Sequence record: NC_073060.1
Length of the DNA: 47,082 nucleotides
Origin: Escherichia phage vB_EcoS_WF5505
Reading direction: 5' to 3' (one strand)
In this document: piece after piece, positions 1 through 47,082 of the stretch
Layout of the letters: each line of letters starts with the position of its first letter
Position numbering within the stretch: the first letter of the stretch is position 1
Translations under genes and position numbers: made by a program
The notes under the pieces: generated by a model
Databases searched by the model: none
What the model saw: only the letters and a program-made list of their open reading frames with translations
Told to the model about the DNA's origin: nothing

Positions 1-103
1 CAGCAGATAGCGATCAACTTTTTCATACGCATGATTAATATTGGTTGCATTCAGCCTGGCACCCTGCTAGATTGGTTGCACACCAACGAGAGGACCAAAC
101 AAA

Positions 104-274
104 ATGAAATTTCCAGTAACCATCAAAGACGGTAAATCAACTATCACCTTCACCAGCAACGACCAGGGCACCTATGAAAGCGGGGCGACTTGCATGTCTA
201 CCCTGGACGATGTGATGATTCGTGTTAATTCCGGTAAAGCCTCGATTGTTGACGACAACACTAAGAAGGACTGA
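104..274 (+). CDS. Hypothetical small early protein (56 aa, MKFPVTIKDG...)
   Basis: ATG preceded by GAGAGG Shine-Dalgarno; stop 3 nt before next ATG; under 60 aa so absent from ORF track. Confidence 0.5.
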   Translation: MKFPVTIKDGKSTITFTSNDQGTYESGATCMSTLDDVMIRVNSGKASIVDDNTKKD

Positions 275-277
275 ACA

Positions 278-583
278 ATGAGAGCATTAATCTGGAAATA
301 CTCACGGGCCATAGCGAAGCTGGACGAAGCGAAAAACACAAACGGCAACGTAGACTATGCGCGCCAGTTTGCGGCACGGGCACACCAACACATCATGAGT
401 GCGCTCGACGATATGGACGCCAGCATGGATGACCTGGGTCCGCTGCGTAAGGCTATCCATGAATACGCGCTGGCATTCTCCCGTGAGCGCCTGGCCTATC
501 GCTTCGGTATTGGCGATAAGGCAGTGACAAACGTTGCCCGGATTAAAGCCCAGCGTGAGCTATTCGCCCAGCTTGCGAAATAA
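278..583 (+). CDS. Hypothetical early protein (101 aa)
   Basis: Track ORF in a tightly packed same-strand gene run; no recognisable motif. Confidence 0.6.
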   Translation: MRALIWKYSRAIAKLDEAKNTNGNVDYARQFAARAHQHIMSALDDMDASMDDLGPLRKAIHEYALAFSRERLAYRFGIGDKAVTNVARIKAQRELFAQLAK

Positions 584-592
584 GAGGCCAAA

Positions 593-862
593 ATGACCCG
601 TAGACGCGCAAAACAGCTTTCGTGGCATATCCCCCTGCATTGCATACGAATATGGGCTAAGAATGCGAATGAGGGCGATTCAGTGTTCTGGTGCTATCGC
701 GACGACGTTAAGCCGTTGACGCAGACTCGCTACTTGCACCAGTTCGCAGCACAACACGATTTCAGGGTGCGGACTTCCTTGCAACCAATGGGGATCCGTA
801 TTACATTACGCCGGAAGCCCGCCGTTGAGCGGGTAGGCAAACACTGGAGACTGAGCAAATGA
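593..862 (+). CDS. Hypothetical early protein (89 aa)
   Basis: Track ORF; stop overlaps start of next gene (ATGA coupling). Confidence 0.55.
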   Translation: MTRRRAKQLSWHIPLHCIRIWAKNANEGDSVFWCYRDDVKPLTQTRYLHQFAAQHDFRVRTSLQPMGIRITLRRKPAVERVGKHWRLSK

Positions 863-1203
863 TTCGAGTAACCGCACGCCACGAACAATCGGGGGCCACT
901 TACGATGTAATCGACGTTCGCGGCGCGTTCGTCATCTTCGGACGGGGTGACGACCGGCTGGCGCTGCCGATCGGTATGCTGAGCACATACGACTATTTCA
1001 AGCATAACGTCCGGTGTGGCGATGTGCTGCGCGATAAGCGCACCGGTGAGCTATGGACGGTGGCGAGTATTTGGGTGAAAGATAAACGGCAGCACACGTT
1101 ATTGCTCGCCCGCCCGGATTGCAAACAGCAAACTATTAACACTATTGGCCTGGTGGACTACACCCGCGTAGGCCGTAACGCTACCTGGAGACTGAGAAAA
1201 TGA
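859..1203 (+). CDS. Hypothetical protein, paralogue A (114 aa)
   Basis: Track ORF; shares GDVLRD-R-G-LW-V and GL--Y-RVGR motifs with the next gene. Confidence 0.6.
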   Translation: MIRVTARHEQSGATYDVIDVRGAFVIFGRGDDRLALPIGMLSTYDYFKHNVRCGDVLRDKRTGELWTVASIWVKDKRQHTLLLARPDCKQQTINTIGLVDYTRVGRNATWRLRK

Positions 1204-1832
1204 AATTACTATTCCGCCGTAACTCAGATGGCTATATCCTGAAGCCGATCCAGACCCTATCGAACTGGGTACGCCTCCACCACGTTGCGAGTGATAAAGT
1301 CTGGTGGGCGACTAAGGCAAAGCTGCCGGAGTACTACGAAATCCTCACACACGATATCGAGCGCGGCGATGTGCTGCGGGATATTCGCGACGGGCAATTG
1401 TGGGTCGTGGAATACGTGGGTCGGCACGGCCTGCGTATGACGTCCCGCAAGGATGGCGTAGCGGGCAACATGGTCAAGGGCATGACTTACTTCGGGCTAC
1501 TCCACTACGAACGAGTGGGCCGCAAGTACAGCCTGCGTGCGCGCCAGCCTCATGAGCGAGCGAACGCCATAGCGGACGTCGTTAACCGCGTAGCGCGGGA
1601 GGTGGAGCAGAAGACACGCGTTGAGTTCTGCAAGTCCCAGCCAGCCTATGCAACCTACGACGCGAGCAAAGCGCAGGAATTGATCCGCAGTGCCACGCAT
1701 GAAATCATCAATCACGTTGATGCCATGACGAACGCCAAGCGCCAGGCCAGCGAATACGGCGTAGGATTCATCCGTGTCGAACAAGACGGCAACATGACCG
1801 CCATCGACCCGCGCACGGTAATACTGAAATGA
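1200..1832 (+). CDS. Hypothetical protein, paralogue B (210 aa)
   Basis: Track ORF; N-terminal half is paralogous to 859-1203, translationally coupled (ATGA). Confidence 0.6.
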   Translation: MKLLFRRNSDGYILKPIQTLSNWVRLHHVASDKVWWATKAKLPEYYEILTHDIERGDVLRDIRDGQLWVVEYVGRHGLRMTSRKDGVAGNMVKGMTYFGLLHYERVGRKYSLRARQPHERANAIADVVNRVAREVEQKTRVEFCKSQPAYATYDASKAQELIRSATHEIINHVDAMTNAKRQASEYGVGFIRVEQDGNMTAIDPRTVILK

Positions 1833-1953
1833 GCGCAACTATCCGTGATATGCTTATGCATAACCGCTTTGAGATAGGCGGGAGAGTGTTCTGCAATTAC
1901 TTCGTGGCGCGTGCTTGGGCGCGCCATATCGGAAAACCAGTAGGGGCAATACG

Positions 1954-2241
1954 ATGCTACACGATTTGATATTTTGGTTTGGTTTGGGGTGTGCGTCACT
2001 CTTTGCTATAGTGCTGGCGCTGTTGATTTGGATCTTTCTGGTATGGCCCGCGGTGGAAGCCGCCAGCATTACCCGGATGACGTTCCAGATATACAAGCGC
2101 CGAGGCATAACGGAACACCCGACCAGGTTGCGCATGTGGTGGCTATGGTATCTGGATATGCTTGGAGGCCGAAGGTTTGAGGCCGTCCGATCATCCGGGT
2201 GGGAATGGAAAGGCGTCGGCAAGTGGTCCATTTTCGATTAA
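1954..2241 (+). CDS. Small membrane protein (about 95 aa)
   Basis: ATG with AGGGG RBS, in frame with track ORF 1915-2241; hydrophobic helix FWFGLGCASLFAIVLALLIWIFLVW. Confidence 0.5.
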   Translation: MLHDLIFWFGLGCASLFAIVLALLIWIFLVWPAVEAASITRMTFQIYKRRGITEHPTRLRMWWLWYLDMLGGRRFEAVRSSGWEWKGVGKWSIFD

Positions 2242-2258
2242 ATATGCAAGCGTGATAT

Positions 2259-2293
2259 AGTCCCAGTGAACTAAAACTTACTGGGACTTTTTT
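2259..2293 (+). terminator. Rho-independent terminator
   Basis: Inverted repeat AGTCCCAG...CTGGGACT followed by TTTTTT, immediately before the holin start. Confidence 0.6.
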
Positions 2294-2584
2294 ATGGATA
2301 AGCTAAACGAGTGGTTATTCGCCCTCGCGTGTCTTGCAGGTGGCTTCGTTGGCGCTCGCATTCACGGTGAGGCAACGAAAGGGCCGCTAAACTTTGTGTT
2401 GTTTATCGTGGTCGGCTTCTTGTGTGCCGTTTTCGGTGCACCAGCTATTGCCGAGTGGGCTGGCTTATCTGGTGAGCGCACTGTTGCCGGATTGGGCTTC
2501 GTAACCGCAATCTTTTGGATGCCAATCGCCGCCCGGATCAGGGAGACGATTGCGTCTATCCGTCTTCCGGGGGGTGCAAAATGA
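2294..2584 (+). CDS. Putative holin (96 aa, three hydrophobic segments)
   Basis: Small membrane protein directly upstream of the lysozyme gene. Confidence 0.6.
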   Translation: MDKLNEWLFALACLAGGFVGARIHGEATKGPLNFVLFIVVGFLCAVFGAPAIAEWAGLSGERTVAGLGFVTAIFWMPIAARIRETIASIRLPGGAK

Positions 2585-2826
2585 GCCTCGCTATCCTGTT
2601 GTTTGTAATTATCGGGGCGTCGTCCCTGTTTAACGTATATGCGCCATCCGTCCAGGATGGCTTCTTCGGTCGGGTGTTATATCTACTAACGGCAATGACC
2701 TGTATTGTCGGTCTGTTGCAAACTGGAGATGTATCTGACGCCACCTGGACCGCGCTAATCTGGCTATTCGCATTGCGCACACTGCGTAATGCTGTTTTAA
2801 ATGGGGTAAAACATGCGATTCAGTGA
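2581..2826 (+). CDS. Second small membrane protein (holin/antiholin partner, 81 aa)
   Basis: ATG overlaps preceding stop (ATGA), in frame with track ORF 2515-2826; three hydrophobic segments. Confidence 0.5.
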   Translation: MSLAILLFVIIGASSLFNVYAPSVQDGFFGRVLYLLTAMTCIVGLLQTGDVSDATWTALIWLFALRTLRNAVLNGVKHAIQ

Positions 2827-3304
2827 CAACGGTCTAAGATTTACGGCAGCTTGGGAGTCATTCAGCCCGGTGCCGTATTTCGCGACTAAGAAAGAGCAGG
2901 CCCGCGGCCTGTACACCTGGGGCTATGGTCACACCGGCACTAATCCGCCGCAGAGCATTACCCGCGCGGAAGCACTGGAACTACTCAAGCGTGATGTGGC
3001 GTATGCCGAGAACTGGGTGAACAAGTATGCACACCCGAGCGTCAACCAGGCGCAATTCGACGCGCTGGTGGATCTGGTAATCAATGCCGGTCAGGGTCCA
3101 ATCGTACCGGACAACATTGCCAATGACTTCGATGACGCGGTGCGCCTGGGTGACTGGGCGAAAGTCCGAGCTACGCTGCCGCAGTTCCGCAAGCAAGGCG
3201 GGGAAGTGCTCAAGGGTCTTGTCCGTCGTGCAATCGGCAGACAGGCGCTATTCGATGGTAAGCAGTGGGACGTTGCCGAGAAAATCGGTCGTAACGCGGC
3301 ATAA
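2813..3304 (+). CDS. Endolysin, phage lysozyme family (GH24-like)
   Basis: Motifs AWESF...GLYTWGYGHTG...ITRAEALELLKRDV...NQAQFDALVDLVINAG resemble T4/lambda-type lysozymes; follows holins. Confidence 0.8.
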   Translation: MRFSDNGLRFTAAWESFSPVPYFATKKEQARGLYTWGYGHTGTNPPQSITRAEALELLKRDVAYAENWVNKYAHPSVNQAQFDALVDLVINAGQGPIVPDNIANDFDDAVRLGDWAKVRATLPQFRKQGGEVLKGLVRRAIGRQALFDGKQWDVAEKIGRNAA

Positions 3305-3320
3305 TACGAGGAAACACAGT

Positions 3321-3488
3321 ATGTTAAAAAGTATTCTTGATCATAACGCGGACGCGCTTGCCGCACTGGCTAAAACGGAAGACCCAGGCGCGCGCGCCAT
3401 TATCGCGGACACTATCAGTCATGCTGGCGTCTTTGACGCTAAGTTGCCGAGTCCGCCACCGCCGGAAGAACCAGGCCCAACGGTGTGA
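3321..3488 (+). CDS. Small hypothetical protein (55 aa, Pro-rich C-terminus)
   Basis: ATG with GAGGAAA RBS, in frame with track ORF 3084-3488; position after endolysin. Confidence 0.45.
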   Translation: MLKSILDHNADALAALAKTEDPGARAIIADTISHAGVFDAKLPSPPPPEEPGPTV

Positions 3489-3495
3489 AATCACA

Positions 3496-3519
3496 AGCCC
3501 GGCTAATGTCGGGCTTTTT
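3496..3519 (+). terminator. Rho-independent terminator
   Basis: AGCCCG-loop-CGGGCT hairpin followed by TTTT. Confidence 0.6.
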
Positions 3520-3523
3520 ATTG

Positions 3524-3563
3524 CTTGACTTGCAACCAACATAGAGGCCATACTGCAACCAAT
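3524..3563 (+). promoter_or_regulatory. Promoter-like region with two TGCAACCAA(T/C) motif copies
   Basis: TTGACT then TGCAACCAAC (3531-3540) and TGCAACCAAT (3554-3563) upstream of small ORFs. Confidence 0.4.
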
Positions 3564-3585
3564 CAACGAGAAGGAGTAATACACT

Positions 3586-3672
3586 ATGACACGCAATGAT
3601 ATTTATGTACTGGCAATCTGGTCCGCAGCGGCCTTTATCGGAATGGTAATTTGTGAGGTGATGTATGGCTGA
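3586..3672 (+). CDS. Possible 28-aa hydrophobic peptide
   Basis: ATG after AAGGAG RBS; MTRNDIYVLAIWSAAAFIGMVICEVMYG; below track length cut-off. Confidence 0.3.
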   Translation: MTRNDIYVLAIWSAAAFIGMVICEVMYG

Positions 3673-3838
3673 GTTAATCCGCCTGATGGCGCGGGATGAA
3701 CACGTGAAAGTAACATTCTATGAAGGCGGCAAGTGCTGCCGAGTGGAGTGCTGCGACCGTGGCGTTAAAATGCAATTCGAAGGATACACGGACACTATTG
3801 TTGATATTCTTCGAGACCTGGGGACGATCCGCGGCTGA
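3665..3838 (+). CDS. Small Cys-rich hypothetical protein (57 aa)
   Basis: ATG overlaps upstream stop; contains CC...ECC cysteine pairs; not in track. Confidence 0.35.
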   Translation: MAELIRLMARDEHVKVTFYEGGKCCRVECCDRGVKMQFEGYTDTIVDILRDLGTIRG

Positions 3839-3885
3839 GGCCGTGGTATATTGTCCCCGGACCCATAATCAGGAAGTAAATTAAT

Positions 3886-5028
3886 ATGCACCCGCAAACT
3901 AAAATTACCGACGAGCAATTGATCGCTGAAGTGCAATCCGGCACTACCTCGAAAGATATTGCGAAGAAATACGGCCTTTCCCTTCGTAATGTCTATATGC
4001 GCAAAGCCCGCCTGTCGAAGAAAGGTATTGGACACGGCAACGATGCTGTAATCCGTAAGCGCGTTGCCGATGGCTTCGGCGTTAAGCGTGTATCCGCCCT
4101 GGTGCGTGGCAATGGCGAGGAGGTCATGTCCTGGGTCATCACCGAGCAGGACAAGGAGCGCCAACTCGAAGCAATGCGCGCCGTTGTCGAGGGCATGAAT
4201 AGCGAAATCACACCGGCAGCACCAGTGAGCGCTCCGCCAGTCCCGATCCAGGCGCTTGACCTGCTTAACCTGTATACCGTGTCTGACTTCCACCTGGGAA
4301 TGTTGGCGTGGGGCGAGGAAACTGGCGAAGACTGGGATATGGCAATCGCCGAAGACCTTTTTTACCGCTGGTTTGTCGAGGCCTTCGCACGCGCACCGGA
4401 CGCTGGCACTGCCGTTATCAATATCCTCGGTGATATGGCGCATTTTGATAGCCTTGATGCCGTCACGCCAGCCAGTGGTCATGTACTGGATGCCGATACC
4501 CGCTACCAGAAGTTGGTCCGCTACATGATTCGCATGGTGCGCAACGTGGTTGAACTGGCGCTGAAAAAACACCATAAGGTCAAACTGCTAATCGTCCAGG
4601 GTAATCATGATGAGTCCGGTATGATTTGGCTGGCTGAAATGTTCAATACCCTGTACGAGAACGAGCCGCGCGTTGATGTGGACACGTCACCGGACGTATA
4701 CAAAATGGTGCAGCACGGTAAAACAACGCTGTTCTTCCACCACGGACACAAAGCCCGCTTTGACGCCATCGAGCCGGTTATGATTTCTAAATTCAGACAG
4801 GCTTTCGGGTCCAGTGAGTACAGCTACGCGCACGTGGGCCACTTGCACCACCAGAAGATTGTTGAATCCCGCAACATGATTGTTGAACAGCACCGGACCC
4901 TTGCCGCTAAAGATGCATACGCAAGCCGCGGCGGTTGGATGTCTGGTCGTAGTGCTAACGTCATCACCTATAGCGCCAACTACGGCGAAGTAGCGCGCTT
5001 AACCATTAGCCCGGAAATGTTGAAATGA
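3886..5028 (+). CDS. HTH domain fused to calcineurin-like metallophosphoesterase (380 aa)
   Basis: N-terminal HTH-like SKDIAKKYGLSLRNVYMRKA; phosphoesterase motifs SDFHLG, ILGDMAHFD, VQGNHDE, FFHHGH, VGHLHH. Confidence 0.7.
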   Translation: MHPQTKITDEQLIAEVQSGTTSKDIAKKYGLSLRNVYMRKARLSKKGIGHGNDAVIRKRVADGFGVKRVSALVRGNGEEVMSWVITEQDKERQLEAMRAVVEGMNSEITPAAPVSAPPVPIQALDLLNLYTVSDFHLGMLAWGEETGEDWDMAIAEDLFYRWFVEAFARAPDAGTAVINILGDMAHFDSLDAVTPASGHVLDADTRYQKLVRYMIRMVRNVVELALKKHHKVKLLIVQGNHDESGMIWLAEMFNTLYENEPRVDVDTSPDVYKMVQHGKTTLFFHHGHKARFDAIEPVMISKFRQAFGSSEYSYAHVGHLHHQKIVESRNMIVEQHRTLAAKDAYASRGGWMSGRSANVITYSANYGEVARLTISPEMLK

Positions 5029-5237
5029 TTAGACAAGTATTCATGAGCACGCAGGCCACCCGCCTGAAAGAGCTTCGCAAACAGCTTGAAGGCTTGCGCC
5101 GATTCGAACGAACGGCAGCGGCGATCGGCATGTCTATCAGTGAGCGGATCGAGATACTATCGCAAATACGCTACACAGAAGGCGCTATAAGCGAAGTAGA
5201 AAGCATGTTGACCCGATACTACGGTCGCGCCGTTTAA
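5025..5237 (+). CDS. Hypothetical protein (70 aa)
   Basis: Track ORF, translationally coupled to upstream gene. Confidence 0.5.
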   Translation: MIRQVFMSTQATRLKELRKQLEGLRRFERTAAAIGMSISERIEILSQIRYTEGAISEVESMLTRYYGRAV

Positions 5238-5244
5238 CCCTCCC

Positions 5245-5270
5245 AGCCCGCCGATTTGGTGGGCTTTTTT
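5245..5270 (+). terminator. Rho-independent terminator
   Basis: AGCCCGCC...GGTGGGCT hairpin followed by TTTTTT. Confidence 0.55.
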
Positions 5271-5354
5271 GTGCCTGTTATAATCCCCCTTAGATGGCTG
5301 GGCCGTCTCCTATGTTGCCGATGGTCGGCGCATATGCATAAAAGGGCTTATATC

Positions 5355-5906
5355 ATGGCAGAAATCAAAGTTAAGGGCCGTCGTGCCAAACTGGACGGTC
5401 GAGTAGCAGTTACCCCGCGCCGTAAACCAGGCGAGCAAACAGAACACACCAATCTTGGACCCGAGATCGAATACGGCAAGCGTCGTAAAGGCGGCAAATG
5501 CGGACGCCCGACTGACTACCGCACCGTGTATTGTGACCAGCTTCGCCGCTATTTTGCTGATGCCGTAGCCTGGCAGATCAACTACTCCGACAAGGGTGCT
5601 GCGCAAGTCATCCCTCACAACAAGATGCCGACTCTCGGTCGCTTTGCCGCGGATATTGGCGTTGGCATCGCTTGCCTGTACCGCTGGGCGCGTGCACATG
5701 AGGAGTTCGCCGAAGCAATGGCGGACGCTATGGAGTTGCAGAAAACTTTCCTGATGGAGGCAGGCGGCGTGACCATCGCGGCGGGCTTCGCAACGTTCCT
5801 GCTTAAAGCAAACCACGGCATCCGTGACGATGCGCCGCTGGATGACGACGAAGATGATAACGGCGACGTCGTTGTCGAACCTACCGGCAAAGGCCAGGGC
5901 GAATAA
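5355..5906 (+). CDS. Putative terminase small subunit
   Basis: Immediately upstream of and coupled to the large terminase; acidic C-terminus; ATG with AAGGG RBS in frame with track ORF 5256-5906. Confidence 0.5.
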   Translation: MAEIKVKGRRAKLDGRVAVTPRRKPGEQTEHTNLGPEIEYGKRRKGGKCGRPTDYRTVYCDQLRRYFADAVAWQINYSDKGAAQVIPHNKMPTLGRFAADIGVGIACLYRWARAHEEFAEAMADAMELQKTFLMEAGGVTIAAGFATFLLKANHGIRDDAPLDDDEDDNGDVVVEPTGKGQGE

Positions 5907-7291
5907 TGCGTAACTATGCGGCAGAACACCGCGCACTTGAACGCGCGATCGTAAAGCGCAACCGACCGCCACGCCCTACGCGCGTTGCGCAGGCCGTCCG
6001 CCTGTATCAGCCTGATTGCCTTCCGCACCAGGTGGAACTGCTGCGCGACACGAAGACCAAAATCCTCGGCTTGTGTTCCGGCTTCGGTGGCGGCAAGTCA
6101 TGGGTCGCGGCGCGTAAGGTCATCCAGCTTCTCACACTTAACCCTGGCCATGATGGCATCGTTACAGAACCGACTATTCCACTCCTGGTTAAAATCATGT
6201 ACCCGGAGCTTGAGAAGGCTTTCGACGAGGCTGGATTCCGGTGGAAGTTCAACAAGCAAGATAAAATCTATAGCGTGCTGGTGAAAGGCAAATGGACCCG
6301 CGTTATTTGTGAGTCAATGGAGAACTACACCCGCCTGATCGGGGTTAACGCCGCGTGGATTGTTGCCGATGAGTTCGACACCACGAAGCAGGACGTCGCG
6401 ATGGCGGCGTATCACAAATTGCTCGGTCGTCTGCGTGCGGGCCTGGTGCGCCAGTTCGTCATCGTGTCCACGCCTGAAGGCTTCCGGGCGATGTATCAGA
6501 TTTTCGAAGTGGAGAAGGATAGCCAGAAGCGTTTAATCAGGGCGAAGACTACCGATAATCACCACTTACCGGCAGACTTTATCGACACACTGCGAAGCCA
6601 GTACCCAGCAAACCTGATTGACGCGTACCTTAACGGCCTGTTTGTCAACCTCACCTCGGGCGCTGTATACAAGATGTTTAACCGCGAAGAGAACGCCAGC
6701 ACCGAGGAAGTGCAACCGGATGATACGCTGATTATCGGTATGGACTTTAACGTTACGAAAATGGCGGCGGTTGTGTACGTCAGACGGCAGCGCACTACCG
6801 AGAGCAAGGAGTTCCGCGACGAGATCCACGCAGTGGACGAATTTGTGGACCTGTTTGATACCCCGGCTATGGTTGAGGCGATCGAGGAGCGCTACCCCGA
6901 TCATTGTGCTGCCGGTCGGGTCGTCGTTTACCCGGATAGCAGTGGCAAGTCTCGTAAGACTGTTAACGCGTCATCGTCCGATATCGCGCAACTGGAAGAC
7001 GCTGGCTTCGAGGTGGAGTATGACAGCGTCAACCCGCCTGTAAAAGACAGATTGATCGCGATGAATACGATGATGTGCAACTCGAAGGGCGTGCGCCAGT
7101 ATTTTGTCAACATGGATAAATGCCCTACACTAGCGAAATGTCTGGAACAGCAGGTTTATGACCTGAAGAAAGGCGAGCCGGATAAAACCGCCGGTGTGGA
7201 CCACATGAACGATGCCGCAGGCTACCCTGTTGCGCACCTGTTCCCAGTGATTCGTCCAATCGCCGTTGTTCCAACTGTAGACTTCTACTAA
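5906..7291 (+). CDS. Terminase large subunit
   Basis: Walker A-like CSGFGGGKS, Walker B WIVADEFD, C-terminal nuclease-like region; 461 aa; followed by portal. Confidence 0.85.
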   Translation: MRNYAAEHRALERAIVKRNRPPRPTRVAQAVRLYQPDCLPHQVELLRDTKTKILGLCSGFGGGKSWVAARKVIQLLTLNPGHDGIVTEPTIPLLVKIMYPELEKAFDEAGFRWKFNKQDKIYSVLVKGKWTRVICESMENYTRLIGVNAAWIVADEFDTTKQDVAMAAYHKLLGRLRAGLVRQFVIVSTPEGFRAMYQIFEVEKDSQKRLIRAKTTDNHHLPADFIDTLRSQYPANLIDAYLNGLFVNLTSGAVYKMFNREENASTEEVQPDDTLIIGMDFNVTKMAAVVYVRRQRTTESKEFRDEIHAVDEFVDLFDTPAMVEAIEERYPDHCAAGRVVVYPDSSGKSRKTVNASSSDIAQLEDAGFEVEYDSVNPPVKDRLIAMNTMMCNSKGVRQYFVNMDKCPTLAKCLEQQVYDLKKGEPDKTAGVDHMNDAAGYPVAHLFPVIRPIAVVPTVDFY

Positions 7292-7301
7292 GGAAACGAC
7301 C

Positions 7302-8822
7302 ATGACCGTTAACGTTGACAACCAGCACCCACTCTATGCGCGCATCGCGCAGGAATGGAAAATGATCCGGGATTGCGTAGCAGGGGAGCGCGCCGTGAAG
7401 GCGTGCGGCCCCTTATACCTGCCACACCCAGCCAGTGGCGACAATACCGACCCGAAAGCACGGGCGCGATATAAGGCATATAAGCAACGCGCTGTATTCC
7501 TGAACGCCACCGCACGCACGCTTAATGCGCTGTTAGGCGTCGCCTTCGCTAAGCCGGTAAGTCTGGACCTTTCCGGGGCGATGGCTGACCTGATTGATGA
7601 CGTAGACGGCAGCGGAATGCCACTGCCGCAACTCCTGCGCGGTGCTATGTCGGAAGTGCTGCAATCGGGCCGCGCGGGCTTTATGGTGGACTACGACCGC
7701 CAGGCTAACTTTGATGAACTGGGTAACGTAGTGCCGCAGACCGCCGCCGAGATGGCGACGCACCGCCCGCTTATCCGCCTGTATACGGCAGAACAGATCA
7801 TCAACTGGCGGCAGACCCACGGGATTGACACGCTAATCGTGCTGAAGGAAACGGACGAAATCAGCACCGAAGACCCGGACGACTTTGCAAACCACGAAGT
7901 AACGATCTGGACTGAATTGCGCATGATTAACGGCGCGGCACACGCCCGCCGCTGGTTTTACAACGCAGACACGTCCGAGGTGCAGATGGACTTGCCGCGT
8001 GGCTTCACCCGCACCGAGCTTGTGCCGCTGGTGGATGCTGCCGGTCGAGCGCTTACTCAACTTCCGTTTTGCTGGTGTGGCGCGGTGGACAACAACGCAA
8101 CGCCGGACGCCGCGCCGCTGGCGGATATTGCATCCATCAACATTAAGCACTACAACGCTGAGGCGGACGTTGCCGAGATCGCGCACATCGTGGGCCAGCC
8201 TACCCTTGTCGCCACGGGCTTGACTCAATCATGGGCCGACAAAAACCTGAAGGGTGGGATTGCTCTCGGCGCGACTAAGGGCGTTATCCTGGGCCAGAAC
8301 ATGGACGCTAAACTGATTCAGGCCGAGGAGCGCAACTTGTCTGTTGCACTTTGTGAGCGCCGCGAATTGCAGATGGCTAAACTGGGCGCGGCCCTGGTTG
8401 AGAAGGGGACTGCACCAAAGACGGCAACTGAAGCGGCATACGATGCGCAGACTGACAATAGTATCCTGTCGCTCATTGCCGGTAACGTTGAGAAGGCTTT
8501 CAACCGCGCGCTGCAAATCGTCCAGCTATTCACCGGCGACACCGCTGACCAGCGCGTGACGCTGAACAAGTTCTACACCGAAATCACGGTTGACGCGCAG
8601 CTTATGTCCGCAATGATGGCGGGTGTGCAGACCGGTACTGTCCGACTGGCTGACTTTATCAAGTGGATGATGGCGCAGGGTGTTATCGATGACTCGCAAA
8701 CCGTCGAGCAGGTGGAAGACGAATTGCGAAATCAGAATCCATTGCCTCAAATGTCCCCTGATGCGGTAGAATCTACCGAAGAAGACCCGGACAAGGTAAC
8801 GGACAATGGCGAGAACAATTAA
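7302..8822 (+). CDS. Portal protein
   Basis: 506-aa ORF directly after TerL with acidic C-terminus; assigned by position and size. Confidence 0.7.
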   Translation: MTVNVDNQHPLYARIAQEWKMIRDCVAGERAVKACGPLYLPHPASGDNTDPKARARYKAYKQRAVFLNATARTLNALLGVAFAKPVSLDLSGAMADLIDDVDGSGMPLPQLLRGAMSEVLQSGRAGFMVDYDRQANFDELGNVVPQTAAEMATHRPLIRLYTAEQIINWRQTHGIDTLIVLKETDEISTEDPDDFANHEVTIWTELRMINGAAHARRWFYNADTSEVQMDLPRGFTRTELVPLVDAAGRALTQLPFCWCGAVDNNATPDAAPLADIASINIKHYNAEADVAEIAHIVGQPTLVATGLTQSWADKNLKGGIALGATKGVILGQNMDAKLIQAEERNLSVALCERRELQMAKLGAALVEKGTAPKTATEAAYDAQTDNSILSLIAGNVEKAFNRALQIVQLFTGDTADQRVTLNKFYTEITVDAQLMSAMMAGVQTGTVRLADFIKWMMAQGVIDDSQTVEQVEDELRNQNPLPQMSPDAVESTEEDPDKVTDNGENN

Positions 8823-9909
8823 TCAACATATGGCGGATCGTATGATTCGCCGTCACATCTTCACCCAGCGCCTGAGCAATGACCAGGCGCGGCGGGTGTT
8901 GGCTATGTGGGAGAAGTTCCGGCCCACGTTACTTGGTAAGCTGACCGAGTTACTTGATGGCAAAAAGTCCATGAATAACAAGGCACTGACCACACTGTTA
9001 ACGCAAATCGACAAGACCGTCAAAACGGAACTGCGCACCGAGTTTAAGGCGCTGGCTGAAAGCCTTCAGGAGTTCGCCGACACGGAGGCTGATTATCTTG
9101 CCGATACATTAACGGCAGCGATCCAGCCAGCGGTCGCCGTACCGGCTGTTGAGGTTGTTGGCGTAGTGACTGGCGCGCAGATCGCAGCGACGGCTATGAA
9201 AAACCCATTCCAGGGTAACACCATGATGCAATGGCCCGATTCACTTTCGGAGTGGACCAGGACGCAGATCGGTAATCAGGTGCGCGCTGGATTCATCCAG
9301 GGCAAGCCGACTATGGAAATTATCGCGGACGTAAGGCGCGCTCTCGGCGGTCGTAGTGCGCAGGCAATCTCAAGCGTTGTTAAGTCCGCAGTAAACCACT
9401 ATGCGGCGACCGCCCGCGAATTAATGGTAAAAGCTAATGACGATATTCTCGAAGGTCGCCAATGGTTGGCTACATTGGATACGCATACTTCTCCCATGTG
9501 CCAGCTACGCGATCGCCTGTTTTATCCAGTTGATGTTACTCCCGACACCAAAGGAAAGCGCGGCGGGAAAGTGGTGGCTGGGTCACAATATGGCGCTGGT
9601 CCGGGCAAGCTGCATTATTGCTGCCGGTCTACGGAGACGTGGAAAGTCAAAGGCATGGAAGATTGGCCCAGTGGTAAGCGTCCGGCACTGAAGGCTGACG
9701 CGGGTCGATTGCTGAGTGAGCAGGTCGACGCGCAGACTGATTTCTTCTCATGGGTGCAGCGCCAGCCGCGCCATATTCTGGAGGAATTATATGGGGTGCA
9801 GCGCGCAGACCAGATTATGCGCGGCGTGAAAGTGCCTAAGATGTTCACCGATACCGGCGAACTAATGACTATTGCACAGCTTAAAAACCGGGGGTTATGG
9901 CGTGATTAA
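8806..9909 (+). CDS. Head morphogenesis / minor head protein (Mu F- or SPP1 gp7-like)
   Basis: 367-aa ORF following portal; assigned mainly by position. Confidence 0.5.
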   Translation: MARTINQHMADRMIRRHIFTQRLSNDQARRVLAMWEKFRPTLLGKLTELLDGKKSMNNKALTTLLTQIDKTVKTELRTEFKALAESLQEFADTEADYLADTLTAAIQPAVAVPAVEVVGVVTGAQIAATAMKNPFQGNTMMQWPDSLSEWTRTQIGNQVRAGFIQGKPTMEIIADVRRALGGRSAQAISSVVKSAVNHYAATARELMVKANDDILEGRQWLATLDTHTSPMCQLRDRLFYPVDVTPDTKGKRGGKVVAGSQYGAGPGKLHYCCRSTETWKVKGMEDWPSGKRPALKADAGRLLSEQVDAQTDFFSWVQRQPRHILEELYGVQRADQIMRGVKVPKMFTDTGELMTIAQLKNRGLWRD

Positions 9910-10210
9910 ATATGCGGCTATTGGACTGGTTATCGGTCTGGCGGTTGGATTCTGGCAGGGTGATTCCTACCGCACTGGCGTTGTGGCGAAAGCGGCGCAA
10001 GAAGCGCAAGCGAAAGCCCAACGGCAGCAAACTAAGGTTGTTGAGGGGTCGGTGAAGGCTGAGCAAGCCCGCGACGTGGAATACCGGACTATCACGAAAG
10101 AGGTTGTAAAATATGTTACGCGTCCTAACCGTCCTGATTGTAGTTTTGATGCTGAGCGCGTGCGGATCAAGCAAAGCGCCATCGACGCCGCTAACCGAGT
10201 CGGTCTATAG
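9902..10210 (+). CDS. i-spanin (Rz-like)
   Basis: N-terminal TM segment IKYAAIGLVIGLAVGFW then coiled-coil-like region; o-spanin gene embedded at its 3' end; start taken as GTG 9902 with GGGGG RBS (track start 9872). Confidence 0.6.
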   Translation: MIKYAAIGLVIGLAVGFWQGDSYRTGVVAKAAQEAQAKAQRQQTKVVEGSVKAEQARDVEYRTITKEVVKYVTRPNRPDCSFDAERVRIKQSAIDAANRVGL

Positions 10211-10343
10211 ACCGCCTTGCACCTTTGAGAATGCCTCGGCAGATCCAGACGAGGATTTGCTTGTTGATGTTAAGAATATGGAGTGTGGTGCTAAGCTAAG
10301 GGCGCAAGTGCTGGAGTTGCAGAAAATAATTCGGGGGCCGTGA
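10113..10343 (+). CDS. o-spanin (Rz1-like outer-membrane lipoprotein)
   Basis: Signal peptide with lipobox LSAC, Pro- and Cys-containing mature part; overlaps i-spanin out of frame. Confidence 0.65.
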   Translation: MLRVLTVLIVVLMLSACGSSKAPSTPLTESVYRPPCTFENASADPDEDLLVDVKNMECGAKLRAQVLELQKIIRGP

Positions 10344-10356
10344 TGGCCCCTTTTTT
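10333..10356. terminator. Bidirectional rho-independent terminator (GGGGCC-N-GGCCCC family)
   Basis: GGGGGCCGTGATGGCCCC followed by TTTTTT; separates plus-strand spanins from minus-strand island. Confidence 0.65.
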
Positions 10357-10361
10357 GTTAA

Positions 10362-10874
10362 TTACAAACGCATCGGCATGATAACTAAAAAGGCACCTCC
10401 TTTGAACAGCACGCGTGTTGCCTTGTCTACTCCCTGAAATTCCAGTTTTAAGCCCTCAAACTTATGGTCGAACAATTTAGCAATTTTGCAGGCGTCGGAC
10501 AGGTATGCCCCTTTAAACCCGATAGCCTCCACTTTATTGCTGACGAAAGACGTAACTCTTCTCCAGTCTGGAAATCGTCCGTCTACAATCTCGATGGGTA
10601 TGGTAGCTATTAATACGTCTTTACTATCGAAGAACGCGGCGGAGGTGCCGTCTATGTTGCAGTATTCGAATTTAGTAGGTAAGCGGCCTTTAATTGATAC
10701 TATTTTACTTTCACCTTCTGGTACAACCGCAGACCCGCAGAACAAACGGTGACCGTCTGTAGCCACGATGTATCCTTTCTCGTCGAAAAATACACCATTT
10801 AGGAAGTATCGGACGTCATTAGTTGCGGCGCATATCGTAGCGGCTTTAAGATCGGCGTAGTTAACTTTAATCAT
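10362..10874 (-). CDS. Truncated beta sliding-clamp (DnaN)-like protein, 170 aa
   Basis: Matches E. coli DnaN (recalled, not searched): VRYFLNGVFF, ATDGHRL, VDGRFPDWRRV and C-terminal MPMRL; start MIKVNY with GAGGA RBS. Confidence 0.7.
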   Translation of the reverse strand: MIKVNYADLKAATICAATNDVRYFLNGVFFDEKGYIVATDGHRLFCGSAVVPEGESKIVSIKGRLPTKFEYCNIDGTSAAFFDSKDVLIATIPIEIVDGRFPDWRRVTSFVSNKVEAIGFKGAYLSDACKIAKLFDHKFEGLKLEFQGVDKATRVLFKGGAFLVIMPMRL

Positions 10875-10931
10875 TTTAATTTCCTCGTGGTTATGTAGAC
10901 GATAATTCGGGGCCATTACAGCCCCCTTTTG

Positions 10932-11696
10932 TTAGCGCGGAATACCGCAGATTTCGTTTAACGTCTTCACATCCAGCGCTACTGCCGTTGACTTCGGCTT
11001 GTCCGGGTATGGAATGAATTGTTCAACTTCAGGCCACGCCGCGATCAGCTTCTTGTCAGTATTGTGCATATCCAGCACGCCGGTAACGGTTAGTTTGAAC
11101 GCGTCATACTTCGCACGCAATTCACGGCGGGCCTTGTCGTTGTGGTCCAGGCGCTTGCAGAAATCATGCTCTGCCGGGTAGTCTACGCGACCGCGTGGTA
11201 GATATATCGGCAGCGCTTTTCCGTCCTCATCCACTTCACATACTGACGCGAGCATAATTTCCTCGTACCCCGGTACAATATCGCTAACGTCAGGCGCGAG
11301 CGTATTCATATATTTTTCTTCCCAGTATCCGCGGTGCTGGCGGTAGCGGTATCCGTCGCCGCTCATATGCAGGGTACGGATGTTACCGCCTGCGTTGATT
11401 TCGAAAGTGGAGCAGTAAACGCGTCCAATGCCTTTCTGACGGTCTTTGTTATAGCTATACGTCGCCTTGTCGGTGTAAACGCTGACGCCGTACATCTGCG
11501 ACTGGTTATCGCGGATTTCTGCGATATATGCGCGTAGCTCGGCGAACGTGTGAATGCCTTCTGGCATACAGTCCAGCGTAATTGCGTACGCCAGGTCGCG
11601 AGAGGCCATCATGATTGATTTGGCTTCAGTCGCGATTTCGTGGTCGCGCAGGATGTTAGCCAGAATCTGGTTTTTAATGTCTTTTGTCAGTCTCAT
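10932..11696 (-). CDS. Hypothetical protein (254 aa), upstream partner of DnaN-like gene
   Basis: Start MRLTKD with GAGGA RBS inside track ORF 10932-11741; no recognised motif. Confidence 0.55.
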   Translation of the reverse strand: MRLTKDIKNQILANILRDHEIATEAKSIMMASRDLAYAITLDCMPEGIHTFAELRAYIAEIRDNQSQMYGVSVYTDKATYSYNKDRQKGIGRVYCSTFEINAGGNIRTLHMSGDGYRYRQHRGYWEEKYMNTLAPDVSDIVPGYEEIMLASVCEVDEDGKALPIYLPRGRVDYPAEHDFCKRLDHNDKARRELRAKYDAFKLTVTGVLDMHNTDKKLIAAWPEVEQFIPYPDKPKSTAVALDVKTLNEICGIPR

Positions 11697-11845
11697 TTGT
11701 GTTTCCTCATTGTTGGTGTGCAACCAATATAGTGCAACCAATACCTGTATTGCAAGCGAATTTTGCGATTATTTTTATCGCTGATAATATTAAAGGCGTG
11801 AAGTCGAGCGGGTGGCCCGCTCTGCCACGATCCCAGGGGGATAGC
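11697..11845. promoter_or_regulatory. Divergent promoter region with two TGCAACCAAT copies
   Basis: TGCAACCAAT at 11719-11728 and 11733-11742; candidate plus-strand sigma70 elements TTGCGA (11763-11768) and TAATAT (11785-11790). Confidence 0.45.
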
Positions 11846-12550
11846 ATGGAAATTACTAAAGCAGAATATGACGCGTTGCCGGAAGGTATGAAGGCGCTTT
11901 TTGTTGCCAATGGCGACGGGTATAAATCAACATTTATGTCCGCTGAGGAAGTACAGGCGGAAATCAAGGGTCTGAAAGACAACAACGCAAAGCTGGTGAG
12001 CGAGAAGAAAGCAGAAGCTGAACGCCGCGCCGAAGCCGAGCGCCTTGCGAAAGAGAAAGAGGAAGCCGCCGCGCGCAAAAATGGCGACCTCGAAGCGATC
12101 GATAAATCCTGGAAGGATAAGTTGGCAAAACACGAAGCTGACACATCGGGGAAAATCGAATCCTATCGCAAGCAGATCCACGACCTTACTATCGGCAGCG
12201 CTGCCAAAGACCTGGCATCGAAGCTATTTGGTAAGAATGCTGGCATCATGCAACGCCACGTAATGGAGCGCCTCGCGCTGGAAGACGGTGAAGACGGCAG
12301 CTTGAAAGTGCGTGTCTTGCAGGATGGCAAACCGTCCGCGCTGACTATGGACGAGCTTGAAAAAGAGTTCCGTAATAACGCTGATTTTGCATCCGTCCTG
12401 GCTGGCACGCCCGCCGGTGGCGCTCCGAGCAAACCGACACAGGTTATCGAAGATGCGAAGTCTAAAATCACGATGGGCCATAGCTTCGGTATCACGGACC
12501 TGACGAAACAGGCAGGGGATATCATCGCTAAGATGGGCGACGACGAGTAA
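11846..12550 (+). CDS. Putative scaffolding protein
   Basis: Charged, Ala/Glu/Lys-rich coiled-coil-like 234-aa protein directly upstream of major capsid gene; ATG with AGGGGGA RBS. Confidence 0.55.
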   Translation: MEITKAEYDALPEGMKALFVANGDGYKSTFMSAEEVQAEIKGLKDNNAKLVSEKKAEAERRAEAERLAKEKEEAAARKNGDLEAIDKSWKDKLAKHEADTSGKIESYRKQIHDLTIGSAAKDLASKLFGKNAGIMQRHVMERLALEDGEDGSLKVRVLQDGKPSALTMDELEKEFRNNADFASVLAGTPAGGAPSKPTQVIEDAKSKITMGHSFGITDLTKQAGDIIAKMGDDE

Positions 12551-12647
12551 GCAGATCGCCCGCGAAAGCGGGCGATTTTGCGAGCGCGTAAATCTAAGGT
12601 AACATTAACGTCACTGGGCGAATGCTCACAACTCAAAGGATTTCGAT

Positions 12648-13748
12648 ATGTCTTTAACAGTGTTCCAGCGTAAACTCGTTACCGCGGTTACGCAAATGAT
12701 CCCCGACAACCTGAACGTGTTCAACGCTGCCGCTAATGGCGCTGTTGTTCTCGGTACAGGTGAAGTGCTGAAGGACGTTGTAGAAAAAATGTCCGTCGGC
12801 TTGATCGCCAACCTCGTTACTGACCGTAACGCATATGCGCCTGTTGGCACACCGGCAACCGCTAAAGTGCTGGCGCGTATGCTGACTAACTCGGTTAACC
12901 TCTCCGCGAAAGTGGGTCCGGTAGCAATCACTAAGGCTATGATGGCTAAGATCGAAACCAACGTTAACAGCGTTGCGGCTGAGATTGCGGCACAGGCTAC
13001 TCAAGCGATTATGCTGCATTACCTGAAAGCTGGTATCGGCGCAAGTAAAGCGGCGATCGAGAGCAACGCAGCGGCAGCATACACCCAACCGGCGCGCGTA
13101 GATGGCGTTGGCGGTCGAACCTTCCCGACCCTGGCAGACTTCCCGCTGGCGGCTTCTAAGTTCGGCGATCAGGCGTCTTTGATTAAGTCCTGGTTTATGG
13201 ATGGCGTTACCTGGGCTAACTTCATTGCCTATCAGGCGCTTCCTTCCGCTGAGCAGGTATTCGCGATCGGCGATCTGCAAGTAATGGGTGATGGCCTGGG
13301 CCGTCGTTTCATTATCTCCGATGCCGCTGCCGATGCTATGGGCGCTGGTAAAATGCTGGGTCTGGTCCCTGGCGCGGTTGCGGTTACTACCAACGGCCTC
13401 GATATGCTGGCGCAGGAAAAAGGCGGTAATGAGAACATCGAACGCTGGTGGCAGGGTGAGTTCGACTTCAACGTGGCTGTTAAAGGCTATCGTCTGAAGG
13501 CGTCCGCTCGTACTCCGGTTGAAGGTGTCCGCTCGTTCACACTGGCGGATATCACCACCAAGGACAACTGGGAGCTGGATCAGGGCCAGGTAGACAACGC
13601 TCCGGCAACCGTCCAGGATGTTGGCGCGGTGGGTGATGGCGATACTAAAGGCCGTCGCAAGACCCAGGCAGCGCAGGCCGTGCCGACCCGTAACATCAAG
13701 GAAACGGCTGGCGTACTGGTTACGCTGACTGCTACCAGCGCGTCGTAA
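12648..13748 (+). CDS. Major capsid protein
   Basis: 366-aa ORF after scaffold gene and followed by a strong terminator; position and size. Confidence 0.7.
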   Translation: MSLTVFQRKLVTAVTQMIPDNLNVFNAAANGAVVLGTGEVLKDVVEKMSVGLIANLVTDRNAYAPVGTPATAKVLARMLTNSVNLSAKVGPVAITKAMMAKIETNVNSVAAEIAAQATQAIMLHYLKAGIGASKAAIESNAAAAYTQPARVDGVGGRTFPTLADFPLAASKFGDQASLIKSWFMDGVTWANFIAYQALPSAEQVFAIGDLQVMGDGLGRRFIISDAAADAMGAGKMLGLVPGAVAVTTNGLDMLAQEKGGNENIERWWQGEFDFNVAVKGYRLKASARTPVEGVRSFTLADITTKDNWELDQGQVDNAPATVQDVGAVGDGDTKGRRKTQAAQAVPTRNIKETAGVLVTLTATSAS

Positions 13749-13765
13749 TCGGCGCACATCCCAAA

Positions 13766-13792
13766 GGGGCGGGCTTATGCCCGCCTTTTTTA
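13766..13792 (+). terminator. Rho-independent terminator after capsid gene
   Basis: GGGGCGGGC-TTAT-GCCCGCC hairpin followed by TTTTTT. Confidence 0.7.
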
Positions 13793-13806
13793 TAGGAGTG
13801 AATAAA

Positions 13807-14307
13807 ATGTATGGCGACCCGCAAACCTTTACTGATTATGCCGCAGCGCGTGGCATTGAAATTACGCTGGGCGATGCAACGCGACATCTTACCATCGTTA
13901 ATGACTTCCTCAACGGCCTCAACTGGATCGGCGAACAAGCGGACCAGACCGGAATCGACGCATGGCCCCGCATCAATTACCCGTCGGACGGTAAGCCGGT
14001 GCGAGACACGCTCACTGAAGTTGTGGCGGTAGTGCCTGCCGGGCAGATCGTAAACTTCGCATCAATCCCCGTTGCCGTTGAGCAAGCCGTTTACAGGCTG
14101 GCGCTGTTGGTGGCGGACGATATTGACATTTCGCCGATCGGCGGTGGCAAAGAGACTATTCGCGAAACGGTTGGCCCAATCACGATGGAATATGACCCCG
14201 CTACAATCGGCGGATACGTGGCGTTCCCGTGGTGGGATGGCTTGCTTGGCTACTGGGTGAACGTAGACGGCAACGCTTCAGGTAACTTTGACGTATACAG
14301 GGGCTAA
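13807..14307 (+). CDS. Head-associated structural protein (connector/adaptor candidate)
   Basis: 166-aa ORF with GGAG RBS in head-to-tail region; function by position only. Confidence 0.4.
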   Translation: MYGDPQTFTDYAAARGIEITLGDATRHLTIVNDFLNGLNWIGEQADQTGIDAWPRINYPSDGKPVRDTLTEVVAVVPAGQIVNFASIPVAVEQAVYRLALLVADDIDISPIGGGKETIRETVGPITMEYDPATIGGYVAFPWWDGLLGYWVNVDGNASGNFDVYRG

Positions 14308-14308
14308 T

Positions 14309-14428
14309 ATGAATCCGGCTGTTATTGCAGCGTTGCTGGCGGCGCTGGCGACGAAAGAGAAAGAGAAAGAGGAAGAACCAGTACCGCCGGAAGTACCGGC
14401 GCAGGAGGAAGACGATGGCGGGATTTGA
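14309..14428 (+). CDS. Possible 39-aa acidic peptide
   Basis: ATG with AGGGG RBS, Lys/Glu repeat KEKEKEEE; overlaps next gene start; may be spurious. Confidence 0.25.
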   Translation: MNPAVIAALLAALATKEKEKEEEPVPPEVPAQEEDDGGI

Positions 14429-14768
14429 CTACGCAGGCTTAAAGCGGAAAGTAAATCCGCTGATTAAAAAATTCGGCATGACAGTTACCGTGACGCGTCC
14501 TGGATCGGTTGACCGCGTAGACGGCAACGAGATAGTAATCCCGCCAACGTCGTTTGATATCATCGGGCTTCGAGAGGAGTACAAGCCTCGTGAGATCGAC
14601 GGGACTCGGGTCATTGCCGGTGATGTTAAGTTCTTATGTCAGGCGGCGGAGCAAGTGCAGGTAGGCGATCTGGTTAACCTGAATAACACAGATTACCGTG
14701 TTATCAATCCTACCCCACTGCAACCGGCGGGCACTACCATGCTGTTTCAATTACAGCTAAGGGGCTAA
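14415..14768 (+). CDS. Putative head-tail joining protein (117 aa)
   Basis: ATG with AGGAGGA RBS, in frame inside track ORF 14325-14768 whose Arg-rich extension looks like a frame artefact. Confidence 0.45.
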   Translation: MAGFDYAGLKRKVNPLIKKFGMTVTVTRPGSVDRVDGNEIVIPPTSFDIIGLREEYKPREIDGTRVIAGDVKFLCQAAEQVQVGDLVNLNNTDYRVINPTPLQPAGTTMLFQLQLRG

Positions 14769-14769
14769 C

Positions 14770-15363
14770 GTGGCTGAGGTCTACTCGTTCGCCGCTACCA
14801 TTGCAACATGGGTAGATAAGACGAAGGAGAACAACGACAAGGCGGTGCGGGCGACCGGTATGCAAATACTCGGACGCCTGATTGAGATCTCCCCGGTGGG
14901 CGACCCCCGCCGGTGGAAGATAAACAAGGCGTACGCGATGGCCCGCCAGCACGCGAACAAGGTGAACGCCGCACAGCGCCGAAAGAATGGCGGCAAACTG
15001 AAGCGTGGGCAGAAGAAGCACGCCAGTGTGCTCGTATCGTTCAAGACTAAAAACGGCAACGTCACGTTCCGCCAGCGTGGCTGGGCCGCGAAGAATTACA
15101 CCGGCGGGCGCTTCCGGGGAAACTGGCAGGTGTCTTTCGACCGTCCGGCTGTTGGCGCTGTTGACCGGGTGGACAAGGCCGGAACGGCAACATTAGCGGC
15201 GGGGCGTGACGTGCTGGCGCATTACGATTCTGGCGAATATGGGTCTATCTGGTTTACTAACAACGTGCCGTACGCGCAGCGACTGGAGTATGGCTGGAGT
15301 AAACAAGCGCCCGCGGGGATTGTTCGCGTCGTAGCGGCAGAAATCAATTCTAAGGTGAAATAA
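14770..15363 (+). CDS. Putative neck / head-tail connector protein (197 aa)
   Basis: GTG-initiated track ORF in connector gene run; by position. Confidence 0.4.
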   Translation: MAEVYSFAATIATWVDKTKENNDKAVRATGMQILGRLIEISPVGDPRRWKINKAYAMARQHANKVNAAQRRKNGGKLKRGQKKHASVLVSFKTKNGNVTFRQRGWAAKNYTGGRFRGNWQVSFDRPAVGAVDRVDKAGTATLAAGRDVLAHYDSGEYGSIWFTNNVPYAQRLEYGWSKQAPAGIVRVVAAEINSKVK

Positions 15364-15785
15364 TGAGCAATACGCTAATCCGCAAGGCGCTTAACAGCGT
15401 AGTAGAAGAATTATCGGCAAGCCTGAGCACCAACCAGCGCCCGATCAAGGTTAACTGGGAGAACGTGAAGGGCGACCACGCTAACGGCAATGGCGTGTAC
15501 CTGGAGCCGTACTTGCTTCCGGCCCCGACCCAGTTTGTGGGCTTTCAGCAGAAAGGCCGGATCTATGCAGGCGTTTATCAGGTTGCCGTAGTGTTCCCCG
15601 CGGGCGCTGGCACACAGTACGCGAGCGAACTGGCGGACGCCATCGCGACGTCAGCCAAGTGGCAGGGCGTCAAGATTGCTGGCGCGGCTTTCCAGCTTCA
15701 GGACGCGCCCTACACCAGTTCGGTGATTGAAGATATCGACCGCGCCCGCATCGTAGTATCGGTCCTGTATAACTGTTGCGCCTGA
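15363..15785 (+). CDS. Putative tail terminator / completion protein (140 aa)
   Basis: Coupled (ATGA) to upstream gene, immediately before the major tail protein gene. Confidence 0.4.
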   Translation: MSNTLIRKALNSVVEELSASLSTNQRPIKVNWENVKGDHANGNGVYLEPYLLPAPTQFVGFQQKGRIYAGVYQVAVVFPAGAGTQYASELADAIATSAKWQGVKIAGAAFQLQDAPYTSSVIEDIDRARIVVSVLYNCCA

Positions 15786-15845
15786 TTTGGCGCAATTCTG
15801 CGCGTGCTGTATCATTAAACCGTACATCTAAACAGGAGCTTCATT

Positions 15846-16571
15846 ATGGGTTATCAACTTCCTAACGGGTCCAGCGTCCAGATTGGGTCCGTACTGGGCG
15901 ACGGCATCGCTGTTACGGCAGCTACCAACGCCACCGCGTCGATCGCCGACCTTACCACTGGTTGCGTTATTACCTGCGCGGCTTCGCATGGTCTGGTAGT
16001 GGGTGACGTGGTTATGTTCACTAAAACCCCGTGGGTCCGTGCGCTAAACCGCGCGTTCATCGTGGGTAAAGTAGACGTGAACGACGTTACGCTGGCGCGC
16101 TTCGACACCGAAGACGTCACCAAATATCCAACCGGCGCTTTTGGCGTAGGCACTCCGGGTGAAGTGGTGAAGGTGTCGAGCTTTATCGACTTCCCGTTTA
16201 TCACCAACGTTGCTGTTTCGGGTGGCGACCAGCAGACGACTACCTTCCAGCCGTTGCAGGTGAACACCGCGATCAGTCTGAACACCACGAAAAACCCGTT
16301 GGTCCAGACGTACACCTTCACCCACGACGAAGAAGACCCGATCCGCCCTATCCTGGAAGACCTGGACGATACACAGAAAACCACTGTTATTAAGTTCACG
16401 AACCCAGCGGCAGCAAGCGGCAAAGGTGAGATCCGTATTTACCCGGCAAAGGTATCTTTCCAGAAGATTCCGTCCGCTGAAGTAAACAACGTGGAAACGG
16501 TACAATCCACTCTGACCATGCAGTCTGATATGGTTATCTACCGTAAGGATCTGGTCGAGGCACTGTCTTGA
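15846..16571 (+). CDS. Major tail (tube) protein
   Basis: 241-aa Thr/Val/Gly-rich protein upstream of G/GT chaperone genes and tape measure; followed by terminator. Confidence 0.6.
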   Translation: MGYQLPNGSSVQIGSVLGDGIAVTAATNATASIADLTTGCVITCAASHGLVVGDVVMFTKTPWVRALNRAFIVGKVDVNDVTLARFDTEDVTKYPTGAFGVGTPGEVVKVSSFIDFPFITNVAVSGGDQQTTTFQPLQVNTAISLNTTKNPLVQTYTFTHDEEDPIRPILEDLDDTQKTTVIKFTNPAAASGKGEIRIYPAKVSFQKIPSAEVNNVETVQSTLTMQSDMVIYRKDLVEALS

Positions 16572-16601
16572 TTTGGTCGCTTAAATAGCGAGTGTTAATA
16601 T

Positions 16602-16625
16602 GGGGCCAGCACGGCCCCTTTTTTA
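16602..16625 (+). terminator. Rho-independent terminator (GGGGCC-N-GGCCCC family)
   Basis: GGGGCCAGCACGGCCCC followed by TTTTTT. Confidence 0.65.
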
Positions 16626-16640
16626 TTGGAGAATATTACA

Positions 16641-17003
16641 ATGGCTAAAGCACCACTCTTCACACTTGACCCTAAGCCGACCTTTAAGCTGCCGATTGAG
16701 ATCCCGCGCCCTGGTGAGAACGAACCAGGCAAGATGACGTTTACCGTCCGCCACCGCCCGATCGACGAGTTTTCGCAGACCATGCAGGACACCGAACGCA
16801 AGCTATCGGAATATGACGACAATGACCCTGACGGCTTTAACGTTATGGTTGAGGCCATCATGCACGTCGCTGAAGGCTGGAATCTGCCAGACCAATTTAA
16901 CGCTGAGAACGTCCGCCGTCTGGTAGTCAACTACCCCCGTGCGTTCGGCGTGTTCCACACCTCGTACTACCTCGAATTGATGGGACTACGTGAAAAAAAC
17001 TAA
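16641..17003 (+). CDS. Tail assembly chaperone (G-like)
   Basis: 120-aa acidic protein between major tail and tape measure genes; ends with slippery A_AAA_AAC. Confidence 0.7.
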   Translation: MAKAPLFTLDPKPTFKLPIEIPRPGENEPGKMTFTVRHRPIDEFSQTMQDTERKLSEYDDNDPDGFNVMVEAIMHVAEGWNLPDQFNAENVRRLVVNYPRAFGVFHTSYYLELMGLREKN

Positions 17004-17317
17004 TTGAGGCGGCGCGACGCTTTTATGGCCCGCCGCCACCCTCCGAAGATGTAGCCGCAAGTTTATGGGGCGCGGCCCCCGAAGATGTTTGCCCGTCTGT
17101 TGCGCTATGGCCCGACAACGCGAAGATAGTCGCAGTCTTCACAGATTGCTCTACGCAATGGCGCACCGGATTCGGTGGGGCATACGGCATCGACTACGGA
17201 GTTCTGGAGTGGCTATTTAAGATGCACGGCATCGAAAACGAGCAACGTGCATTTAAAGATATAAAGCTAATGGAACGGATCGCGCTTGACGAAATGGCGC
17301 AACAAAACCCCGCATAA
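16641..17317 (+). CDS. Tail assembly chaperone GT-like fusion via programmed -1 frameshift
   Basis: A_AAA_AAC at 16994-17000 just before G stop; the -1 frame is open from 17000 to 17317 with no start codon of its own. Confidence 0.6.
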
Positions 17318-17319
17318 TG

Positions 17320-17645
17320 AAGCGGGACAAGCGGGACGTCCCGATCTGTCCCGTTTTGTCCCGCCCCTGTAAAACTGCATATCTACTCACTTTCATTGCA
17401 TAAACTCAAAGCGGGACAAGCGGGACGTCCCGCTTTGTCCCGCCCCTAAATATGCATACCTATTCAGATTTCGTGCATAAAACAAACGGGACAGAAAGCG
17501 GGACAAACAAGGGGCGGGACAAAGCGGGACAGCACCCCGTCCCCGTCAGTGCTGCCGCGGGTTTCAGCCGATCGGGACAGGCGGGACAACTACCAGTCTT
17601 TCAGACTAGACGGGGGTCAATGGCCCCCCTCGTCTTAGACTGAAT
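17320..17645. repeat. Non-coding iteron/palindrome element A
   Basis: Two tandem units with palindrome GCGGGACAAGCGGGACG/TCCCG.T.TGTCCCGC, then direct GCGGGACA repeats and a GC-rich hairpin; homologous to 44770-44945. Confidence 0.8.
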
Positions 17646-17710
17646 AAGGTTTGTTTGAAATTCGCTGATACAATGTCAATCGGCAACTGCATAAAAAAGG
17701 GGACTGCATA

Positions 17711-20356
17711 ATGGCAGATCAAGCAGCAGGCATCACGCTAAAGGCGGATGTTGCACAAATCAGAACGGCGAATACGGTGCTGGACTCATTCGCGCAGAAG
17801 TCCGAAAACACCGAAAACAAGGTCAAGAAATTAAACGACACCCTCGGCAACTCAAAAAAGGTGACGAGTGACGCCGCGGGCGGAATGGGGAAGCTGGCAA
17901 CTGAATCGCAGCGGGCCGCCGATGGCATGACGAAGCAGGAGCGACTTGCCAACCGCTTAGGCATGTCGACCAAAAACCTGGGCTTCGCATCGCGTAACGC
18001 CGCATTTCAGTTACAAGATATCGCGGTCACGCTCGAGATGGGTATGCCGGTGCACCGCGTCATGATTCAGCAGCTACCGCAGTTAACCGGGGCATTCGGT
18101 GGACTGGGTAACACGCTGCGTTATGTTGCTGGCTTTCTCGGTCCGGTAGGGATCGGCCTTGCTGCGGTAACGGCAACGCTAGGCGTAGGCGTGGCTATTA
18201 CGTCCCGCGCAGAAAACCAGGTAGCGGCGCTGAATAAGACGCTGGCGCTATCCGGTAACATCTCGGGCCTCACCGCTAACCAGATCCTGGTGCTGTCGGA
18301 GAACGCCGAACGAATGGGCGGTTCATTCAGCAAGACGCGTGACACAATTCAGGCGCTGGCGGCGGCAGGTGTGAAAGCGGGTGCTGACTTCGGCGCGCTG
18401 GCGAAAGTAGTGAACGACTTCGCGAAGGTGTCTAATCAGCCGATCGCCGACGTGGTGGAGTCCATCTCCAAATTGTCCAACGACCCGGTGGGCGGCTTGC
18501 GCGCACTGGCGGACAAGTATCACGTCGTTACCGAGGCGCAGATCCAGCAGGTGCAGTCACTGGTTACGACGGGTCGCGAAACGGAAGCGGTTGCGCTGGC
18601 TAACAAAACCGCAGCGGCGTCGTTCACCAGCATGACCAACGAGATCAAGTCCAACATGGGTACGCTTGAGCGGTCGATGAACGTCGTAACATCGGCAGCT
18701 AAATCTATGTGGGACGCCATCCTGGATGTGGGCCGCGCGCAGTCTTCGAATGAATCCGAGATGAAAGCGCGTGAATCATTGCAGCGCATGACCACGGCCT
18801 ACTACGCTGAGATGAAAGCGGTCAACGCTGCCGGTGGGGTAATGACTGAGGCGCAGAAAGCACGAATTAACATGCTTTATAGCGAACTGGTTGCACAGGA
18901 AAAAGTAGTAGCGTCGCTTACCCTGCGCAACCGTGCGGAGCGTGACAACGCCAGCGCCGCGGACAAATCAGCGAAGGCGAACGAGGAGGCCAACCGCACC
19001 GCCCGCGACCGTGCCGCGTTCGAGAAGGAATTTGCCACCAACGCTAAGAAGCGCGCCGACGAGATCGCCCGCCTCAATTTGCTGAATAAGCGCGGTGTGA
19101 TTAACGAGAAAGAACTGGCTGAGGCGGTGAAGCAGGTCAACGAGCGCTACAAAGACCCCGCACCGAAGAAGGCGGCAGCAATTCGCGTCGATGCCGGTGT
19201 TAAAATGCTGGAGGTCGCGCGGAGCGAACTGGCACAGCTTAAGGAGTCCGGCAAGCAGATCGAGGCCAATGCCACAACGCAGACCCGCACGCAGCGCGCA
19301 CAGGCCGCGTTGAATAAGCTGGTGGCGGATAATGAGCAGATGGTCGCAGCAAGCAAGGAGCGCACTCTAACGGCAGCAGAAAAGCAGCAAATGGCTGAGT
19401 TCGAGGCGGTTAAAGCGGTACGAGAGCAGATCGTCGAAGAAGCCAAATTGCTGGACGCGAAAGAGAAGCAGATCAAGGCACACGCCCAGGTCGAGGCATT
19501 CATCAAGAACCAGAATGCCGAGCTAAGGGCCACCGCTGCGGGCTATGCGCTTTCCACTCGCGAAGCGGCTAACCTGCGCGAAGAATTACAGCTAATTGAC
19601 CGCCTTCAGCGTGTCGGGGCTAACGATACCGATATCGACAACGCGGTGTCTAAACTGCGCGAAGTGCAGGAAGCACAGACCGGTGCTAACGCCTCGTTGT
19701 GGGATGGCTTCAGCCGCGGGCTTAAGGATAGCGTGGATGAAATGGGGAACGGCTACACGCAGATGACGTCACTCACAAAATTCACGTTCGGCGCTATGCA
19801 GGACACGATGAACGAGTTTTTCGAGACGGGCAAGCTGAACGCGAAGGATATGGTTAAGTCCATCCTGAGCGAGTTAATCAAGCTGGCTACCTCACAGGCG
19901 TTTAAGTCCATCGTTAGCGCTTTCGGTGGGGACGGCGGCAAAAACGGATTGTTCGGCGCTATCTTCTCTGGCCTTACTAAGAACGCGGACGGCGGAGCGT
20001 ACGCAGGGGGCAATCTCGCGGCCTATTCGGGGCAAGTGGTAAGCCAGCCTACCTTTTTCAGTTATGGCGTTCAGGCGTTCGCTAAGGGCGCTGGATTGAT
20101 GGGTGAGGCGGGGCCTGAGGCAATCATGCCACTGAAGCGCGGGCCGGATGGGAAACTGGGCGTTGCCGCTGCCGGTGCTGGTGGGGGTGGGATGATTGTA
20201 ACAACCAACGTGAACATGGGTACCGGTAAGACGGACACCAGTGTGCGCGGACCGGACCCACGCACCGCGCAGGCGTTCGGAAAGCAAATCACCGAGTCGG
20301 TCAAGGCCGAGATCGTGAAAGCGACGAAACCGGGTGGAGTACTTTACAAACGATGA
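17711..20356 (+). CDS. Tail tape measure protein
   Basis: 881-aa protein with long Ala/Gln/Glu-rich coiled-coil region and Gly-rich C-terminal segment; between GT and tail-tip genes. Confidence 0.85.
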   Translation: MADQAAGITLKADVAQIRTANTVLDSFAQKSENTENKVKKLNDTLGNSKKVTSDAAGGMGKLATESQRAADGMTKQERLANRLGMSTKNLGFASRNAAFQLQDIAVTLEMGMPVHRVMIQQLPQLTGAFGGLGNTLRYVAGFLGPVGIGLAAVTATLGVGVAITSRAENQVAALNKTLALSGNISGLTANQILVLSENAERMGGSFSKTRDTIQALAAAGVKAGADFGALAKVVNDFAKVSNQPIADVVESISKLSNDPVGGLRALADKYHVVTEAQIQQVQSLVTTGRETEAVALANKTAAASFTSMTNEIKSNMGTLERSMNVVTSAAKSMWDAILDVGRAQSSNESEMKARESLQRMTTAYYAEMKAVNAAGGVMTEAQKARINMLYSELVAQEKVVASLTLRNRAERDNASAADKSAKANEEANRTARDRAAFEKEFATNAKKRADEIARLNLLNKRGVINEKELAEAVKQVNERYKDPAPKKAAAIRVDAGVKMLEVARSELAQLKESGKQIEANATTQTRTQRAQAALNKLVADNEQMVAASKERTLTAAEKQQMAEFEAVKAVREQIVEEAKLLDAKEKQIKAHAQVEAFIKNQNAELRATAAGYALSTREAANLREELQLIDRLQRVGANDTDIDNAVSKLREVQEAQTGANASLWDGFSRGLKDSVDEMGNGYTQMTSLTKFTFGAMQDTMNEFFETGKLNAKDMVKSILSELIKLATSQAFKSIVSAFGGDGGKNGLFGAIFSGLTKNADGGAYAGGNLAAYSGQVVSQPTFFSYGVQAFAKGAGLMGEAGPEAIMPLKRGPDGKLGVAAAGAGGGGMIVTTNVNMGTGKTDTSVRGPDPRTAQAFGKQITESVKAEIVKATKPGGVLYKR

Positions 20357-20392
20357 TAAAATGGCCCTCACATACAACGTGGGGGCTTTTTC

Positions 20393-20992
20393 ATGGCACA
20401 AGGTACAATCACACTAACGAACGGAAGTAAGACCGTCACGGGCGCGGGACGGCGTTCCTGGAGCGAGATCGGGAAGGTCCGCGTATTTGCCCGCATCGAC
20501 GGCAACGACTACACCGGCAAAATTGCAGCATTCAACTCTGATACAGTCATCACCCTGGTGGATAACTGGGCCGGTCCGACAAAAGCCGGTGCAGCCTACG
20601 AGCTAATCGAAGCGCACGACCCGCGATCAAACGAATGGCCCTATTACTGGCACATGCAATTGCAAGGTGGCGGCGACGTGCAGTTGGCTTTCCGGTCGGA
20701 GGAATTGCAATTCGGCAATGGCTACGGGCAGAACATCGCGGATGGCCCGAACGCCGAGACGAAACAGTTCCCCGTGCAATTCATCGGACTGACTACTGAC
20801 AAGTGGTGCGACCCTAAACTGGTGTACAACTTCCTTCGCGGGCATTTCGTCAAGCCGTTTGTAGTCACCGCGCCTGATGGTGAAACAGGTTTATTCGTGG
20901 TCGAGCGTTCGAGCTTGTCGTACACTGACAACGGACACTACACGGCAACGGTATCCGCCACCCTTAAGACTGCTATTGGATTTGTAAGATGA
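20393..20992 (+). CDS. Distal tail protein (gpM position)
   Basis: First gene after tape measure; N-terminal MAQGTITLTNGSKTVTGAG shared with the tail fibre. Confidence 0.5.
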   Translation: MAQGTITLTNGSKTVTGAGRRSWSEIGKVRVFARIDGNDYTGKIAAFNSDTVITLVDNWAGPTKAGAAYELIEAHDPRSNEWPYYWHMQLQGGGDVQLAFRSEELQFGNGYGQNIADGPNAETKQFPVQFIGLTTDKWCDPKLVYNFLRGHFVKPFVVTAPDGETGLFVVERSSLSYTDNGHYTATVSATLKTAIGFVR

Positions 20993-21771
20993 ATAAACTC
21001 TATCGTGAGGCGACGCGCTTTGACCCATCGGGCCGCGTTCGCCTGATTCACATTGATGCGCAGGACGTGGAGCCGGGCGACGGCGCGATCGGCGCGGGCC
21101 ACCATTATTTCCATTACTGCTTTATTCCGCACACTGCCGAAGATATTGCTGCCGCTGGGGGTGACGAGGGCAAGCTAAAGCCAAAATCTATCTTCTTCGG
21201 CGGGCAGGAGTTCGAATTTTGGCCCTTCGATTTGTCTGGCCTCAACTTCTCCACATCAACGGCAGCAGAACCGCAGCTAACCATCGTCGATATTGGCGGG
21301 ATTATCACCCGGCTGTCACTGAATCACGACCAGCTACTGGGCGCGAAGGTTGAAATCATCGACACGTTTGCGAAGTTCCTGGACAACGGCCGATCCAGAC
21401 CCGACTCAGAAACGGTCCAGGAGTTTTACATCGACTCACAGGTCGGTCGCAATCCGGGCAAACAAATCACCTTCGCATTATCCTCACCCGCGGATATGGA
21501 GGGGCAAGTCGTCCCGCGCCGCCAAATCATGAATATGTGCGAATGGGCGCTCAACGGAAGTATGCCAGCGGGACGGGTGCACGTGGAACCTGCACAACCA
21601 GGCATCAAGTATTATGACGAACGCGGTAATGAAGTCATCGCGATGGAGATGGACCGGTGCGGCGGCTGTTTGTCCGACTGTTATCTTCGATTCGGACAAG
21701 GGCTTGCAGATCCGAAAGCGGCGGTACTGGATTACGGCGGCTTTCCGGGGTCCAGATTAATTAAGGGGTAG
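20989..21771 (+). CDS. Minor tail protein L-like
   Basis: 260 aa, C-terminal Cys cluster DRCGGCLSDCY like the lambda gpL Fe-S site; position in M-L-K-I-J order. Confidence 0.75.
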   Translation: MNKLYREATRFDPSGRVRLIHIDAQDVEPGDGAIGAGHHYFHYCFIPHTAEDIAAAGGDEGKLKPKSIFFGGQEFEFWPFDLSGLNFSTSTAAEPQLTIVDIGGIITRLSLNHDQLLGAKVEIIDTFAKFLDNGRSRPDSETVQEFYIDSQVGRNPGKQITFALSSPADMEGQVVPRRQIMNMCEWALNGSMPAGRVHVEPAQPGIKYYDERGNEVIAMEMDRCGGCLSDCYLRFGQGLADPKAAVLDYGGFPGSRLIKG

Positions 21772-21773
21772 TC

Positions 21774-22514
21774 ATGTTAACGAAAAAGGTTAAGAGCGAT
21801 ATCGCCGCACACGTTGCGGCATGTCTGCCGGAAGAAGCGTGTGGCCTGGTTGTCATGGTGGGTCGTAAGCAAGTATTCATCCCGTGCCTGAACGTATTCG
21901 AAGACCCTACCGGCGCGCGCTCGCGTAAGGACGCGTTTACAATTAGTGATATGGCATGGATGGACGCCGAGGATATTGGTGACGTCGTGCGCGTAGTCCA
22001 CTCACATCCAGGCCAGCGGGAGTTAACCCCGTCATTGGGCGACGTTAACGGATGCAACGGCAGCGGCATTGTGTGGACCATCGCCAATGAGTATGGCGAC
22101 TTTATCGAGATCGACCCGGAAGACCCGCCGCTGGTAGGTCGCCGATTTGTTCTCGGAATTACGGATTGCTATGGCCTCGTCATGGACTGGCACAAAAAAC
22201 AGGGCGTGATTCTGCCTGACTTCCGCGTGCCGTATAACTGGTGGGAAATGGGCGAAAGCCTGTACATGGATAACTGGTATGATGCGGGATTCAGGGAGTG
22301 CGAGGAGAATACACCGGGGGCAATGGTCATCATGCAGATTAGCGCGCCAGTGCCTAACCATGCTGGGATCTTCCTTCCGGGCAACCAACTACTACACCAT
22401 ATCTACGGCAGCTTGTCGAGCGTGGTCCCCTTCCGGGCAGGATTTTTCCGCGACAATGTGGTTAAATGGGTGCGTCATAAAGACTTACCTGGGGATATTA
22501 CAGAATGGCAATGA
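21774..22514 (+). CDS. Tail assembly protein K-like (MPN/JAB + NlpC/P60 type)
   Basis: HSHPGQ metal-binding motif typical of gpK; 246 aa; between L-like and I-like genes. Confidence 0.8.
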   Translation: MLTKKVKSDIAAHVAACLPEEACGLVVMVGRKQVFIPCLNVFEDPTGARSRKDAFTISDMAWMDAEDIGDVVRVVHSHPGQRELTPSLGDVNGCNGSGIVWTIANEYGDFIEIDPEDPPLVGRRFVLGITDCYGLVMDWHKKQGVILPDFRVPYNWWEMGESLYMDNWYDAGFRECEENTPGAMVIMQISAPVPNHAGIFLPGNQLLHHIYGSLSSVVPFRAGFFRDNVVKWVRHKDLPGDITEWQ

Positions 22515-23122
22515 CCACATTTAAATTGTACGGCGTCTTAGGACGTCGTTTTGGTAAAGTGCATAAGCTGGACTGTTTCACACCTGGCGAGGGTATCACC
22601 GGCCTATGCGTGAAGTTACCAGGCTTACAGGACTTTCTAATGTCGGCCCACCTGAACAGCATGATGTTCAAGGTGCGCAAGGGCAAGCACACAATGACCA
22701 GCTACGACGAGTTGGGCGAGTTCCACGGCGACCGCGTAGTTACCATCGCGCCAGTCATGACTGGTGCTAAAAGCGGACTTGGACAATTGCTGGCGGGCGT
22801 AGCTATCGTGGTGGCGTCGTTCTATACCGGTGGGCTTGCCGCTGCCGCTTTCGGTGCTTCCGCTGCTACCGCTGCCGCTATTGGAACGGCGACGTTTTCG
22901 TTCGGTATGTCGCTTGCGCTGGGCGGCGCTATGCAATTGCTGTCACCGCAGCCGAAAGGATTGCAGACACGGCAGGACGTGGATAACAAGGCGTCGTATG
23001 CGTTTGGCGGGCCTGTAAACACGACCGCGCAAGGTACGGCACTTGGTGTATTATGGGGCGAGCGTGAGATCGGCGGCGCTATTATTTCAGCCGGAATTGT
23101 AACCGAGGATTTGAACGAATGA
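22505..23122 (+). CDS. Tail assembly protein I-like
   Basis: 205 aa with Gly/Ala-rich hydrophobic C-terminal half; immediately upstream of and coupled to J-like gene. Confidence 0.65.
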   Translation: MAMTTFKLYGVLGRRFGKVHKLDCFTPGEGITGLCVKLPGLQDFLMSAHLNSMMFKVRKGKHTMTSYDELGEFHGDRVVTIAPVMTGAKSGLGQLLAGVAIVVASFYTGGLAAAAFGASAATAAAIGTATFSFGMSLALGGAMQLLSPQPKGLQTRQDVDNKASYAFGGPVNTTAQGTALGVLWGEREIGGAIISAGIVTEDLNE

Positions 23123-26100
23123 CGATTGTATACGACGTCACGGGTCATAAAGGCGGCGGTGGCAAACAGCACACCCCACAGGAGACGCCTGATAGCCTGC
23201 ATTCGCTGGCTAAAATCCGCATCTTGCTCGCACTGGGCGAGGGCGAATTTGAAGGCATTCCCGACCCTAACGAATTACGGCAGCGTGTATACCTGGACGG
23301 CACACCGATCCAGAACGCCGACCTGTCGGATAACTTCCCCGGCGCGCGTGTGGAGTTCCGCCCCGGCACGCAGCACCAGGATGTGATTCACGGTTTTTCA
23401 GCGGTGGAAAGCGAGCAAACAGTAGGCGTAAAACTGGAGAACGGCGCGCCGTGGGTGCGCCAGATTTCGGACACCAGTTTGGACGCCGTGCGCATTCGAA
23501 TCGGTATTCCGGCCCTGTACACCAACGAAGATAATGGCGACCTGGTGGGCGGGCGCATCGACTATAAAATCGTTGTGTATACCGACAATGCTGATCCGCG
23601 GGAGTTTACATTCGCTGCCGTTGGTAAAACAATGTCGCTGTATGAGCGCGATCACCGAATCGAATTACCGCCGAACGTTAACACCGGCTGGCGCGTGGAG
23701 GTGCACCGCACAACGGCAGACTCCACATCGGCAAAAGCGGTCAACGATATTCAGGTACAATCCATTACTGAGATTATCGACGCCCGCCTGCGATACCCGC
23801 TAACCGCGCTGTTGTTCGTGGAGTTCGATGCTAAGGCGTTCCAGAACATCCCGCGTGTGTCCATCAAGTGCAAAGGCCGCAAAGTGCTGGTGCCGAACAA
23901 CTACGACCCGATTAATCATACCTATTCTGGTGACTGGGACGGCACATTTAAACGCGCCTGGACGGATAACCCTGCGTGGCACTGGTACGATATTTGTATT
24001 ACTGAGCGCTTCGGCCTCGGTCGTCGTGTCAAGCCACAAATGCTAAACCGTTACGCACTCTACCAGATTTCGCAGCGCTGCGATCAGATGGTCAGTGACG
24101 GCAACGGCGGTCAGGAAATCCGATTTAAGAATGATATGTACATTCAGTCGCAGACCGACGCCTGGACCGTGCTGAAGGATTTAGCGGCTATCTTTGCGGG
24201 CATGACCTGGTGGGGCAACCAGATGTTGAATATCGTCAGTGACCAGCCTGTCGCAGCGGTATCGCATACTATCACCAACGCCTCGGTCATTGATGGTCGA
24301 TTCGACTACGCATCGGGAAGCCAGAAAACTCGGTATTCCACGTTCTCGGTAGCCTACGGCAACCCGAAGAACCACTATGATGACGCCATCGCAACGGGTC
24401 AACGTGTCGAACTGGTGCGCCGCCATAAGATTAACCGCCTTGATATCACGGCGATCGGCTGTACGCGAGAATCTGAAGCGCAACGCCGCGGGCACTGGGC
24501 GCTAATCTCCAACCAGCTTGACCAGCAAGTCAGCTTTAAGGTTGGCATGGAGGGGTTATTCTTTATTCCGGGGAGCGTAGTCGCGATCGCAGATACTAAC
24601 ATTTCTGGCGGCTTCGAGACACGCGGCGGACGCCTGTTGTCAGATCCAGGCACGCGCACCGTGCTGAACACGGACAGCGAAATCACGTTCCGCCCTGGTG
24701 ATAAATTCCTGGTGCGCACCGATAGCGGTAATGTGGAGACTCGCGAGATTGCCAGCGTCAACGGCAACCAGGTCACGCTAAAAACCGCACTGGACTCCGA
24801 CCCGATTCCCGATCAGCCGTTTTGCGTTGATGGCGATGATATCCAGTTGCAGAAGTTCCGCATCACAGACCTGGAATATGACGACGCTACCAGCACTTTT
24901 TCGGTGCGCGGGATTGAGTACAACGATAGCAAATATGATGCCGTTGATAATGGCGCGCGTCTTGATCCGGGTATCTTCACGCAAGTGCCGGACGGAGTAA
25001 TGAAGGGGCCAGAATCCGTTACCATCACCCCGTCGCAGATTTCATCGCAAGGCCAGCTAATCACCAACGTGGACATTGTATTCCCGCCGGTGAAGGATGC
25101 CGTTGTGTACGAAATACAGTGGCGACGTACCAGCTTGCAGAATCTGGAAGTACAGTGGGGCAACGACTGGGTGAACATCCCCCGCACGGCATCGAACGGC
25201 GCGCACATCCCGAACGTGTTTTCTGGTAACTACCAGGCACGCGTCCGCGCTATCGGTATGGGCGAGATTTCATCCCCGTGGGTGTCATCCGAAATCACGC
25301 CGGTCGAGGGCCGTCTTGGCGGGCTAAACGCGCCAATCATTACCAACGCGATTTCGGGCCTTCATCAAATTTTGTGGAAGTGGAATCACAACAACGCCGC
25401 GACGGATATTTCGTATACCGAGCTTGAAGTGCGCAAGCTGGGTGAGACTGAATGGAAATTCTTGACCAACGTCCCATATCCGGGGTCGGACTATGCGCAA
25501 ACGTCGCTGGAATTCGGGATCTACCAGCAGTTGCGCGCACGCGTAGCGGATAAAATCGGCAACCTGTCGGACTGGTCAGACCCGTTTGACGGTCAGGTGA
25601 GTGACAAAGTTGACGAGTACATGCAGGGGCTTGATGACGAGTTCTTGACTTCCGAGGACGGTAAACACTTCCAGGAAGCAATCGACACCATTCCACAAGG
25701 CATTTACGAGGCCATGCTCACCGACGCGCAGCAGTTGTTTAACGCCCGCTCCGAGTATCAAGGGATTTATGCGGAAATCAAGGTGGCGTACAACGTTGCG
25801 GTGGACGCAAACGAGGCCGTAGCGCAACTGGAAACGCTGATCGGCACGCGCCTTGACGATGCGGAAGCGTCAATCCACACGTTGCAGACTGCGCAAAGCA
25901 CGCACGAACAAGCGTTCGCCCAGTATCAACAAACTGTTGCCGCTAAGTTCGGGGAACAGGAAGCTGCCATCCAGCAGGTACAAACGGCAACGGCAGACGT
26001 AGCGGGCGCGCTGGCTGAGTATAAGACCCAGGTAGCGGCACAGTTCGGTCAGCAGTCCGCAGCGATCGAGCAGAAGATGACGTCTTCGTTTAACCATGCT

Positions 26101-26565
26101 GGCGGTAGCGCCACCTACAGCCTTAAAGCTGGCGTGACGTATAACGGGACTTACTATGATGCCGGTATGCAGCTTTCCGTTGTGGCGGAAGGTGGCGCGG
26201 TTAAATCTCGCATCGCGTTCAAGGCGGACCAGTTCTACATCATGCACCCGTCGAATGGGTCGCTTTCGTCCGCGTTTATCGTCGACGGCGGTCAGGTGTA
26301 CATTGACACGGCGCGCATCAAGAATGCGTCCATCAACTTCGCACAGATCACGGACACGCTGCAATCCAATAACTGGAATCCGGGTAACAGCGGCTGGCGA
26401 ATCGCGAAGGATGGCGGGGCGGAGTTCAACAACGTAACGGTACGCGGCAACTTGTTCGCGACTACGGGTAATTTCGGATTCTCCGGCGGGTCCGTTACGA
26501 TCGACGCAACGGGCGTCAACGTGCCATTACCTGGAGGGGGAAGGGTTAAAGTCGGGACGTGGTAA
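23119..26565 (+). CDS. Central tail fibre / host specificity protein J-like
   Basis: 1148 aa; N-terminus KQHTPQETPDSLHSLAKIRILLALGEGEFEG and YSGDWDGTFKRAW resemble lambda gpJ (recalled). Confidence 0.9.
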   Translation: MTIVYDVTGHKGGGGKQHTPQETPDSLHSLAKIRILLALGEGEFEGIPDPNELRQRVYLDGTPIQNADLSDNFPGARVEFRPGTQHQDVIHGFSAVESEQTVGVKLENGAPWVRQISDTSLDAVRIRIGIPALYTNEDNGDLVGGRIDYKIVVYTDNADPREFTFAAVGKTMSLYERDHRIELPPNVNTGWRVEVHRTTADSTSAKAVNDIQVQSITEIIDARLRYPLTALLFVEFDAKAFQNIPRVSIKCKGRKVLVPNNYDPINHTYSGDWDGTFKRAWTDNPAWHWYDICITERFGLGRRVKPQMLNRYALYQISQRCDQMVSDGNGGQEIRFKNDMYIQSQTDAWTVLKDLAAIFAGMTWWGNQMLNIVSDQPVAAVSHTITNASVIDGRFDYASGSQKTRYSTFSVAYGNPKNHYDDAIATGQRVELVRRHKINRLDITAIGCTRESEAQRRGHWALISNQLDQQVSFKVGMEGLFFIPGSVVAIADTNISGGFETRGGRLLSDPGTRTVLNTDSEITFRPGDKFLVRTDSGNVETREIASVNGNQVTLKTALDSDPIPDQPFCVDGDDIQLQKFRITDLEYDDATSTFSVRGIEYNDSKYDAVDNGARLDPGIFTQVPDGVMKGPESVTITPSQISSQGQLITNVDIVFPPVKDAVVYEIQWRRTSLQNLEVQWGNDWVNIPRTASNGAHIPNVFSGNYQARVRAIGMGEISSPWVSSEITPVEGRLGGLNAPIITNAISGLHQILWKWNHNNAATDISYTELEVRKLGETEWKFLTNVPYPGSDYAQTSLEFGIYQQLRARVADKIGNLSDWSDPFDGQVSDKVDEYMQGLDDEFLTSEDGKHFQEAIDTIPQGIYEAMLTDAQQLFNARSEYQGIYAEIKVAYNVAVDANEAVAQLETLIGTRLDDAEASIHTLQTAQSTHEQAFAQYQQTVAAKFGEQEAAIQQVQTATADVAGALAEYKTQVAAQFGQQSAAIEQKMTSSFNHAGGSATYSLKAGVTYNGTYYDAGMQLSVVAEGGAVKSRIAFKADQFYIMHPSNGSLSSAFIVDGGQVYIDTARIKNASINFAQITDTLQSNNWNPGNSGWRIAKDGGAEFNNVTVRGNLFATTGNFGFSGGSVTIDATGVNVPLPGGGRVKVGTW

Positions 26566-26570
26566 ATGAG

Positions 26571-26595
26571 AAGGGGCCATCCGGCCCCTTTTTTA
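26571..26595. terminator. Bidirectional rho-independent terminator (GGGGCC-N-GGCCCC family)
   Basis: AGGGGCCATCCGGCCCCT flanked by A-run and T-run; between J (+) and minus-strand gene. Confidence 0.7.
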
Positions 26596-27558
26596 ATACA
26601 TGTTAGGTATGACGAGTAACGGGGTTGGGACGGCTATGTTGCGGTTAGGCATCTGGAATTGCTGCCGTGAGTAGTTACCGATTACGCGATTACGCGCCGC
26701 ACTAACCACGTTGCCCGCCATGCGTATCCCGTTCATTCGAACGTGGTTGTAGCCGCTGTTGTTCTCAATGAGCGCGCCGGTATATGAAAGCTGTACGAGG
26801 CTATTACCGATATTCTGACCGCCGGTGCCGATATTAATTACCGAATTGAGCACAAACGGCTTGTTAACGGTCGAGAACGTGACCTGCCCCTGGTTGTTCG
26901 TCATGGTGATACCAGTCCCCGGTGATGGAGGCGTATTGTTGAAGATAACCAGATCCAAGTCCACTTCGGCCCCGACGTCATCAATCCCGCCATAAGACGA
27001 ATTGCGGACGATGATACTACTACCATCGAAGCCTACCGATACGTTGCCATTATCCCAGCGCGCGAACGGGATACCGCCCACAGGCAAAGGCATACTACCG
27101 TTCACGTGCACGCGCTGCGCGTAGCGGCAGGTCATTAACCGGGACACGTTGGAAATCGCGGTGAAGTCTGTCGAGTTCGCCACCAGTAAGCCCGCATTGC
27201 GTGACCCCACCGGCAGCACTTCCATAATTATACCAGCCCATTGCGGGAGGCCGCTGTATGCGTTATGCGCGTCCGCGCCTCGAAGGATAATTCCACTATC
27301 CCCGTTGCGCTGTACCGACGTCACGTAGAACGGGTCGGGGAGAACCAGCGTCTGGTCGAACACCTCAAGCACTTCTACCGGGCGCGTGAGTGCAACGACA
27401 AGGTCCGACCCTGGTGTTAGCGGGGTATTAATGGTCAGCGTCTTGTCGGACTGGCAGCGCTGATCAAACGTAGTGCAGTATGACGGAGCGCGCAAACCGG
27501 CAGTTATCTCCATAATCGGTCGTCCGTCGTTGTAGTCGATGAGTATTCCAGCGCCCAT
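26593..27558 (-). CDS. Putative receptor-binding protein (about 321 aa, Gly/Asn/Ser/Val-rich)
   Basis: Minus-strand gene between J and tail fibre, coupled to an upstream lipoprotein gene; ATG with GGGAG RBS. Confidence 0.45.
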   Translation of the reverse strand: MGAGILIDYNDGRPIMEITAGLRAPSYCTTFDQRCQSDKTLTINTPLTPGSDLVVALTRPVEVLEVFDQTLVLPDPFYVTSVQRNGDSGIILRGADAHNAYSGLPQWAGIIMEVLPVGSRNAGLLVANSTDFTAISNVSRLMTCRYAQRVHVNGSMPLPVGGIPFARWDNGNVSVGFDGSSIIVRNSSYGGIDDVGAEVDLDLVIFNNTPPSPGTGITMTNNQGQVTFSTVNKPFVLNSVINIGTGGQNIGNSLVQLSYTGALIENNSGYNHVRMNGIRMAGNVVSAARNRVIGNYSRQQFQMPNRNIAVPTPLLVIPNMY

Positions 27559-27560
27559 TA

Positions 27561-27782
27561 TTACCACTCCCGTGATTTAACAGATACAGTGCCTGAGAAA
27601 TTGCCGTCGCTATCGGCAGATAGGCCCGTGAAGCGCATGTCCACGTCCCCGGCAGGGACTTTTTGCCCGTCAACGTAGCGTAACATGCAGCTACCGTAAG
27701 CAACCGTAATGCAATCGCCGTTGTTGCGTTCTACAGCACAACCGGACAAAAGGACCGCACAAATCATAATTAAAGTTTTCAT
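27561..27782 (-). CDS. Small lipoprotein (73 aa), candidate superinfection-exclusion protein
   Basis: Signal peptide MKTLIMICAVLLSGC with lipobox, strong AGGAGA RBS; adjacent to putative RBP gene. Confidence 0.6.
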   Translation of the reverse strand: MKTLIMICAVLLSGCAVERNNGDCITVAYGSCMLRYVDGQKVPAGDVDMRFTGLSADSDGNFSGTVSVKSREW

Positions 27783-27863
27783 GTTATCATCTCCTATATT
27801 TGGTTGAGTTTTAGTATTGCACCGCTCAATCAAGAATGCAACCAATTTTAAGAGGATTCAGCT
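27783..27863. promoter_or_regulatory. Divergent promoter region between lipoprotein and tail-fibre genes
   Basis: Contains TGCAACCAAT (27837-27846) and inverted partial copy TTGGTTGAG (27799-27807). Confidence 0.4.
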
Positions 27864-29390
27864 ATGGCAGCGGGTACTATCTTATTAACCAATAACAGCC
27901 GGTCGGTAACGGGGACCGGTACGACGTTTTCGGCGTTCAAAGCCGGTGATTTCCTTTCTGTCGTAGTGGGGCAAGTCCCCTACACTATCGCGATTGAATC
28001 TATCGAAAGCAACACCGGGCTTACTTTGGTGCTGCCGTTTGACGGCCCAACGGCATCCGGCCTCGCATGGGATGGCGTTGCGCGCGATACCATGTCGCTG
28101 GCAACGATGGGCGTAACAGTCCAGGCACAGAAAGCACTGCGTATGCTTATTGCGGACGAGAACAACTGGCGTGCAATCTTCGGCGACGCTGAAGAAATCA
28201 CAGTTACGTTACCGAACGGCACAGTGATGCAGGGTATGTCGTGGGGCTACCTGTCGCAGCTAATGAAGCAGATCGACCCGGTGGAAATGCTCAACCTGCA
28301 ACAACAAGCCGCCGCATCTGAGGTCGCAGCGAAAGGATACCGCGACGAGGCCGAAGGCTTCAAGAACGATACTAATACCATCAAGACGCAAACCAACCAG
28401 ATTAAGACTGATACGCAGGCGATCCACGACGCCACCAATACGATCAAGACGCAAACCGACCAGATTAAGACCGATACGCAGGCCATCAAGGACCAGACCA
28501 ACCAGATTAAGACTGACACTGGCGTTATTCGAGATCAGGCCAACACGGCGAAGACTGACGCACAAGCGGCCCGAGATGCAGCGCAGGGATACCGCGACGA
28601 AGCCGAAGGCTTCAAAAACTCAATCGACCCCACTAAGTTCATGCAGAAGTCGCAGAACCTGGCGGACGTTGCCGACAAGTACACCGCGCGCAACATTCTG
28701 GGGGTGGGCGATGACAGTAACGTTAAACACGCAACATTACGCCTGAACGGTGGCGAATCATTAACATTCAATGAAGTGGAGGCTAACGGCTTAATTCTAT
28801 CAAACGCCTCGATGGGAATCGACAATTGGGTAGGCTTCACCATGCATGAATGGTACGCCGACTGGACACGCGCAGGAATTGTGCGTGCGGGTGACACCCA
28901 CGTGTCAGACTACCGCATCCACGTGTGGAAGAATGGGGCTACTGAGGCGCTATTCCGCTTCCTGCCGGACGGGCGTCTGATTCAGGGTAACAGCGGCAAC
29001 CCATCGTCGGCGGAGTTTCAGAAAGCACCGCTATCAGACCGGGACGTGAAGAAAGAAATCCAATACACGGACGGCGCGGAAAGTTACAACCGAGTACGGC
29101 AATGGCTACCAGCAATGTTTAAGTATAAGGAGTCGGACGTACAGCGTTACGGCCTTATCGCGCAGGACCTGGCCATGATTGACCCGGAATATGTGCACTT
29201 GCTGCCAGGACACGGAATCTACGAGGACGTTGTTGTTGGCGTGGACGAGGAAGGGAACGAGATTATCGAGCAAAAGGAGATCGGATACACCGACGATGTG
29301 CTGTCGCTTGACAGTAACGTGCTGTTGATGGATCTATGCGCCGCCTTCGTTCACCTGTTGCAGAAAGTAGAAAAGCTGGAAGGTAAGTAA
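27864..29390 (+). CDS. Tail fibre protein with C-terminal intramolecular chaperone domain
   Basis: N-terminal MAAGTILLTNNSRSVTG; 21-aa tandem repeats; C-terminal LSDRDVKK and GLIAQDL resemble S74 autoproteolytic chaperone domains. Confidence 0.75.
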   Translation: MAAGTILLTNNSRSVTGTGTTFSAFKAGDFLSVVVGQVPYTIAIESIESNTGLTLVLPFDGPTASGLAWDGVARDTMSLATMGVTVQAQKALRMLIADENNWRAIFGDAEEITVTLPNGTVMQGMSWGYLSQLMKQIDPVEMLNLQQQAAASEVAAKGYRDEAEGFKNDTNTIKTQTNQIKTDTQAIHDATNTIKTQTDQIKTDTQAIKDQTNQIKTDTGVIRDQANTAKTDAQAARDAAQGYRDEAEGFKNSIDPTKFMQKSQNLADVADKYTARNILGVGDDSNVKHATLRLNGGESLTFNEVEANGLILSNASMGIDNWVGFTMHEWYADWTRAGIVRAGDTHVSDYRIHVWKNGATEALFRFLPDGRLIQGNSGNPSSAEFQKAPLSDRDVKKEIQYTDGAESYNRVRQWLPAMFKYKESDVQRYGLIAQDLAMIDPEYVHLLPGHGIYEDVVVGVDEEGNEIIEQKEIGYTDDVLSLDSNVLLMDLCAAFVHLLQKVEKLEGK

Positions 29391-29393
29391 TGA

Positions 29394-29418
29394 GAAGGGG
29401 CCATACGGCCCCTTTTTT
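29394..29418. terminator. Bidirectional rho-independent terminator (GGGGCC-N-GGCCCC family)
   Basis: AAGGGGCCATACGGCCCCTT followed by TTTTTT; between tail fibre (+) and minus-strand module. Confidence 0.7.
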
Positions 29419-29992
29419 AGTTTGAGTTTTCCCAGTCCATTTTGCGCCGTACTAACGGGCTTTCGTAATATTCCTTGCCCTCCACTTCCACCAGAGGCCA
29501 GTCGTTGACAATCACGTATGGTTCCGCAATATCCTCAATCACGCCGTGTGCGCTATGTTGCCCGAACGATACGCCCACCAGGATAACACCGGCAACCCGA
29601 CGGGTGAGATACTCGCGAGCGCAACGCGCCTCTACCAGTCCGCGACGGATGCCGCTGGTGGCTTTGACCTCGTAGGTCCAGACGGCATCAATCATGTGCT
29701 CACGGAAGTCGGGGCCGGACTTAACCTTGCGTTTACCGACCATGATAATATCGCCGCGGTCGATAGTATTGGCGCTAAACAGGCCGGTACGCATAAGCAA
29801 GCCTTGCGGGATACAACTACGCCCGCCTGCCTGCCCTTCAAGGTACATGCCAGCAAACATCTCGCCCAGCACACCGACAAGTCGGCTTTGCTTGCACGCG
29901 TCAGACTTTAATCGCCACTGGTCAAACTCGACGCTCGCCAACATTGCCGCTATGTGGAATTGTTTACCGGTTATTTCGTATTCGCCGTACAT
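29417..29992 (-). CDS. Hypothetical protein (191 aa), possible PD-(D/E)XK-like nuclease
   Basis: Track ORF; candidate motif GDIIMV...(about 28 aa)...YEVK; assignment weak. Confidence 0.4.
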   Translation of the reverse strand: MYGEYEITGKQFHIAAMLASVEFDQWRLKSDACKQSRLVGVLGEMFAGMYLEGQAGGRSCIPQGLLMRTGLFSANTIDRGDIIMVGKRKVKSGPDFREHMIDAVWTYEVKATSGIRRGLVEARCAREYLTRRVAGVILVGVSFGQHSAHGVIEDIAEPYVIVNDWPLVEVEGKEYYESPLVRRKMDWENSN

Positions 29993-30034
29993 TGTGAAGC
30001 CCTCATTGCTGCGGGCCGAAGCCCGCTATTAGAA

Positions 30035-30628
30035 TTATTTAAGTGCGCTAGTCACCAGTGTTTTTTCCATATTGCGGAAGTCTTCCGGCGTCATGAGTAT
30101 TTTGGACCCATCCTCGCCAGTGAGCACTACCATAGGCTGGACTTCTTGATCTGCCACACCGAAATTGGCAGCTTTAACCGTCTTTCCGAACGAGGCCACC
30201 GTATCCTCGGCAACGCGCATTGCACTGTTATACGCATTAATCTCGCCATCCAGGCGCACGGACAGGTCCGAAGGCTTGAACGCGCCGCCGGTCTTGATAG
30301 GCCAACCTTTGAGGCTGTCGAATTGCGCTGCCGTTGTATCGATCTGAATCTCGTCATGCACGGTCATGTAAGACTCGCCCAGCAAAGCGGAATACGCAAC
30401 CAGATCAACAATATTGTCTTCCTGGTGCTTACGGTGCTGGCGCACCAGCTTCAGGCAGATCAGGAAGGTCCAGGCTTCTTGCTCGGTAAGGTCGCGACCG
30501 GTAAGCGCGTTAAACACGGCAGCGATTTGCTTCGCGCTGCGTTCTTCTTTCGCGTTATCATAGCCGTTCTCTTTCCCGCGCTGTTCCATAGTGGTGGCGG
30601 CGTTCTTGCAGTATTCAAATGCTTTCAT
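30035..30628 (-). CDS. Hypothetical protein (197 aa)
   Basis: Start MKAFEY with AAAGGAAAAC RBS inside track ORF 30035-30703; no clear motif. Confidence 0.5.
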   Translation of the reverse strand: MKAFEYCKNAATTMEQRGKENGYDNAKEERSAKQIAAVFNALTGRDLTEQEAWTFLICLKLVRQHRKHQEDNIVDLVAYSALLGESYMTVHDEIQIDTTAAQFDSLKGWPIKTGGAFKPSDLSVRLDGEINAYNSAMRVAEDTVASFGKTVKAANFGVADQEVQPMVVLTGEDGSKILMTPEDFRNMEKTLVTSALK

Positions 30629-30680
30629 GATGTTTTCCTTTTTAGTGGGGGCCGGATTGCCCCCGACGAGATAACTATAG

Positions 30681-30702
30681 TGCAACCAACCTATTGGTTG
30701 CA
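30681..30702. promoter_or_regulatory. Perfect 22-bp palindrome TGCAACCAA-CCTA-TTGGTTGCA (operator-like)
   Basis: Read directly; lies about 53 bp upstream of the 30628 minus-strand start and spans the stop of the HAD gene. Confidence 0.6.
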
Positions 30703-31161
30703 AGTAAATTTTGCTACGTTTATAGAATAAATTTTAGGGACCATATCGCTGCACGCCCGACGGATGGCGTCAATATTCTTAGCGCAGTCTTCAATGATGA
30801 CCAGTTCGGACACGTCCGCATAGCAAACCATTTTGAACACCGCGCACGCTTTAAATTCTGGCGGTGGGGTGTCGTCCAGCATGTGGCGCATGAACAACCG
30901 GCCCGTCGGGAATACTTCCAATTGCTTGGCGGTCGTATCCCAGCATTCGCGCTGCCGGTTAGTCAGATACGCTATCTCGAAGCCTTGCTCTTTGTACATG
31001 CGCAGCAACGGCAGCATGTCCATGTTCAGGTCTTCGCGGACGTGCGCTTTGTGCCACTTCGCCCAAAAGGTTGATTTGGTTTTTATGCCGGGCACCAGGT
31101 CAGCACGCGCATCACTTGAACCATTAATAACGCCATCCAGATCACAAATCAGTAGTTTCAT
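30691..31161 (-). CDS. HAD-superfamily phosphatase
   Basis: N-terminal MKLLICDLDGVI (DxDGV HAD motif I); 156 aa. Confidence 0.7.
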   Translation of the reverse strand: MKLLICDLDGVINGSSDARADLVPGIKTKSTFWAKWHKAHVREDLNMDMLPLLRMYKEQGFEIAYLTNRQRECWDTTAKQLEVFPTGRLFMRHMLDDTPPPEFKACAVFKMVCYADVSELVIIEDCAKNIDAIRRACSDMVPKIYSINVAKFTCNQ

Positions 31162-31382
31162 TTTAAGCTCTCAATAAGGGTGTAGCGGGCGCTTCGCGCA
31201 GTAACGGAGTTGCATACAAAATGGCAACGCTTGGTTATGACAAGCCAGCCGGTGAGGTCCAGGCCCAGGATGTATTCCGGGCGGCTGGCGCGCATCACTC
31301 GGTCGCGGCGCGGGTCAATGATGAAGTCCCTTTGCATTTGGTCCACTACCGCGGGGTCGCGGTCAACGATTAAGATATTCAT
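31158..31382 (-). CDS. Hypothetical protein (74 aa)
   Basis: Track ORF coupled to flanking genes. Confidence 0.45.
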   Translation of the reverse strand: MNILIVDRDPAVVDQMQRDFIIDPRRDRVMRASRPEYILGLDLTGWLVITKRCHFVCNSVTARSARYTLIESLK

Positions 31383-31848
31383 GTAGTTCTCTCTCGCTCA
31401 TTATTTCAATTTGTGCGCTGCCGATGGGCGGCGCTTCGTCAAATATTATCAATTGCTGGCACTTGTTATTGCTCGGCCCGACTTCACCGGTGACAGCGTG
31501 TATAAATCTCACCCGCCAGTCCAGAAGAATTATCAGGTTTGCAGTCTTCCGGGCCAGCCTCGCCCACTTCGTCGACGTGTCCTGATTCAGTAGCATGACC
31601 GTCCGGCGTCCGTGCGCTGCGCATTCGACCCACGGCAGCGGATCGGAATACGGCGGATTGCACCACTTCCACCCTTTCAACTCTGCCCAGTCCACATCAA
31701 GCGCGCTATGTTCTGCCGTGAAGTAACGCGGTAGCAGGTGGTTGGCATCGCTTGCCGCCATATCGTAACGGAATCGGTATTTCCGACGAAGCGGTTTGAA
31801 TAAAGCTGGCGGCGTGCGCCAGCTATCTTTTTGCTCACTCTTCTGCAT
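31363..31848 (-). CDS. DNA N6-adenine methyltransferase (phage Dam family)
   Basis: N-terminal DSWRTPPALF and catalytic NPPY motif (CNPPYSD); 161 aa. Confidence 0.75.
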   Translation of the reverse strand: MQKSEQKDSWRTPPALFKPLRRKYRFRYDMAASDANHLLPRYFTAEHSALDVDWAELKGWKWCNPPYSDPLPWVECAAHGRRTVMLLNQDTSTKWARLARKTANLIILLDWRVRFIHAVTGEVGPSNNKCQQLIIFDEAPPIGSAQIEIMSERELHEYLNR

Positions 31849-32299
31849 GACCTGGATCTATCGCGTATAAAGGGACTTTATTGCCGGTTTTCATAACGCG
31901 CTGGACGCGCTTTGACTCCTCGGCGCTCATTGGGCGCATATCAGTGCTATAACCACCGTTTGATGTGTGCCGCCACGCTATCAGCACCAGATCTTTCCGG
32001 TCGATCTTAGACTGGCGGCCCTTCGGTCGCACGTACGCCTCGGCCCGTTTGCAATGCTCGCGCAGACCTTCGGCAGTGATGCGGTTTAGTGCAACGCTGG
32101 TTGTGTATCCGGTGCGCTGCATAATCCCCATCAATTCGAAAAGCAGTTCGAAGCGCTCCTCTAGCTCCTGGCGCACTTTCTTCTCACCTTCATATAGCGC
32201 CTGTTTGGTGTCCGCCAACGCGTTCGCACGTTCGGCCTGTTCGCGGGCTTCGAGGCATTGCGCGGCCCAGTATGCTTTTTCTTCTTGTAAAATTTTCAT
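31835..32299 (-). CDS. Hypothetical coiled-coil protein (about 154 aa)
   Basis: Start MKILQEEK with GGAGA RBS inside track ORF 31835-32380. Confidence 0.5.
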   Translation of the reverse strand: MKILQEEKAYWAAQCLEAREQAERANALADTKQALYEGEKKVRQELEERFELLFELMGIMQRTGYTTSVALNRITAEGLREHCKRAEAYVRPKGRQSKIDRKDLVLIAWRHTSNGGYSTDMRPMSAEESKRVQRVMKTGNKVPLYAIDPGHAEE

Positions 32300-32354
32300 C
32301 GTGTTGTCTCCAGGTATTAAAAAGGGCGTTCCCTTCAGAACACCCCCAATATAA

Positions 32355-32381
32355 TGCAACCAATCTCGCAATGCAACCAAT
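32355..32381. promoter_or_regulatory. Two direct TGCAACCAAT copies, 17 bp apart
   Basis: 32355-32364 and 32372-32381, intergenic, upstream of minus-strand gene starting at 32299. Confidence 0.5.
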
Positions 32382-32705
32382 TTATTCGAAGAAATTTGGG
32401 TCGCTCATCACATCCACAAGATAAAGGTTGTTAAGGCGGTTGCCGTAATGGCCTGGCGTGCGCTGACGGCACACAACAGCGAAGCCTGGAGGGATTGTAT
32501 TGCCAGTCTCGATAATCCACGCCACGCGCGCGCCAGACAGCGTCTTGCCGTTGCATTCGATACGAGTACCGCCATCAGCGGTGTTAAGGTTGCCAATCTT
32601 GCAGCCGGTGGACTTCAGACGGATGACGCCGGTTTTGCTGTCGTAGGTGAATAACTGGTTAGTCATTGCAACCGAGAAGTCGATGGCTTCGAATGTAGTA
32701 TTCAT
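32382..32705 (-). CDS. Small HNH-like endonuclease candidate (107 aa)
   Basis: HNH_3-like pattern GARVAWIIETG...GHYGNRLNNLYL; degenerate, low certainty. Confidence 0.4.
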   Translation of the reverse strand: MNTTFEAIDFSVAMTNQLFTYDSKTGVIRLKSTGCKIGNLNTADGGTRIECNGKTLSGARVAWIIETGNTIPPGFAVVCRQRTPGHYGNRLNNLYLVDVMSDPNFFE

Positions 32706-33397
32706 TTTAAATTTTCCTCATTGACTGCTATTGCGAAGCCGCGCGGAGTGAGCGACCGGATTAATTTGGTGCGGGCAGATTTGCCACCGAGGCGACTATA
32801 CTGCTTCGAGTACCCTTTTTCAACGAATACCGGCTTTTTCTCCGGCATACGAAAGCCATTGCCGGTCCATAAACAGGTCAGCTTTGGATATGAATCGCGG
32901 TCGTTGATGTATTCCGGGAACAACGGATGTACGTCATCCTCCGGCAGATAGCCGCCATACTCCCACGGATCAAACGAGTGGTCTGGCTTGCGCCACTGGG
33001 TGGATAGCACACTGCGCGGATTCTCAATCATATATGGCACTTCAAAGAAGTCACCCAGGTAAGCGGCAATCTTCGCGGTGCGCACTGCCTTAAGCTGAAA
33101 GGCGGGGTCTTTCGCACGCTTGCACGGGAAAGCTGGCGCACCGCTCACCGCCAGATCCGTACACGGCGGAAACGCGTAGATAATATCCGGCGTGCCGAAA
33201 TCGCCATTCATCGCGCGGTCCACGAAGTCCAGATCGATAAACTCGTTACGATAGCGGATACCGCGACCATAAATCCGGTAGTCAAGGTAAGACCCGTGAT
33301 CGGCTTCCGAGTAGTTGAAACAGTAGCATTTATGCCCCATCTCGGCAGCGCGCTCTATCATCAAGCCGCTGCCGTCAAATAATGACCAGATAATCAC
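32702..33397 (-). CDS. Compact DNA cytosine-5 methyltransferase-like protein (231 aa)
   Basis: Motif I-like LFDGSG, motif IV-like FPPC, motif VI-like ENP at C5-MTase-appropriate spacing; too short for a typical target-recognition domain. Confidence 0.45.
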   Translation of the reverse strand: MIIWSLFDGSGLMIERAAEMGHKCYCFNYSEADHGSYLDYRIYGRGIRYRNEFIDLDFVDRAMNGDFGTPDIIYAFPPCTDLAVSGAPAFPCKRAKDPAFQLKAVRTAKIAAYLGDFFEVPYMIENPRSVLSTQWRKPDHSFDPWEYGGYLPEDDVHPLFPEYINDRDSYPKLTCLWTGNGFRMPEKKPVFVEKGYSKQYSRLGGKSARTKLIRSLTPRGFAIAVNEENLK

Positions 33398-34818
33398 TTG
33401 CGCACCTTCTTAGCTTTCATGTATTCCATCAAGTCGTCCTGGATGTCGCGCTTACCATCGCGGCGGTCCGCCACCAGTTCGTCCAGTGTCCCGCGTGCCT
33501 GGATAATATAGACGAATACCGGTCGAGGGTGCCCGGCTTGCATCTGGCGAACTGGCCCGATACGCTCCACGATCTGCGCAAAGTGCTCATAGTTCCACGT
33601 ATCCGAGAAGATAGCCAGGTGATGACCGCCGTCCTGCAAGTTAAGGCCGTGACCAGCCGATGCCGGGTGTGCGAACATGATGGGAATCTCGCCCCTGTTC
33701 CACGCTTCCATATCCTTATTGCCCTGCTTACCCTTACCCATCGCAACGCCGTGGGGAAACTTCTTCTTCAGACGTGCCAGGTCGTGCTTGTACTGGTACG
33801 CAACGAGCAACGGCGCTCCGTTCAACTCCTCTACGATACTTTCCAGCGCGTCCAGCTTGGCGTCGTGAATCTTCTCCCACTCGTCGGTCCGCTCTCCGTC
33901 TTCGTCCACCTTATACACGGCACCGGATGCAAGCTGAAGGCACTTGATGGTCTTAGCCGCAGCGTTCGCCGCTTCCACTGTTCCGCTTTCCAGTTCGGCA
34001 AATAGCTCACTCTCAAACTGGTCATAAATCTTGCGGGCTTTCTTCGGCAGGTCCACGACAACCGGCGTGTAGATTGGCTTGTCACATCCGAAGTATTCAG
34101 CCGCGTCCACGGTAAGGGATACATCGGACAGGCGCTGTTGGATCTCCTTCTCGGAGTTCTTTAGCGGGGCGTGCTGCATAGTGAAGCTGCCTGGCTTAAC
34201 AGGCTTGCTAATAAACCAGCGATCGGTGAATGCCTTATAGCTACTGCCGAGGCGTTCGCCACCGTCGACAAACCACGTCTGACCCCATAAGTCTTTTAGC
34301 CCGTTTGGCGCTGGTGTGCCGGTAAGGTTAATCCAGCGCTTGACGTGTTTATGTGCAATCGCTGCCAGTGCGCGGGCGCGCTTGCTCCCCTGCTTGCTAC
34401 GATAGCCTTTCAGCTTAGTCGATTCATCGGCAACAACCACCGTAAAGGGCCACGCATCGCCGTAATAGTCAACCAGCCACTCAACCACATCGTAGTTAAC
34501 ACAAACCACGTTAGCGTCGCTCTCAAGCGCGGCTATGCGGTCCTTCTCTGGTCCAGTGCCGTCTACGACCAGCAGGGATGAGAACCGCCATTTCTCCTGT
34601 TCCGGGGGCCATGTGCCGGAGGCAACGCGTAGCGGGGCCAGCACCAGTACGCGGTCCTCCTGGTTGGACAGGATGCCAGTCTGGAACATTTTGTTTAGCG
34701 CCCACATAGTCGCGCCGGTTTTACCGGACCCCATTGTCGCCCAAATATTGCAGCGCTCATGCTTGAGAATAAACGCGGTTATCAATTTCTGATATTCGCG
34801 ACGTCGGAATCGTGCCAT
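33394..34818 (-). CDS. SF2 helicase (SNF2/DEAD-like)
   Basis: Walker A MGSGKTG, Walker B-like VVVADEST; start MARFRRREYQK inside track ORF 33394-34908. Confidence 0.7.
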   Translation of the reverse strand: MARFRRREYQKLITAFILKHERCNIWATMGSGKTGATMWALNKMFQTGILSNQEDRVLVLAPLRVASGTWPPEQEKWRFSSLLVVDGTGPEKDRIAALESDANVVCVNYDVVEWLVDYYGDAWPFTVVVADESTKLKGYRSKQGSKRARALAAIAHKHVKRWINLTGTPAPNGLKDLWGQTWFVDGGERLGSSYKAFTDRWFISKPVKPGSFTMQHAPLKNSEKEIQQRLSDVSLTVDAAEYFGCDKPIYTPVVVDLPKKARKIYDQFESELFAELESGTVEAANAAAKTIKCLQLASGAVYKVDEDGERTDEWEKIHDAKLDALESIVEELNGAPLLVAYQYKHDLARLKKKFPHGVAMGKGKQGNKDMEAWNRGEIPIMFAHPASAGHGLNLQDGGHHLAIFSDTWNYEHFAQIVERIGPVRQMQAGHPRPVFVYIIQARGTLDELVADRRDGKRDIQDDLMEYMKAKKVRK

Positions 34819-34822
34819 ATCT

Positions 34823-35047
34823 TTATTCCGCCTTTTTCCAGACTTCGGTTTCACTGTTCCAATTCCTCTTTGTGGCGTCGTAGTTGGTGGCGTGTCCAAT
34901 GTGCACACCGGTCGCGCGGAAGCTCTTAAACTTCTGCCAGCACACTGTCAACGGCAGCGGGTAATTCATGCCTGCGATAAACCATACGCGATCGCCAGGT
35001 TTGCACTCTCCCAGCTTGGTGAGTCGGTAATGTTCTTTCATCGTCAT
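34823..35047 (-). CDS. Hypothetical protein (74 aa)
   Basis: Track ORF between helicase and Zn-ribbon genes. Confidence 0.45.
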   Translation of the reverse strand: MTMKEHYRLTKLGECKPGDRVWFIAGMNYPLPLTVCWQKFKSFRATGVHIGHATNYDATKRNWNSETEVWKKAE

Positions 35048-35083
35048 GCCTCCAAAAATGGCGGGACAAGCCCGCCGTATTGA

Positions 35084-35257
35084 TTATTCTTGTTCTGCGC
35101 GATAGCGGCGCTGCCGATCACGTTCTTTCTTATTGCGGCACGATTTGCACTCGGCCCGATGCCCGTCTGGACTGCGCGCAGTCTTTCCGGTGTATTTGTG
35201 GAACTGGGATAGCGGCTTGATGCATCCGCAATTACTACAACGTTTTTCTTCAATCAT
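35084..35257 (-). CDS. Small zinc-ribbon protein (57 aa)
   Basis: CxxC...CxxC: MIEEKRCSNCGC...ECKSCRNK; GAGGA RBS; in frame inside track ORF 35084-35317. Confidence 0.5.
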   Translation of the reverse strand: MIEEKRCSNCGCIKPLSQFHKYTGKTARSPDGHRAECKSCRNKKERDRQRRYRAEQE

Positions 35258-35297
35258 TTCTAAAATCCTCGATAGGGCTAACCGGCACACTATACCG

Positions 35298-35576
35298 CTA
35301 CGCGACCAATTCAGCAACCAATAAATCGCAGTCGGCTATGTTGTCAATAACGCGAACGTCAGCACCGCGGCGGGCCATTCGCTCATGTTCTCGCACCTGG
35401 TGCGGCTTCGGTTTTCCTCCGGGGCGCTTCACTTCGACGAATACTATGATGCCGTTGATGATAATAATCAGGTCGGGCGCACCTGCGCGCCCCTCCCATG
35501 CCAGCTTGCGGCAGAATCCGCCAACCTCTTTCACCCGTCGCATCAGGTGACTTTGAATATTGCCTTCTGGTGTCAT
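35298..35576 (-). CDS. VRR-NUC domain nuclease
   Basis: 92 aa with IIIINGIIVFVEVKRPGGKPKPHQ (PD-(D/E)XK-type VRR-NUC core). Confidence 0.65.
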   Translation of the reverse strand: MTPEGNIQSHLMRRVKEVGGFCRKLAWEGRAGAPDLIIIINGIIVFVEVKRPGGKPKPHQVREHERMARRGADVRVIDNIADCDLLVAELVA

Positions 35577-35764
35577 TTGGTTTGCAACTCCACGTTACGC
35601 AGACGTAGATCTACCGGTATGTCAGATCTACCGGTTAGCGCCAGCGCCAGGTTTTCAGGCGTGACAAGTGCCGTGATGGTCTTGCCACGTTCCAGTCTAA
35701 GGACGATGCGAATCTCGTCATCGTCCGTCGCGCCAGCGCGCATTATGCTTAATTCTGCTTTCAT
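35573..35764 (-). CDS. Hypothetical protein (63 aa)
   Basis: Start MKAELSIM with AGGAAG RBS, in frame within track ORF 35573-35842; downstream of polymerase. Confidence 0.4.
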   Translation of the reverse strand: MKAELSIMRAGATDDDEIRIVLRLERGKTITALVTPENLALALTGRSDIPVDLRLRNVELQTK

Positions 35765-35768
35765 AATC

Positions 35769-38060
35769 TTACTTCCTGTACCGATACATAATGTCGCCTT
35801 CGGCGGCAAGTGGGAAACCTTTCGCCCATATAGGCAGGTCACACATCAGCGCGCAAAGCTCCTCGGTCGTGTAATCGTCGGTGTCCGGCACTTCGGTGAT
35901 CAATTCATCGTGCACTGACAGGACGATTTCATAGCCCGCAGCTTCAACACCAGGCATGGACCATGCGAGAATATCGCGGCACAACGCCTGTACGATGTTC
36001 TCCGTAAGTTTGCCGCCGTAGGTGTACTGGAATCCCCACTGGCGCGTCGTCTGATTCTCGCCCTGGTATTTGATGCGGGTACTGGTGCGCTTCTTGCCGG
36101 TGTCTTCGTCAATCTCGGTAGTGACAGACAGCGCGATTCCGGGGTAGCTCATGATTCGCCCTGACGGCAACTCAACCTTCAGCCACCAGCCCGCGGCGTT
36201 CGGGTCGTCGCGTTCCTCGTCAAAGGTGGGGTCGTGCTTCGCCTTCGTGCGCACAATCTTGAGCGCTTTCTTGCCATCCGGGCGAACGTTCGCGCCAGCC
36301 CAGTATGCCTTACCTGGATTGCGTATCGCACATAACACCGCCTCCTCAAGCTCGGCCCAAAAGGCTACGGTCTTCGGGTGAGATTCACGCCACATACGTT
36401 TGATCGCGTCGCAGGTCAACCACACGTTTTTAGGCAGTATGTAAGTCGGGCGCTCGTCTTTCTTGCCGGGCTTCGGCGGGCGCTTCGCTTCGTTGATGCG
36501 GGCAAACTCATAACCGCGTTTAGCCGCCGCCCAAATATGATCGGGGAATGTTCCCTTCATGACGTCAGCCATTGCGTACAGGTCGAGGCCCAGGTTTTTA
36601 GCAAACTGCAAGAACGCCGCGACGCCGCCACCATAGCCCAGTCCCAATTCACACGCCTTACCAATCTGGCGTAGGTCTTTGCGGTTGGCTTTGATGTAGT
36701 CCGGGTCAAGGCCAAACATCTTACCGGCAGTTTCACAATAGATATCGCGTCCGGCCTTAAACACCATAAGCGCGGTTTTCTCGCCAGCGATCCAGGCAAG
36801 GCCACGCCCTTCCACGTTGGAGTAGTCCGCTACAACAAACTTCTTGCCCTTAGCCGGGATAATGCACCCGCGAACGGTCGAGGCGGTTAGCTTCGATATG
36901 TCATACGCCCAGTGCGCGGTCCCGCGTAACAGGGAGTTGATGCCGTTGGTGAGCATGTGCGACCGTACCCAAAACGAGACGTCGCTCTCACCTTCGCGGC
37001 GCTTAATCTTCCCTTCGTGGTCATCACTGTACTCGCCACGTGCCAGGTTTTGAGGCTGAAAGCCTTTACCGGCCCAGCGTAGTGTGCGCTTTGCCCCACC
37101 ATACTGAAGACAACCACGGCGGCGACCATCGGCAGAAAGACCATTGACGAGCGGATTGTATTTAGTCGATGCCGTTGATGACGCGCCGAGGCGCATTTCA
37201 ATAAGCACTTTGCCCTCGTCGGGGAAGTCTGGATCTTCCAGCAAGTCATTCAGCGTGGATTTCTGCGCGTTGTGAATGGTGAACGCCGGGGCAATATCAC
37301 GCAGGATTGGCAGGAAGTCATTACCGGTCAGTTTACCGCCGAACAGTTCCCAGGCTTCTTCCTTCAATTCTTCTTTGTGCACCTGCACCGCCTTGATCGC
37401 GGCGTTCGCCAGGTCAACGTCCACATAGAAGCCACGGTCGTTAATCAACTGGTCGATACGCAGGATTTCATCTTCCTTCGGTGAGTTGCCCCAGTCCGGT
37501 ATTCGCCAGTAGACTTCACGCATTGCGATAATATCCAGCGCGGCATAGCGCAGGAATTTAGCCCATTCTTCAGGGTGAGTCTCGCGCGTGTAGCGGCGGA
37601 TTTTGTAGGTCTTAGGGGTCGGCTTACAAAATCGCTTAATCAGCGCCTTGCCTGCCTTATCCTTCGCGTGCTCTGCGTCAACGCCCAGCACCTGGCATTG
37701 CATATCGAGGCCACCCGGCAGCGCGTGACGAAAGGCCATAATCATAGTATCTTCGATCTGGCTTACCGGCAGGTCGATACCCCACTTTTCACGGATAACC
37801 AGGCGGTCAAACAGGAGGCCGTTAGCCATCACTATTTTTGCTTTCTTGCGGGATACGCGGCGGAGCGCCTTGCGTAGTTCGCGCGGCATTGTGGGGGATT
37901 CAGTGGCGTCCCATGTCTGCACGCGGCCCTCGTCGATGGCGTAGGTGCAAATCATAATCTCGGTGGATGGGTGTTCCGCGTAGGCATACGCACCTGCTTT
38001 CTTCAGGTCTACCCCGCTAAACGTCTCGGTGTCTAGAAACAGGCGTTCGAAGTCTTTCAT
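35769..38060 (-). CDS. DNA polymerase, family A, with 3'-5' exonuclease domain
   Basis: 763 aa; N-terminal Exo I motif LFLDTETFSG; polymerase-like motifs further on; within replication gene cluster. Confidence 0.85.
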   Translation of the reverse strand: MKDFERLFLDTETFSGVDLKKAGAYAYAEHPSTEIMICTYAIDEGRVQTWDATESPTMPRELRKALRRVSRKKAKIVMANGLLFDRLVIREKWGIDLPVSQIEDTMIMAFRHALPGGLDMQCQVLGVDAEHAKDKAGKALIKRFCKPTPKTYKIRRYTRETHPEEWAKFLRYAALDIIAMREVYWRIPDWGNSPKEDEILRIDQLINDRGFYVDVDLANAAIKAVQVHKEELKEEAWELFGGKLTGNDFLPILRDIAPAFTIHNAQKSTLNDLLEDPDFPDEGKVLIEMRLGASSTASTKYNPLVNGLSADGRRRGCLQYGGAKRTLRWAGKGFQPQNLARGEYSDDHEGKIKRREGESDVSFWVRSHMLTNGINSLLRGTAHWAYDISKLTASTVRGCIIPAKGKKFVVADYSNVEGRGLAWIAGEKTALMVFKAGRDIYCETAGKMFGLDPDYIKANRKDLRQIGKACELGLGYGGGVAAFLQFAKNLGLDLYAMADVMKGTFPDHIWAAAKRGYEFARINEAKRPPKPGKKDERPTYILPKNVWLTCDAIKRMWRESHPKTVAFWAELEEAVLCAIRNPGKAYWAGANVRPDGKKALKIVRTKAKHDPTFDEERDDPNAAGWWLKVELPSGRIMSYPGIALSVTTEIDEDTGKKRTSTRIKYQGENQTTRQWGFQYTYGGKLTENIVQALCRDILAWSMPGVEAAGYEIVLSVHDELITEVPDTDDYTTEELCALMCDLPIWAKGFPLAAEGDIMYRYRK

Positions 38061-38227
38061 TGCTTTATCCTCACAACGGCGTCAGCGCTGCCGATCATGG
38101 AGAAGATACCGTCGGAAAGGGCAATCTCTTCGCCGTTGTTGCGAATCTCGGCAACGGTAAAATACTCACCCAGCAATTTGGACCACACACGCATTCCGAC
38201 TTTTACTTCACTGGCTTTAATACGCAT
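38057..38227 (-). CDS. Small hypothetical protein (56 aa) coupled to polymerase
   Basis: ATG at 38227, stop overlaps polymerase start (ATGA); below track cut-off; terminator just upstream. Confidence 0.35.
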   Translation of the reverse strand: MRIKASEVKVGMRVWSKLLGEYFTVAEIRNNGEEIALSDGIFSMIGSADAVVRIKQ

Positions 38228-38243
38228 TTTTCATTGTCCTAAT

Positions 38244-38268
38244 AAAAAGCCCGCATTAAGCGGGCTTG
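38244..38268 (-). terminator. Rho-independent terminator (minus strand)
   Basis: AAGCCCGC-TTAAT-GCGGGCTT hairpin followed on minus strand by TTTTTATT; after SSB-like gene. Confidence 0.6.
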
Positions 38269-38285
38269 AATAGTGGGCTTTGCCC

Positions 38286-39074
38286 TTAGCGGCGGCGACG
38301 TTTACGTGGTGCTTCGTCTTCGTCGTCTTCGCCCTCATCTTCGTCATCGCGGGACTTACGACGCTTGCGAGGTTTCTCATCTTCCTCGTCTTCGTCATCG
38401 TCGTCGCGGCGCTTGTACTTCTTGGACTTGCGCGGCTTATCATCTTCGTCATCGTCATCGCGACGTTTGGACTTCTTAGCCTTGCGCGGTGCTTCATCTT
38501 CGTCATCGTCGCCCAGGTCGTCATCGGAACAAGAAGACCCGCCGCCACCGAAGGAATCACCATCATCACGGAAGCGAAGACCCATCAAACCGGCACCGAG
38601 TCCTTTACCGTTGGTGTTGTTCCACGCCCAAATATCCAGGGACACGTTGCAATAACAACCGGAATAGATTTCCTGGCCTTCGATCTCGTCGCCGTCGATG
38701 GTCAGACCCTGTTCGGTCTGCTTCTCGCCCAGTGACGTTTGGATGTTAGGCTGTTTGAACGATTTGGCGTTGATGTACAGCATGCCTTCAAACTCTTCGG
38801 TTACTTCGTCGCGCTCATCACCGTCGCGAACTGCGCATTCCTTAGAATCCTGGGCGTAGTGGCGGTCCATCCACTTATCGGCGTTCTTCTCGGATTTCAG
38901 CTTGTCGGTGAGCACTGCGCGCGCTGCCGCTTCCACTTTGTCCACCTGCGGATCTTCTTTATCAAGAAGAATCACGGCACGGTATGCCGGTTTTTGTCCA
39001 TCCTGTTTAGGGGTATCACGTTCCCAAATTTTCAGGAAGCATACGCGCACGTTTTTCAGGTTGACTTTAGCCAT
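38286..39074 (-). CDS. Putative ssDNA-binding protein (DUF2815-like) with charged repeat tail
   Basis: N-terminus MAKVNLKNVRVCF; C-terminal about 80 aa of alternating (D/E)n and PRK-KK-KRR blocks; adjacent to polymerase and nuclease. Confidence 0.5.
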   Translation of the reverse strand: MAKVNLKNVRVCFLKIWERDTPKQDGQKPAYRAVILLDKEDPQVDKVEAAARAVLTDKLKSEKNADKWMDRHYAQDSKECAVRDGDERDEVTEEFEGMLYINAKSFKQPNIQTSLGEKQTEQGLTIDGDEIEGQEIYSGCYCNVSLDIWAWNNTNGKGLGAGLMGLRFRDDGDSFGGGGSSCSDDDLGDDDEDEAPRKAKKSKRRDDDDEDDKPRKSKKYKRRDDDDEDEEDEKPRKRRKSRDDEDEGEDDEDEAPRKRRRR

Positions 39075-39163
39075 TTTTCATTTCCTCATTTCGCATGTAT
39101 CGGGGTTATTGTGAGCCACCCCGTTCGGCTTGGTTGCTAATTTACTTGGTTGCGCCTAAGCGG

Positions 39164-39406
39164 TCAAGCACTTTTATTAAAAAGATTTCGGGTCACGTAG
39201 TCGGAGGCGTTCTCGATCCAGCTTAACGGCGGGCGGTCTTTATGCTTTAACACCCAGTCTACGGCAACGTCACTGTAGCCATCGTCCAGCCAGCGGGATG
39301 GATGGCGAATCATCCAGGCCACCATTAACACGCCTTGCACGCAATGCAGGATAAATCCCAGCGCGCCGAGCATAATCATCAATACGAATGCAAATACCTT
39401 ATTCAT
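39164..39406 (-). CDS. Small membrane protein (80 aa)
   Basis: Two hydrophobic helices (FAFVLMIMLGALGFILHCV, VLMVAWMI). Confidence 0.45.
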   Translation of the reverse strand: MNKVFAFVLMIMLGALGFILHCVQGVLMVAWMIRHPSRWLDDGYSDVAVDWVLKHKDRPPLSWIENASDYVTRNLFNKSA

Positions 39407-40799
39407 TGCTTAAGTCCTCGTCAGTAGCTTCAGACCACGCGGGGCGCGGGTCATCGATTGGTGCCAACACCGGTTTAGCCGGTGCGCGCGTGATTTTATC
39501 ACACAATTTCGCCCACACTTTCGGTTTCTCGTCCTTCAATACCTTCTCGGCATCGGTAGGACTGAGTAATGTTTCTTTATACATTACGTCACGCTTGATC
39601 CGGGCCTTCGTGAAGACTTCAATCACTTCGCTCTCATCCGCCCACTTGCGAATCCCTTCCTTACCGGCAACCATCTTGAGGCCCAGCGATTCACCATCGC
39701 CCGCCATTACGGCCTTGAATACCGCGGACTCGATAGCCTTGATGTGCTGGCGCATTGCGTCAAGACCTTCATATGCCTTGCGCAGTTCCGCCGCGCTCAT
39801 AGCGCCTGGTGCTTCTTCTTCTTTCTTGCCACGCTTCGCACGTCGTGCCGCTTTCCGGGCTTCGCGATCGGTAGCCTTCGGTGCTTCGTCCGCCAGGTCG
39901 TCGTCTGTTGCCGTTGGTGGGGTCATCGTGTCGATGGCGGCCTTAGCGCGGGCACTACACTGATCCGCAAATCTACACCACTGACAGGCATCAACGCTCG
40001 GTCGGAAGTCGGCACGGGTAAGTCCCTTCTTGCCGCGGGAATACGCGTCCAGTGCGTCAATAGCACGCTTGGATGCAAACTTCGCGAATATCTCCAGCGC
40101 TTCCACGGTAATATCCCACTCCGACGCCCCGCCGCAATACGGCTGGAAGATTACCAGGCGAACGGTTGTAATGTCGTACATGGTTTGCAGCTTGCGCAGC
40201 AGGCCCAGCGCGTACAACATAAGCTGTTTGTTTTCTTTCGCCTCGACCTTATGTCGCCCGGTCTTCAGGTCGCCAACAATAAGCATGTACGTGCCGTCGG
40301 TCTTCTTCATGACCATGACCATATCCGCAGTGCCGAACGTCTTAACCCTGTTGCCGTCTATCTCGAAGCCGGGGTGCAAGATGCGGGTGAGATCGGCGCG
40401 CATTTCAAGCTGGACAAACTCCGCCACTTCAAGGAGCGGTCGCCAGTGGTCGATGTACGCGTCACACTGTTTCACCATATCGTCGTTGACCAGTACGCCG
40501 CCTTTCGGTGCTTTCGGGTGCGCCTTTACCGGCCCCTTACCTTCGTTCTCAACGTAACACCCTTTGTACGTCTTCGCGGATAGCTTCTTCTCTCCGGCAA
40601 TGATGCGGTTTAGCACGACTTCTGATACGGTGTGCATACTCGTACCGTTAATCGCAGCTTGCCCGGATTCGTTCGGGATACCTTTTTCGACTACCAGGGC
40701 GGCGGGGCACCCCATCCATTTTTTAGATCCCGATGGCCCGAGTAATGAGTGTTCGGTATTGCTACCGGATTGCGTTTTGCGCTTTGGTTTAATAGCCAT
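39399..40799 (-). CDS. RecB/Cas4-like PD-(D/E)XK exonuclease (DUF2800-like)
   Basis: 466 aa; C-terminal Cys cluster CQWCRFADQC; family assignment from recalled domain architecture. Confidence 0.55.
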   Translation of the reverse strand: MAIKPKRKTQSGSNTEHSLLGPSGSKKWMGCPAALVVEKGIPNESGQAAINGTSMHTVSEVVLNRIIAGEKKLSAKTYKGCYVENEGKGPVKAHPKAPKGGVLVNDDMVKQCDAYIDHWRPLLEVAEFVQLEMRADLTRILHPGFEIDGNRVKTFGTADMVMVMKKTDGTYMLIVGDLKTGRHKVEAKENKQLMLYALGLLRKLQTMYDITTVRLVIFQPYCGGASEWDITVEALEIFAKFASKRAIDALDAYSRGKKGLTRADFRPSVDACQWCRFADQCSARAKAAIDTMTPPTATDDDLADEAPKATDREARKAARRAKRGKKEEEAPGAMSAAELRKAYEGLDAMRQHIKAIESAVFKAVMAGDGESLGLKMVAGKEGIRKWADESEVIEVFTKARIKRDVMYKETLLSPTDAEKVLKDEKPKVWAKLCDKITRAPAKPVLAPIDDPRPAWSEATDEDLSNE

Positions 40800-40984
40800 T
40801 ATTCCACCCTTGTAAACTGGACAATTACATATTTACAGATATTAGCCATTCCCGCCTGTTCGACACGGCGGTGCACTTCATGCTGCGCATCTATCCAGCA
40901 CATCGAGGCGTCATGGTTAACAACCATAAAAGAGAAGTGGTCGTTTGTTTTGTGGCAAGTTGCCAGCACGAAGAATTTAGCCAT
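40799..40984 (-). CDS. Hypothetical protein (about 61 aa)
   Basis: Start MAKFFVLATCH within track ORF 40799-40999, overlapping upstream stop. Confidence 0.4.
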   Translation of the reverse strand: MAKFFVLATCHKTNDHFSFMVVNHDASMCWIDAQHEVHRRVEQAGMANICKYVIVQFTRVE

Positions 40985-41235
40985 TATTTCGTCTCCCAAC
41001 GGTCAATTACTTTTTCCTCCGACGATACGGCAAAGCGAACATATTCCAGATTGGAGTCCGCCCAAATATAGAAGTCGGGGTTAGTAAATGTGGTGCGCTT
41101 AATTTGCGCGGGGTTATCGCGGCGTTTATCTATTACGGCAACGCGTGATTTAAAGTTGCCGGTACGTTCGAATAGCCAATAATAAGGGCGCTGGTCGCGT
41201 GAATCCACCGCCTCGATTAGCGTGAAGCGTGCCAT
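40984..41235 (-). CDS. Hypothetical protein (83 aa)
   Basis: Track ORF. Confidence 0.45.
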   Translation of the reverse strand: MARFTLIEAVDSRDQRPYYWLFERTGNFKSRVAVIDKRRDNPAQIKRTTFTNPDFYIWADSNLEYVRFAVSSEEKVIDRWETK

Positions 41236-41283
41236 TGTCTCGTCCTCTAAAAATAGGCCCGCAGATTAGCGGGCCGGATAATA

Positions 41284-41805
41284 TTAATCTTCTAATTCGA
41301 AATACGTTTCTACGATTTCTTTTAAATCTTTGTGGAAGTCTTCGACGTCGTCATCTTCCAGCTTGGCAACGGATTTAATTTCGAACGCTTCCAGCAGATC
41401 ATCAAATTCGTCGTTTGCGTCGTCGTCATCACCGCCCGCAATAATAGCGGCATACTGCTTGATTTCGTCGCGCATTTCTTTCAGCGGATCGGCATCTTTC
41501 TTGCCTTTACCTTTCGCCGGTGCTTTCTTAGACTTCGCTGGGGCTTCTTCTTCGTCGTCCGCGTCGTCGTCTTCTTCTACGGCTTCTTTCTTAGCCTTGC
41601 CCTTAGCCGGGGCTTTTTTGGTCTTAGCCGGAGCTTCGTCTTCAGCGTCGTCATCTTCGACCACTTCTTCTTTCGCCTTGCCATTAGCCGGGGCTTTCTT
41701 CGCTTCCTGTTTACCAACGGCAGCGCCAGCAGTTTCATAATGCTTAGCGATTACTTCCAGTGCTACTACGCCGCGTGTGATCAGGTTTACGATTTGCTCA
41801 AACAT
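41284..41805 (-). CDS. Hypothetical acidic protein with tandem charged repeats (173 aa)
   Basis: Two copies of (D/E)n-EAPAK-KKAPAKGK-KK, then acidic C-terminus; first gene of the minus-strand module. Confidence 0.55.
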   Translation of the reverse strand: MFEQIVNLITRGVVALEVIAKHYETAGAAVGKQEAKKAPANGKAKEEVVEDDDAEDEAPAKTKKAPAKGKAKKEAVEEDDDADDEEEAPAKSKKAPAKGKGKKDADPLKEMRDEIKQYAAIIAGGDDDDANDEFDDLLEAFEIKSVAKLEDDDVEDFHKDLKEIVETYFELED

Positions 41806-41906
41806 GGTATATCTCCGATTGGTTAATTTAAGTGTTCGGTGCGGTGTGCCCCGTCAACGAGGTGAATAATAGATTGGTTGCAGGCGGGGTGTCAACAACT
41901 AATTTC

Positions 41907-41942
41907 AAAAAAAAAAGCGCCGAGGCAAAATGCGACGGCGCT
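41907..41942 (-). terminator. Rho-independent terminator (minus strand) in divergent intergenic region
   Basis: On minus strand AGCGCCG-loop-CGGCGCT followed by T10; lies upstream of the 41805 start. Confidence 0.55.
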
Positions 41943-42012
41943 AACCAATAAGAGACAATGAGACGTGATTATTATTACACGCGTGCGCGCCCGTTTCAAT
42001 ATTCAAAAGGAG

Positions 42013-42041
42013 TTGACACCCTGCAATTTTAGGTGTAGTTT
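42013..42041 (+). promoter_or_regulatory. Candidate sigma70 promoter for HTH regulator gene
   Basis: Consensus -35 TTGACA (42013-42018), 17-bp spacer, -10-like TAGTTT; about 30 bp upstream of ATG 42073. Confidence 0.4.
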
Positions 42042-42072
42042 CGTTGGTCATTAACCAATAGGAGACAGAACA

Positions 42073-42402
42073 ATGCATATCAACGACGCAATCGAAATGT
42101 TAACCAATGCTGTTAGCGGTGAGACAAGCCGGTCCTGGGCTTATACCGATGCCGTGGGTGAGGTGCTATTTGAAATCGAACGTCTGCGCAGTGTCGAAAA
42201 AGAATTGCGCGCCAAGCTGGAATTGCTAAACGGTACGGCAGCAAGCAAGTTGCAAAAGCACAATGAAGAAATGGAAGAATACAAAAAGCAGGTTATCCGT
42301 TTGCGCGACGAGGGCAAGTCCTGGGCGATGATTGCCGAGTTGACCGGAATTAATCAAAGCACCGTGCGCTCCTGGGTACGCAATAATAAAACTTCTAAGT
42401 AA
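42073..42402 (+). CDS. HTH DNA-binding protein (putative transcriptional regulator)
   Basis: 109 aa; C-terminal HTH-like SWAMIAELTGINQSTVRSWV; N-terminal coiled-coil-like region. Confidence 0.6.
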   Translation: MHINDAIEMLTNAVSGETSRSWAYTDAVGEVLFEIERLRSVEKELRAKLELLNGTAASKLQKHNEEMEEYKKQVIRLRDEGKSWAMIAELTGINQSTVRSWVRNNKTSK

Positions 42403-42412
42403 GGCATCGGCA

Positions 42413-44677
42413 ATGAGCTTAATTAAATTCGCAGTAACAAGACCCGCTAAAAAAGGCGAAAAAGCCAGGGCGGAAAACTTCGAGATGACCACTGATGAAT
42501 TTTTCGAATTTATCAATGATGCAAAAGAAATCTCGTCGGTGCATATCAACAAGACAGAAGATAAAGCCGAGTATGCGCGCCGCAAGCGTAAGGCCGATGG
42601 TATCGTGGCATATACCAATGACGGATTACGCCGCAAGACCAGTGCGGTCGACCGCTCGATCCTGTTCTTCGATATCGACCGTACTGACACCCGCACTTTA
42701 CGCCGCTGCCGTAAGGCGTTCACCGACGCTGGTCTGGAGCATGTATTTCACACCACGACCGGCGACCGTCACCCGTTGAAAGGCGGAACACGTTGCGCCC
42801 GTTTCCTGGTGCTCACTGATAAGCCTGTACCGGCGGAAGACCTGGGCCGCGTCCAGTATGCATTGTTAGACCAACTGGGCCTGTCAGATGTGGACTTCGA
42901 CGATTGTACAAAAGACACAAACCGCCTTATGTACCTGCCTCACCAGCAGTCTGTCATAAAGTGCCATTATGGCAAGCGCGCCCGTGTCCGTCGTCTGCTT
43001 CGCCTGGCTGACAAGCTGGGAGTTGAGAAAGAGGAAGTGCGCCGCGAACTGACCCAGGGCGACGATGGCGTGGCGGACGGGATTCTGGACTGGTGCTTCC
43101 AGGCTGGCTTTGAACCACTGTCATCCGGTCGCGGTTATGAAGTGCCGTGCCCGAATGAGCACCTGCATAGCGGTGAAGGGTCGACGGCTATCATGGTTAA
43201 GGATGGCGAGATCCGTTTCAAGTGTATGCACACCGGCAACGAATGCTGTTCCGAACTGAATAAACACCAGCACCTGGCGTTACGTCTGATCGGTATCCCG
43301 GACCACTTGAACGTCGAACCACACAACATGTCACGCAAGCAAATCGCCGCCATCCTTCCTGGACTGGACGACGAGGAAGTGGAATCGTGCTACGAGCATA
43401 TTGTTGATGCGGTCGGAGACGGCGACGAGTACGGCGAATGCACCGACGCTGACCTGGACAACGAGCCGGTCGCACTGTTCAGTAAGCACGACCCGATTAT
43501 CGAAGGCCTGGTCAACTTCAAATCGACCTGGTATATGGCGGGTGAGTCGAACATTGGTAAGTCGTTCTACGTGCTGGGCCAGATGGGCGCTGTTGCCGCG
43601 GGCATTCCGTTCGGCGGCGCGAAGGTCGTCCAGTCGCATTGCTTCTATTTCGATGCGGAAGGCGGCGAAGCCTCCAACCAGCGTAAAGAAGCATTGCAGA
43701 TCAAATATGAGCACGACCTCGACAAGCTGCACATTATCGACCTGCAATCACGCGGCTGGGATATTACCAGCAAGTCAGGCTTGCGCGAGGTTATCAGCTT
43801 TATCAACCGCACCGCTAACGGGGAGCCGGTTGGCCTGGTGGCCTTCGACTCACTCAACCAGACTGTAGCGCTGCGGTCCGCTGATGCCAAACCGTTCGAC
43901 GAGAACAACGCAAGCGATATGGGCGAAGTGGTCAAGGCGCTGAAGTCCATTGCGGAAAATACAGGTGGCAGTGCGGGCGTCATCCATCACCCGGCTAAGG
44001 GTGCAAACGGCAGCAGGTCACCACGCGGGTCCGGCGCGCTTCATGGTGCTGTAGATTCTGCGTTCTTCCTGGAACAGCCGGACGATAATCAGCCAGGCCA
44101 GCTTAACCTGTATCACGAAAAGTCACGTAACGGCATCAAGCAAGCGCCGCGTGGCTTCGTCCTGCTCAAGTGCAAAGTTAAGGTGGATCTCCGTAAGTCT
44201 GATGCGTTCGAAGCCCACCAGTCCACCAGCACCGGGCCAGACTTCGGCGATGTGGTTGCCGGTTGGGACGTCAAGCCAATTGCATCCACGCCACGCGACG
44301 AGACTCTCTACCTCGTACCGGTCGCCCTGGCACCGTTCGCTATCGAACAGGCTAAGGCAGCAGGCAAGGCAGCAGTTAAGGAAGAGAACACCGCCGGACC
44401 GCGCAACGAGAAAGAGAAGGTGCTTTATGCGGCACTGGAAAAACTGATGGAAGATAACCCGGACCATACTGGATTCAGTAAATCGGCAATTGTCCGCCAG
44501 GCTGGACTTGCGAAAGGTGGCACATCGACGAAGGCAATCGACGATATGGTAGAGCGCGGAGTGCTCGGATTTTATACAGACCCACACACCGGGGCCATCT
44601 ATGGGTCGTCGAATTTAGTCATCAAATCGGATATACCCATCACGCTTTCAGCGACCGATGACGACCTGAAAGATTAA
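42413..44677 (+). CDS. DNA primase / replicative helicase
   Basis: 754 aa; Cys/His cluster CPNEHLHSGEG...KCMHTGNECC; C-terminal Walker A GESNIGKS; coupled to HTH gene. Confidence 0.7.
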   Translation: MSLIKFAVTRPAKKGEKARAENFEMTTDEFFEFINDAKEISSVHINKTEDKAEYARRKRKADGIVAYTNDGLRRKTSAVDRSILFFDIDRTDTRTLRRCRKAFTDAGLEHVFHTTTGDRHPLKGGTRCARFLVLTDKPVPAEDLGRVQYALLDQLGLSDVDFDDCTKDTNRLMYLPHQQSVIKCHYGKRARVRRLLRLADKLGVEKEEVRRELTQGDDGVADGILDWCFQAGFEPLSSGRGYEVPCPNEHLHSGEGSTAIMVKDGEIRFKCMHTGNECCSELNKHQHLALRLIGIPDHLNVEPHNMSRKQIAAILPGLDDEEVESCYEHIVDAVGDGDEYGECTDADLDNEPVALFSKHDPIIEGLVNFKSTWYMAGESNIGKSFYVLGQMGAVAAGIPFGGAKVVQSHCFYFDAEGGEASNQRKEALQIKYEHDLDKLHIIDLQSRGWDITSKSGLREVISFINRTANGEPVGLVAFDSLNQTVALRSADAKPFDENNASDMGEVVKALKSIAENTGGSAGVIHHPAKGANGSRSPRGSGALHGAVDSAFFLEQPDDNQPGQLNLYHEKSRNGIKQAPRGFVLLKCKVKVDLRKSDAFEAHQSTSTGPDFGDVVAGWDVKPIASTPRDETLYLVPVALAPFAIEQAKAAGKAAVKEENTAGPRNEKEKVLYAALEKLMEDNPDHTGFSKSAIVRQAGLAKGGTSTKAIDDMVERGVLGFYTDPHTGAIYGSSNLVIKSDIPITLSATDDDLKD

Positions 44678-44769
44678 ATTTTGCGCGCATTGGTTGCCAT
44701 TTTGAGTGTTTTTAGCTGGCCGCATTGGTTGCCGTGTAGTGTAAATATAGTGAATAGTTATGCAGTTTT

Positions 44770-44945
44770 ATTGCATAAAACAAACGGGACAAAAAGCGGG
44801 ACAGACAGGGGGCGGGACAAAGCGGGACAGCACCCCTGTCCCGCCCCGGATTACGCGGCTTGCAGGGGTGCGGGACAGGCGGGACAAACCCCAGTCTTTC
44901 AGACTAGACGGGGGTCAGTTGGCCCCCCTCGTCTGAGACTGCATA
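44770..44945. repeat. Non-coding iteron element B
   Basis: TGCATAAAACAAACGGGACA..., four or more GCGGGACA repeats, GC hairpin; about 85-90% identical to 17476-17645; after primase-helicase and before right terminal repeat. Confidence 0.8.
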
Positions 44946-45159
44946 AAATCCTGGATTGCATAATGCACGGCAGCATGATGAGAATTGCGGTCGTTGATGA
45001 ACTAGGCAACCAATGCGAGTTGGATAATGGAGAGTGAAAAATGCAGTTTGCAGTTACAGCAGATAGCGATCAACTTTTTCATACGCATGATTAATATTGG
45101 TTGCATTCAGCCTGGCACCCTGCTAGATTGGTTGCACACCAACGAGAGGACCAAACAAA

Positions 45160-45330
45160 ATGAAATTTCCAGTAACCATCAAAGACGGTAAATCAACTAT
45201 CACCTTCACCAGCAACGACCAGGGCACCTATGAAAGCGGGGCGACTTGCATGTCTACCCTGGACGATGTGATGATTCGTGTTAATTCCGGTAAAGCCTCG
45301 ATTGTTGACGACAACACTAAGAAGGACTGA
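45160..45330 (+). CDS. Duplicate of 104-274 (small early protein)
   Basis: Inside right repeat, identical sequence. Confidence 0.5.
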   Translation: MKFPVTIKDGKSTITFTSNDQGTYESGATCMSTLDDVMIRVNSGKASIVDDNTKKD

Positions 45331-45333
45331 ACA

Positions 45334-45639
45334 ATGAGAGCATTAATCTGGAAATACTCACGGGCCATAGCGAAGCTGGACGAAGCGAAAAACACAAACG
45401 GCAACGTAGACTATGCGCGCCAGTTTGCGGCACGGGCACACCAACACATCATGAGTGCGCTCGACGATATGGACGCCAGCATGGATGACCTGGGTCCGCT
45501 GCGTAAGGCTATCCATGAATACGCGCTGGCATTCTCCCGTGAGCGCCTGGCCTATCGCTTCGGTATTGGCGATAAGGCAGTGACAAACGTTGCCCGGATT
45601 AAAGCCCAGCGTGAGCTATTCGCCCAGCTTGCGAAATAA
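45334..45639 (+). CDS. Duplicate of 278-583
   Basis: Identical translation in ORF track. Confidence 0.6.
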   Translation: MRALIWKYSRAIAKLDEAKNTNGNVDYARQFAARAHQHIMSALDDMDASMDDLGPLRKAIHEYALAFSRERLAYRFGIGDKAVTNVARIKAQRELFAQLAK

Positions 45640-45648
45640 GAGGCCAAA

Positions 45649-45918
45649 ATGACCCGTAGACGCGCAAAACAGCTTTCGTGGCATATCCCCCTGCATTGCA
45701 TACGAATATGGGCTAAGAATGCGAATGAGGGCGATTCAGTGTTCTGGTGCTATCGCGACGACGTTAAGCCGTTGACGCAGACTCGCTACTTGCACCAGTT
45801 CGCAGCACAACACGATTTCAGGGTGCGGACTTCCTTGCAACCAATGGGGATCCGTATTACATTACGCCGGAAGCCCGCCGTTGAGCGGGTAGGCAAACAC
45901 TGGAGACTGAGCAAATGA
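45649..45918 (+). CDS. Duplicate of 593-862
   Basis: Identical translation in ORF track. Confidence 0.55.
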   Translation: MTRRRAKQLSWHIPLHCIRIWAKNANEGDSVFWCYRDDVKPLTQTRYLHQFAAQHDFRVRTSLQPMGIRITLRRKPAVERVGKHWRLSK

Positions 45919-46259
45919 TTCGAGTAACCGCACGCCACGAACAATCGGGGGCCACTTACGATGTAATCGACGTTCGCGGCGCGTTCGTCATCTTCGGACG
46001 GGGTGACGACCGGCTGGCGCTGCCGATCGGTATGCTGAGCACATACGACTATTTCAAGCATAACGTCCGGTGTGGCGATGTGCTGCGCGATAAGCGCACC
46101 GGTGAGCTATGGACGGTGGCGAGTATTTGGGTGAAAGATAAACGGCAGCACACGTTATTGCTCGCCCGCCCGGATTGCAAACAGCAAACTATTAACACTA
46201 TTGGCCTGGTGGACTACACCCGCGTAGGCCGTAACGCTACCTGGAGACTGAGAAAATGA
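45915..46259 (+). CDS. Duplicate of 859-1203 (paralogue A)
   Basis: Identical translation in ORF track. Confidence 0.6.
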   Translation: MIRVTARHEQSGATYDVIDVRGAFVIFGRGDDRLALPIGMLSTYDYFKHNVRCGDVLRDKRTGELWTVASIWVKDKRQHTLLLARPDCKQQTINTIGLVDYTRVGRNATWRLRK

Positions 46260-46888
46260 AATTACTATTCCGCCGTAACTCAGATGGCTATATCCTGAAG
46301 CCGATCCAGACCCTATCGAACTGGGTACGCCTCCACCACGTTGCGAGTGATAAAGTCTGGTGGGCGACTAAGGCAAAGCTGCCGGAGTACTACGAAATCC
46401 TCACACACGATATCGAGCGCGGCGATGTGCTGCGGGATATTCGCGACGGGCAATTGTGGGTCGTGGAATACGTGGGTCGGCACGGCCTGCGTATGACGTC
46501 CCGCAAGGATGGCGTAGCGGGCAACATGGTCAAGGGCATGACTTACTTCGGGCTACTCCACTACGAACGAGTGGGCCGCAAGTACAGCCTGCGTGCGCGC
46601 CAGCCTCATGAGCGAGCGAACGCCATAGCGGACGTCGTTAACCGCGTAGCGCGGGAGGTGGAGCAGAAGACACGCGTTGAGTTCTGCAAGTCCCAGCCAG
46701 CCTATGCAACCTACGACGCGAGCAAAGCGCAGGAATTGATCCGCAGTGCCACGCATGAAATCATCAATCACGTTGATGCCATGACGAACGCCAAGCGCCA
46801 GGCCAGCGAATACGGCGTAGGATTCATCCGTGTCGAACAAGACGGCAACATGACCGCCATCGACCCGCGCACGGTAATACTGAAATGA
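46256..46888 (+). CDS. Duplicate of 1200-1832 (paralogue B)
   Basis: Identical translation in ORF track. Confidence 0.6.
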   Translation: MKLLFRRNSDGYILKPIQTLSNWVRLHHVASDKVWWATKAKLPEYYEILTHDIERGDVLRDIRDGQLWVVEYVGRHGLRMTSRKDGVAGNMVKGMTYFGLLHYERVGRKYSLRARQPHERANAIADVVNRVAREVEQKTRVEFCKSQPAYATYDASKAQELIRSATHEIINHVDAMTNAKRQASEYGVGFIRVEQDGNMTAIDPRTVILK

Positions 46889-47009
46889 GCGCAACTATCC
46901 GTGATATGCTTATGCATAACCGCTTTGAGATAGGCGGGAGAGTGTTCTGCAATTACTTCGTGGCGCGTGCTTGGGCGCGCCATATCGGAAAACCAGTAGG
47001 GGCAATACG

Positions 47010-47082
47010 ATGCTACACGATTTGATATTTTGGTTTGGTTTGGGGTGTGCGTCACTCTTTGCTATAGTGCTGGCGCTGTTGA
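47010..47082 (+). CDS. 5' fragment of duplicate of 1954-2241, truncated by window end
   Basis: Same sequence as 1954-2026; the window (and the repeat) ends inside the gene. Confidence 0.4.
   Translation, partial: MLHDLIFWFGLGCASLFAIVLALL

Follow-up and report, generated by a model that had tools for sequence, protein, structure and literature searches.

Dhillonvirus genomes carry a compact, previously unannotated unit, made up of a predicted promoter, a short RNA-coding segment and a predicted intrinsic terminator, at the point where their two early transcription directions diverge. The unit is conserved throughout the genus and most likely specifies a small regulatory RNA, and not the leader of a gene or a small protein. 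It was studied in Escherichia phage vB_EcoS_WF5505 (NC_073060.1), the window of the analysis being the whole stretch of 47,082 nucleotides, and it lies there on the minus strand. Sequence and comparison among relatives provide the evidence: a promoter, a terminator structure with compensatory changes, a near-invariant 5′ segment, complementarity to nearby ribosome-binding sites and no coding potential. It is probable that the transcription unit itself exists. The more specific conclusion, that it is a stand-alone, genus-wide small-RNA gene whose product would repress, by antisense pairing, the early ribosome-binding sites beside it, is held more tentatively, at slightly short of an even chance.

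The window is a genome of the genus Dhillonvirus (HK578/SO-1/bob-like siphoviruses of E. coli) and exceeds one genome unit, its first 2,026 nt recurring from position 45057. Genes are read on the plus strand from 859 to 29390, on the minus strand from 41805 down to 29417 and on the plus strand again from 42073. Thus, the 267-nt gap between 41806 and 42072 is the single divergence point of both early transcription directions. The first leftward gene, which starts at 41805 on the minus strand, encodes an acidic, lysine-rich protein of 173 amino acids that belongs to a PHROG of unknown function found in this genus only. To the right, from 42073 on the plus strand, lies a gene for a 109-aa protein with a C-terminal HTH_23/sigma-70 region 4-like domain (the HTH gene), and after it, about 500 bp from the locus and on the same strand, a primase-helicase gene. 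The initial annotation of this DNA had taken the locus for the main divergent control region of the genome, and so it proves to be. The accompanying suggestion that it serves an early/late decision is not supported; one characterised Dhillonvirus is described as lytic (PMC13348001).

A 2-kb query around the locus retrieved 163 phage records at 80-96% identity, nearly all of them from Dhillonvirus Escherichia phages. A query with the region itself matched 153 phage records, and the region and the 173-aa gene match Dhillonvirus records only. For comparison, 18 GenBank phage records were combined with IMG/VR and metagenome contigs to give 32 distinct sequences. A metagenome scan with the 16-mer TAAGAGACAATGAGAC yielded at least 120 matches, nearly all of them due to chance, and three extra true contexts (L153, L163 and L178). 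The promoter-RNA-terminator cassette could be followed through about 30 distinct contexts. HK578 and CHD5UKE2 retain it next to a rightward gene that has a different N-terminal part and the same HTH domain (48% identity over 67 aa). HK578 was considered as a natural control lacking the HTH protein for the idea, discussed below, of a DNA operator, and was rejected because its rightward gene retains the domain. In most relatives the leftward gene is 135 nt farther off, owing to an insert in the leftward leader that has no unusual structure (z = 0.15) and no Rfam match.

Three promoters are predicted in the gap. The putative promoter of the small RNA, P_s, occupies 41971..41999 on the minus strand and scores 10/12 plus TG in a consensus scan. 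Its -35 element is TTGAAA (41999..41994), followed by a GC-rich spacer of 17 nt, the TG of an extended -10 (41979..41978) and the -10 element AATAAT (41976..41971); the arrangement TTGAAA-17-TGT-AATAAT is that expected of a sigma-70 promoter, with hexamers spaced by 16-18 nt. The initial annotation had recognised these hexamers at about 41965-41995, and the promoter is indeed present, at 41999..41971. Among 32 distinct relatives, no variation occurs in the nine columns of the extended -10, and five of the six columns of the -35 are likewise fixed. Since promoter-like matches are not enriched in the surrounding 3 kb (4 found, 2.7 expected), it is this conservation that argues for P_s.

A stronger promoter, P_L, escaped the initial annotation. 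On the minus strand it occupies 41866..41895, separating the terminator from the first leftward gene. It has the form TTGACA-18-TATTAT (11/12), is conserved in relatives and is predicted, as the main leftward promoter, to transcribe the leftward operon as well as the 173-aa gene. Its -35 element is closely preceded by the T-tract of the terminator and AAATTAGTTG. Within its untranscribed spacer is a copy of AACCAAT (41873-41879), which RNA pairing of the kind described below leaves unexplained. The predicted rightward promoter, P_R (plus strand, 42013..42041), was read from the sequence, its -10 element (3/6) being below the threshold of the scan; it consists of TTGACA at 42013-42018, a 17-nt spacer and TAGTTT at 42036-42041. 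Among the 32 relatives its -35 is invariant, as are five of the six columns of its -10, and transcription from it would begin at about 42048. This promoter and P_s are arranged back to back, with 13 bp between them. The GenBank record of HK578 annotates promoters at the same three sites. On the minus strand the order is thus P_s, an RNA of about 58 nt, the terminator, P_L, a leader and the gene, and because P_L intervenes between terminator and gene, the terminated RNA would be a separate unit and not the leader of that gene.

The predicted intrinsic terminator (minus strand, 41907..41942) is a GC-rich hairpin placed directly before a U-tract on the transcribed strand. Its stem, AGCGCCG (41916-41922) with CGGCGCT (41936-41942), has seven base pairs, six of them G-C. 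The 13-nt loop is itself partly structured, with an inner helix of 3 bp (GCA/UGC), a 2x2 internal loop and an end loop of 3 nt. Ten A residues at 41907-41916 correspond to the U-tract of the minus strand, nine U following the stem directly, and this tail is the only T or A run of at least 8 nt on either strand of the whole window; the run measures 8-13 in relatives. Folding of the 58-nt RNA gives -16.7 kcal/mol (z = -3.85), and none of 200 shuffled sequences is as stable. The hairpin was missed by a consensus terminator scan because the scan permits only loops of 3-8 nt. The claim of a strong minus-strand terminator made in the initial annotation is therefore well founded, as is its remark that the element is downstream of no gene, there being only plus-strand genes to its right (42073 onwards).

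Among relatives the stem is maintained, in part through compensatory changes. All ten stem pairs are kept in six distinct variants, so that 60 of 60 pair-cells are standard; when the partners are slid by 1-3 columns as a control, standard pairs fall to 40-55%. Variation in the hairpin is confined to the internal loop and to paired positions. In the L014/L017 lineage both partners of two stem pairs differ (G-C to U-A and G-C to C-G). The most divergent sequences, L014 and Dhillonvirus LM40P1 (about 80% identical), have the stem AUCCCCG/CGGGGAU, and an inner A-U pair has become G-U. As the compensatory changes all come from one lineage, and perhaps from a single evolutionary event, they constitute good but limited evidence.

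The candidate small RNA, 5′-GUCUCAUUGUCUCUUAUUGGUUAGCGCCGUCGCAUUUUGCCUCGGCGCUUUUUUUUUU-3′, would extend over about 58 nt from 41964 to 41907 on the minus strand. Its 5′ end is placed at 41964 +/-2 nt by the spacing from the -10 element and by the onset of conservation. Ahead of the hairpin is a ‘seed’ of 22 nt (41943..41964, GUCUCAUUGUCUCUUAUUGGUU), which contains two GUCUC motifs and is unpaired in both the minimum-energy and the centroid fold. Conservation is concentrated here: the 23 columns of 41943-41965 have a mean entropy of 0.023, and 21 of them are invariant in the 32 relatives. The discriminator between the -10 and the seed varies in both sequence and length (entropy 0.545), and entropies for comparison are 0.59 for the HTH coding sequence and 0.58 for the HTH initiation region. 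This pattern fits a functional minus-strand RNA with a sequence-specific 5′ end, and is unlike that of a coding sequence or a mere spacer. The unit thus has the features of a small-RNA gene, namely independence and lack of coding function, a predicted promoter and terminator of its own, separation from the operon by P_L, and an unstructured, conserved seed. The initial annotation had proposed a short terminated leader, either an attenuator or a small RNA; the pairing of promoter with terminator stands and the small RNA is favoured, but the leader or attenuator is not, given the intervening P_L.

None of the 18 GenBank phage records inspected annotates a small RNA. In searches of Rfam, no family reached its gathering score anywhere in the window, only six terminator-driven chance matches, far below threshold, were obtained for the intergenic region at E <= 10, and no match above threshold was found for 5 kb of the relative ‘bob’ at E <= 1. 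A BLAST search of 5,426 E. coli genomes with the 113-nt cassette at E <= 1, which detects only matches of about 20 nt or longer, returned nothing, and no report of a transcriptome or of small RNAs for a Dhillonvirus or HK578 was found in the literature searched. Protein-coding calls do appear, a spurious CDS of 45-48 aa running across the promoters in 3 of the 18 records. The corresponding 45-aa minus-strand ORF of the window (41941..42078) was rejected as a gene: it spans both promoters and has a start codon only where the HTH gene begins ATGCAT. The spurious calls in several GenBank records would be better replaced by promoters, a terminator and an ncRNA feature.

A clue to the function of the RNA comes from a repeated sequence. 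The 16-nt element TAACCAATA[A/G]GAGACA occurs twice, as TAACCAATAAGAGACA at 41942-41957 and as TAACCAATAGGAGACA at 42052-42067, identical at 15 of 16 positions and 110 bp apart from start to start. The initial annotation had described it as a duplication, over 115 bp, of the leader with the ribosome-binding site of the HTH gene. The two copies are real, at the corrected spacing, but the notion of a duplicated leader does not survive, as the upstream copy lies inside the predicted small-RNA gene of the opposite strand. The seed is the reverse complement of this copy (TAACCAATAAGAGACAATGAGAC), and the upstream copy is, in effect, an antisense copy of a ribosome-binding site; the unpaired 5′ end of the RNA would therefore be antisense to the ribosome-binding site of the HTH gene. 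With up to two mismatches, TAACCAATNGGAGA has four matches in the 47-kb window, three of them in the intergenic region, a number reached by none of 100 shuffles. The third copy, also overlooked at first, is on the minus strand at 41812-41825, at the ribosome-binding site of the first leftward gene; TTAACCAAT appears a fourth time within codons 10-12 of the HTH gene. Each of the three copies of TAACCAAT found in an mRNA is read in the sense direction of that transcript, and the initiation regions of the HTH gene and the leftward gene resemble each other at 19 of 23 positions.

The best predicted pairing is with the initiation region of the HTH gene (plus strand, 42050..42075, ATTAACCAATAGGAGACAGAACAATG), where the complement of the seed is at 42052-42067. 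The RNA segment 5′-UGUCUCUUAUUGGUUA-3′ can form 16 pairs, one of them G-U, with UAACCAAUAGGAGACA of the HTH gene, in a duplex that spans the Shine-Dalgarno sequence at the extreme 5′ end of the inferred mRNA. Among non-self sites it ranked first (-23.1 kcal/mol) when the whole genome was scanned for duplexes, and in cofolding of full-length molecules its ddG was -24.1 kcal/mol, as against -10.2 +/- 2.7 for shuffled seeds, none of 200 being as good. A second seed-complementary site inside the HTH gene (plus strand, 42100..42126, TTAACCAAT plus GTGAGAC) ranks third among non-self sites, with a duplex energy of -22.0, and is not conserved in the 80%-identity lineage. The initiation region of the first leftward gene (minus strand, 41803..41828, TTAACCAATCGGAGATATACCATG) complements the seed with one mismatch and two G-U pairs. 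Its cofolding ddG of -16.0 was again matched by none of 200 shuffled seeds (-8.7 +/- 2.2), but its plain duplex energy of -16.6 places it only in the top 1.8% of genome windows. Several further strong duplexes fall on non-coding strands. The next best phage candidate, at the start of a small hydrophobic ORF (1930-1957), was discarded, its pairing positions not being conserved. The UCUC of the pyrimidine-rich seed pairs with many Shine-Dalgarno sequences.

Pairing was compared with that of 50 shuffled seeds in 12 relatives, and no more than 2 of these seeds did as well at 8 of the 12 rightward sites and at 9 of the 12 leftward ones. Pairing was no better than that of shuffles in the L014/L017 lineage and at the rightward genes of HK578 and L025, and it is weaker in relatives than in the phage of the window. 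The ribosome-binding site of the HTH gene varies among them (TAACCAACCGGAGACA, TAACCAACTGAGGGCA and others), and the 15/16 match is limited to the clade of the window phage (rolling, 22664B1), most relatives having TAACCAAC[C/T]G.. at the HTH gene. Covariation of seed and target is not seen in the relatives, since the seed itself does not vary. With weaker pairing and no covariation in relatives, we infer the target rather than identify it.

From these elements a mechanism can be proposed. Host sigma-70 RNA polymerase would start at P_s, back to back with P_R, transcribe about 58 nt leftward and halt at the intrinsic terminator (41942..41907). The terminator would at the same time shield P_L, which begins about 11-12 nt beyond it, from transcription out of P_s. 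The RNA would presumably accumulate and make use of Hfq. In each early operon, its seed would pair with the first gene at the Shine-Dalgarno sequence and the start region and lower translation. Pairing is expected to be strongest with the HTH gene (42052-42067 and 42100-42126) and weaker with the 173-aa gene (41825..41810), and the outcome would be a brake on the dosage or timing of early expression. A broader proposal is that one 58-nt ‘anti-ribosome-binding-site’ RNA co-represses the first gene of both early operons, those of the HTH regulator and of the abundant 173-aa protein, or else that its seed targets a host transcript, and that it is in either case the first regulatory small RNA defined for Dhillonvirus, conserved in all members sampled. 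This proposal is possible but, taken as a whole, doubtful.

Two alternatives are the least likely. That the upstream copy is the true ribosome-binding site of a 24-codon micro-ORF (plus strand, 41958-42032), a leader peptide or uORF of the HTH gene, is scarcely credible. The open frame noted in the initial annotation does exist, and in all relatives an ATG with AAGAGA 5 nt upstream opens a frame of 19-31 codons. The peptide, however, is not conserved: indels of 1 nt switch the frame between relatives (..YYYTRARPFQY.. in some, ..LLLHACAPVSI.. in others). Furthermore, the frame would cross both P_s and P_R and stop short of the point where the HTH mRNA is expected to begin, and the consensus scan found no plus-strand promoter upstream of it; it was judged not to be a gene. 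Control of the first minus-strand gene by regulated read-through of a terminated leader is also very improbable. The terminator is upstream of that gene on the same strand, and polymerases reading through from P_s would reach the operon, but the near-consensus, conserved P_L (11/12) intervenes before the gene, which is moreover 135 nt farther away in most relatives. No antiterminator pairing is available, as the 22 nt at the 5′ end are left single-stranded and include nothing complementary to either arm of the stem, and there is no leader peptide on the minus strand.

Three further alternatives were weighed. The small RNA may be real and its selected target elsewhere, in a host mRNA or protein or in another phage transcript, with the HTH match secondary; this we consider unlikely, though it is the most probable of them. 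The entropy of the seed (0.023) is far below that of the HTH initiation region, HK578 and the L014/L017 lineage show weak pairing, and an unpaired seed followed by a hairpin with a long U tail is the build of host-type trans-acting small RNAs. A fixed seed beside a drifting phage target leaves room for a target in the host. Against this, the E. coli genomes contain no resemblance or complement to the 113-nt region at E <= 1 (a search that sees only about 20 nt or longer), the remaining strong sites in the phage genome are not conserved, and the neighbouring HTH mRNA contains both of the best-placed sites. A somewhat less likely suggestion, and the main competing mechanism, is that TAACCAAT/ATTGGTTA is a DNA operator at which the HTH protein, or some other regulator, would switch off the early promoters; the supposed duplicated leader would then consist of operator half-sites, and the short transcript would be incidental. 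Four of the window's approximately 5-6 TAACCAAT octamers are clustered within 41818-42108 (290 nt), and the AACCAAT of the untranscribed P_L spacer is conserved in all relatives, L014/L017 included. The motif at P_R forms GTTGGT-N5-ACCAA[C/T] across the inferred start site, and the adjacent gene encodes the HTH_23/sigma-70 region 4-like domain, retained in HK578. Nevertheless, the motif is palindromic at the P_R site only, HK578 has no copy at P_R yet retains the others, and the invariant block is 23 nt long as against 8 nt for the motif, the flanks of whose other copies vary. An operator would also leave unexplained why the extended -10 is invariant, why the stem has compensatory changes and why there is a T-tract. 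Operator and small-RNA mechanisms could coexist. It is quite improbable, finally, that P_s and the terminator serve the mechanics of transcription or replication through an RNA that is itself functionless. Possible roles of this kind include a partner promoter for P_R (supercoiling coupling), an insulator of P_L, a T-tract serving P_L as an UP element, and a primer or R-loop transcript for an origin beside the primase-helicase gene. The back-to-back placement of P_s and P_R 13 bp apart, the end of the terminator about 11-12 nt before the -35 of P_L with the intervening segment conserved, and the primase-helicase gene some 500 bp off would all suit them. None of these roles, however, requires a near-invariant transcribed sequence of 23 nt beside a variable discriminator, and iterons or origin-like repeats were not found in the region.

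The small antisense RNA thus remains the preferred reading. To our knowledge, few regulatory RNAs have been described from virulent phages, and routine annotation misses such RNAs. Here, sequence comparison by itself points to a compact promoter-RNA-terminator unit in every Dhillonvirus sampled, in a genus well represented in collections of E. coli phages, the BASEL set and some therapy candidates among them. Should the RNA be made and act at the ribosome-binding sites next to it, it would represent a simple way for a lytic phage to control its early genes post-transcriptionally, and an example of a target site copied in inverted orientation to yield a trans-acting antisense RNA.

Terminated leaders and attenuators resemble the unit in having a promoter followed within 60 nt by a terminator, upstream of a gene on the same strand. 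They differ from it in that here a strong promoter intervenes, and neither an alternative (antiterminator) structure, a leader peptide nor a fold that might bind a ligand or protein is found. Short cis-antisense RNAs of phages are exemplified by sar of P22, which acts at the ribosome-binding site of ant, and by OOP of lambda (PMC12197685). The Dhillonvirus candidate is likewise a short phage RNA with its own predicted promoter and intrinsic terminator and a neighbouring regulatory gene as predicted target. In contrast to sar and OOP, which overlap their targets and are perfectly complementary to them, it would run from 41964 to 41907, pointing away from the HTH mRNA and ending about 105 nt short of that mRNA's inferred start near 42048, and no plus-strand promoter is found upstream of 41964. 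As the two transcripts would not overlap, pairing could occur only through the duplicated 16-nt segment.

Among phage RNAs, the candidate would work most like c4. The c4 RNA is cut from the very transcript that it regulates, on the same strand and upstream, and controls an antirepressor in temperate phages. In P1 and P7, c4 is not encoded opposite its target, but blocks translation of an early regulator through short copies complementary to a ribosome-binding region situated elsewhere in that control region (PMC12197685). Both RNAs would thus rely on complementary copies without overlap of the genes. The Dhillonvirus RNA differs from c4 in having its own predicted promoter, on the opposite strand, in a lytic phage, and the Rfam search assigned it to no family, the six matches at E <= 10 being due to chance.

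The closest class is that of the trans-encoded base-pairing small RNAs, and DicF is an example of one encoded by a phage or prophage. This class, including its phage- and prophage-encoded members, has been described for enterobacteria (PMC12197685). The candidate shares with it a predicted sigma-70 promoter of its own, a predicted length of 50-60 nt, an unpaired and conserved seed, a predicted terminator with a long U tail, and imperfect complementarity to non-overlapping mRNAs around the Shine-Dalgarno sequence and the start. No sequence related to it was found in Rfam or in E. coli genomes. It differs in being encoded by a virulent siphovirus, about 85 nt from its best predicted target, and is apparently an inverted copy of that target's ribosome-binding site. 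With these distinctions, the Dhillonvirus RNA is predicted to be a new representative of the trans-encoded base-pairing small RNAs.

The control region has the look of a partial inverted duplication, its two arms resembling each other both in their -35 regions and in their initiation regions. The -35 regions of the predicted leftward and rightward promoters, P_L and P_R, lie in inverted orientation at 41884-41896 and 42012-42024, respectively, and when one is inverted they are identical at 12 of 13 positions (GTTGACACCC[C/T]GC). This likeness is lower in relatives of the phage.

A CDS of 45-48 aa has been called across these promoters, on the minus strand at 41941-42078, in three GenBank records (CHD5UKE2 gp39, 22664B1_068 and Zumzum CDS0048). 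It is very likely spurious as a gene, overrunning both P_R and P_s, the predicted promoter of the small RNA. The window has a start codon for it only by virtue of the ATGCAT with which the HTH gene, the first rightward gene, begins in this clade.

The first rightward gene takes another form in phages HK578 (1930-2358 of the retrieved region) and CHD5UKE2 (1195-1644), where it encodes 142-149 aa. Its N-terminal part and its ribosome-binding site are unrelated to those of the HTH gene of the window, the C-terminal HTH domain is retained (48% identity over 67 aa), and the small-RNA cassette upstream, comprising P_s, the candidate RNA and its intrinsic terminator, is unchanged. Among the best duplexes predicted for the seed, the unpaired 5' segment of the candidate small RNA, is one at 1930-1957 on the plus strand, where a small hydrophobic ORF (MLHDLIFWFGLGCASLFAIVLALLIWIFL...) has its initiation region. 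The sequence of this region, AAAACCAGTAGGGGCAATACGATG, is similar to the TAACCAAT-GGAG motif; the positions that would pair with the seed are not constant in relatives.

Two of the records carry unexpected names. Both 'Campylobacter phage A144' (MG065648.1, marked UNVERIFIED) and 'Acinetobacter phage NJ01' (OQ221563.1) are Dhillonvirus by sequence, with ~88-91% identity to this region of the E. coli phage, and their host labels are doubtful.

The first 2,026 nt of the window (1-2026) recur as its last (45057-47082), so that the genome unit is ~45,056 bp, shorter than the window itself. A repeat of this kind fits an assembly that is circularly permuted or terminally redundant and has been read past its end.

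The leader between P_L and the first leftward gene, which encodes 173 aa, occurs in two forms. The short form is found in the window (41828-41865) and in phages rolling, YD-2008.s, Envy, JLBYU37, Zumzum and CHD5UKE2; most relatives have a long form with ~135 nt extra, as in phage bob (2130-2300 of the retrieved region). This insert has no unusual structure (fold z = 0.15) and no match in an Rfam search, and in some records a CDS is carried on through it.

The 173-aa gene itself (41284-41805, minus strand) encodes a low-complexity product, in which acidic runs alternate with KKAPAKGKAKKE-type repeats; a repeat_region is annotated within the gene in the bob and jat records. The product has no match in Pfam and is confined to Dhillonvirus among the matches found. 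Immediately 3' of the gene is a clean minus-strand intrinsic terminator (41256-41275; GGCCCGC..GCGGGCC then TATTTTT). With a near-consensus promoter on one side and this terminator on the other, the gene is bracketed, a predicted arrangement that is as expected of a highly expressed early gene.

Follow-up and report, generated by a model that had tools for sequence, protein, structure and literature searches.

A GGGACA iteron-hairpin element beside the helicase-primase gene of a Dhillonvirus as the probable core of its replication origin

Results

A non-coding cluster of GGGACA boxes followed by a hairpin (element B, positions 44770-44945) lies directly after the helicase-primase gene of Escherichia phage vB_EcoS_WF5505, a Dhillonvirus (HK578/SO-1-like coliphage), and comparison with related phages suggests that it is probably the iteron core of the phage replication origin, recognized by the helicase-primase itself. 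Positions are those of the window, i.e., the whole stretch of 47,082 nt that was analyzed (NC_073060.1). The element is of an expected, known kind, and here there are two copies of it per genome. Box clustering, codon statistics, fixed spacing and genomic position bear out the preliminary description of B as an iteron-type, non-coding element tied to a replication gene; its proposal of B as an origin, and as the primary copy, is likewise favored by the comparative evidence, but its argument from a physical genome end at B did not hold.

The helicase-primase gene (42413-44677, + strand; 754 aa) matches Pfam AAA_25 (E 3e-19) and PHROG 3228 "replicative helicase-primase". B starts 92 nt past the end of this ORF, directly 3' of the gene as first proposed, and its surroundings read as follows on the + strand. 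Two matches (44690-44697 and 44725-44732) to TTGGTTGC, a promoter- or operator-like motif found 23 times in the window vs 1.9 expected, stand between the stop codon and an AT-rich left border (44735-44785). The AT content of this border is 74.5%, vs 35% in 44786-44945, confirming the AT-rich stretch that had been noted before B. Proposed as an unwinding/loading region, the border holds a -10-like TATAGT (44746-44751), the 13-mer GAATAGTTATGCA (44752-44764) and an inverted TGCATAA (44772-44778). Six direct GGGACA boxes and one inverted box then occupy 44786-44886, i.e., 108-209 nt past the stop codon: i) four direct boxes at 44786, 44798, 44814 and 44824 (iteron set 1, 44786-44829; spacing 12, 16 and 10); ii) the inverted box TGTCCC (44837-44842), which opens a 34-nt paralogue-specific core (44837-44870) and completes an 11-nt inverted repeat formed by GGGGCGGGACA (44809-44819) and TGTCCCGCCCC (44837-44847); and iii) two direct boxes at 44872 and 44881 (iteron set 2, 44872-44886). 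An imperfect 50-nt hairpin, CAGTCTTTCAGACTAGACGGGGG-loop-CCCCCCTCGTCTGAGACTG, follows at 44892-44941 (fold z ~-3), and the right border (44940-44975) carries TGCATAA at 44940-44946 and 44957-44963 and the conserved CACGGCAGCA at 44966-44975. The TTATGCA boxes were considered as DnaA boxes and rejected, since they agree with TTATNCACA at only 7-8 of 9 positions, inconsistently.

Clustering of the repeats is pronounced. The motif GCGGGACA occurs 16 times in the window vs 2.35 expected, a count that none of 100 shuffles reached, and 14 of the 16 occurrences fall within 17322-17588 and 44796-44886. GGGACA itself has 24 matches, 18 of them in loci A and B; the remaining six compare with ~19 expected window-wide.

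The second copy announced earlier is homologous and present, at 17476-17645 (element A). Its identity to B had been put at 85-90%; we measured 82%, both gapped (145/176) and ungapped (over 177 nt at an offset of 27298). Conservation of the flanks around a core of equal length stood as well (flanks ~93% identical, with 8-10 matches in ten-nt windows), but the core, described as 54 bp, is 34 nt in both copies (44837-44870 vs 17539-17572) and about half identical. Across genomes, the B-type and the A-type core are each kept within their own paralogue. Both loci are found across the genus, sharing boxes and spacing, and the GenBank record of the congeneric Sodalis phage SO-1 (GQ502199.1) independently marks both as repeat regions of related sequence: region A at 11214-11597, from gp16 to the tape-measure gene, and region B at 40178-40657, after the helicase-primase gene. 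The record's note calls the repeats direct, inverted and palindromic, and A and B similar to each other; the papers citing SO-1 do not discuss the two regions.

Spacing within the module is fixed. The boxes begin 106, 94, 78, 68, 53-55 (the inverted box), 20 and 11/12 nt before the hairpin, and these distances stay constant within ~1 nt over 32 copies with differing cores, which agrees with the spacing constraint suggested before. Flank similarity assigned 15 of the copies to A and 17 to B; one of the A assignments, L029, is more probably a B copy belonging to the 68% group. In the hairpin the stems are invariant (stem pairs unchanged in 30-32 of the 32 copies) and the loop alone varies. A hairpin of the same layout and different sequence occupies the same place in five other lineages, the between-lineage changes having been judged by eye and from single folds.

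Most copies of B contain open frames, and several GenBank records annotate hypothetical proteins there, so a small protein-coding gene (e.g., Bas83_0056; ORFs 44681-45037 and 44760-44936 in the window) was considered; we give this reading next to no credence. Variable columns at B are spread over the three codon positions as 42/31/30, lacking the third-position bias of the adjacent helicase-primase 3' end, which served as control (9/4/32). Moreover, several 1-nt indels separate the copies, the frames vary in place and length or are missing, no Pfam or PHROG family matches the ORFs over B, and the curated SO-1, AH01, vB_STM-ZS and Otaku records leave the region uncalled. Thus B was judged non-coding on the grounds of absent codon periodicity, indels, inconsistent ORF frames and lack of a family, and the hypothetical proteins annotated over it in many GenBank records are probably spurious.

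A structured non-coding RNA on the + strand, e.g., with a regulatory or anti-defense role, would fit the folding of B, which is better than that of shuffled sequences (z -4.5 as DNA and -4.7 as RNA), as well as the invariant 50-nt hairpin and the same-layout, different-sequence hairpins of other lineages. Nevertheless it has only a slight chance of being right: paralogue A folds no better than shuffles (z -0.46), the whole window gives no Rfam 15 match at the gathering threshold, and conservation is highest in short direct repeats with constant spacing, as is typical of DNA bound by proteins. The RNAalifold covariation term, also counted against an RNA, is ~0 within the genus; as the stems are invariant, it is uninformative there.

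Sequences after the module invite a further reading, namely a transcriptional control region in which GGGACA boxes are operator or enhancer sites of a phage regulator (the helicase-primase C-terminus as an autoregulator, a 109-aa HTH protein or a 380-aa regulator), acting on read-through from the early replication operon or on a downstream promoter, with the hairpin affecting RNA stability or attenuation. Promoter-like sequences come after both copies (45100-45128 after B; TGATACAAT at 17666-17674 after A), good -35/-10 pairs occur 40-110 nt past the module in relatives, TTGGTTGC promoter/operator motifs flank B, and an HTH_23/sigma70_r4-like gene stands beside the helicase-primase gene. The sequence after B, TTGCAT-17 nt-TAGATT within 45097-45135 (+ strand), is overlapped by two TTGGTTGC motifs, lies outside the module and precedes a cluster of small ORFs (the first at 45160-45330); it is under the promoter-scan threshold. 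A consensus scan, however, found no sigma-70 promoter or intrinsic terminator at either locus, and the Dhillonvirus hairpin has no U-tract after it: in B it is followed by GCATAAAATCC and not by the T-run of an intrinsic terminator. Furthermore, the small HTH gene is not conserved along with the module, the repeats are exchanged with the helicase-primase C-terminus and not with a regulator gene, and GGGACA arrays of unrelated contigs abut helicase genes while their downstream context varies. We regard transcriptional control as unlikely on this evidence, and return to an origin recognized by the helicase-primase as the preferred reading.

The terminal repeat had been taken as the physical genome end, and the position of B near it as a sign of an origin and/or packaging signal. 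The distance is as described (~110 bp): window 1-2026 recurs exactly at 45057-47082, and B ends 112 nt before this duplicate. The 2026-nt duplication (4.5% of 45056) could represent headful terminal redundancy or an assembly overlap. A physical end at B does not follow, for relatives are permuted and headful: PhageTerm classified Dhillonvirus Opt-212 (PMC9022532) and BF9 (PMC10059673) as headful (pac) and permuted, and packaging of the Guernseyvirinae relative AH01 is likewise headful (pac) and permuted (PMC8567786). Dhillonvirus genomes assemble as circles, and the public records of relatives begin at unrelated positions. A packaging signal is disfavored too, given headful termini in relatives and GGGACA arrays that elsewhere go with AAA_25 helicase genes. 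It would take the form of a pac site at which the small terminase binds the two hexamer sets around the core, 45057 being the first pac-proximal cut. The pac site of phage P1 consists of hexamer clusters around a core, with Dam (GATC) sites, and the 4+2 hexamers of B around their core resemble it; the start of the duplicated window end 112 nt downstream, a redundancy (2026 nt, 4.5% of the genome) plausible for a headful phage, and pac-type headful packaging in relatives speak for it as well. The B boxes, on the other hand, lack GATC, unlike P1 hexamers; the terminase genes (5256-7291) begin 5.4 kb downstream of B; a pair of pac sites in the same sense, 27 kb from each other, would be out of the ordinary; relatives' records begin elsewhere; the repeats track the helicase-primase C-terminus; and arrays in unrelated phages adjoin AAA_25 helicase genes. 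We consider a pac site very unlikely.

The association with the helicase-primase extends beyond the genus. The same module directly follows the helicase-primase stop codon in L052, L053, L057, vB_STM-ZS, AH01 and Otaku; the helicase-primases of the Guernseyvirinae relatives are 37-46% identical to that of the window, the Otaku version being more diverged. In L052, L053, L057, vB_STM-ZS and AH01, GAATAGTTATGCA (or GAATAGTTAGGCA) is kept at the same place, usually twice, and the right-border CACGGCA(G/A)CA is kept in these five and in Otaku. The repeats are lineage-specific: GGGATA, CCGACA, GGGGATRA, GGGGGAGA, GGACAA and TTCCGCACA. Strings like GCGGGGATAA in L057 were considered as a mimic of the CRISPR type I-E repeat, which was rejected: the Cas6e hairpin is absent and there is no Rfam CRISPR match.

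The helicase-primases of AH01 and L053 share 96.1% identity in alignment columns 1-700 but 47.9% in the last ~100 aa; their repeats are GGACAA and CCGACA respectively, and from CACGGCAACA on the DNA is back at ~99% identity. Within Dhillonvirus the reverse is seen, as N-terminal identity drops to 48-69%, C-terminal identity is 84-97% and the repeat is constantly GGGACA. The repeats thus change together with the C-terminal domain, in the manner of a cassette. The small upstream HTH gene shows no homology between Dhillonvirus and AH01, so that of the DNA-binding candidates only the helicase-primase is shared.

When the whole collection was scanned for pairs of spaced GGGACA boxes, eight non-Dhillonvirus loci had at least nine boxes, all encoding an AAA_25 helicase; they represent seven distinct sequences, as L095 and L108 are copies of one. 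In six of these seven (L089, L127, L117, L099, L095 and L078) the array abuts or overlaps the 3' end of the AAA_25 gene, the single exception being L100, whose array is 2.1 kb away from it. The array of L080 abuts or overlaps an AAA_25 gene 3' end too, which makes seven distinct adjacent arrays overall, and three smaller GGGACA arrays lie 12-38 nt from an AAA_25 gene. In seven loci with eight boxes, no AAA_25 gene was detected by the profile used. Neither complete E. coli genomes nor PLSDB plasmids gave a BLAST match to the element, and thus there is no evidence of satellites or prophages borrowing the origin.

From N- to C-terminus, the helicase-primase has a primase region, an AAA_25 (RepA/RecA-like) helicase and a ~100-aa domain that varies between lineages. 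Modeling predicts a winged helix in this domain (approximately aa 665-740, nt 44405-44632): an AF2 model of aa 601-754 has pLDDT 75-89 at model residues 61-140, with the order helix-helix-helix-strand-strand (70.7 overall), and the top PDB matches in a fold search were all MarR or other winged-helix proteins, the best at E 3.5e-3 and none at or below 0.001. Searched as a single sequence against PDB, the protein had no match at E 0.01 or better, the P4 alpha domain included. The family profile matched RSF1010 RepA (1g8y) weakly (E 0.021); its match to BurrH was rejected as chance. An hhalign comparison of the Dhillonvirus/Guernseyvirinae C-termini with those of the other GGGACA-associated helicases gave a probability of 10%. 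Used as a homologue query, the C-terminal 124 aa yielded two fragments only, and the full protein was used instead. From the exchange pattern and the predicted fold, this C-terminal domain is proposed as the iteron binder.

Region A (17319-17710, + strand), the paralogous copy, is flanked by the tail assembly chaperone genes and the tape-measure gene (Phage_TAC_4 and TMP_2). Its iterons form two palindromic modules (17320-17366 and 17409-17450) and a module resembling that of B (17474-17645; boxes at 17488, 17500, 17516, 17526, 17574 and 17583). A hairpin at 17594-17642 and the extended -10-like TGATACAAT at 17666-17674 belong to it too, and 14 other Dhillonvirus contigs keep this layout in full; the contigs of the 68%-identity group (L061, L029) lay outside the reach of the tape-measure-based search for the locus. 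The Guernseyvirinae relatives have no gap equivalent to it. Since only B keeps the helicase-primase-adjacent position common to all relatives, the best reading of the sequences is that B would be the ancestral, primary copy and A a Dhillonvirus-specific duplicate. Region A could be a second origin or a cis-acting helper site. Its place within the tail operon is an odd location for an origin, which counts against the origin reading.

The cumulative GC skew of the window reaches its minimum near 42 kb and follows transcription direction; as it merely tracks that direction, it speaks neither for nor against B.

Discussion

Binding, melting, priming and origin firing at B are what we infer from these observations, and they might proceed as follows: i) the winged-helix C-terminus of the helicase-primase would bind the GGGACA boxes (four direct, one inverted, two direct); ii) several protomers would assemble on the DNA as one or more rings, making the protein a self-loading initiator-helicase; iii) the AT-rich border with its GAATAGTTATGCA repeats would melt; iv) the hairpin would be extruded or exposed as ssDNA, perhaps as a loading or priming signal; and v) the N-terminal primase would begin synthesis, to be extended by the phage family-A DNA polymerase. 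A search of the available literature library returned no paper linking GGGACA with iterons and no mapped or published origin for Dhillonvirus or the Jersey-like Guernseyvirinae.

The closest parallel in arrangement is the Rep/ori system of SaPIs, where 6-12 penta- or hexanucleotide iterons lie directly downstream of rep in two sets, including opposed orientations, with lineage-dependent specificity, and a C-terminal winged-helix domain of Rep binds them; in SaPI5 primase and helicase are fused (PriRep5) (PMC9371898). B has seven hexamers 108-209 nt past the stop codon in two sets (4 + 2), one hexamer being inverted, and the C-terminus of the presumed initiator-helicase is predicted to be winged-helix-like. 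The two differ in that i) the Rep ATPase is of the SF3/MCM-type AAA+ class and the one here is AAA_25 (RecA/RepA-like); ii) SaPIs have an AT-rich segment between the iteron sets, whereas in B the segment between the sets is GC-rich and the AT-rich one lies to the left; and iii) B has, in addition, a long conserved hairpin and a further copy in the genome. With its AAA_25 helicase, the system would thus work like that of SaPIs without membership of the SaPI protein family.

Two-site arrangements have precedents. The alpha protein of P4 is a single primase-helicase polypeptide whose C-terminal domain recognizes short repeats, and the same repeats are carried by ori and crr, ~4.5 kb apart; similarly, A and B are separate loci with the same candidate initiator-binding repeats. 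Here, however, the helicase class is AAA_25, the repeat sequence is another, the loci are 27 kb apart, and the helicase-primase has no sequence match to the P4 alpha (D5-type SF3) domain in PDB at E 0.01. In SPP1, a pac-type Bacillus siphovirus of ~45 kb, oriL and oriR are homologous initiator-binding regions tens of kb apart, one at the replication genes and one in the late region, which is how B (at the replication gene) and A (in the late region) are placed. The SPP1 repeats and proteins are unrelated, though, and its initiator G38P binds the origin as a protein of its own, dependent on a loader and a DnaB-type helicase. The oriV of RSF1010 (IncQ) combines iterons with the hairpins ssiA and ssiB, which are primase entry sites, and uses the RepA helicase, the RepB' primase and the RepC initiator. 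Its helicase family (AAA_25; the 1g8y match at E 0.021) and its union of iterons with conserved hairpins recall B, but its iterons are 20 bp and RepC is separate, whereas B has hexamers, and its primase, helicase and putative binder are joined in one polypeptide. By this analogy, and as pure inference, the B hairpin might have an RSF1010-like priming role.

A broader proposal, which we put forward tentatively and consider rather unlikely, joins the two aspects: A and B would form a two-site replication system fixed in every Dhillonvirus, and the domain, iterons and hairpin a portable specificity cassette. Region A would then either fire as a second origin or act, like crr, as a cis helper that must pair with B, and might couple replication to late-operon transcription. 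The cassette of DNA-binding domain, iterons and hairpin would be common to Dhillonvirus and Guernseyvirinae, and the 50-nt hairpin, exchanged together with winged helix and repeats, could serve the fused primase as a sequence-specific signal for loading or priming.

Of the coliphages and Salmonella phages isolated for therapy and biocontrol, Dhillonviruses and Jersey-like Guernseyvirinae rank with the most frequent. With a candidate origin, and a candidate binding domain encoded next to it, the start of replication in these phages becomes open to testing. The same scaffold with at least seven different repeats provides a natural specificity series. In particular, the near-isogenic pair AH01 and L053, which differs only in C-terminal domain and repeats, offers a system for studying how winged helices read hexamers and for building orthogonal phage replicons. 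At the practical level, duplication of the element probably accounts for assembly breaks such as that in contig L066.

Position and anatomy of element B

Element B, the GGGACA repeat cluster at 44770-44945, adjoins the helicase-primase gene (42413-44677, plus strand), starting 92 nt past the stop codon at 44677, and the AT-rich stretch noted before it in the preliminary description lies at 44735-44785 (74.5% AT). From left to right, its anatomy consists of two copies of the motif TTGGTTGC (44690 and 44725); an AT-rich left border holding a -10-like TATAGT, the 13-mer GAATAGTTATGCA (44752-44764) and an inverted TGCATAA; four direct GGGACA boxes (44786, 44798, 44814 and 44824); an inverted box TGTCCC (44837), which forms an 11-nt inverted repeat with box 3; a core (44837-44870); two further direct GGGACA boxes (44872 and 44881); an imperfect hairpin of 50 nt (44892-44941); and a right border of two TGCATAA boxes followed by the decamer CACGGCAGCA (44966-44975). 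A promoter-like TTGCAT-17-TAGATT is found ~125 nt beyond the right border, ahead of a small-ORF cluster.

TTATGCA/TGCATAA boxes flank every iteron module (44758-44764, 44772-44778, 44940-44946 and 44957-44963 at B; 17397, 17474, 17688 and 17705 at the second locus), with 15 matches against 6.4 expected, 8 of the 15 being at the two loci. They are kept in relatives regardless of repeat type and bear only partial likeness to DnaA boxes.

Two homologous copies with fixed box spacing

Homology with element A (17476-17645), which is the B-like part of region A (17319-17710) between the tail chaperone and tape-measure genes, was upheld at a lower identity than first estimated (82% ungapped over 177 nt, or 145/176 gapped, instead of 85-90%); likewise the divergent core is of equal length in both copies, and that length is 34 nt, not 54 nt. 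The flanks are near-identical and the core about half identical. The repeat unit is GGGACA, mostly within the 8-mer GCGGGACA, which occurs 16 times against 2.35 expected (a count reached in 0 of 100 shuffles), 14 times in loci A and B. Of the 24 GGGACA hexamers 18 fall in the two loci, and the six elsewhere compare with ~19 expected window-wide, suggesting avoidance of GGGACA outside them.

Flank similarity sorted the aligned copies, which came from the window, phage Haito_Bas83 and 16 viral contigs, into 15 of type A and 17 of type B; one assigned to A (contig L029) is more plausibly a B element from a 68%-identity group. Across these 32 copies the boxes and hairpin stems were essentially invariant and the hairpin loop variable, while core type was paralogue-specific, A and B each keeping its own core across genomes. 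Box distances to the hairpin (106, 94, 78 and 68 nt, 53-55 nt for the inverted half-site, then 20 and 11/12 nt) were fixed to within ~1 nt in 32/32 copies, confirming the suspected spacing constraint. Region A as a whole carries two extra palindromic GGGACA modules 5' of the B-like part (17320-17366 and 17409-17450; GCGGGACAaGCGGGAC/GTCCCGcttTGTCCCGCC), each followed by TGCATA...TGCATAAA motifs, and is conserved in 14 further Dhillonvirus contigs. One contig (L066, IMGVR_UViG_3300045988_009799) begins inside region A, with only 96 nt left before the tape-measure start codon, possibly owing to an assembly break at the duplicated element.

In the GenBank record of Sodalis phage SO-1 (GQ502199.1) both loci carry repeat_region features: "region A" is placed between gp16 and the tape-measure gene, whereas "region B" follows the helicase-primase gene. 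The portion of the annotation available describes direct, inverted and palindromic repeats and the mutual similarity of A and B. A literature search found no published analysis of the two regions. The pair is already flagged in a database record and the kind of element is well known, this case being uncharacterised.

The element is non-coding

Variable columns in B were distributed 42/31/30 by codon position in the commonest ORF frame, versus 9/4/32 in the adjacent 3' end of the helicase-primase gene. Several 1-nt indels separate element copies, the ORF over the element varies in frame and length or is absent, and Pfam and PHROG returned no family for the element ORFs. Judged by these sequence patterns, the element is non-coding. 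Hypothetical proteins are annotated over the elements in Haito_Bas83 (3082-3384) and, as similar CDS, in other GenBank records, and the window has ORFs at 44681-45037, 44760-44936 and 17452-17643 that are without coding signature; such annotations are probably spurious.

Rfam gave no match, and promoter and terminator consensus scans found nothing at elements A or B. Compared with shuffles, folding was more stable for B (z about -4.5) but not for A (z -0.46); covariation within the genus is uninformative because the hairpin stems never vary.

Genome ends and packaging

By sequence the phage is assigned to Dhillonvirus, as an HK578/SO-1-like virulent coliphage: 157 phage records match the DNA around B at 80-95% identity, nearly all of them Escherichia/Shigella/Sodalis Dhillonviruses, and the helicase-primase protein is 100% identical to its Haito_Bas83 counterpart. 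The unit genome is 45056 bp, and window positions 1-2026 are an exact duplicate of 45057-47082, reaching the window end (4.5% of the unit genome); this could be either headful terminal redundancy caught in assembly or a plain assembly overlap.

B does lie close to the duplicated end (112 nt before it; ~110 bp in the preliminary description), and this proximity to a supposed physical genome end had been taken, along with the position beside the initiator gene, to favor a primary origin and/or packaging signal. The appeal to a physical end is not supported: Dhillonvirus genomes yield circular assemblies, relatives' database records begin at unrelated positions, and PhageTerm indicated headful, permuted packaging in the Dhillonviruses Opt-212 (PMC9022532) and BF9 (PMC10059673) and in Pantoea phage AH01 (PMC8567786). 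Nor is a packaging role supported, the terminase genes lying 5.4 kb from B. GC skew, whose minimum is near 42 kb, tracks the direction of transcription and is uninformative on the origin.

A conserved scaffold with lineage-specific repeats

A similar module follows directly after the helicase-primase stop in Guernseyvirinae-like relatives whose protein is 37-46% identical (contigs L052, L053 and L057, Salmonella phage vB_STM-ZS, AH01, and Serratia phage Otaku in a more diverged form). It comprises, left to right: i) GAATAGTTATGCA in 1-2 copies; ii) 3-5 direct repeats, then inverted repeats, a spacer and two further repeats; iii) a mini-hairpin and a G-run/C-run hairpin; iv) TTATTCATTATGCA and CACGGCA(G/A)CA, then a promoter. 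The module borders are conserved at the nucleotide level across lineages and the repeat is lineage-specific: GGGACA in Dhillonvirus and the 68%-identity group, GGACAA in AH01, CCGACA in L053, GGGATA in L052, GGGGATRA in L057, GGGGGAGA in vB_STM-ZS and TTCCGCACA in Otaku. The hairpin changes in sequence and keeps its layout (judged by eye and from single folds), each lineage's version folding at z -2.0 to -4.0. In these relatives the tail chaperone and tape-measure genes follow each other without a gap, which argues that B is ancestral and A a duplicate specific to Dhillonvirus.

The most variable part of the helicase-primase is its last ~100 residues. Between AH01 and L053 the protein is 96.1% identical over alignment columns 1-700 and 47.9% in the C-terminal part, and the repeats differ. 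At the DNA level (AH01 44700-45480 versus L053 4686-5470), identity drops sharply where the C-terminal domain begins, stays low through repeats and hairpin except at GAATAGTTA boxes, and is back to ~99% from CACGGCAACA onward, the two being near-identical apart from this stretch. C-terminal domain, repeats and hairpin look like one exchangeable cassette, a natural specificity swap. Within Dhillonvirus, N-terminal identity drops to 48-69%, the C-terminus stays at 84-97%, and the repeat stays GGGACA.

Residues 601-754 were modelled with AlphaFold2 from an alignment of 37 sequences; the model had a pLDDT of 70.7 overall (75-89 for model residues 61-140) and a helix-helix-helix-strand-strand layout; its top PDB fold matches were all MarR-type or other winged-helix proteins, at weak E-values (best 3.5e-3). 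The small HTH gene (HTH_23) upstream of the helicase-primase gene could not be matched by similarity to the gene in the equivalent position in AH01, and its product is therefore a poor candidate for a shared binder.

GGGACA arrays in unrelated viral contigs

When 2.9 million viral contigs were scanned for pairs of spaced GGGACA boxes, eight non-Dhillonvirus loci had at least nine boxes (L095 and L108 are the same sequence), and 8/8 encoded an AAA_25 (RepA/RecA-like) helicase according to Pfam and a family profile. In seven distinct loci (L089, L095/L108, L078, L099, L117, L127 and L080) the array lies directly at the 3' end of the AAA_25 gene or overlaps it; in L100 the two are 2.1 kb apart. 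The adjoining arrays hold 10-14 boxes (direct, short GC palindrome, inverted), on high-GC contigs and beside AAA_25 helicase or primase-helicase genes; three smaller arrays lie 12-38 nt from an AAA_25 gene. Seven loci with 8 boxes had no AAA_25 gene by the family profile, and in one of these seven (L084) the boxes sit inside an apparently different replication-protein gene, judged by eye. Sequence-profile comparison of the C-termini of array-associated helicases with the Dhillonvirus family gave nothing decisive either way.

A likely replication origin

The non-coding element is real, is kept throughout the genus and has a strong link to the helicase-primase. How it is read is decided by the comparative result, i.e., the conserved scaffold with lineage-specific repeats after the helicase-primase stop, and we regard it with moderate confidence as most likely the replication origin. 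Such an iteron origin would depend on a primase-helicase that loads itself: the predicted winged helix would bind the GGGACA boxes, helicase-primase protomers would assemble on the DNA, the AT-rich border would melt, the hairpin may act as loading or priming signal, and the N-terminal primase would start synthesis for the phage family-A polymerase.

By analogy, the closest published design is that of SaPI, in which Rep, or fused PriRep5, uses a C-terminal winged-helix domain to bind 6-12 iterons of five or six nucleotides that directly follow rep (PMC9371898). The present system has another class of helicase (AAA_25, weakly linked to RSF1010 RepA) and a different location of the AT-rich DNA. 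Two homologous sites per genome have precedents in P4 alpha with ori/crr and in SPP1 oriL/oriR. Neither complete E. coli genomes nor PLSDB plasmids contained a match to the element. The features of most interest are a conserved scaffold whose repeats differ by lineage, the apparent exchange of domain and repeats as a cassette, and the second copy universally retained in the tail operon.

Other repeats in the window

The motif TTGGTTGC occurs 23 times against 1.9 expected, mainly in intergenic DNA and often in pairs at a distance of 12-35 nt, and either follows TATAGT or overlaps -35-like TTGCAT/TTGCAA; sites include 41-48, 72-79, 3532-3562, 11720-11741, 30682-30701, 32356-32380, 39130-39153, 41874-41881, 44690-44732 and 45006-45135. 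Related motifs occur in relatives (GCAACCAAC six times in contig L056, CAGCCAACA in L057 and TGTTGGCTGC in vB_STM-ZS), and TTGGTTGC probably serves as a promoter or operator motif throughout the family. Tandem 63-nt repeats (28366-28533) lie in the ORF at 27864-29390, probably a tail fibre gene, and repeats coding for acidic/basic residues in two minus-strand early ORFs (38314-38493 and 41465-41700). Near-identical terminator-like hairpins of the form GGGGCC-loop-GGCCCCTTTTTT stand at the ends of late gene blocks (10334-10359, 16602-16627, 26567-26595 and 29391-29422).
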